From the IMG/VR virus record IMGVR_UViG_3300022719_000227, positions 1 through 42,641 of that record: 42,641 bases of DNA; one strand, 5' to 3'. Of this stretch, positions 1 through 42,641 are shown piece by piece (within the stretch, counting starts at the first letter, position 1; each line of letters begins with the position of its first letter). The notes below the pieces were generated by a model. It did no database searches. It had not been told where the DNA came from and saw only the letters and a list, made by a program, of their open reading frames with translations. The position numbers were made by a program, and so were the translations under genes. This stretch comes from a virus (lineage: Duplodnaviria; Caudoviricetes).

Positions 1-127
1 CCCAACCAGTGCATCGCGTCGGTGTGCTCGAGCGCGCCTTCGTCCAGTGCGGCGGCGACCCAGGGCTCCGGAGGACAGTCCTCGGGATCCGTCGCCACCG
101 GCAACCGGCCCCACCGGTGCAAATTGC
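1..127. repeat. Terminal overlap identical to 42515-42641 (circular contig; unit length about 42514 bp)
   Basis: Exact 127-nt duplication of the window start at the window end; an ORF reads in frame across the junction. Confidence 0.97.
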
Positions 128-422
128 GCCACAGCGACGCACCGCACCGCGAATGCGCCGCCACGCCGATCGAGCACACCAGCGCCGACGGCGGGCCGTC
201 ATGATAGACCGACAATACCAGGCATTTTCTCGATGCCCGCCCGGTCACCGAATACGGCCCAACTTCCGCGAAAGCCGAAAGCGAAACCGGCTCCGCCACA
301 TCGCCTGCGGCGACCCGCTCAATCAGCGGCTGCAGCGCTTGGATCGCGTCCTCAGAAACCTCGCCCGGGAGCGAATCCCGGGCGTGGCCTGTGGTGAGGG
401 TAATGTGGCGGATGTAGTTCAC
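1..422 (-). CDS. Hypothetical protein, 158 aa (MNYIRHITLTTGHARDSLPGEV...), 5' part; continues across the circular junction to 42460. Candidate anti-defence protein
   Basis: GTG at 422 overlaps the stop of the upstream gene (GTGA); open frame through position 1 into 42514-42460 ending ...CIAWAWLRAIGDE*; missed by the ORF track because it wraps. Confidence 0.8.
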   Translation of the reverse strand, partial: MNYIRHITLTTGHARDSLPGEVSEDAIQALQPLIERVAAGDVAEPVSLSAFAEVGPYSVTGRASRKCLVLSVYHDGPPSALVCSIGVAAHSRCGASLWRNLHRWGRLPVATDPEDCPPEPWVAAALDEGALEHTDAMHWL

Positions 423-1066
423 TTGATCTCGTCCTCGATGGCTTCGACGATGCCGGCCAGAGCTTCGCCGCGTATCCACTCGCCCGAGTACACCTCGCCG
501 TCGTTCATGTCTACGCAGGCTTCTTCGTCGCCGAGGTGTTCCTGGATCGCTCGATTGACGGCATCCTCGTCGTGGCCGGCAACCAGTGCTAGCATGCGTT
601 CAGCAGCGCTATTGCTGCGTACCCATGCTTCCGATTTTTCGTCGGCGGCCTCGTATTCGGTCGAGGTCAGCCCCTGCTCGCCTGTCTCTCTGTTTTGCGC
701 CCAGGAATCGGTGATTCTGTACTGACCACAGTGAGCGCAGACCTCGGTGACTACGACGCCGCCGCCTTTGCCCCATACGCCGGGGTTTTCTTTGAGGCCG
801 CCAAGGACCTCATACGGTGACTGCCAGTCGTGCCCGTCGTCGTGAGAGCAGTCGGGCTCTTGCGGTTCGATGGCGATGGTGTGAACGTTGCGTTCACCGA
901 TTTCCTCGCCGTCGGGACCGATCTGCTGGACATACACGGTGATCCAGGACGTGCTTTCGATTGGATTCCAATCGCCGTCGTCCACGTATTCTTGGGCGGC
1001 TTCGAGGGCCGTTTCAGCCCGTATTTCTATTTCGGCGTTGCCGTCATCGCAAAGGTAGCGATTCAT
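419..1066 (-). CDS. Highly acidic 215-aa protein with Cys/His Zn-like motif; candidate anti-CRISPR (AcrIC4-like C-terminus)
   Basis: AGGAG RBS and strong promoter upstream; about 49 D/E vs about 13 K/R by hand count; CSHDDGH...CAHC; first gene of an operon ending in a small HTH gene. Confidence 0.6.
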   Translation of the reverse strand: MNRYLCDDGNAEIEIRAETALEAAQEYVDDGDWNPIESTSWITVYVQQIGPDGEEIGERNVHTIAIEPQEPDCSHDDGHDWQSPYEVLGGLKENPGVWGKGGGVVVTEVCAHCGQYRITDSWAQNRETGEQGLTSTEYEAADEKSEAWVRSNSAAERMLALVAGHDEDAVNRAIQEHLGDEEACVDMNDGEVYSGEWIRGEALAGIVEAIEDEIK

Positions 1067-1103
1067 TTTGTATCTCCTGCCCCTGAACCCCCGAGGCGCG
1101 GGT

Positions 1104-1122
1104 CGTGATCTCTCTGATCACG
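1104..1122. promoter_or_regulatory. 7-bp inverted repeat CGTGATC-N5-GATCACG in the 5' UTR (hairpin or second operator)
   Basis: Perfect IR just downstream of the -10 box. Confidence 0.55.
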
Positions 1123-1127
1123 GTTAT

Positions 1128-1156
1128 ATATTACCCCAATGGGTCACCCATGTCAA
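1128..1156 (-). promoter_or_regulatory. Sigma70 promoter TTGACA-N17-TAATAT with palindromic operator ATGGGT-N-ACCCAT (1139-1151)
   Basis: Consensus -35 at 1156-1151, 17-bp spacer, -10 at 1133-1128; inverted repeat lies in the spacer. Confidence 0.85.
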
Positions 1157-1812
1157 GCCTTTTCGGGAAGATTTTCCCAGGCCGATTCCGGCGTCCCGAT
1201 TTCAGCGCATGGCACCGCGTCGTGCGGGTGCCAGTAAGGCGGGCGTATGCGCACCATCCTGCTGGCTTCCGGGTGCGGCAGGAAGCGATTCGAGCGGCCG
1301 TCCAGGAACAAGGACTGATCTTGGTCGGTGGGATCGATCTCGATCCCCGTAACCCGACCGTGACCGTGCGCCCGCTTTTTGCCCAGGTAGCGGATCTGCT
1401 TGAGGGCCTTGCGCAGGTCCTTGCGGTGCCCGACCGCGTAGCCGACCATGCGCCGGCACAGCAGCAGCGGCAGCGGCATCTGCCAATCCCGGTAGGTGCC
1501 CATTTGGGTGTTCGGTGCGCCGGTCGAAATCTCGCAGCGGCTCTGGCGGAACCGCTTGCGCCAGTACCAGACGGATTCACCCTGCGGGCCTTCCGGCAGG
1601 AGGGCCGATGCATGGTGGACCCGCCGGCCGCAAAACTCTGATTGCTTGATCGGCAGGCGCACGTCATCGGGCTGCATGGATCGGTTGATGTGACGGATGC
1701 CTTGCATCGGTGCGAGCACCCAGGCGACCAGCGAATCGATGTGGATGGGCTCGGCGGGGTCGAAATACACGCCGGTGCCGTCGAGGTGGAAGGTGATCTG
1801 GTAGCTGTTCAT
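1153..1812 (-). CDS. csf3: Type IV CRISPR-associated Csf3 (Cas5-family RAMP)
   Basis: PIHIDSLVAW, LPI...HASA, YWRKRF, G-rich loop YLGKKRAHGHGRV, C-terminal RPPYWHP; ATGA-coupled to the CysH-like gene. Confidence 0.88.
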   Translation of the reverse strand: MNSYQITFHLDGTGVYFDPAEPIHIDSLVAWVLAPMQGIRHINRSMQPDDVRLPIKQSEFCGRRVHHASALLPEGPQGESVWYWRKRFRQSRCEISTGAPNTQMGTYRDWQMPLPLLLCRRMVGYAVGHRKDLRKALKQIRYLGKKRAHGHGRVTGIEIDPTDQDQSLFLDGRSNRFLPHPEASRMVRIRPPYWHPHDAVPCAEIGTPESAWENLPEKA

Positions 1813-2555
1813 GAGAGCCTCGTTTCAGGAAACCGGTTGGTGATCCGGTGCGCGGCCGGGGCCGTGAAGCGCGCAAGCGCCATCGCGCCCTCTCGTGCCG
1901 CAGTCTTTGTCAGCCGGGCGGTGGTGCGCTGTGTGAGTCCGTATTTCTTGTAGATCGACAGCAGCGGCAGATCGTGGCGGACAATGTAGGCGGCCAGGTC
2001 GTCAATTCCCCAGCGCATGATCGGGCAGCCGCGGTATTTGCCATCCTTGTACCGGTAGATGGTCGGATGCGCATTGCGCTGCTTTACACCCTGGGCAAGC
2101 GTGATGCGGCGCGGGCGGCTTTCGTCCATCGCCAGGCCCCATAGCCATCCGTCCCACTCATCCCGCGGGCACATCTGTTGCAGGTCCTGATCGCCGGCAT
2201 CACGTGATTCTTTCCAGCTTGCGGCGCCGGCCATACGGTCGGTCTGGACGATGGTCAGGCGCGGGCGAAATCGCGAGCAGTATTCGTCGACCACGCGTTC
2301 GTAGTCGTGCAGGTCCCAGGTCTCTGAGCTGGCCAGGAAGTACATCGGGATGTCGGGCCGGATCCGCTGCGCCATGTGCGCGACGATGATCGACTGCTTG
2401 CCGAACGACAGCGACACGTAGCAGCGTGGCGCGATATCCAGGAGCGCCCGGATTCCTTCCAGCGCGTAGTCGACGGCGCGGCGGTGGCGGGGCGACTTGC
2501 CGTGCAGCCTGCCAATTGCCACCTGCTCGGAGAAATTGCTTACTTCCGCAGGCAC
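1809..2555 (-). CDS. cysH: CysH-like PAPS-reductase-family (adenine nucleotide alpha hydrolase) protein of type IV-B
   Basis: YVSLSFGKQS (PP-loop variant of SGGKDS), WGLAMDESRPRR, CPIMRWGIDDLAAYIVRHDLPLLSIY; GTG start at 2555 with GGAGGAG RBS. Confidence 0.85.
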   Translation of the reverse strand: MPAEVSNFSEQVAIGRLHGKSPRHRRAVDYALEGIRALLDIAPRCYVSLSFGKQSIIVAHMAQRIRPDIPMYFLASSETWDLHDYERVVDEYCSRFRPRLTIVQTDRMAGAASWKESRDAGDQDLQQMCPRDEWDGWLWGLAMDESRPRRITLAQGVKQRNAHPTIYRYKDGKYRGCPIMRWGIDDLAAYIVRHDLPLLSIYKKYGLTQRTTARLTKTAAREGAMALARFTAPAAHRITNRFPETRLS

Positions 2556-3235
2556 TTCAACTCCTCCGCGCTGGGCAGCAGGTAACACAGGAATTGGTAC
2601 AGCGCCGATTCCATCCGCGGCCGCGCCCACTGCACGAATTCCTGGGACGGCGCCATGCCGATCTTGGCGATCAGGTGCGGCTCGGGGTCGGCGGTCTCCA
2701 GTACCGGGCGGGGTATGCCCGCGTCTTGCCATGCACGCAGCGCCGACCACATCGATTCAAGCGCGGCGGTATCCGAGCAATCGACAATCCTCGTCTCCCA
2801 GAGCCACCGACCCGGGCCGGGCGCGTTGACCGGCGCCAGCATCGATCCGTGCTTTTTGTAGCTGGTCGTTGCGTACCCACTCCACGGCACTGACTCACCG
2901 CCGGCCAGCACGCGTTCGCGCACTGCGACCCGATCCAGCGGCGTGACGGCCTGGGCAGTGACCACCCAGGACGACATGCGTTCCGGCCGGTAATCCCGCT
3001 TCTTTCCGGGCGGTCGGTGGCCATACATCCACGCGCACCATGCGGCGACGCCAACCCGATCCGAGTCAGGCCGTGCCAGCAGGTCCCACTGGGTGAAGGT
3101 CGACCCGAGCAGGTGCTTGGCTGCAATCGTCTGGCATTCTCGCCCCGTGATCGCGCAGACGCCCGGGGCTTCCGGCTCTGGCAGCTGCGGCGCCTCGGCG
3201 CCGACGGCCGCTGCCCAAAGATCGACGCAGTGCAT
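2540..3235 (-). CDS. csf1: Type IV CRISPR-associated Csf1 (Cas8-like large subunit)
   Basis: N-terminal CAITG...C Zn-like remnant, YATTSYKKHG motif followed by PVN; position between csf2 and cysH/csf3. Confidence 0.75.
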   Translation of the reverse strand: MHCVDLWAAAVGAEAPQLPEPEAPGVCAITGRECQTIAAKHLLGSTFTQWDLLARPDSDRVGVAAWCAWMYGHRPPGKKRDYRPERMSSWVVTAQAVTPLDRVAVRERVLAGGESVPWSGYATTSYKKHGSMLAPVNAPGPGRWLWETRIVDCSDTAALESMWSALRAWQDAGIPRPVLETADPEPHLIAKIGMAPSQEFVQWARPRMESALYQFLCYLLPSAEELKCLRK

Positions 3236-4449
3236 CAGTCTTTACCGGCCAGCGCGCCGAGACGGGTGAGAAAGTCCAGGATGTCCCGCTTGCGGTCGGA
3301 CAGAAACGCGTCATACGGTCCCGGATCTTGCTCCGGCGCCATTTCGACCGCGATCTTGCCCAGGCCCCTGCGCGTCTCCGCGCCGAGTCGGCCGCGCTCC
3401 TTGAGCAGTGCAAGGCCCCTGGCGAGGCAGGCGCGCTCGATTTCGTTGGCGTGGTCATCGATGTCAATGCCTCCGCGCAGCACCGTGCCGGGCTTGAGTA
3501 TTTCCGTCTCGGCGATCATCTGTGACGTGCTGTCGTCCTCCTGGCGGCCCTCGAAGTCGTCCTTCCGGGTCAGGAATTCCCAGGCCATCAGGTCACCGGC
3601 GCGCTGGCTCCCGCCGCTCCATTCGACGCACTCCGGGCGGAGGTCGCCGACATAGATCCGGCCGGCGATCACGCGGTTGCCGATCGCCGTGCCGAGTGTG
3701 GACAGCAGCGGAATATGGTCCCGCAGTTCGCGCATGCCCTCGGTGCGAATCGCTCCAGACTTGCCGAGGTTGGCCTCGGCCTTGCTGGCCGCGCCCTCGA
3801 GTACCCCGCCGGAGTACAGAACATGGAACGCCCAGAGCTCCACGACCGGCTTGCTGCGGCTGGGCGTCAGGCCGAGCGCACGCAGGAAATGATCGGCGAG
3901 CAGGTCCCGGAGCTGGCCACGCAATGCGTTGCCGGCATACACCGGCAGATGGAGATGGCGCCCACTGGCGGTGATTACAGAGCGCCGCCGGAAAAGCGTG
4001 GCGTTTCCGGCCTTCTGATCGCCGCCGTGCGCCAGCCCGCTAAGGCACTCCACGGTCAGCGCGACGTCATAGGCTGGTGTATCGCCGACCGTAGACTGAT
4101 CTGACGAGTCGATCTCGGGGAGCTCAATCGCGTCGATCGCATCCGTGAGGTCGCCGTCATCCTTCATCGTCGCCAGCATGGCCACGAACTTCGGATGGGT
4201 GCGCATCCAGGCCAGGATCGCTTGCGCCTTCGGGCCGGTGGCTTCGCTCATGAATGCCGCCAGCCGTTTGCCGCCGACGTATTCGACCGATGCATCCATC
4301 GACTGCGCCAGCCGCTCGACCGCATCGACCAGCGTCGGCTGGCTGACCGCGCGGACAATCCGGTCTGCGACGTAGCCGCTGAAATTGCGCTTGGGCTCAT
4401 GCCCGGCGGAGCGGGCGACGGAACGTATCATTTCAATCGTTGCTTTCAT
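3235..4449 (-). CDS. csf2: Csf2 (Cas7-family RAMP) with about 123-aa N-terminal helical domain (probable Cas11 fusion)
   Basis: LSGLAHGG...GNATLFRR, LPVYAGNALRGQLRD, LYSGGVL, PLLSTLGTAIGNRVIAGRIYVGD, TRKDD, QMIAETEILKPGT, G-loop LGAETRRGLGKI; start 4449 after AGGAGG. Confidence 0.9.
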   Translation of the reverse strand: MKATIEMIRSVARSAGHEPKRNFSGYVADRIVRAVSQPTLVDAVERLAQSMDASVEYVGGKRLAAFMSEATGPKAQAILAWMRTHPKFVAMLATMKDDGDLTDAIDAIELPEIDSSDQSTVGDTPAYDVALTVECLSGLAHGGDQKAGNATLFRRRSVITASGRHLHLPVYAGNALRGQLRDLLADHFLRALGLTPSRSKPVVELWAFHVLYSGGVLEGAASKAEANLGKSGAIRTEGMRELRDHIPLLSTLGTAIGNRVIAGRIYVGDLRPECVEWSGGSQRAGDLMAWEFLTRKDDFEGRQEDDSTSQMIAETEILKPGTVLRGGIDIDDHANEIERACLARGLALLKERGRLGAETRRGLGKIAVEMAPEQDPGPYDAFLSDRKRDILDFLTRLGALAGKD

Positions 4450-4633
4450 CAGCTTTTCCTCCTGATCGAGGTCGCAGCGCGACCGGAATAAAAATCCACC
4501 GCTTGCAGCGGCACTTGGCCTCGAACCATCCGTCATCCCGGACGCGCAGCACGCGCGAGCGCACGACTTCGCCGTCCCAGATCCGGAAGCCGCATTCGCA
4601 TTGGATCGGTTCGCTGGGCCGGGGTTCGCTCAC
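4433..4633 (-). CDS. 66-aa zinc-ribbon protein, Mu Com-like
   Basis: IQCECG...EAKCRCKRW; GTGA-coupled to gpF and overlapping the csf2 start. Confidence 0.6.
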   Translation of the reverse strand: MSEPRPSEPIQCECGFRIWDGEVVRSRVLRVRDDGWFEAKCRCKRWIFIPVALRPRSGGKADESND

Positions 4634-5739
4634 GGCATGAACTCCTGCGGGATGTCGATGTTCTTGCGCTGGAGTTTGGGGACGATCTTCTTCCAGGGCG
4701 TCTCGATCTGGCGCGGGTCCAGCAGGCCCTGGCGCCAGGCCCAGCCCTTGGCCTTGCCGTCGAGCACGCCGTTTTGCTGCTCGGGTGTCAGGCCGTTTAT
4801 GAAGTCGGTCATCGATTCTCGGCCGGCGCGGTCTTCGTCGGTGATTTCGTCGACGAACACCGGCTCGAGGTAGCTAAACGTGTTGGGGTGCGCCGGCCAG
4901 GGGTGGTTGTCGATCGGGTACACGCCGGGGCCCAGGCCGTGGCGGTTGGCGCTGGCGTGCATGTCGCAGATGTCGAATTTCGGGTGCCGCGGGCTGAGGA
5001 CGAAGCGCACGGCGACCACGTCCGGGTGCTGCGCTGCAGCGCGAACCGATGCCTCCCCGAAGGCCCTATTGATTTCGGTTCGAAAAACCCGCTCGGCCTG
5101 GAAGAGCGGATTCATCTTTCCGGTCAGCAGTGCGTTGCCCGCGCGCTCCTGAATATTGCGAATCGCCGCCAGGCCTTGCTTGCTGAGCAGGTCAGCAGGC
5201 ACCGGCTGGCCGTTGGTCACCAAGCGGCGCGCCGCCTGACTGGCCGAATGGCCCTGCACAATGGCGTTCTGGACCGCCTCGCGAACAACCTCTCGCGCAC
5301 CTCGATCGATGCGCCACAGCCGGTCCGATAGCTGCAGGCCGTTGGCGTCGCGAAACTCCTCCAGAAACCGGACCGTCTCCTGGCGTAACCCGGCGATATC
5401 GAGCCCCACGTCTACCTGGCCCATCCACGGATTAACCGCAACCACCGCAGCCTCGTCGATCTGCCCGCTGAGGAATTCGGATGTCTCGCGATTTAGGCGC
5501 CGCAGCCGGTCATCAATGACCCGGCCAGCAGCATCTAGGTTCTCGATCGGGATCCTCCCCTCCGAATCTGCTAGGCGCTCCAGCGCGGCCTGGATCTCCT
5601 CGAGCGCCTGGCGATGCATCACCTCCAGCTCCCGGGCTGCCTCGGCCATTCGCCGTTCCAGCGCAGCCGCTGCCTGCTTTTGCCCCCGCCGAATCTGGCG
5701 GCCCCGTGCGTTGGTGGTGCCTAAGTTCTCGCCTGCCAT
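4630..5739 (-). CDS. Minor head morphogenesis protein (Mu gpF / SPP1 gp7-like)
   Basis: ERVFRTEINRA, CDMHA...GLGPGVYP...PWPAHPN; follows the portal gene. Confidence 0.85.
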   Translation of the reverse strand: MAGENLGTTNARGRQIRRGQKQAAAALERRMAEAARELEVMHRQALEEIQAALERLADSEGRIPIENLDAAGRVIDDRLRRLNRETSEFLSGQIDEAAVVAVNPWMGQVDVGLDIAGLRQETVRFLEEFRDANGLQLSDRLWRIDRGAREVVREAVQNAIVQGHSASQAARRLVTNGQPVPADLLSKQGLAAIRNIQERAGNALLTGKMNPLFQAERVFRTEINRAFGEASVRAAAQHPDVVAVRFVLSPRHPKFDICDMHASANRHGLGPGVYPIDNHPWPAHPNTFSYLEPVFVDEITDEDRAGRESMTDFINGLTPEQQNGVLDGKAKGWAWRQGLLDPRQIETPWKKIVPKLQRKNIDIPQEFMP

Positions 5740-5883
5740 TTATCGCACCTCGTCAGGCATCGGGCGGCGGAATCCAGAAAAGCGCATACCTGCGGCCTGC
5801 GCGGCCTGTCGCTCCACCGCCCGCGCCGCCTCGCGCTGCGCGCGCCGGATGATCCGGCCGATGCTGTTTGAGTCGTCAGGCAT
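5740..5883 (-). CDS. Hypothetical protein, 47 aa
   Basis: ATG 5883 overlaps the upstream ORF; stop abuts the gpF start. Confidence 0.5.
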   Translation of the reverse strand: MPDDSNSIGRIIRRAQREAARAVERQAAQAAGMRFSGFRRPMPDEVR

Positions 5884-6064
5884 CGTCTCGATCGATTGGT
5901 GATTTCCATCTGCGCACCGGCAAGTACCGGCGCAACATGTCCCAAACAAACCAACGCATGGGGTGCTCCCGGCAGTGCTTCAATGTGCGTAGCTGCCGGT
6001 TGACTGCATGGAAATCCGGCAGTCGACCGCACCACTCGGTAAGGTTCATTTCTCTCGTGTCCAT
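5876..6064 (-). CDS. Hypothetical protein, 62 aa
   Basis: Fills the gap after portal; GAAGG RBS. Confidence 0.55.
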   Translation of the reverse strand: MDTREMNLTEWCGRLPDFHAVNRQLRTLKHCREHPMRWFVWDMLRRYLPVRRWKSPIDRDDA

Positions 6065-6087
6065 CGCCTTCTCGGCGGCTGCGGCGT

Positions 6088-7473
6088 TTAATCAGTGCTG
6101 ATCGTCGTCCCGCTGTCGCCCTTGCGCTCATTGCCCGGCGTGATGCTGACCCGGGGTGCGCCAGACGGCGCCGGGCGGCCGGGGTCGTTTCCGGGATACG
6201 GGTCGTCGTCGTCAGCTTCGGCCTCGCGCTGCTTGCGCACGGCGGCCGGGTCCAGCCCGGCGGATTCCCAGACCATGTCGGCCGGCACGCCCAGCGCCTG
6301 GTACTTGAGCGCCCGGTCGGCGCGCTGGTTTAGCGTTTCGGCGTGGCGCTCGGCGAATTCGATGCCGAATTCCCACTGATTCGGGTCGATGCCCTTGAGC
6401 AGCAGGTCGAGCCGGAAGCCGAATTCGTAGGCCTGGCCGGCGAGATCCTGGAGGCTGTCGAGCTCGTCGTACCAGTCGCGCTTGAGGTCTTCGAGGATGT
6501 CGCGGTTGAGCTCGTCGGCGTAGCCGAACAGGCCCTTCGGCGCCGGCGCGCCGGCGAAGAACGAATCCAGCAGGTGGGCGACGTCGGCAATCTGGTCGAG
6601 GTTGGCGTCGCCGTTAATGGGCTCGACCTTGGCCTTCTCGGTGTTGGTGTAGTAGTCGCGCCAGTTGCCCTCGGCCTGGTCCTGCTCGATGTCGGTGCGG
6701 TAGTTCTCGAGCTGCTCTTCCTCGTAGCCCGGCAGGTTGTGGTGCATGCGCTGCGGGGCGCGGGTGCGGCGGCGGATGACGAGGTCCTGTTCGGTCATCC
6801 GGAGTTTGTCCCACACGGTGCGCGTGGCGTCGAGGTAGGGCCTGCCGAGCGAGCCGTGGTCGTCGTAGTTGTCCGGGGTCAGCCGGGCCATGCTGAGCTG
6901 GTAGAGCGCGAACTCGGCCAGTTCTTCCCCGGTCATGGGGTTGACCTGTTTCCAGGCGCGCGCGGGGTCGATGAACCGGCCGGTGGTGTCGACCTGCGGG
7001 ATGAGCGTTTCAGTGGGCATGCGCACCGCACCCACCACCTCGGGCCGCTCGGTGCTCACGACCCATTGCAGCGGCAGGTTGCCTTCCATCATGAAGCCGC
7101 GCAGGTCGCTTTCGAGCTTCTCGCGCCGGTGCAGGTGCAGGCGGCGCTGGAACTGCTTCCAGTGGTTAATGAGCCGGGTGTTGCCGCTGGCGGTCTTGAG
7201 CCGCAGCCCGCCCTTGGCGGCCGAGCGCGCGGAGCGGACGTGGATCTTCTTCACCCGCGGGTCGACGCGGTCCATGTACCGGATGCGCAGGATGCTGCCG
7301 CGCAGCTCGAAGTCGACCAGGTCCATCGACGCGTACATGCGCCGGGCCCAGTTCTCGGCGTTGACGCGGCTGCCGCCTTCGCTGCCGGGCTGCGATTCGC
7401 CCGGCGCGCGTTCGTTGCGCGCGGCGGCCGGCGGTCGGCGCCGGAAGCGGGCCAGGAAATCTCGTAGTGCCAT
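6088..7473 (-). CDS. Portal protein
   Basis: 461 aa directly after terminase; SLGRPYLDA motif, phage-like codon usage. Confidence 0.85.
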   Translation of the reverse strand: MALRDFLARFRRRPPAAARNERAPGESQPGSEGGSRVNAENWARRMYASMDLVDFELRGSILRIRYMDRVDPRVKKIHVRSARSAAKGGLRLKTASGNTRLINHWKQFQRRLHLHRREKLESDLRGFMMEGNLPLQWVVSTERPEVVGAVRMPTETLIPQVDTTGRFIDPARAWKQVNPMTGEELAEFALYQLSMARLTPDNYDDHGSLGRPYLDATRTVWDKLRMTEQDLVIRRRTRAPQRMHHNLPGYEEEQLENYRTDIEQDQAEGNWRDYYTNTEKAKVEPINGDANLDQIADVAHLLDSFFAGAPAPKGLFGYADELNRDILEDLKRDWYDELDSLQDLAGQAYEFGFRLDLLLKGIDPNQWEFGIEFAERHAETLNQRADRALKYQALGVPADMVWESAGLDPAAVRKQREAEADDDDPYPGNDPGRPAPSGAPRVSITPGNERKGDSGTTISTD

Positions 7474-9059
7474 CAGATTGCTGCCTCCAGCAGTGCAGCC
7501 CGGCTGTGCGAGCTGGTGAGGATGACGGGGTCGGGCTCGGCGCTGTTGCCGCGCGTGGCCAGCGACCAGACCGAGGCCATGGCCGCGTCGAACGCGTCGT
7601 CGCCGAGCGTCGGGCGCACCATTTCGTACTTGCTGTAGCTCTTGGTGGTCGGCACGGCGCGGATGTTCGGGAGCTGGCGCACCAGCGTGCGATGGCCGAA
7701 CGTGGCCAGGTCGATCAGGCTTTCATCAGCGTCGTCGATGTAGGGCAGTACGGCGCGGCCTTCGTGGAACGCGCGGCGCAGCGCCTGGGCCATCTGGTGC
7801 TTGGTCATGCCCTCGAACTGGATCGGCGAGAAGGCCCATTCCGGCCAGGTGCTGGGCGTGCTCTCGCCGTCGGCCACGGCGCGGCGGTCGATGTCGGTGA
7901 GGTTGTTGGCGAATAGATGGTCGTTGACCATCGTGATCACGCCGATGCCGTAGGCGTCGCCCAGGGCGTAGTCGGGCCGGAAATAGCGCCACAGCGCGAC
8001 GATGTCCCGGGCCACGGCGGCGTCGTCTGCGCTGGACGGCCAGGTGATGACGGTCGGGAAGAACGTCCACTCGCCGATCTGCTCGGTCACGACCAGGCAG
8101 TGCTTCGAGCTCTCGGGCTTTTCGCCGTGGCCGCCGGCGTCGTAGCCGAAGCCGATCAGCCCGCGCTTGCGGTAGGTCTCGTCGGGCATGGGCTCGACCA
8201 CGTCCAGCCCCGAGCGCAGGCCGATCTGCATCGCCCGGCGAACGAACCGCTCCCAGATGAGGTTCTTGGCGCTGACGTTCTTGCACAGCAGCTGGCGCAG
8301 GTATTCGTCGGGCGAGAGCTCGCGGCGCATCTTGTCGATGAACTCTTCATTCAGGATGCCCAGCTCCACGCCCAGGTGACAGTCGACCGTCGGGAGCGTG
8401 CGGTAGTTGCCGCCGGCGACGATCTCGCTGAGCGTGTCGGCGCCCTTGTAGACGCCGGTGATGTGGATGCGCGGTTCGTTGGTGGCCGAGGTTGAGGCGC
8501 CGAGCCGGCGCGTGGCGCCCATCATCAGCAGGAACCGGCCGAACAGCCGGTCGCGCGGCATGTCGTCGACCTCCTCGAGACTGGCCACCGTCAGGTCGCC
8601 GCCGTCGACCTGGCTGTAGATGCCGTAGGCGCGAGCGAGCGAGTTGTTAGAGAACTGGTAGTAGGTGTCGGCCAACTGCTGCCGGCCGGACTTGTAGGCC
8701 AAAAACGCCTTCAGGATCGAGCTGCGGCGGATGGCCTCCAGGTGGTAGCCGAGGTTGTTGAGGCTCTGCGCCTCGCGCGGCGCGACGATGCCAAGCTCCT
8801 GGTCGCGGTTCGTGGCCAGGTACTTGAGCAGCCACATTTCCTTGACCGCGGTCTTGCCCGTGCGCCGGCAGCTGAAATCGACCGTGTAGCGGTGCTCGTC
8901 CATCTCGATGCACTTGAGCACCTGCATCGGGTCGAGCGTGACGTTGTGGACGTGCTTGTGCCAGAGCGCGTGATCGTCTGCAAAGCGCAGGATCTCGCGC
9001 CCGGCCACGCTCTGCGCGCGGATCCGCTGGGCCTGACTGACGCGCTTTTCAATCGGCAT
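7473..9059 (-). CDS. terL: Terminase large subunit
   Basis: Walker A CRRTGKT, Walker B SLEEVDD, nuclease acidic motifs GYDAGG and DDAFDA. Confidence 0.9.
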   Translation of the reverse strand: MPIEKRVSQAQRIRAQSVAGREILRFADDHALWHKHVHNVTLDPMQVLKCIEMDEHRYTVDFSCRRTGKTAVKEMWLLKYLATNRDQELGIVAPREAQSLNNLGYHLEAIRRSSILKAFLAYKSGRQQLADTYYQFSNNSLARAYGIYSQVDGGDLTVASLEEVDDMPRDRLFGRFLLMMGATRRLGASTSATNEPRIHITGVYKGADTLSEIVAGGNYRTLPTVDCHLGVELGILNEEFIDKMRRELSPDEYLRQLLCKNVSAKNLIWERFVRRAMQIGLRSGLDVVEPMPDETYRKRGLIGFGYDAGGHGEKPESSKHCLVVTEQIGEWTFFPTVITWPSSADDAAVARDIVALWRYFRPDYALGDAYGIGVITMVNDHLFANNLTDIDRRAVADGESTPSTWPEWAFSPIQFEGMTKHQMAQALRRAFHEGRAVLPYIDDADESLIDLATFGHRTLVRQLPNIRAVPTTKSYSKYEMVRPTLGDDAFDAAMASVWSLATRGNSAEPDPVILTSSHSRAALLEAAI

Positions 9060-9990
9060 TGGATTGGTGCTCGATCGCGACTGGGTCGCGCTTGGAGCGC
9101 TCGGCGGCGCGTTCGATCAGTGCGCTCATATTTTCCAGCGCCTTGGCCTGCGTGCGCTGGTATTCGAGCAGCGTCTCGCGGTCGGACTTCTCGTTTTCCA
9201 GGTGGCCGGCGATGTCGTCACGGTCCTGCTGCGCGGCCACCGTCATGCCCGAATCGGCCAGCGTCATGCCGGTGGACTTGATGATCTCGCTCATCCGCTT
9301 GAGCAGCGGGTTTTCGCGCACCTCCGTCAGCAGAATCTCTTCACCCGTTGTTGGGTGGGGCCCGCACGCCAAGTGAAAACCGCCGCCCTTGTCGTAGTAC
9401 CACTGCGGCGTTTCGATCTCCACCCCGCGCGCGATGATCGACTGCATGATCATGTCCAGGATCGCGCACACAGCCGCGTGCATCCGGGCGCGCAGGCCCT
9501 GCAGCATCGTCGGGTCCTGTGAGTCGAAGGCGATGTCGTGCTGCAGGAACAGCTCGGTCTTGCGCTGGCAAGCGATATTGCCGTCCAGACCACACGAATC
9601 AAAATACGGGCAGCCGTCGCAGTCCGGATACCGCCCCGGCTTGGCCGGGAAATACCGCGCGGTGTTGGCGTAGGCGCCGTGCTGCAACGCGTTGAACCGA
9701 GTGCGCCGCGCCTCTTCCGGTGTCGGGTGCCCCTCGAGGTTCTTCGCCGCATTCGCCAGCCCCTCCGGCGTCCGCGGTCCCGTCGCGTTCGCCCAGGCCT
9801 TCAGCAGCGAGGCCTGAACCCGGTCCTGGTGCGCGTCCGCTCCGCAAGCCGGACACTCGGCGAAATAGTCCCAGGGGTGGTGCGTCTTGTCCGGCACGTC
9901 CACCACCCGATCGGGCGCCCCCTCCCACCGGTGATCACACTCCGGGCAATGGAATTTCACCGCGTCCATCTTGTCGCGCCGCTTACCCAT
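9049..9990 (-). CDS. Probable terminase small subunit with Zn-finger motifs
   Basis: CPEC/CPAC, TGPRTPEG...NALQHG motif, CDGC..C..C; directly upstream of and overlapping terL. Confidence 0.7.
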   Translation of the reverse strand: MGKRRDKMDAVKFHCPECDHRWEGAPDRVVDVPDKTHHPWDYFAECPACGADAHQDRVQASLLKAWANATGPRTPEGLANAAKNLEGHPTPEEARRTRFNALQHGAYANTARYFPAKPGRYPDCDGCPYFDSCGLDGNIACQRKTELFLQHDIAFDSQDPTMLQGLRARMHAAVCAILDMIMQSIIARGVEIETPQWYYDKGGGFHLACGPHPTTGEEILLTEVRENPLLKRMSEIIKSTGMTLADSGMTVAAQQDRDDIAGHLENEKSDRETLLEYQRTQAKALENMSALIERAAERSKRDPVAIEHQSNAD

Positions 9991-9996
9991 GCCCGC

Positions 9997-10032
9997 GTGA
10001 TACCAGCCGGCAGCGCGTCAAACCATGGAAAA
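9997..10032 (-). promoter_or_regulatory. Putative late promoter TTTTCCAT-N22-TATCAC (possibly leaderless terS mRNA)
   Basis: Same octamer and 22-nt spacing to a TA-starting hexamer as upstream of the capsid operon (42168-42203). Confidence 0.55.
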
Positions 10033-10038
10033 CCCCGC

Positions 10039-11643
10039 TCACGCCGCCCGGCACCACCGAACCGGCAACGGCTCAACCGCGGTTCGCAGCAAGCGCGACC
10101 CGGGGAGCCAATTTTTCGTACTGCGAACCGTATCCGCCCCGACCAGCCGGTCGGGGCGGTACTGTATCTGCACTTCGTCCTCGAGTACGTCGACCCGATC
10201 GATGAGCTGGGCCAAGAAAGCGCGCGTTTTCTTGACGTCGGTACGATCCCGCATTCTCTCGGCCAGGAACTCGCGCAGCTCGTCCAGCTGCTCCGGCGTG
10301 ATGCTGAGCGCGGGCGGTTGTTCTGAGTCGATTTCCGAGATTTTCTGCTCGAGCTTTTCTATCTCGGCTTTGTTGGCCCGCAGGCGCTGGGTCAGGTCGG
10401 CCATATTGGGCGCTTCCCGACCGTGGAGCTCGAGCACGTCGAAGATCTTCGATTGGCGGTTCTCGACCTGGACCAGCTGACGCTGGGCGGTCTGCATTCG
10501 CTTTTTTCGGTCCTTGGCCCAGTCGCCGGCCGCTGCGTGGAGCTTCTGGTAGACCTCCATCAGGTTTTCGTGGCTGAAAACCCGGCGCGTGACGACTTCG
10601 AGCAGCCAGTCGTCCAGGTCGCGGGCCGGGATTCGCCGGCCAGGGCATTCGGATCCGCGGCGCGCCTGCTGGCACTCGTAGTAGCTGTAGATCTTGCCGC
10701 CGCGCCCGGTGCCAGTCTTGATCTGCATACGCGCGCCGCAGCTGCAGCGCGTCAATCCCGTGAACAGGTAGGTGCTGTGCGGTGATCCGCTGCCCCGCCC
10801 CGGTCGGTCCTGGTCAATCATGGCCTGCACAGCCTCCCAGTCGTCAAGCTCGACAATTGCCGGATGCGCCGGCACCCGCACCCATTGATCCTGCGGGCGG
10901 CGGCGACCGGTGCGCCGGTCCTTCTTGTTGAACACCATTCTGCCGACTAGCGCCTCGGACCGGAGCGTGAAAAGCACGTTGGTCTGGTTCCATCGGCGGC
11001 CACGGTTCGTGATGCCTTCATCGTTCAGCAAATCCGCAATGCTCTTGGCGCCGATGCCCGACAAGCGAAGCGCGATCATCCGTTGTGCAACTTCCGCTTC
11101 GGCCTGGATCGGCTCGAGTCGTTTCCGTTTGGGCTCGTCCGGTACCGGCACGGTCTGGAAACCAAATGGAATGCCGCCGCCGGTGTAGTAACCCTGCGCG
11201 GCCAGCCGCATCATCGATCGCTTGGTGTCAGACGCGATCTGTCGACTGGTCAGCTCGTCGAAGATCTGCATCACCTGCTCGAGCACCCAGCCGCTGTTGT
11301 CGCGCCGGTCGATCGGCATCGAGATGTAGACCAGCTCTACACCGGCGTGCTCGAGCCGCTTCTTGTAGATGATGGCGTCGTGGGCACTGCGCGAGAATCG
11401 CGACGTCGACCAGGTGATGAAATAGGCCGGCTGCGTCAGCTCGCTGTACTCGATCGCGTCCTGGAATGCCGGGCGCTGGTCCGTCGAGCCTGAGAGGCCT
11501 TCGTCGGTGAATACACGGTCGACGGTGGCGTCGAGCTCCTCGGCCTTCTTCCGGCAGCGGTCGACCTGCCCCTCGATCGGCAGCTCGTCTTGCGCCTGCC
11601 GGCTGGTCGAAACCCGCGCGTAAATGACCGCCTTTTTATTCAT
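10039..11643 (-). CDS. Large serine recombinase (integrase), about 534 aa
   Basis: IYARVST catalytic Ser, SRFSR, GGGIPFGF, recombinase domain, Zn ribbon RCSCG...YYEC...C, coiled coil. Confidence 0.95.
   Translation of the reverse strand: MNKKAVIYARVSTSRQAQDELPIEGQVDRCRKKAEELDATVDRVFTDEGLSGSTDQRPAFQDAIEYSELTQPAYFITWSTSRFSRSAHDAIIYKKRLEHAGVELVYISMPIDRRDNSGWVLEQVMQIFDELTSRQIASDTKRSMMRLAAQGYYTGGGIPFGFQTVPVPDEPKRKRLEPIQAEAEVAQRMIALRLSGIGAKSIADLLNDEGITNRGRRWNQTNVLFTLRSEALVGRMVFNKKDRRTGRRRPQDQWVRVPAHPAIVELDDWEAVQAMIDQDRPGRGSGSPHSTYLFTGLTRCSCGARMQIKTGTGRGGKIYSYYECQQARRGSECPGRRIPARDLDDWLLEVVTRRVFSHENLMEVYQKLHAAAGDWAKDRKKRMQTAQRQLVQVENRQSKIFDVLELHGREAPNMADLTQRLRANKAEIEKLEQKISEIDSEQPPALSITPEQLDELREFLAERMRDRTDVKKTRAFLAQLIDRVDVLEDEVQIQYRPDRLVGADTVRSTKNWLPGSRLLRTAVEPLPVRWCRAA
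10080..10130. other. Putative attP site inside the 3' end of the serine integrase gene
   Basis: Perfect 10-bp IR CGGTTCGCAG/CTGCGAACCG spanning 51 bp around the core CCCGGGGAGCCA, which resembles a tRNA 3' end. Confidence 0.75.
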
Positions 11644-11914
11644 TCCGTGGCCAAGGAAGTGTCGGAAATTCGCCAACCATTTCAGGATGCTGAATCGCTA
11701 CCGCTCGCAAAACCGCCTGTTCTTCCGGTGACCGCAGCGTGACCACGGGATCTTGATCTCCGGCATATGACTCATAACGGCTGAAGATCTCAAGCAGAAC
11801 CCTGGCGGGCCCTTCAGATAACGTCAGTTCCCAGACTACCTCGCCCGACTCAACTTCCTGACGCATATCCTGCTTTCGCAGAATCCCATCAAAGACGCTG
11901 CTGCGTTTTCTCAT
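11636..11914 (-). CDS. Hypothetical protein, 92 aa, lower GC
   Basis: ATGA-coupled to the Mor-like gene and overlapping the integrase start. Confidence 0.65.
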   Translation of the reverse strand: MRKRSSVFDGILRKQDMRQEVESGEVVWELTLSEGPARVLLEIFSRYESYAGDQDPVVTLRSPEEQAVLRAVAIQHPEMVGEFPTLPWPRNE

Positions 11915-12378
11915 TCGGCGCCTCTCATCAGCTTGCGAATGTGCCCCTCGGTCAGATCATAGCCGAGCCGCCGGCGCAGTTCCTGTCGAATCTCGGCCGC
12001 GGTCCACTCTTGGGCGGCCAGCGTGGCGATGTACCGATTTCTCTGGTAGCGCTGCCAGGTGGAGATCGCCGGGATGTGCACACGGCCGCAGTCGTCCTGA
12101 ACGCTGTCGTCCTGGCTGAGGATCTGCCACGTGGCCAGGAACGCGTCGACGCCGATCGCCGAGGCCACGCGCAGCCAGTGCCGGCCCAGCCCCAGCTCGG
12201 CCAGTTCGGCCAGCCGCGGATCCCCGAACCGAGATCCTTGCGAGGTGCAGATATCCAGGTACCCACCTCCCCCCTGAGACCGGGCGCCGGCGCTGTGCCG
12301 ACCCCCCACCCTATGGCCGGCCGCCGCCGTGGCCTGCATTCCTCGATCCGAGCTGCGCTTTTGCCGCCCGGTGGTCAT
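11911..12378 (-). CDS. Mor/C-like late transcription activator (start uncertain)
   Basis: RVASAIGVDAFLATWQIL...VHIPAI...QRNRYI...HTH-like C-terminus, matching the Mu Mor/C layout. Confidence 0.6.
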   Translation of the reverse strand: MTTGRQKRSSDRGMQATAAAGHRVGGRHSAGARSQGGGGYLDICTSQGSRFGDPRLAELAELGLGRHWLRVASAIGVDAFLATWQILSQDDSVQDDCGRVHIPAISTWQRYQRNRYIATLAAQEWTAAEIRQELRRRLGYDLTEGHIRKLMRGAE

Positions 12379-12416
12379 CGCAAGCCCCTGATCCTGCGAG
12401 CATGCGGCCCCTGCGA

Positions 12417-12443
12417 GCTGCGCCTTTTCCAATTATGCGCAGT
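12417..12443. other. dif-like tyrosine-recombinase site
   Basis: - strand ACTGCGCATAA resembles the XerC arm GGTGCGCATAA, paired with an imperfect inverted arm (CTGCGC..GCGCAG); about 190 bp downstream of the XerC-like gene. Confidence 0.5.
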
Positions 12444-12628
12444 TGGATAATTCTCGTGGGCTGGAGTAGTTAGGCCGTTCCAAGGCCGATTTTCAGGCGG
12501 CCTGCATCCAGCCATGGTTCTCGCCTTCCCGAGCCTCGGTGGCTGACCCAATATGATTTCCGGCGGCCAGATAGGCACGGAAAGGCATCGATCGATGGCG
12601 GCTGCGTGGCGGCGCGGGCGCTGTGGCA

Positions 12629-13672
12629 TCAGCTTTGTCCTCGTCGTCGGTAGATCTCTCGAGCGCTGTCCAGGGCCGGGGCGCGGATCCGTTTGAGCGG
12701 GCTGGCCTTGTCGCTGGTCTGCCGGAGCTTGCGCAGTGCGAGGTGGGTGTAGACCTCGGTGCTCTTGATGTCCTCGTGACCCATGAGGGCCTTGCGCTGC
12801 CAGGGGTCGATGTCGTGCTCGGCCAGCTCGGTGCCGAACAGGTGGCGGAAAGCGTGCGGGTGGCAGTGCTCGGGCGGCACGCCGGCGCGCTTGCCGTACT
12901 TCTTGATCAGGGCCGTCACGGCGCCTGGACGCAGGCGACGATGCTCGCCCCGGTAGTCGTGCTCGCCGATGCTGCGGTTCCTGGTGGAGACCCACAGCAC
13001 GCGCTCGCCGGTCTTGGTGGCGCGATCGATCTGCTCCAGCTCGGGGTGCGCGAGATAGGCCTGGATGAGCACCTGAGCCTCGGGCGGGGCCGGGACGATG
13101 CGCTCCCGTGCGCCCTTCTCCTTGACCTTGACGTCCAGCCAGCGGCGACCGCCCTCGGTGGTCCAGAGAAGGGAGCTGTCGTCCATGCCGCACAGCCCAC
13201 TGACGCGGATGCCGGTGCCGATGAGCGTGGCCAGGATGGCGGCGTCTCGCATTCCGAGGAACGTGCCCAGGTCGGGCGCCATCAGCAGCTTCTCGGCCGT
13301 CTCGATGCTGGCCGGCACCGGCAGCCGGCGGCCGATCTCCGGATAAACGAGGCCCGCGGCCGGGTTACCCAGGCCGGCGCGCTTGCTGGCCCAGCGGTAG
13401 AAGCTCTTGAGCGCAGCGACGATCGGGGAGCGGCTGCGGGGGCTCAAGCCGCGGCTGTGGGCGTACAGGCCGGCGAACAGCTCGAGGTCGTCCGTGGTGG
13501 CCTGCTCCGGGCCCGGTGCGCTCGGGCGCAGCTTCGGATCCTCCGGCGGCTGGGCGTACCACTGGCCGAGCGCCATCAAGTGGCCGCCGTACTTCTCCAC
13601 AGTGGCCGGCGACCGTCCCGAGGCGTGCTGCAGCCAGTTTTGGTACTTGGCGACCAGCTCCGGCCAGGTCAT
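12629..13672 (-). CDS. XerC-like tyrosine recombinase
   Basis: N-terminal core-binding domain (RSPATVEKY, ALKSFYRW), GTGIRVSGL, HAFRH, MGHEDIKSTEVY. Confidence 0.92.
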   Translation of the reverse strand: MTWPELVAKYQNWLQHASGRSPATVEKYGGHLMALGQWYAQPPEDPKLRPSAPGPEQATTDDLELFAGLYAHSRGLSPRSRSPIVAALKSFYRWASKRAGLGNPAAGLVYPEIGRRLPVPASIETAEKLLMAPDLGTFLGMRDAAILATLIGTGIRVSGLCGMDDSSLLWTTEGGRRWLDVKVKEKGARERIVPAPPEAQVLIQAYLAHPELEQIDRATKTGERVLWVSTRNRSIGEHDYRGEHRRLRPGAVTALIKKYGKRAGVPPEHCHPHAFRHLFGTELAEHDIDPWQRKALMGHEDIKSTEVYTHLALRKLRQTSDKASPLKRIRAPALDSAREIYRRRGQS

Positions 13673-13699
13673 CGAGACGCCCTCCAGCCGGCCGATTCG

Positions 13700-14110
13700 T
13701 CAGGGGGGGAGGGGGAGTCAGAAATGTAGGGGGTCGTTTTGGGGGCGATTTTGGGATAAGTGCCTGATTTCCCTACGTATTGAGGCCCTCGGTTTTTGCA
13801 GGATGCCGAAAAAAAATGTAGGAGCAAAAATTGACCAGCACCTCCGTTTGTAGGGCTGTTCTTCCTTTTTGCAGGGCCTTCTCTCTTTTTTGTAGGGGTA
13901 AAAGAGAGAAAGAGAGGGGATAAAGACGCCGACCGAGGCGGATTTTTGCATGGCGGTATCAATAACTTAGCTGAGTTATCCACAGCCGGCCCTCGGTTTT
14001 TTGCGGTTTGCCCCCGCCATCTTGAAAAAATGCGGCGATTTCGGGCGTTTTTGGCGCGTTTTCGGCTCGCGATTCGGGCGCTCGCCCTACATTTTTCGGC
14101 CGAAATCGGC
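13700..14110. other. Putative replication origin
   Basis: AT/homopolymer-rich non-coding gap after the primase; six direct TG(T/C)AGG repeats (13725, 13797, 13817, 13849, 13870, 13891) plus one inverted (14086); 11-bp IR 13879-13910; perfect DnaA box TTATCCACA 13976-13984. Confidence 0.7.
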
Positions 14111-14129
14111 TGAATTCCGCGGAAAACGG

Positions 14130-16856
14130 TCATTCCGGATCCCTCGGTAGGTCGGCGGCGGTGGCGTCCTGGGCGACGTCCAAGCCCCATCGGTCGAGCT
14201 GCTCGAGGCTGAGCGCGGCCATGCGTTGATGCCGGCGGCTGCCCAGGGTGAGCTCCTTCGTTTCGCTCAGCAGCACCCCGGCACGCTGAAGCTGGCGCTT
14301 GAACACGCTGGTGCTCTTGATGGGCAGGCTGTCCCAGATCTGGCGGTAGCGGCTGGTGGTCTGCAGGTGCTGGATGATGTGCTTGGGCTTGATGATGAGC
14401 GCGTCGACGCCATCGTGGTCGCGCACGCCGAAGGGATACTCGAACTGGCCGGAGTCGATGTCGGAGAACACGTGCTCGAGGATCCAGACCCACGGCTCGC
14501 GGTCGTGGCTGGTGGCGGCCATGTGCTGGTTCATCTCGCGCGCCAGGTGGTCGAAGAAGTCTCCGACCCGGTGCGGGCAGCCGGCGTAATCGAACAGCAG
14601 CCCGCCGGCGGTCATCACCGCGGCGTAGTTGGTGATCATGCGCTGGGCGCCGTGGTCGCCCTCGTCGGCGCGGCTGAGCTTGGCCAGCTCGCGCTGCCAG
14701 CGCTGGTGGTTCTCGCGCGCCTGGTCGCGCCCGACGCCGGCCAAGTGCTCGAGCCACTGACGCACCGGGAACTTGGGCAGGTTCTCGGGCATCATCTCGC
14801 CCTTGGTCTTGTGAGTGAGGTCTTCAGCCACGAGTTTGCCGGTCAGGCTCTTGACGGGCACGTCCTCGCCGGCCATGAGCACTGGCGCGGCGATCAGGAA
14901 CGCGGTGTGCTCGCTGCCGCGCGTGGTGTGCGCGGCCTGGTAGCCCTGCTGCAGCATGGCCACGGCGGCGTCGATCACGCGCTGGTCGTTGGTGGAGATT
15001 TCCTCCCAGCCGACCGGGTGCGACGTAGCGCTGACCGAGCACAGCAGCCGGAACGGGGTCTTGATCTGCTCCGAGCCGTACATGTGCATGCCGAGCGTTC
15101 GCTCCAGCCGGCCGGTTAGGATGGATTTCCCGGCGCCCTTGGGCCCCTGCAGGCTCATGTGCGGCCAGAAGCCCAGCAGCGCCTTCATGTGCCCGCCCAG
15201 CGCCCAGACCAGCATCCGCAACGCGGCGTGGTGGCTGTAGGTCAGGCGGTAGGCCTCGATGACCTGGTGCGCATGGTTCGAGGTGCCGGCCGGGAAGCGC
15301 AGCGCGTGGTAAGGGCACTGCTGCTCCGGGTCGTCGAAGTAGCAGTCGGCGCCCTCGTTGACCACCAGTTTGCCGTCTTTCCAGCACAGGCCGACGAAAT
15401 TCACCGCGTCGGTCCTGGTCAGGCCGGTGGTGCGCTCGAGGATGGACAGCATGCGCTTGAACAGCGCCGGGTTGAAGATCCCGCCGAACTTGTCCCAGGT
15501 GTCGAGCTTGTGCAGCCGGTCGCTGGTGAGCACGCGGCGTTCCAGCTCGTGCTCGTTGCCCGGCCGCTGCGCGCTGACCGAATACACCGTCGTCGGCTGG
15601 GCGTTCTGCTCGCCGGACAGCACGCTGTTGTGGTCGGCGATGCGCACCTGGCTGATGCCGGCGATGCGGAAGCCGCAGACATCCTTCCACTGCTTCTTCT
15701 CGGCGCCTTCCTCGTCCTCGCTGATCTTGTCGATATATCTGGTGAAGTCGTGGGCGGTGCGGTAGCGCCAGTAGATCGCCCAGTCGTGCGGCGGCAGGAA
15801 CAGGCGCTTGCGGCCCGGGTGGCCGCTGCCGGGCAGCCCCGGGATCAGCCAGGGCTCGAGCTCTCGCACGGCCGCGCGCAGGCCGTCGACGCCCTCGGCC
15901 TGCAGGATGTCGTTGCAGTCGTTCCACTCGTGCTCGTACCAGCGCGCATGGTCGACAATCTCGGCCGGGATGTTCAGCGCCGTGAGCTGCTCGAGAATGC
16001 GCCAGGCCGATTCGGGCCCCGCGCGGTGGCCGTAGTCGTCCGGCTCGTCGGCGTCGGGCACCAGGATCACGCGCTTGCCGGCCAGGATCTGCCACGGGAT
16101 CTGCTTCCAGGTCTTGGTGCCGCGCGTGGCCAGCGTGGCCGTGCGGCCGAGCTTCAGCGCCTCGATCGACAGCGCGTTGATGGCGCTCTCGACCACGTAG
16201 ACCGTCTTCGACTCGGCGAAGCGGCGCAGGCAGGGGATGTAGGGCGTGTCCTTCTCGCCCTGGCTGCTGGTCTTCAGGCCGCCGTTGAGCTCCGGGTCGA
16301 TGTAGCGCATGTCGATGCCCATCACGCGCCCGTCCGACACGCGCCGGCACGGGAACGCCACGGCCGGCCCGCCGTGGCCGATCTCGCCCTCGTCGGCCCT
16401 GTCGCTGGTCCAGTCGTTGAAGCTCGCCGCGCCGCGCTTGACGGCCCAGCGCACCGTCTCCTCCGGGATGCCGCGGCCGGTCAGGTATTCCACGGCCGGC
16501 GCCGGATCCGCCTTGCTCGCCCGAAAGGCAATCGACTCGGCCAGCGAAAACTGCCGCTGCGGCCGGTCGTGGCCGTTGCGGCGCGGCGCCTCGATGCCGT
16601 ACTCGTGCGCCAGCCACTTCACCGCATCGCTGGCGTCGCAGTTGCGCACGTAGGCCACCAGGTCGATCGCGTCGCCGTGCTCGCCCTCGCGGCTGAAATC
16701 GTTCCAGCGCCCGTCGTCGTAGATCGCCAGGCTCGGCGTCGAATCCTCGTGGTGCGGGCTCTTGTAGTTGCCGCGGCCGCCCGGCCGTTTCAGGCCCAGC
16801 CGGTCGGCCACGTCGCGGATATCGACCCGCTGCTTGATTTGTTCGATCAGGCTCAT
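14130..16856 (-). CDS. DNA primase-helicase (degenerate CHC2 Zn finger, TOPRIM, C-terminal P-loop ATPase)
   Basis: KSPHHEDSTPSL, VVESAINALS and PDAD (TOPRIM), Walker A GPKGAGKS, Walker B-like VGWEE. Confidence 0.9.
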   Translation of the reverse strand: MSLIEQIKQRVDIRDVADRLGLKRPGGRGNYKSPHHEDSTPSLAIYDDGRWNDFSREGEHGDAIDLVAYVRNCDASDAVKWLAHEYGIEAPRRNGHDRPQRQFSLAESIAFRASKADPAPAVEYLTGRGIPEETVRWAVKRGAASFNDWTSDRADEGEIGHGGPAVAFPCRRVSDGRVMGIDMRYIDPELNGGLKTSSQGEKDTPYIPCLRRFAESKTVYVVESAINALSIEALKLGRTATLATRGTKTWKQIPWQILAGKRVILVPDADEPDDYGHRAGPESAWRILEQLTALNIPAEIVDHARWYEHEWNDCNDILQAEGVDGLRAAVRELEPWLIPGLPGSGHPGRKRLFLPPHDWAIYWRYRTAHDFTRYIDKISEDEEGAEKKQWKDVCGFRIAGISQVRIADHNSVLSGEQNAQPTTVYSVSAQRPGNEHELERRVLTSDRLHKLDTWDKFGGIFNPALFKRMLSILERTTGLTRTDAVNFVGLCWKDGKLVVNEGADCYFDDPEQQCPYHALRFPAGTSNHAHQVIEAYRLTYSHHAALRMLVWALGGHMKALLGFWPHMSLQGPKGAGKSILTGRLERTLGMHMYGSEQIKTPFRLLCSVSATSHPVGWEEISTNDQRVIDAAVAMLQQGYQAAHTTRGSEHTAFLIAAPVLMAGEDVPVKSLTGKLVAEDLTHKTKGEMMPENLPKFPVRQWLEHLAGVGRDQARENHQRWQRELAKLSRADEGDHGAQRMITNYAAVMTAGGLLFDYAGCPHRVGDFFDHLAREMNQHMAATSHDREPWVWILEHVFSDIDSGQFEYPFGVRDHDGVDALIIKPKHIIQHLQTTSRYRQIWDSLPIKSTSVFKRQLQRAGVLLSETKELTLGSRRHQRMAALSLEQLDRWGLDVAQDATAADLPRDPE

Positions 16857-16878
16857 TGGTTTCCCGTTATCGTCTTTT

Positions 16879-17169
16879 TCACGCAGCGCCCTGCCAGCGC
16901 TGCTCGTGCCGGAAATTCAGTTCGACCAACACGGTGGCCAGCGGCGGGCAGACGCTGTTGCCGCACATGCGCACCTGTGTGGTTTTGGTGAGCGTCACGC
17001 GGTTGCCGTCGGCGTCGATGCCGTGGTCGTGGACGTAGCCGGTGGGGAATCCCTGGGCGGCGTAGAGTTCGTGCGGCTGCAGCATGCGCATGCCGATTGA
17101 CGCGCCCCCGCCGCCGGCGAAGTTGTCGACGATCAGTTCGTCGGGTAGTGGAAGGTTCGACTGCCTCAT
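16879..17169 (-). pseudogene. Internally deleted C5-cytosine DNA methyltransferase (96 aa)
   Basis: Motif I IVDNFAGGGGAS joined directly to motifs IX-X GMRMLQPHELYAAQGFP...QVRMCGNSVCPP; catalytic PC motif and TRD absent. Confidence 0.85.
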
Positions 17170-17432
17170 CGCTTCGCCACCTCCTGCAGCGGAATATGGC
17201 TGTCGTCGCGCTTGTCCACCAGCTCGCAAAGCTCGGTGTCGACCGCGACGCCTTTACGCCGAGCGATCTCCCGGATCGCATCCGTTTCCTCCCCAAAGGG
17301 CCCGGCCAGATAGTCGAAATCTCGCGATCCGATCCGCACGGCCATACGGCACACGTAGAATCCGGGTCGCCAGCCGAGATCCTCGCCCCGGCAGCGCACG
17401 ATCCGTTCATAAACTGCCCGGCCTCTGTTCAT
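17166..17432 (-). CDS. Hypothetical protein, 88 aa
   Basis: ATGA overlaps at both ends, GGAGG RBS. Confidence 0.7.
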   Translation of the reverse strand: MNRGRAVYERIVRCRGEDLGWRPGFYVCRMAVRIGSRDFDYLAGPFGEETDAIREIARRKGVAVDTELCELVDKRDDSHIPLQEVAKR

Positions 17433-17626
17433 CGCCCCGCCACCTCCTGCAGCGTGTGCAGCACGGCGCGCATGCGCTCGAGTTCGCGCTGGGCTTCGGT
17501 TTCCTTCATGCGGCCCTGCCGAACCCAGCGCGGGTAGCAGCGCTCGCGCATCTTGATCTCGCGCGCGACGCACTGGATCTGCTGTTCGATGGAAATGACG
17601 CCGGGGTCGAGGTTGAAGGGGGTCAT
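17429..17626 (-). CDS. Conserved-type phage hypothetical protein, 65 aa
   Basis: QIQCVAREIKMRERCYPRWV motif; coupled overlaps. Confidence 0.75.
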   Translation of the reverse strand: MTPFNLDPGVISIEQQIQCVAREIKMRERCYPRWVRQGRMKETEAQRELERMRAVLHTLQEVAGR

Positions 17627-17757
17627 CGCCAGCCCCGCCGCGCCTGTTCGAATCCGTGCCGGCTCCCAAAGCGGGCCCGCTCGCGTTTGTGTGGCGGCGT
17701 GCGGTCGAAGCCTTCCGGCCAGGTGAGCGGATAGGCAGCTGTGGGGATTTTGATCAT
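17623..17757 (-). pseudogene. 44-aa stub (MIKIPTAAYPLTWPEGFDRTPPHKRERARF...), probable truncated phage J-domain-type protein
   Basis: AYPLxWPxG..RT..RxRARF is, from memory, the N-terminus of a longer phage protein family; GAGGGA RBS; ATGA-coupled downstream. Confidence 0.5.
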
Positions 17758-17767
17758 GCGTCCCTCG

Positions 17768-18028
17768 CTACTCGACCTCACCCAGCACGCGCCCGGCGGT
17801 TCCCGGGTCGAGTTCGAGCTGCAGCGGGCCGAAGTTTTTATGGAATCTGATGACCAGCTCGGCGATGTCGGGCTGGTCTGTTTTGAGCGCGGCGAACACG
17901 GCGCGGCGTCGCGCTGGCGGCCAGTCGCGGATCCGGGCGCTGATGTTGACCGTCGGTGCCAGATCGCGCCGGCGCACGGTTTCGGCCGGCACGACGGCCC
18001 AGATGCTGCTGGGGCCGATCTCGCTCAC
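17768..18028 (-). CDS. Hypothetical protein, 86 aa
   Basis: GTGA-coupled start at 18028. Confidence 0.65.
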   Translation of the reverse strand: MSEIGPSSIWAVVPAETVRRRDLAPTVNISARIRDWPPARRRAVFAALKTDQPDIAELVIRFHKNFGPLQLELDPGTAGRVLGEVE

Positions 18029-18309
18029 AGCAGCCCGGCCTCGTCGAGCGGCTGGCGCGCCGGTTCGCCGCGGGCGCGGCGTTCGGCGGCGCGGAGCAGC
18101 TCGGTGCGCTCGCGCACGGTGGCTTCGACGAACCGGCTGGCGTGGGCCAGCGTGCGCACCTGGCCCAGCAGCGCGGCGAAGGCTTCCTCGAGCGCCTCCT
18201 CGCGGTTGCGGCAAGTGCGCTGGTAGTGCGCCAACAGCACCGCGCCGAAGTCGGTCACGGCGTGGCCGGCCTCGCGCTGGCGATGGATGTTGCGCGGTCG
18301 CTCGCTCAT
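18025..18309 (-). CDS. Hypothetical protein, 94 aa
   Basis: ATGA-coupled within the early operon. Confidence 0.65.
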   Translation of the reverse strand: MSERPRNIHRQREAGHAVTDFGAVLLAHYQRTCRNREEALEEAFAALLGQVRTLAHASRFVEATVRERTELLRAAERRARGEPARQPLDEAGLL

Positions 18310-18680
18310 GGCGTCTGGCGGATCCGCGGCGGCGTGTCCACGCGCGCCCAGTAGCGCACCGGGTGGTCGGGCGCGTCGGCGCCGACCAGGGTCCAGCCGC
18401 CGGAGCCAGTAAACTCGGCGAACTCAAGCGAGTAGGCGGCGGGGAATTGCGGGTCATCGAGTGCCACCAGAAGCGGAGTATTGCGAGGCGGCTTGAATTT
18501 CGGATACGGGCGCCACTCGACCAGGCGGCGGTCGACGATGGCGCCGTCGGCGCGCTGATGGAACCGCGGCACCTGATAGGGCGCTGATTCGAAGTTCTGT
18601 ACCTCGGCGGTCGGCATCTCGGTGAAATCCCGTCCTTCGACGAATCCCATTTGCTCAAGCTGCTCTTTGCTGTAGCTCAC
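18306..18680 (-). CDS. Hypothetical protein, 124 aa, DUF551-like C-terminus
   Basis: WRPYP..KPP...LLV...W...VRYWA pattern; GTGA-coupled. Confidence 0.6.
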   Translation of the reverse strand: MSYSKEQLEQMGFVEGRDFTEMPTAEVQNFESAPYQVPRFHQRADGAIVDRRLVEWRPYPKFKPPRNTPLLVALDDPQFPAAYSLEFAEFTGSGGWTLVGADAPDHPVRYWARVDTPPRIRQTP

Positions 18681-18928
18681 CAGGCCACCTCGCGCCCGGT
18701 CAAGGCCAGTTGCAACACGATCTGCACCGTGTCGCTGTGGCCGGCCTGGCCGTTGCGGATGCGGTGGGCGACGTTCATCAGGCCGATTTTCTCTACCGGC
18801 TCGGCGTCGCTTTCGGTGGCCAGGCCGCGGGAGACGCGGCGCTGGAGCTCTCGCCAGTCGATGCCGGTGCCGTTCTTCTCGACCTCGGCGCGCACGCCGG
18901 TGCCGTTTTTCTCCACCGCCCCGCTCAC
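18677..18928 (-). CDS. Hypothetical protein, 83 aa, with duplicated VEKNGTG
   Basis: GTGA-coupled start at 18928. Confidence 0.6.
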   Translation of the reverse strand: MSGAVEKNGTGVRAEVEKNGTGIDWRELQRRVSRGLATESDAEPVEKIGLMNVAHRIRNGQAGHSDTVQIVLQLALTGREVAW

Positions 18929-19143
18929 GACAGCACCCGGCGGTTGGCGTGGGCGCGGAAGCGCAGCCACGCAAGCACGAAGGCCACGGGCCACAGCGCC
19001 AGCCCGGCCCAGGTGCCCAGCTCCGTGCGCGGCAGGAAGCGTTGGCCGAAGGCGGCATCGATCAGCAGCATCGCGCGCAGGCCGACGAGTGCGTAGGCCA
19101 GCGTCAGCAGTGCCGTGATCATGACGATCATCTCGATTGGCAT
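18925..19143 (-). CDS. Small membrane protein, 72 aa
   Basis: Two hydrophobic segments; AAGGAG RBS. Confidence 0.7.
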   Translation of the reverse strand: MPIEMIVMITALLTLAYALVGLRAMLLIDAAFGQRFLPRTELGTWAGLALWPVAFVLAWLRFRAHANRRVLS

Positions 19144-19146
19144 GGG

Positions 19147-19368
19147 TTACTCCTTGGATTCAGAAAGCCCGGCGGCACCTGCCGCCGGGAAAGAAGGCCC
19201 GCCGGGGTAGTTCGCGGGCGCTTCGGGGGACGGGTTGAAAAGGTCCATCGGCGGTTGCGTGCGGTCGATGTAGCAGCGGTCGCACAGACGGCCGGGGTCG
19301 TGCTTCTCGGCGAAGCTGCGGACGCAGTAGCTCTGGCCGCAGCGGCTGCAGCGGGCGGCGCGGTTCAT
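19147..19368 (-). CDS. Small Zn-finger protein, 73 aa
   Basis: CSRC...CDRC. Confidence 0.65.
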   Translation of the reverse strand: MNRAARCSRCGQSYCVRSFAEKHDPGRLCDRCYIDRTQPPMDLFNPSPEAPANYPGGPSFPAAGAAGLSESKE

Positions 19369-19622
19369 GACGCCGTCTTCCGCTTCAGTTGCCGAAGCCG
19401 GTTGCGACCTTCTTCTTTACAGATACAGCCGAAATATGGCTGTTGTTGATCGCCGGGAGGGTCCTCCATGGGGCGGCAAATCTCTATTAACTCGGGCTCT
19501 TCCTTCTCGATCTCCCGGAGCCGCCAGGCCAGTGCGTAGGAGTAGATATCCGCGCCATTCTCAACCGCGGAGAGCGCCGTCAGCAGGCCGATTTCATTGG
19601 GGGCGGATGTAGATGTACTCAC
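19365..19622 (-). CDS. Hypothetical protein, 85 aa, lower GC
   Basis: GTGA-coupled to the recombinase stop, GGAGG RBS. Confidence 0.65.
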   Translation of the reverse strand: MSTSTSAPNEIGLLTALSAVENGADIYSYALAWRLREIEKEEPELIEICRPMEDPPGDQQQPYFGCICKEEGRNRLRQLKRKTAS

Positions 19623-20218
19623 GACGCCACCTCCTCCATGGCCCGGTCCACGTCCTCGCGGCTCGGCCGGGTGTAGACGGCGGTGGAGTTGATGTCGCGG
19701 TGGCCGAGCGCGCCCTGCACCACGCCTCGGGGGTCGGCGGCGGTGGAGTTGCGCATCAGGCGCATAGCGAGCGTGTGGCGGAACCAGTGCGGCGTGGCGG
19801 CCACCGGCAGGCCGGCGGACTGCACCCACTGGCGCATGCGCGCCTGGAAGGAGCGCACCGACAGCGCGCGGTGGTTGCGGCTGACGATCAGCGGCGCCTC
19901 GTCGGCCTCGGCGAAGCCCATCTCGCGCCGGATCTTCAGCAGCGCGCGCAGCGTGCCGGCGGCGGCCTTGTTCAGCCGCACGGTGTGGGCCTGCTTGCGC
20001 TTGGCGATGTCGGAGCGCACGGCCAGGTAGCCGCCGGCCAGCGCATCGCGGGCATCGCCGACGGTGAGCCCGGCCAGCGTGCCCACGCGCAGCCCGGTAT
20101 TGCGCGCCAGGCGCATCCAGGCGCGGTCGCGCGCGGCCAGCGGGCCGGCGAACTGCTTCATGTGGCTGAACAGCTTGCGCTCCTCAGCGGTCGTCAGATA
20201 TCGGTTGAAGGTCTGCAT
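19619..20218 (-). CDS. Small tyrosine recombinase (catalytic domain only, 199 aa)
   Basis: NTGLRVGTL, K in IAKRK, PHWFRHT, LGHRDINSTAVY; GAGGA RBS. Confidence 0.9.
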   Translation of the reverse strand: MQTFNRYLTTAEERKLFSHMKQFAGPLAARDRAWMRLARNTGLRVGTLAGLTVGDARDALAGGYLAVRSDIAKRKQAHTVRLNKAAAGTLRALLKIRREMGFAEADEAPLIVSRNHRALSVRSFQARMRQWVQSAGLPVAATPHWFRHTLAMRLMRNSTAADPRGVVQGALGHRDINSTAVYTRPSREDVDRAMEEVAS

Positions 20219-20546
20219 GGTTGTCGTCCTCTCGTTGTTGCCATCCCGGCGTGTCGTCGCCGGTGTATTGAATTTCCAGGAACACCGCCGGCAATCGTCC
20301 GGCTTGCGCGGCCCTGGGGATGATTCGGTACGGCGCGGTCGGCTCGAAGCTCGCCGGTGCCAGCGGCAGTGTGGCCAGGTGCGTGCCGGCGGCGTCGAAC
20401 AGGTCGAGCGCCGTCTCGCCGCTATCGACGGCGACCGGCATCAGCAGGAAGCCGGCCACGGCCGTGGTCTCGGCCAGGCCCAGCCAGCAGCGCCGGCGGC
20501 GCTCGGGGGTGGTGGGGTCGGCCGTGTTCAGGATCTCGATCAGCAT
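20184..20546 (-). CDS. Hypothetical protein, 120 aa
   Basis: GGAGG RBS before ATG 20546. Confidence 0.6.
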   Translation of the reverse strand: MLIEILNTADPTTPERRRRCWLGLAETTAVAGFLLMPVAVDSGETALDLFDAAGTHLATLPLAPASFEPTAPYRIIPRAAQAGRLPAVFLEIQYTGDDTPGWQQREDDNHADLQPISDDR

Positions 20547-20776
20547 CGGCGCGCCCTCCGGCGGCCGCACTCGCGGCGCTGGCGCTCGATGGTCGCGGCG
20601 TGGGCGCGGATCAGCCGGCCCAGCAGCGGGCGTTCCAGCGCCTCGGACAGCGTCGTGCCGCGCGCGAGCTTGGGCCGGTGGACCTTCCAGGCCAGATCCA
20701 GCGCCGACTCGCAGCCGGGAATCTGCAGGTCCAGCTGCACCGGCGCCATCTCGGGCATCCCGCAATCGAGGCTCAT
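20540..20776 (-). CDS. Hypothetical protein, 78 aa
   Basis: ATGA-coupled start at 20776. Confidence 0.55.
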   Translation of the reverse strand: MSLDCGMPEMAPVQLDLQIPGCESALDLAWKVHRPKLARGTTLSEALERPLLGRLIRAHAATIERQRRECGRRRARRC

Positions 20777-20970
20777 CTGTAGAACCCCCGCGCCAGATCG
20801 GCGCCGTAGAAGCTCCAGAGCAGGTCGCCGGCGCGCAAGCGGCGCCGCTCGCTGATCGGCTCGGAAGCCGAAAGGATCCCCTGCCGGCGTAGTGCGGCCG
20901 GCGCTTGGCTCGTCGCTGGAGGCGTGGGCTCGCGCTTGAGCTCGGCAGGGGAATTCGGTCGGTCGGTCAT
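20773..20970 (-). CDS. Hypothetical protein, 65 aa
   Basis: ATGA overlaps. Confidence 0.5.
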   Translation of the reverse strand: MTDRPNSPAELKREPTPPATSQAPAALRRQGILSASEPISERRRLRAGDLLWSFYGADLARGFYR

Positions 20971-21200
20971 CGCGGGTCATCCTCGGCCGTCTTGGCCGGC
21001 ACGTCTCGCGTGAACTCAATCACGACAGACGTGGCCAATGGAACGCGAAGGATTTCCCGCCCCGCCGCGCAGGTGACTCGAAGAAAGTGCCCGGCCCGCG
21101 CGGCCGGAACCGCGGCGGGGGTCAGGGAGGTGGGAACCCCCACGCGGCACGCGGGCCGGGCAACCCTGTGAAATCGGTCTGCAAATCGGTCATTCGCCAT
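20967..21200 (-). CDS. Hypothetical protein, 77 aa
   Basis: GGAGG RBS; overlaps the end of the CII-like gene. Confidence 0.55.
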   Translation of the reverse strand: MANDRFADRFHRVARPACRVGVPTSLTPAAVPAARAGHFLRVTCAAGREILRVPLATSVVIEFTRDVPAKTAEDDPR

Positions 21201-21606
21201 CGTCGTCCTCCGCGATGGCCTCGAGGCGGCTCAGGAACTCCATGCCGGCTTTTGCCGCGCGGATAAAGCGCTGCTGCACCACGCGCAGCTCCTCGCGCGT
21301 CACGCGGCCGTCGGCCAGGCAATCGCGCACCGAGCCGGAAACCTCGCCGACCTCGGCGTGGTAGTCGCAGAACAGATCCAGCAGTGCGGCGTAGGTGTGG
21401 AGAATCTGGTAGCAGCGGGTCTCGCGCTGCACCGGCACGCTCTCGCGCAACGTCAGCTGCGAATCGTGGCCGGGGTAGGCCTTGTTGTTCAGCGTCCCGG
21501 CATTCATGCCCACGCGCGCGGCCAGCGCCGTGGCACCGCGCTCGCCGCCCGGGGCGGCAAACCCGTGGATCGTGTCGTAGATCGCCTGGTCGAGCGCGTC
21601 GATCAC
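21190..21606 (-). CDS. Phage regulatory protein CII (CP76)-like, 138 aa
   Basis: GATALAARVGMNAGTLNNK...LTLRE and EVGEV...LADGRVTREE motifs; GTG at 21606. Confidence 0.75.
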   Translation of the reverse strand: MIDALDQAIYDTIHGFAAPGGERGATALAARVGMNAGTLNNKAYPGHDSQLTLRESVPVQRETRCYQILHTYAALLDLFCDYHAEVGEVSGSVRDCLADGRVTREELRVVQQRFIRAAKAGMEFLSRLEAIAEDDDGE

Positions 21607-21653
21607 AGCAGCGGCGCCAGCAGGATCGCGATGGGTATTGCGATGAAGATCAT
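21603..21653 (-). CDS. 16-aa hydrophobic peptide MIFIAIPIAILLAPLL
   Basis: GGAG RBS upstream; TGA overlaps the CII GTG start (GTGA). Confidence 0.55.
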   Translation of the reverse strand: MIFIAIPIAILLAPLL

Positions 21654-21659
21654 GGTCGA

Positions 21660-21893
21660 TTACTCCGCGGATTCGACTGGCGCGCGGCCGACGGACGCCC
21701 CAGAATGTTTTGACGTTCCCAGGGAATTGGGACATGCCCCGAGGCTCGACCGAATCGCCCGCGCCACGACTTCCTGGACCGTCAGGCCCGAAGATGCCGC
21801 CCGCACCTTCAGTTTCCTGTGGAGTTCTGCGGGAACCCCGACGTTCACGAGGCGGGGCGATTCAGGCGCGTGTTGCACCTCAGCGTGGCTCAT
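21660..21893 (-). CDS. Ribbon-helix-helix DNA-binding protein in the Cro position, 77 aa
   Basis: RLVNVGVPAELHRKLKVRAASSGLTVQEVVARAI (Arc/ParG-type pattern); divergent from the repressor. Confidence 0.75.
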   Translation of the reverse strand: MSHAEVQHAPESPRLVNVGVPAELHRKLKVRAASSGLTVQEVVARAIRSSLGACPNSLGTSKHSGASVGRAPVESAE

Positions 21894-22011
21894 GCGATGC
21901 TCCAGAATTCCATTTGGTGAAATGGTGAAATCACAATCAACAGGGACACAATACACCAGTCAATCGCGTCATGCAACCCATTCGACTTGGATTTCTGTCG
22001 AGGAAGGCGAG
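21894..22011. promoter_or_regulatory. Lysis-lysogeny switch region (divergent promoters/operators)
   Basis: AT-rich gap between divergent regulators; TGGTGAAA tandem repeat; - strand TTGACT at 21963-21958. Confidence 0.6.
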
Positions 22012-22503
22012 TTGAGCCCTGATCTCGGTCACGAACTGGCCCGAATTCGCAAGCAATCAGGACTCGGCAGCCAGCGGGAGGCTTGCAAATTGCTGGGGGT
22101 GAGCGTCAATACATTGCTGAGCTACGAGAAGGGAAACTCGCTGCCCGATGTCGACTTCCTGGCCGCCTTTGCGTCGGCTACACGGGCGGATTTCGGGCAG
22201 CTTGTACGTCTGCGGCTCGAATCGGGCGATGCACCGGTGCCGCCGGCCGGTCGGATGGTCCAGGAAGCATTCGAGCGCTACGGCCTATCCGCCGGTTCGA
22301 CAGTGGCAGAGGCAGCACGCCGGGCGCAGCCTCCGCCGAACAATGTCGCGGCTACGCGCCAACGCGTTCGAGATGCAGGCGTAGATGTCGACTGGGCGCT
22401 GCTGATCGTGCAGCTCGTCGCCAGCGGCGATTTGACGCCGGCTGGCGCTGAGGCCATCATCGAGCATCTGCAGGGACACGACGACGAGCAAGGGACGCGA
22501 TGA
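22012..22503 (+). CDS. XRE-family HTH repressor (start TTG 22012, uncertain)
   Basis: LARIRKQSGLGSQREACKLLGVSVNTLLSYEKGNSLPD; GAGGAAGG RBS; no S24 peptidase domain seen. Confidence 0.82.
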   Translation: MSPDLGHELARIRKQSGLGSQREACKLLGVSVNTLLSYEKGNSLPDVDFLAAFASATRADFGQLVRLRLESGDAPVPPAGRMVQEAFERYGLSAGSTVAEAARRAQPPPNNVAATRQRVRDAGVDVDWALLIVQLVASGDLTPAGAEAIIEHLQGHDDEQGTR

Positions 22504-22742
22504 ACACGATCGACTGCAAACAATGCGGCGCGCCGATGACCAAGACTATGCACGCCGAGCGCAATATGGGCGTGCAGTTCTTCGGCTGCGCTATTTTCAT
22601 AGTCGGGCTCGTACTTCTATTTGCTTTCCCGGTCGGCACGATCATCGGCCTGCTCCTGATGCTTGGCAGCGCTCGCATGGGCTACAAACGCAAGAAGGTG
22701 TGGAAGTGCCGCGGTTGCGGCTACTTTTTCGAGCGCGCCTGA
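22500..22742 (+). CDS. 80-aa membrane protein, CxxC-TM-TM-CxxC (LITAF-like layout)
   Basis: CKQC...hydrophobic hairpin...CRGC; ATGA-coupled to the repressor. Confidence 0.75.
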   Translation: MNTIDCKQCGAPMTKTMHAERNMGVQFFGCAIFIVGLVLLFAFPVGTIIGLLLMLGSARMGYKRKKVWKCRGCGYFFERA

Positions 22743-22747
22743 ACCCC

Positions 22748-23527
22748 CTACCGCATCTCCCCTGCCCGGAACGTGGCCTCGTGTGCGGGGCCGCGGAGGT
22801 GGCCGAGGCTGGGCAGGCGCGCCAGGCGGCCGTAGAGGGCGGTGCGGTCGAGCCAGGCCTGGCTGTCGGCCCGGGCGGCGTAGAGCACGGCGCGGCCGTC
22901 GGCGATGCGTGCGAGTACCGATTGCCAGCTCAGCCCCGCCACGGCGTTTCCTGCGCTGTCGACGCCGTAGGCCGTCTCCGGGCCCTTCCATGCGAACGCG
23001 ACCGATTCCTCGCGGTACGGCAGGCCGCGGCTGGCCGGCTCGGCGGAGCCGATGCGCGTGCGCTGCGCCGTGGGCTCCCAGCCCTGCGCCCAGCCGCGCT
23101 TGACGTCCACCCGCAGCACCTGGGCGGCGAACAGCGTGCCGATGCGGTGCGTGCCGCTGCCGGCGTTGGTGACGGCCACGCGCACGCCGGAGAGGTCGGA
23201 ATCGGCGCTCAGCAGCGTCAGCGCGTTGACCGGCAGATCCGGCACGCGGGCGACGGTGTGCGTGGCGATGACCGGACCTGCGAGGTTCTGCCACTCGATC
23301 ACTGCGCCGTCGGGCAGGTCGTGACTCATGAGCCCGAACAGGCCCACGGACTGCGCGCCGCCCCAGTTGACCGAGAACGTCGCCGTCGCGCCGTTGAACG
23401 TCGCGTAGGGCGTGGGCACGTCCTCGATCGCCAGGTTGCCGATCGGCCGGGCGGCGTCGAAGGTGGCGCCGTCGTCGGTGACGGTCTGGTCCAGGGCGTG
23501 GTTTTCGTAGGCCAGCAGTCCGGTCAT
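22748..23527 (-). CDS. Tail (distal/baseplate-like) protein, 259 aa
   Basis: Last gene of the tail operon; beta-rich; TGATG-coupled. Confidence 0.65.
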   Translation of the reverse strand: MTGLLAYENHALDQTVTDDGATFDAARPIGNLAIEDVPTPYATFNGATATFSVNWGGAQSVGLFGLMSHDLPDGAVIEWQNLAGPVIATHTVARVPDLPVNALTLLSADSDLSGVRVAVTNAGSGTHRIGTLFAAQVLRVDVKRGWAQGWEPTAQRTRIGSAEPASRGLPYREESVAFAWKGPETAYGVDSAGNAVAGLSWQSVLARIADGRAVLYAARADSQAWLDRTALYGRLARLPSLGHLRGPAHEATFRAGEMR

Positions 23528-23763
23528 CAGTTGGTGCTCCAAGTGGTGTCGGTGCCGTCCCAGGTGGCGGTTTCGTCGGCGCTGGGCGCGTTCGGCGCGA
23601 GCAGTTCAAAGGCGTAGGCCCAGCGGCCGTTGACCCACACGCGCTCGGTCTCCTCGGAAAGCACCAGCGCGCGCTGGCCGTCGCGCAGCCAGTTCACGCC
23701 GGTCGGCAGGTCGTCGACGGTGTCGGCAATCAGGATCTGCGCCGGTGCGGATTTCAGCGTCAC
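23527..23763 (-). CDS. Small tail-associated protein, 78 aa
   Basis: GTGA-coupled start at 23763. Confidence 0.6.
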   Translation of the reverse strand: MTLKSAPAQILIADTVDDLPTGVNWLRDGQRALVLSEETERVWVNGRWAYAFELLAPNAPSADETATWDGTDTTWSTN

Positions 23764-24860
23764 GGCTTGCCCCGGTAGGTGATGCGCTGCGGTTCGTCGG
23801 GAAACGGCGAGTCGGCGTCCATCTGCACGCTTCGCAGGTCCTTGCCGTCCTTCAGCGCGGCGGCGTCGACCTGCACGAACAGGTGCTTCCCGGGCCGGTA
23901 TTCCTCCAGCTGGCCGACGCGCACGATGGTCGGTACCACCCATTCGCCCGGGAACTCGATCAAGTTGTGCACGTGGGTGTCTTGCGAGCGCTGCACGTCG
24001 CGCGGGCTGACCAGCGCGGTGACCTTCGGGTCCTTGGCGTCGATGTCGGCGTAGCGGGCCTCAAGGGCCTGAGCGGCAGCGGGCCCGGATGGCGCGTCGT
24101 ACTGGTAAATTGTGGTGCCGTCGCTCACAAATAGCCGCGCACCATCGTCCGTGATATCGATGCCTTTGGCCGCAGTCACCTGCCCCGATATATCGAGGTC
24201 CGATGCCGCGCCCGCAGTCGATAGGTCGTATGCAGAGCTCAATGGCCAGCCAGAAATGATCTGTTCTTGTCTGACAGCTACTATTTCCAGCCCACCTGGC
24301 ATCCATCGCGGCGTCTTGGCGCTCGATGTCATCCCGCTCAGCGAGTGGGTCGTATCGAATGTCGCCGACGTGATGTCGTAGGCTGTGATTAGATCATATT
24401 CCTCCAAGCCGCCGTCGGTGCCGGCCAAGACGAGCAGGGTTGCGCCATCGTTACCGACCGCCAGTCCGACGCCAAAACCGGACTGATCGACCAGCGTGTT
24501 ACCAGACGCGCTGCCGGAGGTCAGAGAAAAAGCGGTCGGCAGTGTGAATTCGACAACACCACCACTACCGCGATCATAGACAAGCATCGGACCAGAGGGG
24601 TCGCCAAACCCGCCCTCATCAGCGGGACCAAAAAACAAGTCGATTGGATCGTTAGCGGCGGCGGTGATATCGAGCGACACGTCCGACGCGGACGCCGTAT
24701 CAATTTCCCCAGGTTCCGAGAGCACTAGTGCGTGAACAGTGTCGGAGCTGTTATCCAGCACGAACACTTTTGTCTTGTCCGCCGCCGCAAAGATCGCATC
24801 GCCAGAGATGCCCGAAAGCGTATGGCTCTTCCCGCTGTATAAGTACTCTGAAATCGTCAT
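23760..24860 (-). CDS. Tail protein: low-GC beta-propeller-like domain plus GC-rich C-terminal tail-hub segment
   Basis: Repeats LPTAFSLTSG / LITAYDITSA / LSSAYDLSTA; codon-usage switch near 24060. Confidence 0.65.
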   Translation of the reverse strand: MTISEYLYSGKSHTLSGISGDAIFAAADKTKVFVLDNSSDTVHALVLSEPGEIDTASASDVSLDITAAANDPIDLFFGPADEGGFGDPSGPMLVYDRGSGGVVEFTLPTAFSLTSGSASGNTLVDQSGFGVGLAVGNDGATLLVLAGTDGGLEEYDLITAYDITSATFDTTHSLSGMTSSAKTPRWMPGGLEIVAVRQEQIISGWPLSSAYDLSTAGAASDLDISGQVTAAKGIDITDDGARLFVSDGTTIYQYDAPSGPAAAQALEARYADIDAKDPKVTALVSPRDVQRSQDTHVHNLIEFPGEWVVPTIVRVGQLEEYRPGKHLFVQVDAAALKDGKDLRSVQMDADSPFPDEPQRITYRGKP

Positions 24861-27016
24861 CAGCTCACCGGCCACGGGTTGAGGCTGTCGGGATCAGCGC
24901 GCCGGATCACGCGGTAGTCCTCGCTGAGGGCGGCGCGGTCGGTGGCGCTGAACTGGAACGTGATGCCGGCGGCGCTGCCGGCCGGGATCGGCGTCCAGTT
25001 GCGCGCGCCGACGGCCCGCAGCGTGCGGAAGCTGGCCTCGTAACTGCGATATTCCACCCGCTCGGCGTCCATATCTTCCGGCTCGGGCGTGAAGTCCGGC
25101 GTGCCGCTCGGCGGCGCCCACAGGCCGAAATAGATGTTGCCGTCGGCGTGCGGCAGCCAGAAACCGCTGCCGGAATCGGTGGTGAACAGGTTGTAGAAGT
25201 CCTCCAGGGTTTCGCCGCCGGCGTATTTCCAGCCCATCACAGGGTCGCCGATGGCGGTGGCGTGCGCGCTGAGCGTGGTGCTGTCGAGCTGGGCCGCGGC
25301 GGCGGCGCCGGCGGTGAGTTCGGTCAGCCAGGGCAGCAGCTCGCCGTAGCGGTTCTTGACGTCCTCGATCTCGTCGACGGTCACCAGCGAGATCTTGCCC
25401 GAGCCTTTGCACGCCATCGCCCAGACCGCCTCGTCGGCGCGCAGCCATCGGAATACGCGGCCGCTGCCCTGGATGCGGATGGCCGAGTCGGCGAACGGGT
25501 CGAGCAGCTCGGTGATCGGATCGCCGCTGCCGGCCACGGTGCCGAGCTGAATCAAGCCGGGGTCGGCGAAGTCTTCGTAGTCGATGCGGATGCGCTGGCG
25601 CTGGCCCGGGGTCATCACGTCGGCCGGGGTGTAGAGCCGCAGCGTGTTGACGGCGTCGCCGTAGTGCAGTTTCACGCGGATCCGGCCGAGCGAGTAGCTG
25701 GGGCTGGCGCCGTTGCCGCGCGCCATCACCTCGACGTGGCCGCCGGCGCTCACGTCGGCGCCGGTGCGCGCCTCCAGCTGGGTGCCGAGGTCGCCGGTGC
25801 CGCCGATGGTCTCGATGCCGTTGCTTCCGGGCACGGTGATCGCGCTGCGATCGAAATCGGCGATCAGCCGGCCGATGCTGTCCAGCACCCGCAGCCGCCA
25901 GACCTGCACGTCGGTGCCGGAGTGCTCCAGCTCGATTTCCGCGCCGCTGATGAAATGGTCCTCAGGCACAGCCGAGACGTCGAAGCCGGAGAAGCGCACG
26001 CGGTCGCTGAAATCGCCGTCGTCGAGCGAAACGGTAGCGAAGTTGGCGTCGGCGGTCTCGACATCGCCTTCCAGGCTGCCGCTGGCGTCGGTCCAGTCCG
26101 CGCCGCCCTGCTGCACCACGCGCGAGCTGCCGCCGGAAAGGCCCACCCAGCCGGTGTCGCCGAGCGTGTTCGGCGTGACGTCGATCTGCGCCGCGCCGCC
26201 GCCGGCCGCCTCGCTGATTTCGGCCACCCCGGCAATCTCGACCACGTCGATGCCGTTCGGCAGCCCGCCGGTCCAGGAATCGAAATCCCAGCGCACTACC
26301 TCGGTCTGCGTCTCGGTGTCGGCGGCCGGGCCGCCGTGGTCGAAGGTCGGCTGCAGGTAGGGAGGCTGCATCAGCTGCGCGCCCCAGTCCAGCGCCACGA
26401 AATCTGCCACCGGCGCGCCGCCGTCGGCGGCCCCGCGCACCACGTGCAGGCTCTGGCTGAGGTAGGTGATCAGGTTCACTGCATCCCAGATCTGCCCGGC
26501 GTCCTGGAACACCTCGCCCACGCCCACCGGAACAGTTCGGTTGATCAGGTTCTTGTTCGGTGCATCGGCGTGCACGCTGCCGGCGATTCGCTTTTTCAGC
26601 CACGGGAAGTTCGGCAGCTGCTCGGCGGTGAAGCGCCGGCCGCGCGAGCTCACCGAGCCGGTGCGCGAGATGAACCACGTCTCGAAGGCATCGAGTGTCT
26701 GGTCGCTCCAGCCGCGCCAGACCTGCGCCACGGCGCCTTCGACGCGCGCGGCGATCAGCCGCGCGACGATGCTCGGCACGCCGTCGTGCGCGCTGTCGGT
26801 AATCGAGATCGCGCCGAGCCGGGCGTAGGGCGTGGCCTTGTCGTGCTCGGTCTTCAGGCCCACGGATCGCGGAATGCGCGGATCCAGCAGCTGGAACCAC
26901 TGCCCGCCCTCGAGGCCGTCGGTGGAGAGCGTGTACGGCGCGTGCGAAAAACCGTACTGCAGCGCCACGCCGTTTTCGACGAATCCCAGCTTGGCGGCGA
27001 TCACGAAATGCCTCAT
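24860..27016 (-). CDS. Tail tip/hub protein, 718 aa
   Basis: Directly after the tape measure; VPVGVGEVFQ and ARNWTP motifs; central beta-rich insert. Confidence 0.7.
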   Translation of the reverse strand: MRHFVIAAKLGFVENGVALQYGFSHAPYTLSTDGLEGGQWFQLLDPRIPRSVGLKTEHDKATPYARLGAISITDSAHDGVPSIVARLIAARVEGAVAQVWRGWSDQTLDAFETWFISRTGSVSSRGRRFTAEQLPNFPWLKKRIAGSVHADAPNKNLINRTVPVGVGEVFQDAGQIWDAVNLITYLSQSLHVVRGAADGGAPVADFVALDWGAQLMQPPYLQPTFDHGGPAADTETQTEVVRWDFDSWTGGLPNGIDVVEIAGVAEISEAAGGGAAQIDVTPNTLGDTGWVGLSGGSSRVVQQGGADWTDASGSLEGDVETADANFATVSLDDGDFSDRVRFSGFDVSAVPEDHFISGAEIELEHSGTDVQVWRLRVLDSIGRLIADFDRSAITVPGSNGIETIGGTGDLGTQLEARTGADVSAGGHVEVMARGNGASPSYSLGRIRVKLHYGDAVNTLRLYTPADVMTPGQRQRIRIDYEDFADPGLIQLGTVAGSGDPITELLDPFADSAIRIQGSGRVFRWLRADEAVWAMACKGSGKISLVTVDEIEDVKNRYGELLPWLTELTAGAAAAAQLDSTTLSAHATAIGDPVMGWKYAGGETLEDFYNLFTTDSGSGFWLPHADGNIYFGLWAPPSGTPDFTPEPEDMDAERVEYRSYEASFRTLRAVGARNWTPIPAGSAAGITFQFSATDRAALSEDYRVIRRADPDSLNPWPVS

Positions 27017-30000
27017 TGCGGCCTCGATCGCTCGACGATCTGCGGCCCGCGCTCTGTGCCGAGCTCGATCTGCCGGGTGAGCAGCTGCCGGATCTGCGCC
27101 AGCTCCTGCAGCGTGAGCTGGCCCGTCGTCTCCTGCCCCTGCGCCTGCTGGGTGATGCGGCCCTCGATCTGTCGCAGCACGCGCACCGAGTCGCTGAGCG
27201 CCTGCTGGCTCTGCTGCGCGCCGTTCACGCCCGGGCCACCGCCGCCGCTGCCGCCAATCGGCGCATTGCCGTTGAGGTCGCGTAGCTCGGCGAGCTGGTC
27301 GCGCTGGATGTCGCGGATTTCGATGGCGGCGTTGAGCTGGCGCTCGCCGACGCTGAGGCCCTCGGGCCCGAGTGTGAGGCCTTGCAGCAGCCCGCGCAGG
27401 TCGGCCTCGAAGGCGGCGAACTGCTCGGTGGCGCTGCCGAATACACCTGCGCCGAGGTTGATGGCCTGCTGGAACAGCCCGGCGACCTGCTGGCCGGCCT
27501 GGAGGTCGCCGCCCTGCGCGGCGGCGGCGGCCTGGCGCAGTTGCAGTTCGGCCGCGTTTAGCCTCTCGATCGGCGTCAGGCTGCTCGGGCCGGAGACGAG
27601 CTGATTGTTGAGCGCGCCGCGGATGTCGTCGACCACGCGCTGCCAGTCGTCGGCCAGGCGGTCCAGGCTTTCGCCGCGCACGTCGGCGAGCTCCTTCTCG
27701 GCCTTGATGACGCTGGCGATGGCATCGCCGGCCGAGAGCAGGGTGGCGGTGTCCTCGGCGCTGAGCGTGCCCAGGAATTCGTCGAGCAGGCCGCGCAGGC
27801 CCTGCTGCGTGAACAGCTCGTCGGTGACGTCGATGCCCAGCCCGCCGAGCAGGTCGCTGGCGCGGTCGCGGCCGGTGCTGGCGCGCTGCTGCGCCAGCTC
27901 GTCGCCGGTGAACGCCGCGCCGAGCACACGGTCGAGCACGGCTGTGAACTGGCCGGCATCGTCGCCGAAGATGCTCACCAGCTCGGCGCCGAAGCGCGTC
28001 AGCCCGGCCTGGCTTTCGGCGAACTGCCGGCCGACCAGGTCGGCGGCGCGCTCAAGGCCGTTGACCACCGGCTCCAGCCGGCTGAAGGTGTCGAGGATGC
28101 TCTCGCCGCCGATGGCCACCTCGTCGAGCACGGTGGCCAACTCCTGGAACTCCAGCCCCAGCGTGCGCCCGCGCGCTTCGAGGTCCTCGAGGCGCAGCAG
28201 GTCGTTGAGGCGCTGCACCTGGCCGTCGAGCGTCTCGGCCTGCTCGACAAACTGGCGCGTGAAGGCGTCGAACGTGCCGAGCACGTCGTCGAACAGCAGC
28301 TCGAGCTGGCCCTCGATGTCGTCCGGCCCGCTGCGGCTGGAGATTCCGAAACGGCTGATGACGTTGGCGATCGCCGATTGCTGCCCGGGGTCGCGCACTA
28401 CGCCGGAAAGGGCGTTGAGGAATTCCGAGTAGCCGCGCACGATCTGGCGCTTGGCGGTGTCCTCAATGCCCCGGAAAGCAATCTCCAGCTCCGCGCCGAA
28501 GGCCGTCGAAATCACGCGGTCGGTGCCGGCGTCGGTGGCCTGGCTGGCGTTGCGGCCGCGCACTTGGAATTTGGGCACGCTCTCGCCGAATACGGCGTCG
28601 CCGATGATCGAGCCGATCAATGCGCCGATCGGGCCGCCGAGCGCGTTTCCGGCGGCGGTGAACGCGGCCTGCCCCAGATTGCCTTCCACGGCCTGGCCGA
28701 GCGCAAGCGCGAAGCCGGCGGCCGAATTGCGCTGGAAATCCTGCGATTCGAACGCGGCCGAGATGCCGTCGGTAAACGCGGTTTCGACGAATCCGGCCAG
28801 GTTGTCGTCGAGAAAATCGCCGATGCCTTGGCCGCCGAAGCCGGTCAGCGCGCTGCCGAGCGCGCTTTGCACGCCCTGCCCGTTCAGCACCGCGGTGGCG
28901 AAGTTGCTTCCGATCTGACTCAGCGCCCCGGCCTGCTGCGCCACCTGCCCCGTCGCATCGGCCAGGCCCAGCATCTGCCGGATGACCGGCGGCAGCGTGT
29001 CGAAGGCCAGCCGCTCGAGCTCAGCAGCCAGGCCCTGGCCGATTTCGTCGCGCTGGCGCTCGAAGCGTTCGGTGAGCAGGTCCAGCATCTCGCCGGCCTG
29101 CGCGCCTGTGATCTCGAAGGCACGGAACCGCTCGCCGACTTCCTGCGCGGCGGTCTGGTACTCGCGGAGCGCCCGGGCATACGGCCCGCCGAGATCCGCG
29201 CTCAGGTCGGCGATGGCGTCGTCCATTTCGCGCACGGACTCGGCCACCTCGCCAGCGCGTTCGGTGGCGGCGGTGGCTGAGTCCAGCGCGAAGTCGCGCA
29301 GGGAGCTGGTCAGTTCGCCGATGCCGTTGGCTGACTGCGCGCTGTTCCTGTCGACTTTGTCGATGGTCTGCGCGAACAGCTCGGCCGTCAAATCGGCAAC
29401 GCGGAAATCCTGATTGATGTCATCCAGTGTGGTCGACCAGATCGCGCCGATTCGCTCGGCGGCATCTTCGTTTTTCTCGGCGAGTTCTTCGGTCTGTTCT
29501 CCGGACTGGTTCAGGATCCGGAAGAACTCCGAAATTGCCGCGATGCCCCCATTTTCAATGCCGAAATCATTGAAGCCGTCGCCCATTATGAATTCGAACG
29601 CTGGCCGGGCTCCGGGGCCGAAGAGCCCGCCGAGGATGTCGCCACTTTTGAGTTTGTCGACACTGGCTTGCAGGCCGTTGAATGCGCTGAACTCCTCGGC
29701 CAGCACACCCAGCGTCTGCACCGTGGCCGAGGCAATGCGCCCCAGCCCGATCAGTCCGGCGGTGAACCGGGTTACGGCCAGCGCTGCCTGGTTCATGGCG
29801 TTGGCCGCATCGACGGCCCGGCCCTCCATGTCGTCGAGGTCGCGATTGGCCAAGACCACCTGGTCGCGCGCGCGGTCGAACGCCCCGGCCAGCCGGTCGA
29901 CGAAGTCGGCGGTGTTGGAGAACGCTTCGGCGACCGCGGCGCTGGCGCCGGTGGCTTCGTCGAGCACGCCGATGGTGCGGCGCACGCTGTTCTGGACCGA

Positions 30001-30786
30001 GGTCAGCGCCTCGCCCATGGTCTGGGGGATGGACGCCGATTCCGCGGCAATCTCGTCGGCCTGGTCGATGAGCGCGCGGCGCAGGATGTCGCTGGTCAGT
30101 TGCCCCTGCTCGGCCAGCCCGCGCAGCTCGCCGCGGGTGATGCCGAGCGAGTCGGCCAGCGCCTGCATCAGACGCGGGGCCTGCTCGTTGACGCTGTTGA
30201 ACTCGTCGCCTCGGAGCACACCGGCGGCGAAGGATTGCGAGAGCTGCCGGATGGCGCCGGCCGATTGGGCCGCGCTGGCGCCGGACACGCGCATGGACTG
30301 CGTGACGGCCTCGGTGATCGTCTCCAGCTCGCCGGCCGACGCGCCGGCATCGCCGAGCGACTGCGCCAGGCGCACGTACAGCTCGCCGACGGCGTCGACG
30401 GCACTGCCGCTGGCGTTGGCGATGTCGAGGATGCGCTCCTGCGCCTGCGCGGCCTGCTCGGAGGTATCGGTGACCAGGTTCAGCCGGGCTTCGAAGCGCG
30501 TCCACTGGTCGGCGGCCTGGGCGATCTGGCCGACGCCCAGCGCAGAGATGGCAAACGTCGCCGCACCGGCCATGCGCCGGAGCGTGCGGCTGGCGCTGCC
30601 GGTGGCGCGGCTGTACTGCTCGGTGGCGCGGCTGGCGCGGCGGGTCTGGCCGGTGTAGCGCTCCGCGCCGCGGGTGTTGCGCCCAAGCTGGGCGTCCAGC
30701 CGCTCGGCTTCCTCGCGCGTGGTGCGGAACGCGGCGATCACGCCGCGGCCGTCGCCGCGGAGTTCGACGACAACCGGTTCAGTCAT
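27013..30786 (-). CDS. Tape measure protein
   Basis: 1257 aa, Ala/Gly-rich; tape-measure N-terminal domain (ADQWTRFEARL...GVLRGDEFNSVNEQAPRL). Confidence 0.93.
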   Translation of the reverse strand: MTEPVVVELRGDGRGVIAAFRTTREEAERLDAQLGRNTRGAERYTGQTRRASRATEQYSRATGSASRTLRRMAGAATFAISALGVGQIAQAADQWTRFEARLNLVTDTSEQAAQAQERILDIANASGSAVDAVGELYVRLAQSLGDAGASAGELETITEAVTQSMRVSGASAAQSAGAIRQLSQSFAAGVLRGDEFNSVNEQAPRLMQALADSLGITRGELRGLAEQGQLTSDILRRALIDQADEIAAESASIPQTMGEALTSVQNSVRRTIGVLDEATGASAAVAEAFSNTADFVDRLAGAFDRARDQVVLANRDLDDMEGRAVDAANAMNQAALAVTRFTAGLIGLGRIASATVQTLGVLAEEFSAFNGLQASVDKLKSGDILGGLFGPGARPAFEFIMGDGFNDFGIENGGIAAISEFFRILNQSGEQTEELAEKNEDAAERIGAIWSTTLDDINQDFRVADLTAELFAQTIDKVDRNSAQSANGIGELTSSLRDFALDSATAATERAGEVAESVREMDDAIADLSADLGGPYARALREYQTAAQEVGERFRAFEITGAQAGEMLDLLTERFERQRDEIGQGLAAELERLAFDTLPPVIRQMLGLADATGQVAQQAGALSQIGSNFATAVLNGQGVQSALGSALTGFGGQGIGDFLDDNLAGFVETAFTDGISAAFESQDFQRNSAAGFALALGQAVEGNLGQAAFTAAGNALGGPIGALIGSIIGDAVFGESVPKFQVRGRNASQATDAGTDRVISTAFGAELEIAFRGIEDTAKRQIVRGYSEFLNALSGVVRDPGQQSAIANVISRFGISSRSGPDDIEGQLELLFDDVLGTFDAFTRQFVEQAETLDGQVQRLNDLLRLEDLEARGRTLGLEFQELATVLDEVAIGGESILDTFSRLEPVVNGLERAADLVGRQFAESQAGLTRFGAELVSIFGDDAGQFTAVLDRVLGAAFTGDELAQQRASTGRDRASDLLGGLGIDVTDELFTQQGLRGLLDEFLGTLSAEDTATLLSAGDAIASVIKAEKELADVRGESLDRLADDWQRVVDDIRGALNNQLVSGPSSLTPIERLNAAELQLRQAAAAAQGGDLQAGQQVAGLFQQAINLGAGVFGSATEQFAAFEADLRGLLQGLTLGPEGLSVGERQLNAAIEIRDIQRDQLAELRDLNGNAPIGGSGGGGPGVNGAQQSQQALSDSVRVLRQIEGRITQQAQGQETTGQLTLQELAQIRQLLTRQIELGTERGPQIVERSRPQ

Positions 30787-30804
30787 GGCGGCTGCGGCTC
30801 ATGC

Positions 30805-30990
30805 CTATTCCCCGAACAACACCACCAGCGGCCACAGGAACGCCATTCGCACGCGGTCCTTGCCGGTCATCTTCTGCGGCAGGCCGATCAGCCAGGCCGC
30901 CACGTCGACGGCCAGCGAGAACAGCACGCCGGCGGCGTAGGCCAGGAAAAGCGCGGTGAGCGTGATGAGAAGCCAGGTCGGCATGCTCAC
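30805..30990 (-). CDS. Small membrane protein, 61 aa (holin candidate)
   Basis: Two hydrophobic segments; GTGA-coupled. Confidence 0.55.
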   Translation of the reverse strand: MSMPTWLLITLTALFLAYAAGVLFSLAVDVAAWLIGLPQKMTGKDRVRMAFLWPLVVLFGE

Positions 30991-31541
30991 GTCTCGATCG
31001 CCGCCGCGGCGGCGAACAGGCGATCGAGCTGCTCGTCGGTCAGCCCCAGCGTATCGGCGGCTGCGGCGACGAGTACGGAGTCGCGGCGGATGTAGGGCGC
31101 GTACTCCCAGGACTCGACCAGCGCGCTGCCGGCCGGCTGCGCGGCGAGAAAGGCGTCGACGGCGTCCCGCATGCCGGCGTCGCGGATCGCGAGCCGGAGC
31201 TGGTGCGCGGGCACGGCCCGCTTGGCCGCTTCGGCCTCGGCGGCGATCTGCGCGGCGAGCCGGTCGCGTTCCTCGGCGGCGGCGTCGCGCTCGGCGATCG
31301 CCGCGTCGCGGGCCTGCTCGGCTTCGGTGCGCGCGGTCTCGGCCGTGGCCGCGGCGGCGGTCAGGCGCTCGACCTCGGCCAGGGCGTCGACGTGGAGCTG
31401 CTCGAGCACGTCGGTGAGCGGGTATTCGCCGGCGCCGTCGCCGACGGCCTGGATGGTGCCGTCGGCCCAGCGGATCGCGGTGCCCTTGTACTGGCCGGTC
31501 GCGCGGTCCCAGCGGCAGATGAGTTCGTAGGGGTTGGGCAT
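30987..31541 (-). CDS. Tail-fibre-associated protein, 184 aa
   Basis: Coiled coil plus QLRLA...WEYA..RDS.LV...LGLTDEQLDRLF motif; GAGG RBS. Confidence 0.7.
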   Translation of the reverse strand: MPNPYELICRWDRATGQYKGTAIRWADGTIQAVGDGAGEYPLTDVLEQLHVDALAEVERLTAAAATAETARTEAEQARDAAIAERDAAAEERDRLAAQIAAEAEAAKRAVPAHQLRLAIRDAGMRDAVDAFLAAQPAGSALVESWEYAPYIRRDSVLVAAAADTLGLTDEQLDRLFAAAAAIET

Positions 31542-31555
31542 GGGTGTACCTCGGG

Positions 31556-32776
31556 TCAGGAAATGACGGCCAGGTCGGTGAGCCGGCGCCAGTCCGCGCC
31601 GTCGGAGCGCGCGAGCACCGGGCCGCCGGCTTCGTCGGCGACGTCGATATAGGCACCGGCGTGGAGCGTGGCGTCGGGCACGGTGGCCACGGTGTAGCTC
31701 GGCGGGGCAAGCGGCGCGGCGGCGCGGATCTGGCCGTCGCCGTGGGCGAGGAGGTCGACGTGCATCGTCGCCGGCCCGGTGCCGGCGGCCTCGGCGCCGA
31801 GCTGGAGGTCGTCGCCGGAGAAGCGCAGCGCGGCGCGGCCGTAGTTGCTGGGGTCGGTGTAGGTGCGGTAGAGCTGGTATTCCTGGGGATTCGTGCCGTC
31901 CCTCTGCATCAGCACGCCGACGCCAGCGACCAAGATAACTCGCTGTGTATTTAGCAGATTGACGTCGTTGAAGTGCAGACCGCCTGGCCTGAGAATTTGC
32001 ACCTGCTCCGTGCTCCAGCGCAGGTAGGGGGTTCCGTTTAAAAACAAGGTTGGGCGCGTGAGCCTGATGCCGATTCCGGAACTGGAGTTCCCCAGGTAAT
32101 ATTTGACACCCTCGGAGTCCGGTGTACGGACAGACGCTGGCTCTATGTCCAGCCCGGATACATCGGCTGCCTGGAACCGCTCGACGAGCGTATATCCGTC
32201 CGCGCCATCTGTCTGCGGCACCTGCCCGGCGGCTTCGCCCGTGGGGTCGGGTACGCCGGCGCCGTCGGCGCCGGCGGCGCCGGGCACGAGGTCGAGCGTG
32301 AGCGTGAACGTACCTCCATCCCAACTCGCCGCCGGGGTCGTGCCCGGCGGCTGCGGCACGCCGACGACGCTGAAACCCTCGGCCAGGTTGATGCTGTCGG
32401 CGGCGGCTTGCTGGGCGGCTTCCTGGGCGAGCTGGGCGGCGGATTTGGCCGGCGGCGGGGTGGCGATGATGTCGCGGAAGTTCACCGGCGTGGCCGATTC
32501 GGGCACGACGATGCGCGTGCGCAGCGCGGGGCGATTGCCGCCGGGGCGGTAGACGGCGACTGCGTAGTGGCTGCCGCGATCGCCGTTGGGCGGCAGGTCG
32601 ACGGTGACCTCGCCACTCGCGTCCGGGCTGCCGCTCCATGTCTGCGGCACGACGGTGCCGCCGGGCCGCGTCTCGAAGCCGATGAGTTCGATGTAAATCG
32701 TCAGCTCGGCGAGTTCGTCGATGCCGGCGAACGGCTCGGCGAGCTGGAACAGCACGGGGGTCTTGGTCACGCTCAC
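31556..32776 (-). CDS. Tail fibre / receptor-binding protein, 406 aa
   Basis: Ig-like N-terminus, short GXY run, low-GC central segment, C-terminal PSYTVAT...SDGADWRR motif. Confidence 0.65.
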   Translation of the reverse strand: MSVTKTPVLFQLAEPFAGIDELAELTIYIELIGFETRPGGTVVPQTWSGSPDASGEVTVDLPPNGDRGSHYAVAVYRPGGNRPALRTRIVVPESATPVNFRDIIATPPPAKSAAQLAQEAAQQAAADSINLAEGFSVVGVPQPPGTTPAASWDGGTFTLTLDLVPGAAGADGAGVPDPTGEAAGQVPQTDGADGYTLVERFQAADVSGLDIEPASVRTPDSEGVKYYLGNSSSGIGIRLTRPTLFLNGTPYLRWSTEQVQILRPGGLHFNDVNLLNTQRVILVAGVGVLMQRDGTNPQEYQLYRTYTDPSNYGRAALRFSGDDLQLGAEAAGTGPATMHVDLLAHGDGQIRAAAPLAPPSYTVATVPDATLHAGAYIDVADEAGGPVLARSDGADWRRLTDLAVIS

Positions 32777-33072
32777 GAGTCCGGCTCCTTGCGCTGGCGC
32801 TGCAGCCGCCGCAGCTCGGCGCGGTCGGCGTTGGCTCGGTCGAGGCCGTCCTCGAGCGCCTGGATGTCGGCGTCGAGCCCGCCGTTGTCCAGCGGCGGTT
32901 CAAGCGGCGGGATCTCGATGGGCTCGACGAAGCGGGCCGGCAGGTCGATGAACACGGGTGTGGGCACGCGCTGGACTTCGGTGCGCGTGAGGCAGACCTC
33001 CGGGCCGCTGGCGCAGCCGGCGATCAGGACAACGATCGTGACGGCAGCGGCGAGCGCGGCGGGCTTATTCAT
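32773..33072 (-). CDS. o-spanin (Rz1-like lipoprotein)
   Basis: Lipobox LIAGC, Pro-rich; overlaps the i-spanin end. Confidence 0.82.
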   Translation of the reverse strand: MNKPAALAAAVTIVVLIAGCASGPEVCLTRTEVQRVPTPVFIDLPARFVEPIEIPPLEPPLDNGGLDADIQALEDGLDRANADRAELRRLQRQRKEPDS

Positions 33073-33541
33073 CGTCGGGCCCCCAGCGTTGAATCAGCCC
33101 GTTGCGGCGCTCGATCATCCGGTCGGCAATCTGCACGCAGACGAGCTGCGTGGCCCAGGACTGGCATTCGGGCTGCTGGTCGTAGATCTCGGCGCGCGCT
33201 TTGCGCTCGGCAGCCGATTCGGCGGCGCGCTGGTCGTCCCGGTCCTCGGCGGCGGTGGCGGCTTCGGCCAGGGCGTCCTCGCGGATCTCGATTTCGCCGG
33301 CCAGCCGCTGGATCTCGGCGCCGAGGTCGCGGATGTGCTGCGTCTGGGTTTGGTTGTCGGCGCGGCACTGCGCGAGCTGCTGGGCGCTGGCGCCGAGCTG
33401 GCGCTGTGCGGCCTGGAACTGCCACCAAAGCAGCGCGAGCGCGGCGAACTGGAGGCCGATGACGGCCACCAGGCCGAGCCCGACCTTGGCGGCCAGCGGC
33501 GCGCCGGCCGAGCCGATGAGGTTGGTGGCCCAGCGGATCAT
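33065..33541 (-). CDS. i-spanin (Rz-like), 158 aa
   Basis: N-terminal TM, long coiled coil, C-terminal CQSWATQ; ATGA-coupled to the endolysin. Confidence 0.82.
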   Translation of the reverse strand: MIRWATNLIGSAGAPLAAKVGLGLVAVIGLQFAALALLWWQFQAAQRQLGASAQQLAQCRADNQTQTQHIRDLGAEIQRLAGEIEIREDALAEAATAAEDRDDQRAAESAAERKARAEIYDQQPECQSWATQLVCVQIADRMIERRNGLIQRWGPDDE

Positions 33542-34179
33542 TCGCAGCCCTTGCGGTCTTGATACCAGCGCCAGGCGGCAAAGGCCACGCCGGCGATCAC
33601 CAGCCCGATGACCACGGCCGGCAGGTGGTCGGCCAGCTTGTTCAGCAGCGGCAGCGCCGGCTGGGCTTCGGAGAGCATGCTGGCGCCCGATGCAATCGCG
33701 GCGCCGCCGGCGGTCGCTGCGCCGGCGCGGGCCGAGGCCGTGGGCAGCTTGCGCGGCTTGTCCGGGGCGATGCCGGCCATTTCCAGCCCGCGGTCGATGA
33801 CTTCGGCCGAGTACGGCTGCCGGCCGTTCTCGTGCAGGATCATCGCCTCGATGAGCGGCCGCACGTGCGCGTAGCTGTGCAGGTCCAGCGCGGCATCGGG
33901 ATCGAGGCCGGTGGCGAACGCCACGTGGTCGATATAGGCCTGGGTGTCGTTCTCCACCGGCGGCGCCCAGCGCTTGACGACGGTGCGCAGCCGCTTGATG
34001 CGGTGCTTGTCCTTGTAGGTGATGAGGATCCGCGCCATGGCGCGGATACCCCACTCGGGCGCCCGGAAGCGGAAAAACTCCGGATCCGGCTGGTCGTCGG
34101 CAAGGCCCTGCCAGGGCGTCTTGCTGCGACGGATGTTGCCCGGATTGTGGTTACGGATGCCGCGCGGTACGTCAGGCAT
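33538..34179 (-). CDS. Endolysin (lysozyme-like RGIRNxNPGN family) with C-terminal membrane segments
   Basis: RGIRNHNPGNIR, WAPPVEND, HENG; upstream of the spanins. Confidence 0.85.
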   Translation of the reverse strand: MPDVPRGIRNHNPGNIRRSKTPWQGLADDQPDPEFFRFRAPEWGIRAMARILITYKDKHRIKRLRTVVKRWAPPVENDTQAYIDHVAFATGLDPDAALDLHSYAHVRPLIEAMILHENGRQPYSAEVIDRGLEMAGIAPDKPRKLPTASARAGAATAGGAAIASGASMLSEAQPALPLLNKLADHLPAVVIGLVIAGVAFAAWRWYQDRKGCE

Positions 34180-34252
34180 GGGTCACCTCGTCGATCTCGG
34201 TTGCCATGCCCCGGAACGCACGGGGCGGTGAACGGTCGGTGCGGGCCGGCCG

Positions 34253-35227
34253 TTACGGGTCGTCGTCGGGCGGCGGGTTGACGGAGTTGTCGTTGCCGTC
34301 ATCGCCGTCGTTGCTGTTGTCGCTGTTGTCGGAGTTGTCCGAGTTGTCGGACTGGTCGATGGGCCCGTCGCTAGTCGAGCGGCAGCCGGCGCCGATGCAG
34401 CCATCGCGCACGTCGCCGTAGCGGTCGCGGCCGACGTTGTCGCCGATGCGGTCGTCGCCGGTGCGGGTGTCGCGGCCGGCGATGTCGCGCCCGGCGGTAT
34501 CGCCCCGGGTGTCGCCAAAGTTTCCGCCGACGTCGGTGCGGTCGCCGATGTCGCCGCCGGCGATGTCGCGCCCGGCGGTGTCGCCCCGGGTGTCGCCGAG
34601 GTTGCCGCCGACGTCGGTGCGGTCGCCGATGTCGCCGCCGGCGATGTCGCGCCCGGCGGTGTCGCCCCGGGTGTCGCCGAAATTTCCGCCCACGTTGGTT
34701 TCATCGCCGCGGGTGTCGCCGAGGTTGCCGCCGACGTTGGTGCTGTTATCCGTTGCGCCGTAGTTGCCGCCGACGGCGATGCTGTTGTCGACCGGCCCCT
34801 GCACGCGGCCGATCACGCCGCCCAGGGCATCGGTGAGGTCGACCATGTTCTGCCCGCTCTGGTCCACCAGCCAGCCCGCGCCCCAGACCTGCAGGCCGGT
34901 GTTGGCCAGGCTGGCGATGGGCGAGAACGCGCGCGCGAATTCCTCGCCGGGGCTTCTCAGCTGCGGCTGCGGGATGTGCACATCCGGCCGGTTCTGGCCA
35001 CAGGCGAGCATGACGGCGACGCGGCACATGTCCTCGGCGCAGGCGGCCGCGGCCGTGGCGCAGGAACTGGCGTGCTGCTCGGCGGCCGTGCGCTGGGTGA
35101 CCAGCGCCTCGCCGTAGGCCTCCATTGCAAGGCGGTTGGTCTTGGTGGTGCCGCAGCCGGCGAATACGGACGCCGCCAGCAGGCCGACAGCCAGCACGCG
35201 CGTCAGGGATCGGGTTCGGTAGTGCAT
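34253..35227 (-). CDS. Lipoprotein with G/D/R-rich tandem repeats, 324 aa
   Basis: AGGAG RBS, signal peptide with lipobox FAGC; 27-aa repeats GGN(F/L)GDTRGDTAGRDIAGGDIGDRTDV; acidic DNS tail. Confidence 0.8.
   Translation of the reverse strand: MHYRTRSLTRVLAVGLLAASVFAGCGTTKTNRLAMEAYGEALVTQRTAAEQHASSCATAAAACAEDMCRVAVMLACGQNRPDVHIPQPQLRSPGEEFARAFSPIASLANTGLQVWGAGWLVDQSGQNMVDLTDALGGVIGRVQGPVDNSIAVGGNYGATDNSTNVGGNLGDTRGDETNVGGNFGDTRGDTAGRDIAGGDIGDRTDVGGNLGDTRGDTAGRDIAGGDIGDRTDVGGNFGDTRGDTAGRDIAGRDTRTGDDRIGDNVGRDRYGDVRDGCIGAGCRSTSDGPIDQSDNSDNSDNSDNSNDGDDGNDNSVNPPPDDDP
34475..34695. repeat. 81-bp coding tandem repeat, about 2.7 copies
   Basis: Units start at 34475, 34556 and 34637. Confidence 0.9.
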
Positions 35228-35229
35228 GG

Positions 35230-35643
35230 TCAGCTCCTGTTTTCCTCGGCCCGTTCGGCCTCTCGCTTGTTCAGCTCGCCGCAGGCGACGTTGACGAACA
35301 GCTGGATCCAGCCCAGCAGCTCGGCGCGCTCGCGACTCGGGATCCGGTGCGTGCGCAGCGTGGACTCGACCTCGGCCGAGCGCACGCCCTGCCAGACCTG
35401 CCCGCCGAATCCGCCGACGGCGCGCTCCCAGTGACACTGGAGCGCCAAGTCTTTGATCGGCTCGTTTTCCGGCCACAGCGGATGCGGGGCGATCGCATCC
35501 ACTTCGAGGATCTCGGCAATCTGCTCTTCGCTGTATCCATTGCGCCGTAGATCCTCGACCTCCTCACGCGTCCAGCCCGGGGATTCGCTTACCGCGACCC
35601 AGTGGCTGGCTGCTTGCCGGAGGTTTTCGGCTTGAGGTTTCCC
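35230..35643 (-). CDS. -1 frameshift extension (GT; DUF1799-like) via G GGA AAC at 35643-35637
   Basis: X XXY YYZ heptamer in the correct frame; -1 frame is open to 35230 (AENLRQAASHW...LWPEN...WERAVGGFGG). Confidence 0.82.
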   Translation of the reverse strand, partial: GKPQAENLRQAASHWVAVSESPGWTREEVEDLRRNGYSEEQIAEILEVDAIAPHPLWPENEPIKDLALQCHWERAVGGFGGQVWQGVRSAEVESTLRTHRIPSRERAELLGWIQLFVNVACGELNKREAERAEENRS

Positions 35644-35987
35644 CCCAGCACCGCGTTGTAGTACTCCAGCGAGGCCTCGTAGACGAAGCTGGCCTCGTCG
35701 AGCATCGGCTCGACGGCATCTTCCGGGTCCAGCGGCTCGCCGCTGCCGTCGGGCTTGCCGACGCCGTGCACGCCGACCAGGGCGTGGGCGAGCATGTCGC
35801 GGTCCTCGAAGCGCTCGCCTTCGTCTGCGGCGTCTTCGCGCATCTTTCGGACCTGGTCGGCCGGCATGGCGCGGAAATCACAGCGCAGCGTGGCCGAATC
35901 GAACGTGCCGCGCTCGTTGGGCACCTGGAAGGTGACCTTGCGCTGAAACGTGCGGTCCGGATTCGGGGTGAACATCTTTCCTTCCAT
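35589..35987 (-). CDS. Tail assembly chaperone (G)
   Basis: After the tail tube gene; ends just past the slippery site. Confidence 0.85.
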   Translation of the reverse strand: MEGKMFTPNPDRTFQRKVTFQVPNERGTFDSATLRCDFRAMPADQVRKMREDAADEGERFEDRDMLAHALVGVHGVGKPDGSGEPLDPEDAVEPMLDEASFVYEASLEYYNAVLGGNLKPKTSGKQPATGSR

Positions 35988-36060
35988 CGTCGTTTCGCTC
36001 CTTTGCGTTCTGACTGTCGGGGTCGTTCAAATGGCCCCGGGCGACCGGCCCGGGCGCGGC

Positions 36061-37014
36061 TTACTTCACGGTCACGCGGTAGCCGGTGGTCTGGGCGCTG
36101 GTGGAGCTGGCGATGATGCTGCCGCCGAGCTGCAGCGCGACGATGCCGCCCTCGTTCTGCCGGCGCGGCGGGCTGAGTGCCTGCACTTCGCCGGCGTCGA
36201 TCTGGACGATGTTGCCGGCCGTGGTGCCGTGGATGTACTCCAGCGCGCCGATGGTGTCGTTCTGGATCGCGCTGAACCAGTCCCAGTCCGAAATCGAGGG
36301 CTGCTCGATGCTCGCCTGCCAGCTGCTGTTGCGGTCCTGCTGCTCGAGCGATTCCTCCACGGAGGTCTCGTAGAAGTCCACCTGCTGGCCGCCGGTGATC
36401 GTCAGGCTGTGCAGCGCGCGGGTGGCGCCGAACAGACTGAAATCGACATTGGCGGCGCGGAACGGCACCGGCTTGACGAAAGCCGACTGGTCGATCGCGG
36501 GCGTGGCGGTGTCGGTCACGTCCAGGATTAGGCCCAGAAATTCGAACTGGAAATACCCATACTGGCGCTTGCCGAATTCCATCGTCACCGAGCCGCGCGC
36601 GCCGACCACGCGGTGGCGCTGGTCGTCGCCGTGGAAGTAAAACGTACAGGAATCGACGCCGGTGTCGATCGGGTCGTAGTAGATTTCGGTCGGGCTGCCG
36701 CCGGGGTCGTCGCTGTCCTGCACGTGGCCGGCAGCGCGCATCAGTGCATCCCAGGCCGGCACGTCGCCGGCCGCACCCGCACCGGCGACCTCGACCTGCA
36801 GCCGAATGCGCGCGTGCTGACCGACCAGGGTGCCCGGGTCGGCGCCGAACGTGCCCTTGTCGAGCTCGCGCTGCAGCTCCTCGCCTTCGAGCGGGTCGAT
36901 TTCGAGGTTGCGCGAGACCACCGCATTCACGGTGCCGGTCGGCGTGGCGTCGGTGCCGTAGGTGGTTTCGATGGCCGCCAGCAGCACGCGGCGGTTGAAG
37001 CGCTTCTTGGCCAT
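36061..37014 (-). CDS. Major tail tube protein (siphovirus type)
   Basis: LLAAIETTYGTDATP...GARGS motifs; no sheath gene in the genome. Confidence 0.88.
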   Translation of the reverse strand: MAKKRFNRRVLLAAIETTYGTDATPTGTVNAVVSRNLEIDPLEGEELQRELDKGTFGADPGTLVGQHARIRLQVEVAGAGAAGDVPAWDALMRAAGHVQDSDDPGGSPTEIYYDPIDTGVDSCTFYFHGDDQRHRVVGARGSVTMEFGKRQYGYFQFEFLGLILDVTDTATPAIDQSAFVKPVPFRAANVDFSLFGATRALHSLTITGGQQVDFYETSVEESLEQQDRNSSWQASIEQPSISDWDWFSAIQNDTIGALEYIHGTTAGNIVQIDAGEVQALSPPRRQNEGGIVALQLGGSIIASSTSAQTTGYRVTVK

Positions 37015-37017
37015 GGG

Positions 37018-37185
37018 TTACTCCTTGGCGTCCTTGCCCTTGGCCGGCTTCGCGCTCGCCTTCTGGCCGGATTCGGTGGTGGTTGCCTTGCCGGCGGCCG
37101 ATTGCACCTTGCGGTCAATCGGCTTGGCGGGCTTGGTGCGGACCTTGCTCTGCTTGCGCAGCGCGTCCTGGATTTCCTGTTTCAT
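37018..37185 (-). CDS. Small basic protein, 55 aa
   Basis: ATGA-coupled; Lys/Ala-rich. Confidence 0.6.
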   Translation of the reverse strand: MKQEIQDALRKQSKVRTKPAKPIDRKVQSAAGKATTTESGQKASAKPAKGKDAKE

Positions 37186-37619
37186 CGCGGGTCGACTCCG
37201 TAGACGAATTGCCCCAGCACCGACGCGAACGGCGGCGTGGTCTGGGCGCTGTTGGTGATGGACTGGAGGAACAGATCGATCAGCTGCTCGTCTTCGGGCG
37301 CCTCTCGGGCCAGACGCTCGATATCGGCAATCATTTCGGCCTCGGCGGCGTCGATGGCCGGGCCGGGGTCTTCGCCCGGCAGCAGCTTCTCGGCGTAGAT
37401 CCAGACAGTGCGGCGCGAGAGGTCGCCGGGGCGGTATTCGTAGCCGTAGCCGGTCAGCGGGCCCAGCAGCACGGTGTAGACGCCGTCGCGCTGCTGGCGG
37501 TCGCCGTGGTGCTTGAGGTCCTGGAAATGGCGCGTGACGAGCGCGGTGCTGACAATGGATGCCAGCAGCGTGACGATGGCGTCGGCGACGGCTTCCCAGT
37601 CGGTGTAGGCGCCATTCAT
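37182..37619 (-). CDS. Tail terminator/completion protein
   Basis: Size and synteny before the tail tube gene. Confidence 0.65.
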   Translation of the reverse strand: MNGAYTDWEAVADAIVTLLASIVSTALVTRHFQDLKHHGDRQQRDGVYTVLLGPLTGYGYEYRPGDLSRRTVWIYAEKLLPGEDPGPAIDAAEAEMIADIERLAREAPEDEQLIDLFLQSITNSAQTTPPFASVLGQFVYGVDPR

Positions 37620-38098
37620 GACAGCGCCCGCTCGGTGGCGCGCCGGGCCGCGGCGGGCAGCAGCGCTTCGAGCCGGTCGATGCTGGTCTGGCGGGCCGGT
37701 TCCATGTACGGCTGCGGCTTGGTGCCGCGGCGTGAAATGGCCCGCGCAATCAGCCAGGCCAGATCCTCGATTGTCATCGGGGTTCGGGGCTGGATCCGCT
37801 TGGTCTCGATCCAGCGGCGGATGATGTCGATTGGAGGCAGGCGCTGGGGCGGGCTGCCCTTCTCTCGATACTCCGCGTGCGGCGCGTCAGCGATGATTCG
37901 GTGAAACCCCAGGCCGATCTGCTCGTTGCGGATACTGTTGGTCAGCTCGCTGAACGCCTTCGGCGCCTCGCGCTTGGCCTCCCGCGCGCCTTCGATGGCG
38001 ACGCGGCCGATGACGCGGTCGACCTCTTCCATCACCACGTCCGGCGCCCGCCGCATGGCGGCGATGAATCGCGGCATCGTGTGGCGGTAGCGAATCAC
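37616..38098 (-). CDS. HK97 gp10-like neck/tail completion protein
   Basis: AKREAPK...LTNSI...AEYREKG...RGTKPQPYMEPA. Confidence 0.85.
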   Translation of the reverse strand: MIRYRHTMPRFIAAMRRAPDVVMEEVDRVIGRVAIEGAREAKREAPKAFSELTNSIRNEQIGLGFHRIIADAPHAEYREKGSPPQRLPPIDIIRRWIETKRIQPRTPMTIEDLAWLIARAISRRGTKPQPYMEPARQTSIDRLEALLPAAARRATERALS

Positions 38099-38991
38099 GC
38101 GCCGGTTCCCGTTCGGCGGTCGAATTCGGCGATCAGCGCGTCGAACAGGCCGCGGGCGGTCATGTCCTTGCTCTGCGCCATCTGGATCTTGGTCTCGCTA
38201 GGGCGGCCGACGTTCTGGATGGCCATTTCGCGCGCGGCTTCGGCCTGGGCGCGCAGCAGCAGCAGCTCGCGGTCGTTTTCGCGGTCGAGCTCGATGTCGT
38301 CTGCGGGGTCGCCGGTCCAGTAGCCGGCGGCGTAGTAGAACGTGTACTCGGCGCCGAGCTGGGTGATCTGGTGGCGCGTCGGCGCCGGCAGCAGCCGCAG
38401 CGTGACGGTGGCTGCGTCGCGATGGATGCGGTGGCGCGGCAACGGGCCGGGATAGCGGTCGTCCCAGGGCTCGATGCCGTGTGCCGCGCCCCACAGCGCG
38501 GCGTTGATGCGAATCAGGTCGGCCGGCGCGGTGTATTCGGCCTGGTCGGCGACCAGGTCCACCGAGCCGATCAGCGTGCGGCCCCGGCGCTCGGCCAGCG
38601 CGGCCGTGGCGGCGAGCGTGAAGCGCTTGAAATCGTCGTCCGGGTCGGCGTCCGTGCCTTCGAACCGAGTCGCAGCCGTATGCAGGCTGCTGACCAGGTC
38701 GTCGCGGAAATCGCTGAAGGTGACCGGCATCTCAGTCCTCGGCAGATACGTGTCGGGGTCGTTGTACGGCCGGTACAGGTCGCGGCGAAGCTGCTTGATT
38801 TCCTGCCGCGCTTCGTCCAGCGAAACGCGCAGGTAGCTGATTTCGGTTTCGAGCACGCGCAGCGTGCCGTAGCCGACGACCATTCCGGAGATCCCGGCCG
38901 AGAACAGCGTCACGACCACCATCTCGATCAGGCGCGGGCCGCTCATCAGCCCGCGCGGCTGGTTCGGTGAATTGCGCTCGCCGTTGCTCAT
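38095..38991 (-). CDS. Head-tail adaptor (from ATG 38730) fused in frame to an upstream 87-aa TM/coiled-coil ORF
   Basis: Internal GAGG RBS before MPVTFSDF; N-terminal part has a TM helix and coiled coil. Confidence 0.65.
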   Translation of the reverse strand: MSNGERNSPNQPRGLMSGPRLIEMVVVTLFSAGISGMVVGYGTLRVLETEISYLRVSLDEARQEIKQLRRDLYRPYNDPDTYLPRTEMPVTFSDFRDDLVSSLHTAATRFEGTDADPDDDFKRFTLAATAALAERRGRTLIGSVDLVADQAEYTAPADLIRINAALWGAAHGIEPWDDRYPGPLPRHRIHRDAATVTLRLLPAPTRHQITQLGAEYTFYYAAGYWTGDPADDIELDRENDRELLLLRAQAEAAREMAIQNVGRPSETKIQMAQSKDMTARGLFDALIAEFDRRTGTGA

Positions 38992-39350
38992 TCACGCGCT
39001 TCGGTTTCGGATTTGGTTTGGGTCCCTTCCGCATCAGCCGCGGCTTCGGCCCGGCGCAGCGCTTCTTCCTCGAAGGCTTCTTCCAGCCCCGAGCGCGACT
39101 TGCCGTCGGCCTCGGCCTGGCGCAGGCGGTCGAAGTCCTCGTCGGAAAGGTCGGGCAGCCGGGGCACGATGTTCTTGATGGAGTCGTCGAGGATCTCCAG
39201 CACCGGATCGCTCGGCGGCGGCGCCGGCGCGGCCTTGGCCTCGTACCCCGGGATCATGGTCTGCTCGACCGACCGCGTCTGCCCGGGGGCGATGCGCTTG
39301 CCGCCGATGGATACCGGGCGGTCGAGGTTGTTCGTGTACGGCACCTGCAT
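38988..39350 (-). CDS. Head-associated protein, 120 aa
   Basis: After the capsid gene; AGGAG RBS; C-terminal helical AEADGKSRSGL motif. Confidence 0.7.
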   Translation of the reverse strand: MQVPYTNNLDRPVSIGGKRIAPGQTRSVEQTMIPGYEAKAAPAPPPSDPVLEILDDSIKNIVPRLPDLSDEDFDRLRQAEADGKSRSGLEEAFEEEALRRAEAAADAEGTQTKSETEARE

Positions 39351-39372
39351 ATCGTTCTCCTGGCTTCAAGAG

Positions 39373-39397
39373 CGCCCGCCGGCTGCACCGGCGGGCG
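39373..39397 (-). terminator. 10-bp GC hairpin after the capsid gene (attenuator or mRNA stabiliser)
   Basis: CGCCCGCCGG-N5-CCGGCGGGCG; weak U-tract. Confidence 0.5.
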
Positions 39398-39432
39398 TCG
39401 TGCGTTGTCCTGCTACTCAGCGGCGCCCGGGA

Positions 39433-42135
39433 TCAGGCCCGGTCGTCGCTGTCGAACAGCAGCACCGAGTGCATGCGTCCGCGCAGCGGAATCGGCACGT
39501 GGATGGCGCTGTATTCCTCGCCGTAGGCCACCTTCTCGCCCGTGGGCTGGCCAGAGGCGTTCACGGCCTCGAACGGCTGGCTGATGAGCTGGAACGGCTT
39601 GGCCTGCACGTAGCTGAGCTGGCCGCGGATACCCATCAGCACGCGCTCGTCGCCCAGGTCCACGTTCGGGGCGTTGGTGCTCCAGGAATCGATGCCCTTG
39701 ACCCGCTCGAGGTCGCCCATCGGGTCGGCGCTGTTGCCTTCGCGGCGCGCCTGCGCCTCGAACTGCCGCGCATTGGTGATGGTGTCGTTGAGCACCGGGC
39801 TCATGAGGTTGAAGTTCGGCTCCACGAACCGCTCGGACCGCAGCAGCGCCTTCGCCGACCCGATGGCCCGAAGCGTGCCGTTGAGGTGGTCTTCCAGCGC
39901 GGTGTCGGCCGGCAGCTTGATGTCGAACTTGGTCACGTTGGTCGCGTGGCTGTAGCTGACCGTGGCCGTGGCCTCGTTTGGCGTCACCGGCGCACCAGCC
40001 TCGTCGACGAACTGGATCTGGCCCAGGTTGAGGTTGTACGGGCGCCAGTAGGTGCCGGCCGACTGCGTGCCGGAGCCGTCCCAGCGCTCCACCGCGCTGC
40101 CGAAAGCGACCGTGATCGGGTTTTCCGCCGAGCCGACCGCGTTACCCTTCAGGTCACGGGTCTGGAACGGCCGCACGACCGGGAAGTTGGCCAGGTTGAC
40201 GATGCTGGCGCTGCCGTCGAGCGCGGCGGAGATGTCCTCGCTGGTGACGTCGGTGGCCTGGAAGCTGTCGGCCACGCGCTGCAGCTCGTTGGCAATGCGG
40301 CGCGCCAGCAGCTCGCGCATGTGGCGGCTGTTGCTGGCCACGTTGCGGCCCCAGGCATCCCAGTTGATGCCGGACTGACGGGTGAAGTGCATCACCTCGT
40401 TGGTGAGCTTCATCGCCAGCTTCATCGGCAGGATGTAGGCCAGGTCCATTTTCTGCTCGACCCCCGAAGCCGGGATGCCCTGGCCCTCGTAGACGACGCC
40501 GTCGTTGAGGATGTCGTTGACGCTGTCGCGCACCTCGTAGGGAATCTGCGTGGTGGCCGTGGCGCCGAAATCCGTCAGCGTCTGCACCAGCTCGAGCACG
40601 CGCAGGTCGGAAAGCGCCTCGCGGATGACCTCGCGCTGGAAGCTCACGGGCAGATCGGTGCGCCCGGTGTCCACTTCGCCGGCCAGCAGAATGCGGCGCT
40701 CCTGTTCCAGCCGCGGCGCGTTGAGCCGGTCGAACTCGGCGAGCACGCGCTGGCAGAACGGATTTTCCTCCTTGGCCTGCCGCAGCTCGCCATTGGCGGC
40801 CTTGCTGGTCTTGGCCAGGTTCTCCCGGATGGCGCCCGAGAGCTGCTTGATGTTGTTGGCATCGTCGATCGTGATGCCCGGCGACCCGGCGCGCGTGTCC
40901 GGGTAGCCCAGCGCGGAGAGTTGCTGTGCGGCGGCCATCTGGTTGGCCTGCGAGACCTGGAACTCGGCCAGCTTGCGCACCGACTCCTCGGGCATTTCCG
41001 GCGTGATCAGGTCCGAGACCTGCTCGGTGAGCTGCTTCTTGGTCTCGTCGGAGAGGTTCTCCGCGCCGTCGATGGTGTCGCTGAGGATCTTCTTGCGCGC
41101 GTCCAGACTCTCGGTGAGCTTGCGCTTCTCGGCCGCGGCCTTTTCCTCGGCCGCGGCGAGCTGCTTGGCGACGATGCCGGCAACGGCCTCCTCGCTGAGC
41201 TGCTTCGGCGCGTCGCCGTCGGCGTTGCCGCCGCCGTCACCGGCGCCGGGCTCGACCTTGGGCAGGTCGATCGACAGCTTGATTTCCTTGTCGCCGACCG
41301 ATTCGGCCAACGTCTTGCCGGTGGCGACGAACTGCTCGGCCAGCGACTTCAGCGCGGCGTTGTCCTCGCCCAGGCGCTTCGCGGCGGCCTTGGCCGACTC
41401 GCAAAGCTGTTTGACCACGGCCTTGCTCAGGCCCAGCTCGGTGAGCTTGCGCTCGAGATCTTTCAACCAGTCCATTTTGATGGTCTCCACGTGTTCGGAT
41501 AGCTGCCGCCGGAGCTGCGGGTGCATCAGCACGCGCGCATCGGCGGGAGCAAAGGATTCGGTGAGTTCAACGGGGTCGAGACGCTTGACGAAAGGCCGCG
41601 TAGTGAGCGCGGCGCCGAACAGCAGCGGGCCATGGAATTCCCCGGTTTCGGGGTCTTCGTAGTCGTCGGTGAAATCCACGGAGAAGTAGCGAAAGCCCTT
41701 CTCCTGCACCTGTTTGATGCCCCAGTCGGTCCACTCGACCCGGGCCCGCAGGCGATTGCCCTCGATCGAGAGCTCCATGATTTCACCGGCCGCACCTTCA
41801 TCGGGCATGTGCCCGACATCGATGAACAACCGCTGGCCGTAGGTGTTGGCCTCGAAGTTCTCGATCATCCGCCGGAGCATGTCCTGCGAGATCTCGAACT
41901 TGCCGTAGATGCCGTGCTTCCACTCGCCCGTGCGGGTCAGGGTGACCCAGGTCGAGCGCTTCTCGTCGTCGAGCTGGAAGCCCTCCGGCAAACCGCTGAG
42001 AAAGAGCACATTCCCGCGGTGTGCGGTTCCCTCGTTCAGCCGCAGCCGCCGGCCCGGGAGACCCACGGGGGCGCTTCGGCTCAGAAAGCGTCCCGGCCGG
42101 AGCCGGGACGAACGAGAGGTACTTCGCAACTTCAC
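39433..42135 (-). CDS. Mu gpI-like protease + scaffold + major capsid fusion, 900 aa
   Basis: IDVGH, AAGEI, VEWT, FRYFS, GAALTTRPFV (Mu-like protease); helical scaffold; capsid-like C-terminal half; no other capsid gene seen. Confidence 0.85.
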   Translation of the reverse strand: MKLRSTSRSSRLRPGRFLSRSAPVGLPGRRLRLNEGTAHRGNVLFLSGLPEGFQLDDEKRSTWVTLTRTGEWKHGIYGKFEISQDMLRRMIENFEANTYGQRLFIDVGHMPDEGAAGEIMELSIEGNRLRARVEWTDWGIKQVQEKGFRYFSVDFTDDYEDPETGEFHGPLLFGAALTTRPFVKRLDPVELTESFAPADARVLMHPQLRRQLSEHVETIKMDWLKDLERKLTELGLSKAVVKQLCESAKAAAKRLGEDNAALKSLAEQFVATGKTLAESVGDKEIKLSIDLPKVEPGAGDGGGNADGDAPKQLSEEAVAGIVAKQLAAAEEKAAAEKRKLTESLDARKKILSDTIDGAENLSDETKKQLTEQVSDLITPEMPEESVRKLAEFQVSQANQMAAAQQLSALGYPDTRAGSPGITIDDANNIKQLSGAIRENLAKTSKAANGELRQAKEENPFCQRVLAEFDRLNAPRLEQERRILLAGEVDTGRTDLPVSFQREVIREALSDLRVLELVQTLTDFGATATTQIPYEVRDSVNDILNDGVVYEGQGIPASGVEQKMDLAYILPMKLAMKLTNEVMHFTRQSGINWDAWGRNVASNSRHMRELLARRIANELQRVADSFQATDVTSEDISAALDGSASIVNLANFPVVRPFQTRDLKGNAVGSAENPITVAFGSAVERWDGSGTQSAGTYWRPYNLNLGQIQFVDEAGAPVTPNEATATVSYSHATNVTKFDIKLPADTALEDHLNGTLRAIGSAKALLRSERFVEPNFNLMSPVLNDTITNARQFEAQARREGNSADPMGDLERVKGIDSWSTNAPNVDLGDERVLMGIRGQLSYVQAKPFQLISQPFEAVNASGQPTGEKVAYGEEYSAIHVPIPLRGRMHSVLLFDSDDRA

Positions 42136-42167
42136 GTCGCTGGCCCTGTGTTGACCTGCAGGTGCAG

Positions 42168-42203
42168 ACGCTACGGGCCTCGCGCGCTCCGATCTATGGA
42201 AAA
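42168..42203 (-). promoter_or_regulatory. Putative late promoter TTTTCCAT-N22-TAGCGT
   Basis: Matches the element upstream of terS. Confidence 0.55.
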
Positions 42204-42215
42204 TCAGGCGCGCAC

Positions 42216-42243
42216 AAAAAAGCCCCGGCGGGCCGGGGCTTTT
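42216..42243 (-). terminator. Rho-independent (bidirectional) terminator after the HTH gene
   Basis: AAAAAAGCCCCGG-CGGG-CCGGGGCTTTT. Confidence 0.9.
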
Positions 42244-42263
42244 CTTGGCCGTCGCTGGGATCT

Positions 42264-42467
42264 CTAGCCCGTCAACCTCTTATTCGCGCACCACCAGCTG
42301 GAAGCCGGCATGCTCCGCTCGCCGCGCTCCCATTTCCGCCAGGCGCTGAGCGATGCGAAGGCGGCATCCGCGCAGACCTGCTGCGCTTCCATAACGCTCA
42401 GCTTGCGGCGACGCTGCAGGCGGGCGCGCAGGTCGCGGACCTGCTGTGGTTCGGGGTGCTTACTCAT
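42264..42467 (-). CDS. Small HTH protein, 67 aa (Aca-like)
   Basis: PQQVRDLR...QQVCADAAFASLSAWRKWERGERSMP; last gene of the operon driven from 1128-1156. Confidence 0.75.
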   Translation of the reverse strand: MSKHPEPQQVRDLRARLQRRRKLSVMEAQQVCADAAFASLSAWRKWERGERSMPASSWWCANKRLTG

Positions 42468-42514
42468 CCCCGATCGCTCGCAGCCACGCCCAGGCGATAC
42501 ACCGCTCGAAATCA
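42460..42514 (-). CDS. 3' end of the wrap-around 158-aa hypothetical protein
   Basis: In-frame continuation of 422-1; TAA at 42462-42460 overlaps the start of the HTH gene. Confidence 0.78.
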
Positions 42515-42641
42515 CCCAACCAGTGCATCGCGTCGGTGTGCTCGAGCGCGCCTTCGTCCAGTGCGGCGGCGACCCAGGGCTCCGGAGGACAGTCCTCGGG
42601 ATCCGTCGCCACCGGCAACCGGCCCCACCGGTGCAAATTGC
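42515..42641. repeat. Second copy of the 127-nt terminal overlap
   Basis: Identical to 1-127. Confidence 0.97.

Follow-up and report, generated by a model that had tools for sequence, protein, structure and literature searches.

What a set of CRISPR backbone genes does in a phage that has no array, and what the CysH-like partner contributes, is the question that reviews leave open for type IV-B systems and that the locus described here raises again. The available text of PMC13676074 states that no experiment shows an activity or a substrate for type IV-B. We analyzed a window of 42,641 nucleotides (IMG/VR record IMGVR_UViG_3300022719_000227), which held a complete phage genome of 42.5 kb; the record terminus was a 127-nt direct repeat, and the completeness class was 100%. 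Four intact genes in the order csf2, csf1, cysH-like gene, and csf3 were found, all on the minus strand (Table 1).

Table 1. Features of the csf cassette and its surroundings in the window
Feature	Position	Strand	Remarks
csf2 with fused Cas11-like domain	3235..4449	-	404 aa; PADLOC Csf2, E 1.7e-47
csf1 (Cas8-like large subunit)	2540..3235	-	231 aa; PADLOC Csf1, 1.1e-15; 48-member family alignment
CysH-like PP-loop nucleotide-binding enzyme	1809..2555	-	248 aa; Pfam PAPS_reduct, 3.2e-8, above cut-off
csf3 (Cas5-like)	1153..1812	-	219 aa; PADLOC Csf3, 7.5e-31; PDB Csf3 profile match, 5e-16
Sigma70-consensus promoter TTGACA-17-TAATAT	1128..1156	-	Overlaps csf3 stop; short palindrome in spacer
Variable cargo ORF	419..1066	-	215 aa, no family; unrelated ORF in its place in L001
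ORF with no assigned function	1..422	-	Crosses genome junction to stop near 42460; common to L001
Small HTH protein, last cassette gene	42264..42467	-	Weak HTH_31 and Aca2/YdiL-like matches, below cut-off
Terminator-like hairpin and T-tract, cassette end	42216..42243	-	Read by eye
Putative late-promoter motif before protease-capsid gene	42194..42203	-	One of only two exact genome matches
Putative late-promoter motif before terS	10023..10032	-	Would drive terS-terL-portal-gpF-ZnR; csf genes by read-through
Zn-ribbon (ZnR) gene, host phage head operon	4433..4633	-	3' end runs into csf2; context, not module
gpF-like head morphogenesis gene	5739-4630	-	PHROGs; context
Portal	7473-6088	-	PHROGs; context
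terL	9059-7473	-	PHROGs; context
Probable terS	9990-9049	-	Label from position only; context

Gene content of the cassette

The initial annotation had described the four genes as an overlapping type IV-B set coupled upstream to the Zn-ribbon and gpF genes. PADLOC and Pfam PAPS_reduct searches bore out the gene assignments, and the junction sequences bore out the overlaps: GTGA at gpF/ZnR, 17 nt at ZnR/csf2, TGATG at csf2/csf1, 16 nt at csf1/cysH, and ATGA at cysH/csf3. Two starts were revised. The csf2 gene starts at the ATG at 4449, behind an AGGAGG site, and not at 4536 (the resulting 404-aa product equals database entry P0001), and the most likely start of the cysH-like gene is the GTG at 2555 (248 aa), not position 2750. 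A profile search with csf1 found no relative with a solved structure. All four genes were under purifying selection (dN/dS of 0.09 for csf2 relative to the copy in another phage, L001, and 0.05 for the cysH-like gene). The GC3 of the module was 0.79 to 0.82 versus 0.89 to 0.94 for core genes; since the serine integrase (0.82) and gpF (0.81) were equally low, this was weak evidence of recent arrival.

Our searches for the remaining parts of a CRISPR-Cas system were as empty as the initial annotation had claimed. No array-like repeat family was present in the window and no two-repeat mini-array in the genome, the only hit being a repeat with an 81-nt period at 34.4-34.7 kb. Models for Cas1, DinG-type Helicase_C_2, and Cas6 (two models) had no match in the genome and were positive in control genomes, and Cas2 had no match in 61 scanned ORFs. 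Rfam yielded no credible match (four matches, all with E values of 0.5-0.9 and far below gathering scores). The repeat, mini-array, and Rfam scans thus yielded no hidden array, mini-array, or known RNA. The proposed type IV-B-like, array-less, non-immune architecture was supported.

The family loci that we scanned also contained no CRISPR-like mini-array, and a Cas6-type gene was found in L043 (Pfam CRISPR_assoc, 1e-24) and, as a weak match, in L052. Short repeats of the VIPR kind are GGY-based, and period-5 repeats were absent from every family locus. L001, L050, and L054 had period-6 repeats coding for Gly-X ahead of the module; these are not a required part of it because the window lacks them.

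A Cas11-like domain fused to Csf2

Csf2 consisted of an all-helical, small-subunit-like domain (residues about 1-110) followed by a Cas7/Csf2 RAMP domain (about 125-400), and in its AlphaFold model (pLDDT 87) residues 2-106 formed helices only. The best PDB match of the N-terminal domain profile was Cas11c of type IV-C (E values of 2.7e-4 and 0.0045); hhalign found no match to the presumed Cas11 of SPI1 (Orf41), and PADLOC found no Cas11 match. Together, profile and model provide moderate evidence that the Cas11 small subunit is present as a fused N-terminal domain of Csf2. In the Cas7 part, D144 was nearly invariant and was located in a loop that aligned with Csm3 profiles.

The subtype affinity of Csf2, as judged by sequence profile and by structure comparison, depended on the method. 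The sequence profile placed Cas7 of type IV-C (1.7e-14) ahead of type IV-B (4.5e-12), whereas the top Foldseek match of the model was the type IV-B Csf2 of 7jhy (E 2.5e-10). In a VIA comparison of Csf2 with 7jhy, Z was 16.8 with an rmsd of 2.9 over 210 residues, and the VIA Z scores for IV-A1, IV-B, and IV-A3 were tied within 1.

The CysH-like enzyme

The CysH-like protein modeled well (pLDDT 88) and had the fold of CysH, FAD synthase, TtuA, and CysD, a fold that is also common to tRNA thiolases and TilS. In 33 aligned CysH-like sequences, S50, G52, K53, S55, G140, E145, R149, P178, Y202, and R210 were invariant, and no Cys was invariant or nearly invariant. The conserved C-terminal catalytic cysteine of a true PAPS reductase was absent, and the last 60 residues of the protein of this phage contained no Cys. 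Its nearest Atlas clusters were 73-96% viral. CasCysH has been described likewise, with a PP-loop and without a conserved Cys, and AMPylation has been proposed in the available text of PMC8175902. The substrates of PP-loop enzymes also include tRNA, small molecules, and proteins. A search of 7999 long candidates for Csf1 fused to an enzyme, which was a weak search, found none.

Transcription and mobility of the cassette

The promoter at 1156-1128 was the sole sigma70-consensus promoter in positions 1-12000 (1.5 were expected in shuffles), and its hexamers were kept in L001. Its direction is away from the module, and the genes that it would transcribe are the cargo genes downstream rather than the csf genes. 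No such promoter was found inside or just 5' of the module, in agreement with the earlier statement that an internal promoter is not evident. The late-promoter motif of the window was picked by eye; when upstream regions of the window were compared automatically, the result did not reach significance (p 0.225). A genome-specific motif preceded both terS and the capsid gene in 15 of 17 relatives, and L081, a relative without the cassette, had the same late-promoter motif directly behind its Zn-ribbon stop. Because the module appears to have no promoter of its own and lies in the terS-terL-portal-gpF unit between two putative late-promoter motifs, it is most likely transcribed here from the late terS unit.

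In phage Mu, com-mom is a late modification operon in which the zinc-ribbon regulator Com precedes the modification gene. Here, a CxC...CxC ribbon lies directly upstream of the csf genes, but none of 19 family members matched Pfam Mu-like_Com at E 0.5, and a Com-like role was not supported. We rejected the Zn-ribbon gene as a module gene because it followed gpF in 23 of the 44 terminase relatives, none of them with csf genes.

The initial annotation had regarded the module as wired into the late packaging operon. Late expression remains the most likely case in this genome; conserved late-operon wiring in this lineage was ruled out by three findings. None of the 44 terminase relatives carried a csf module. 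L001 carried a 96%-identical copy that began exactly at the csf2 ATG, away from the head genes and at the end of a non-structural arm, and the similarity ended at position 42276 of the window. Finally, samples X2-X4 from the same study held the L001-type variant, and the match of the X2 contig stopped at 4449. A tblastx comparison with relatives gave only noise outside the cassette. The insertion site itself tolerated other DNA: more than 1.2 kb of it separated gpF and capsid in 11 of 23 relatives, and an N6/N4 DNA methyltransferase gene occupied the same slot behind the Zn-ribbon gene in L105. The cassette is mobile and was inserted at a cargo hotspot, and the insertion is recent given the terminase relatives without csf genes and the near-identical copy elsewhere.

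Partner enzymes and neighbors in the csf family

We took a census of partner genes in 75 clusters (90% Csf2 identity) that held all three csf genes. CysH alone was found in 47 clusters, radical SAM without CysH in 10, IbrA(-IbrB) without a short CysH in 5, and both PP-loop types (CysH and IbrA) in 9. The 4 clusters with none of these comprised two with a DUF4417-like gene (E about 1e-3, below the cut-off), one with an unannotated 310-aa ORF, and one cut by a contig end. In almost every complete copy, the enzyme gene was located inside or against the csf operon. The swaps were recurrent, with 6 changes in 9 rows for radical SAM and 7 changes in 10 rows for IbrAB in a quick tree of 48 Csf2 rows. 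Retention of the csf core while the partner enzyme was swapped suggests that the module likely modifies nucleic acid rather than cutting invaders, and the modification role proposed in the initial annotation gained independent support in this way.

Several neighbors were also of the modification type. N6/N4 methyltransferase genes were located inside the csf operons of L024 and L041, a TET-associated glycosyltransferase gene directly behind the module of L020, and a Mom-like gene near the divergent copy in L052; genes for ParB N-terminal proteins and GNAT acetyltransferases were likewise co-inserted or adjacent. This co-occurrence is an uncontrolled observation, and genes for methyltransferases and ParB are frequent in regions of this kind whether or not csf genes are there.

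The csf family showed a real but modest bias toward terminase, about 1.6- to 1.9-fold and involving several unrelated terminase families, as judged against a uniform null that ignores the general cargo tolerance of the zone. The module was less than 5 kb from terL in 24 of 35 contigs (15.3 expected, P 5e-4) and within 5 kb in 15 of 26 contigs of at least 20 kb (7.9 expected, P 0.002); in contigs of at least 30 kb, the excess was not significant (6 of 16 versus 3.6 expected, P 0.13). For IbrAB-only loci, 11 of 14 had a terL and entered the test, and 2 of these 11 were within 5 kb (2.3 expected). L001, L201, L208, and L220 (no terL found in the record), short contigs without terL, hand-picked duplicates, and L008, whose terL was missed by the whole-record search yet seen 0.5 kb upstream, did not enter the test. 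Many csf copies were located elsewhere, including in non-structural arms.

A possible role for the module

A functional proposal can build on several observations: the gene content and the fusion, the mobility of the cassette and the purifying selection on its genes, a slot in which enzymes are swapped, a modest bias toward terminase, and the lack of array and nuclease genes. Our leading reading, to which we give a probability of roughly 0.4, is that the mobile, nuclease-free IV-B-like core and the CysH-like enzyme act as an RNA-bound scaffold that brings the enzyme to phage DNA in lytic growth, where it would likely adenylate the DNA as protection against host restriction or CRISPR. By analogy with the JS623 IV-B structure, the Cas11-Csf2 fusion, Csf1, and Csf3 would form a filament on RNA, and this RNA is probably phage transcripts or other non-CRISPR RNA because no array or conserved RNA was found. 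The core would physically recruit the CysH-like enzyme, and the module may be co-transcribed late with the terS unit. The presumed substrate is the DNA of the phage itself, the PP-loop points to adenylation as the candidate chemistry, and the benefit could be modified DNA that resists host restriction or CRISPR. A broader version, which we consider possible but doubtful, is that in a widespread phage lineage of IV-B the CRISPR backbone has become a general platform, scaffolded and possibly also addressed by RNA, on which phage DNA is modified ahead of packaging, with the CysH-like adenylase, IbrA-IbrB, B12-type radical SAM, and DUF4417-like proteins as interchangeable heads.

An unlikely but serious competitor is a scaffold that brings the enzyme to RNA or protein, where it would modify host tRNA, other RNA, or defense proteins during infection, or would make a signaling nucleotide. 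Class 1 backbones are RNA binders, as is the JS623 IV-B complex, which resembles RNA-targeting type III-A (PMC7937560, as far as its available text describes it). The shared fold with tRNA thiolases, TilS, and FAD synthase, the near-invariant D144, and the csf copies in non-structural arms fit this idea as well. However, most of the co-traveling genes with a recognizable identity are of the DNA-modification type, and a bias toward terminase is more in keeping with events on progeny DNA. It is also conceivable, if improbable, that the module is an anti-CRISPR sponge for host crRNAs or other small RNAs and that the enzyme is secondary, as proposed in the portions available of PMC7038947, PMC8175902, and 10.1101/2023.08.02.551345. 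Fusion of Cas11 to Csf2 would give a self-contained filament, and the cassette end has an acr-aca-like layout, in which a strong promoter is followed by two small ORFs and an HTH gene that weakly resembles Aca2, but that promoter would drive cargo rather than the csf genes. Moreover, late expression would come after an anti-CRISPR is needed, and the JS623 complex bound few crRNAs (PMC7937560, available text).

No less improbable is that the module borrows crRNAs of the host, or a small RNA that escaped detection, and is guided by them to silence competing phages or plasmids in the manner of type IV-A. Every backbone subunit is present, the two Cas6-type genes noted above exist in the family, and a Fuxivirus IV-B locus with a mini-array is described in the available part of PMC10848311. 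Against it, this complete genome lacks an array, mini-array, Cas6, and helicase, mini-arrays were absent from the scanned family loci, and a negative correlation between IV-B and the other CRISPR systems has been described. The sponge and crRNA-hijack ideas, both of which the initial annotation had raised, leave unexplained the enzyme gene in the operon of nearly every complete copy. We consider it very improbable that the position is incidental and that a leftover cas cluster happens to lie next to cysH as an ordinary auxiliary gene of sulfur metabolism. The insertion site is a hotspot for cargo in general, and viral cysH genes are often taken as sulfate-assimilation genes (PMC9723712, in the part available), but the conserved catalytic Cys is absent, unrelated enzymes replace CysH in place, and all four genes are under purifying selection with overlapping junctions.

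If the DNA-modification platform reading is true, type IV-B would gain the function that it has long lacked, and DNA chemistry that is new would come to light; if the core directs enzymes to nucleic acid, it would be a non-cutting CRISPR derivative for chemical modification and a possible programmable writer. The csf family amounts to a comparative experiment in small phages, in which one three-gene core is combined with at least four different enzymes at one position, and the 3.3-kb four-gene cassette with its single-chain Cas11-Cas7 subunit is easy to express. Such modules may also be the setting of many viral cysH genes that are now assigned to sulfur metabolism.

Comparison with known systems

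Earlier publications describe complete viruses that carry array-less IV-B modules. Our literature searches found no report of the Cas11-Csf2 fusion, of replacement by radical SAM or IbrAB, or of terminase linkage for IV-B; such variants may already be listed in the locus tables of PMC7038947 or of subscription papers. The two papers found to name both Csf2 and radical SAM treat them separately.

Among phage DNA modification loci, which have no known counterpart of the Cas7/Cas5/Cas8-like scaffold, the 5mYOX-ParB loci for post-replicative modification are similar in that a modifying enzyme has ParB-like or glycosyltransferase neighbors and is often near terminase. According to the available text of PMC13229309, ParB is found together with post-replicative T-dioxygenase loci (27%), as is terminase (19.2%), and one class is activated by ParB. 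DndC-type systems (PMC10853773) share a PP-loop enzyme, but the phage CysH has no Fe-S or Cys dyad.

Among CRISPR types, the module had the features of type IV-B: the Cas7-like signature protein Csf2, Csf1, Csf3, an adjacent cysH-like gene with a PP-loop and without the catalytic Cys, and no array, Cas6, helicase, or adaptation module (for Cas2, in the 61 scanned ORFs). The DinG helicase, Cas6/Csf5, and array of type IV-A were lacking. Type IV-C (PDB 11fs; PMC13676074, available text) gave the best profile matches for the Cas7 and Cas11 parts, but its Cas10-like large subunit with an HD nuclease was absent, the large subunit here being the 231-aa Csf1, and the phage module is array-less and viral rather than chromosomal.

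The Methanoperedens virus Mp_virus_41kb (10.1101/2023.08.02.551345), Fuxiviridae (PMC10848311), and Skermania phage SPI1 are, in the available descriptions, complete viruses of similar size with a nuclease-free csf operon and cysH, and the Methanoperedens virus locus is likewise array-less, in contrast to the Fuxivirus locus with its mini-array. Unlike the fusion seen here, a separate small-subunit gene is stated for the Methanoperedens virus, and a 137-aa ORF precedes csf2 in SPI1; the available portions of these reports describe neither head-operon insertion nor enzyme replacement. The type IV-B system of Mycobacterium sp. JS623 (PDB 7JHY; PMC7937560, available text) differs in that it is carried on a megaplasmid and not in a small tailed phage, whose gene order is csf2-csf1-cysH-csf3, whose Cas11-like domain is fused to Csf2 and is IV-C Cas11-like by profile, and whose relatives replace CysH with radical SAM or IbrA-IbrB. 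Both systems lack an array, Cas6, helicase, and adaptation genes, and both combine Csf1, Csf2, and Csf3 with a small helical subunit and a cysH-like partner.

The module and its host phage

The four genes that the initial annotation had assigned to a type IV-B CRISPR-Cas module were present and intact. PADLOC identified Csf2 (E 1.7e-47), Csf1 (1.1e-15), and Csf3 (7.5e-31) in the window, and the gene between csf1 and csf3 matched Pfam PAPS_reduct. The csf2 start was placed at 4449, which yields a protein of 404 aa, and 2555 was the most likely start of the cysH-like gene. All four genes were under purifying selection relative to their counterparts in L001, a phage contig with a related module (dN/dS 0.05 to 0.24). 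The window was a complete tailed phage; the record was classed as complete, had a terminal repeat of 127 nt, and carried integrase, CII, repressor, primase, head, tail, and lysis genes. Searches of this complete genome bore out the absence of an array, Cas6, Cas1, and DinG, and no mini-array or Rfam RNA was found in the window. Three recombinases, a large serine integrase and two tyrosine recombinases, were encoded in the one 42-kb genome, and the tail/lysis region contained a tandem repeat with an 81-nt period that was not CRISPR-like.

Positions of features in the window and in related loci
Feature	Sequence	Position	Strand
csf2	window	3235..4449	minus
csf1	window	2540..3235	minus
cysH-like gene	window	1809..2555	minus
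csf3	window	1153..1812	minus
Zn-ribbon gene of the host phage	window	4433..4633	
Cargo unit, across the genome junction	window	1156-42216	minus
Exact matches of the 10-mer	window	10032; 42203	
Recombinases (serine; two tyrosine)	window	10039-11676; 12629-13672; 19619-20218	
81-nt tandem repeat	window	34404-34760	
Gly-X repeats	L001	1-290	
Gly-X repeats	L050	6518-8220	
Gly-X repeats	L054	1-342	
Operon with duplicated csf3	L023	11209-14221	
Cas6e-type gene	L043	13640-14152	
Cas6-like gene	L052	3813-4787	
ParB-like/PAPS_reduct fusion	L012	3414-4718	

A putative Cas11-Csf2 fusion

Residues 1 to ~110 of Csf2 consisted of helices only in an AlphaFold model (pLDDT 87), and when a profile built from 48 Csf2 N-terminal domains was compared with PDB, the small subunit of type IV-C ranked first (E 2.7e-4). 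The remainder of the protein was Cas7, with a type IV-B Csf2 as the top Foldseek match. The model and the profile indicated that the missing Cas11 is probably an N-terminal domain fused to Csf2. When 8000 candidates were scored with the fused query, 443 proteins of similar length fell at or below the threshold E of 0.001, and query coverage was 88 to 100% in the best 120 of these. The csf2-family loci comprised 50 viral, 12 genome, and 80 metagenome loci. Cas11-like and Cas7 domains were in a single ORF in 99 of 104 clusters, a share that was biased because the query itself was fused; the predicted fusion defines a large family.

Several individual loci were unusual. Skermania phage SPI1 carried an unannotated csf1-small ORF-csf2-csf3-cysH operon (Orf40-44), and this isolated phage, with its cultured host, is an experimental system ready to use. 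In L023, csf3 was duplicated within one operon immediately upstream of the tape-measure gene. L043 had a Cas6e-type gene immediately 3' of cysH, and L052 had a Cas6-like gene 5' of a divergent csf1-csf2-csf3-cysH module; no array was seen in the available sequence of either locus. A Mom-like gene was also found upstream of the L052 module.

The module is a mobile cassette

The initial annotation had the module wired into the late packaging operon. As a fixed design in this lineage, this was contradicted by terminase relatives and by L001. None of the 44 viral loci carrying the window's terminase (51 to 83% identical) had csf genes, and L001 had a cassette copy outside the head genes that was 95.8% identical over 3399 columns, started exactly at the csf2 ATG, and stopped at window position 1074. 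Similarity restarted at 414, spanned the genome junction, and ran to 42276. The L001 copy was preceded by an HNH gene and other small non-structural genes and followed by a tRNA-like end and convergent tail genes; the same variant was found in contigs from three further samples, which all came from one study and were not independent habitats. The Zn-ribbon gene was located 3' of gpF in 23 of the 44 terminase relatives. Among the 23 relatives that reached the capsid gene, the gap was <700 bp in 12 and held other cargo in 11; in L105, a DNA methyltransferase gene was the cargo immediately 3' of the Zn-ribbon gene. Direct repeats flanking the module were clear in 3 of 40 family loci (scores of 112, 52, and 50 versus a cross-pair null maximum of 33), and L012, L015, and L019 had direct repeats of ~30 to 105 nt on each side.

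By eye, integron attC-like hairpins were seen 150 to 250 nt from the module, on either side, in L005, L006, L008, L046, and L054, and they may explain promoterless mobility. Long GGC/GGT-NNN (Gly-X) repeats were located 1 to 3 kb 5' of the module in three loci and were absent from the window; their period of 6 equals the Cas7 footprint, yet they read as coding.

When dereplicated loci were classified by hand, the module was in head/packaging operons (between terS, terL, portal, gpF, or capsid genes) in 12 loci, with L044 and L013 less certain, in a tail operon in 1, ≤5 kb upstream of terS/terL in 13, and elsewhere in 15; 9 were too short. On a quick tree, the 12 rows with the head-operon state required 12 changes, which argues for separate insertions. 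We also located terL in whole records and compared distances with those expected under uniform placement, a model that leaves the cargo tolerance of the zone aside. The module was ≤5 kb from terL in 24 of 35 contigs versus 15.3 expected (P = 5e-4), in 15 of 26 contigs of ≥20 kb versus 7.9 expected (P = 0.002), and in 6 of 16 contigs of ≥30 kb versus 3.6 expected (P = 0.13). For loci with IbrA-IbrB (IbrAB) only, the figure was 2 of 11 versus 2.3 expected. The bias toward terL was real but modest. Two loci found via IbrB (L205 and L206) had an unfused IV-B operon immediately upstream of terS-terL-portal.

Promoters and possible late expression

The promoter scan detected no promoter for the module itself. 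In 15 of 17 relatives, some of which were near-identical to one another, a genome-specific motif was common to the regions 5' of terS and 5' of the protease-capsid gene, which points to two late promoters. A window 10-mer that was picked by eye had only two exact matches, one 5' of terS and one 5' of the protease-capsid gene (0.04 expected; two in 0 of 300 shuffles), and the window did not reach significance in the automatic upstream comparison (p = 0.225). In L081, the closest relative that lacks the cassette, this 10-mer came after the Zn-ribbon stop. On the simplest interpretation, an insertion into the end of the Zn-ribbon gene brought the cassette under read-through transcription from the terS promoter, and a separate sigma70 promoter 3' of csf3 drives three cargo genes that end at a terminator. 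The late expression proposed in the initial annotation is plausible in the window.

Each terminase relative (L065 to L106) had its own duplicated promoter-like motif upstream of terS and the protease-capsid gene, which suggests that a late activator and its site are diverging fast. The cargo unit in the window ran from a strong palindromic promoter through a variable ORF, a conserved ORF, and an HTH gene with a weak Aca2/YdiL-like match to a terminator; this unit is acr-aca-like and travels with the cassette. Comparable strong promoters were seen by eye 3' of the module in L006, L008, L011, L016, L031, L037, and L049.

The enzyme slot

The slot occupied by cysH in the window was variable among 75 clusters that had csf2, csf1, and csf3. 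A short CysH-like gene was alone in 47 clusters, a radical SAM gene (Pfam Radical_SAM with a weak B12-binding match) occurred without CysH in 10, IbrAB only (PAPS_reduct plus DUF3440, and ParB_N) occurred in 5, and both PP-loop types occurred in 9. The remaining 4 clusters had a DUF4417-like gene (2), an unannotated ORF (1), or a cut locus (1). Slot states were scattered on a quick tree that omitted L055 (radical SAM, 6 changes for 9 rows; IbrAB, 7 changes for 10 rows; figures without a shuffle control). Methyltransferase and GNAT genes were co-inserted in some loci. In L012, a gene between terL and the module encoded a ParB-like N terminus, assigned by its cluster with L011:2756, fused to PAPS_reduct.

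Proposed function and alternatives

By analogy with the Mycobacterium sp. JS623 Csf complex (type IV-B), which was described as binding 55- to 60-nt heterogeneous RNA (PMC7937560), the Cas11-Csf2 fusion would polymerize on RNA. The filament would be capped by Csf1 and Csf3, and the slot enzyme would be recruited to modify nucleic acid, in the case of CysH perhaps via an adenylated intermediate, a route proposed in PMC8175902. Our leading reading, to which we give a probability of about 0.4, is that an RNA-bound scaffold and its slot enzyme modify phage DNA. Phage DNA was favored as the substrate because the companions that could be named were DNA-modification genes and because ParB and terminase also accompany the post-replicative modification loci described in PMC13229309. 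This company argues against RNA or protein as the target of the slot enzyme, an alternative that is possible but less probable.

The module had neither a nuclease nor an array. The initial annotation had also raised a crRNA sponge, which we consider unlikely, and the use of host crRNAs; silencing with a borrowed crRNA is, if anything, more doubtful. The CysH-like protein had the CysH/FAD synthase/TtuA fold and kept the PP-loop, and the conserved Cys was absent; given also the exchange of enzymes in the slot, it is highly improbable that cysH is an incidental metabolic gene.

Relation to known type IV-B systems

The gene content of the window module agreed with the type IV-B definition as worded in PMC7038947, PMC8175902, and PMC11656645. 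Csf2 itself gave mixed signals as to subtype: a sequence profile ranked IV-C Cas7 (1.7e-14) above IV-B (4.5e-12), Foldseek ranked IV-B first, and the VIA Z scores of IV-A1, IV-B, and IV-A3 differed by no more than 1. Type IV-B systems have been published in prophages and viruses, including an array-less system in a complete 41-kb virus (10.1101/2023.08.02.551345) and viral systems described in Fuxiviridae (PMC10848311), and nucleic acid modification by CysH is an idea already in print. Further related literature includes PMC11437467, PMC10853773, PMC10910872, PMC8730458, PMC4158269, and PMC9723712. In the literature searched, we found no report of the Cas11-Csf2 fusion, of radical SAM or IbrAB in place of CysH, or of head-operon insertion. 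The function of type IV-B was described as still open as of 2026 (PMC13676074), and the value of the module lies in a direct comparative route to that question rather than in a new class of system.
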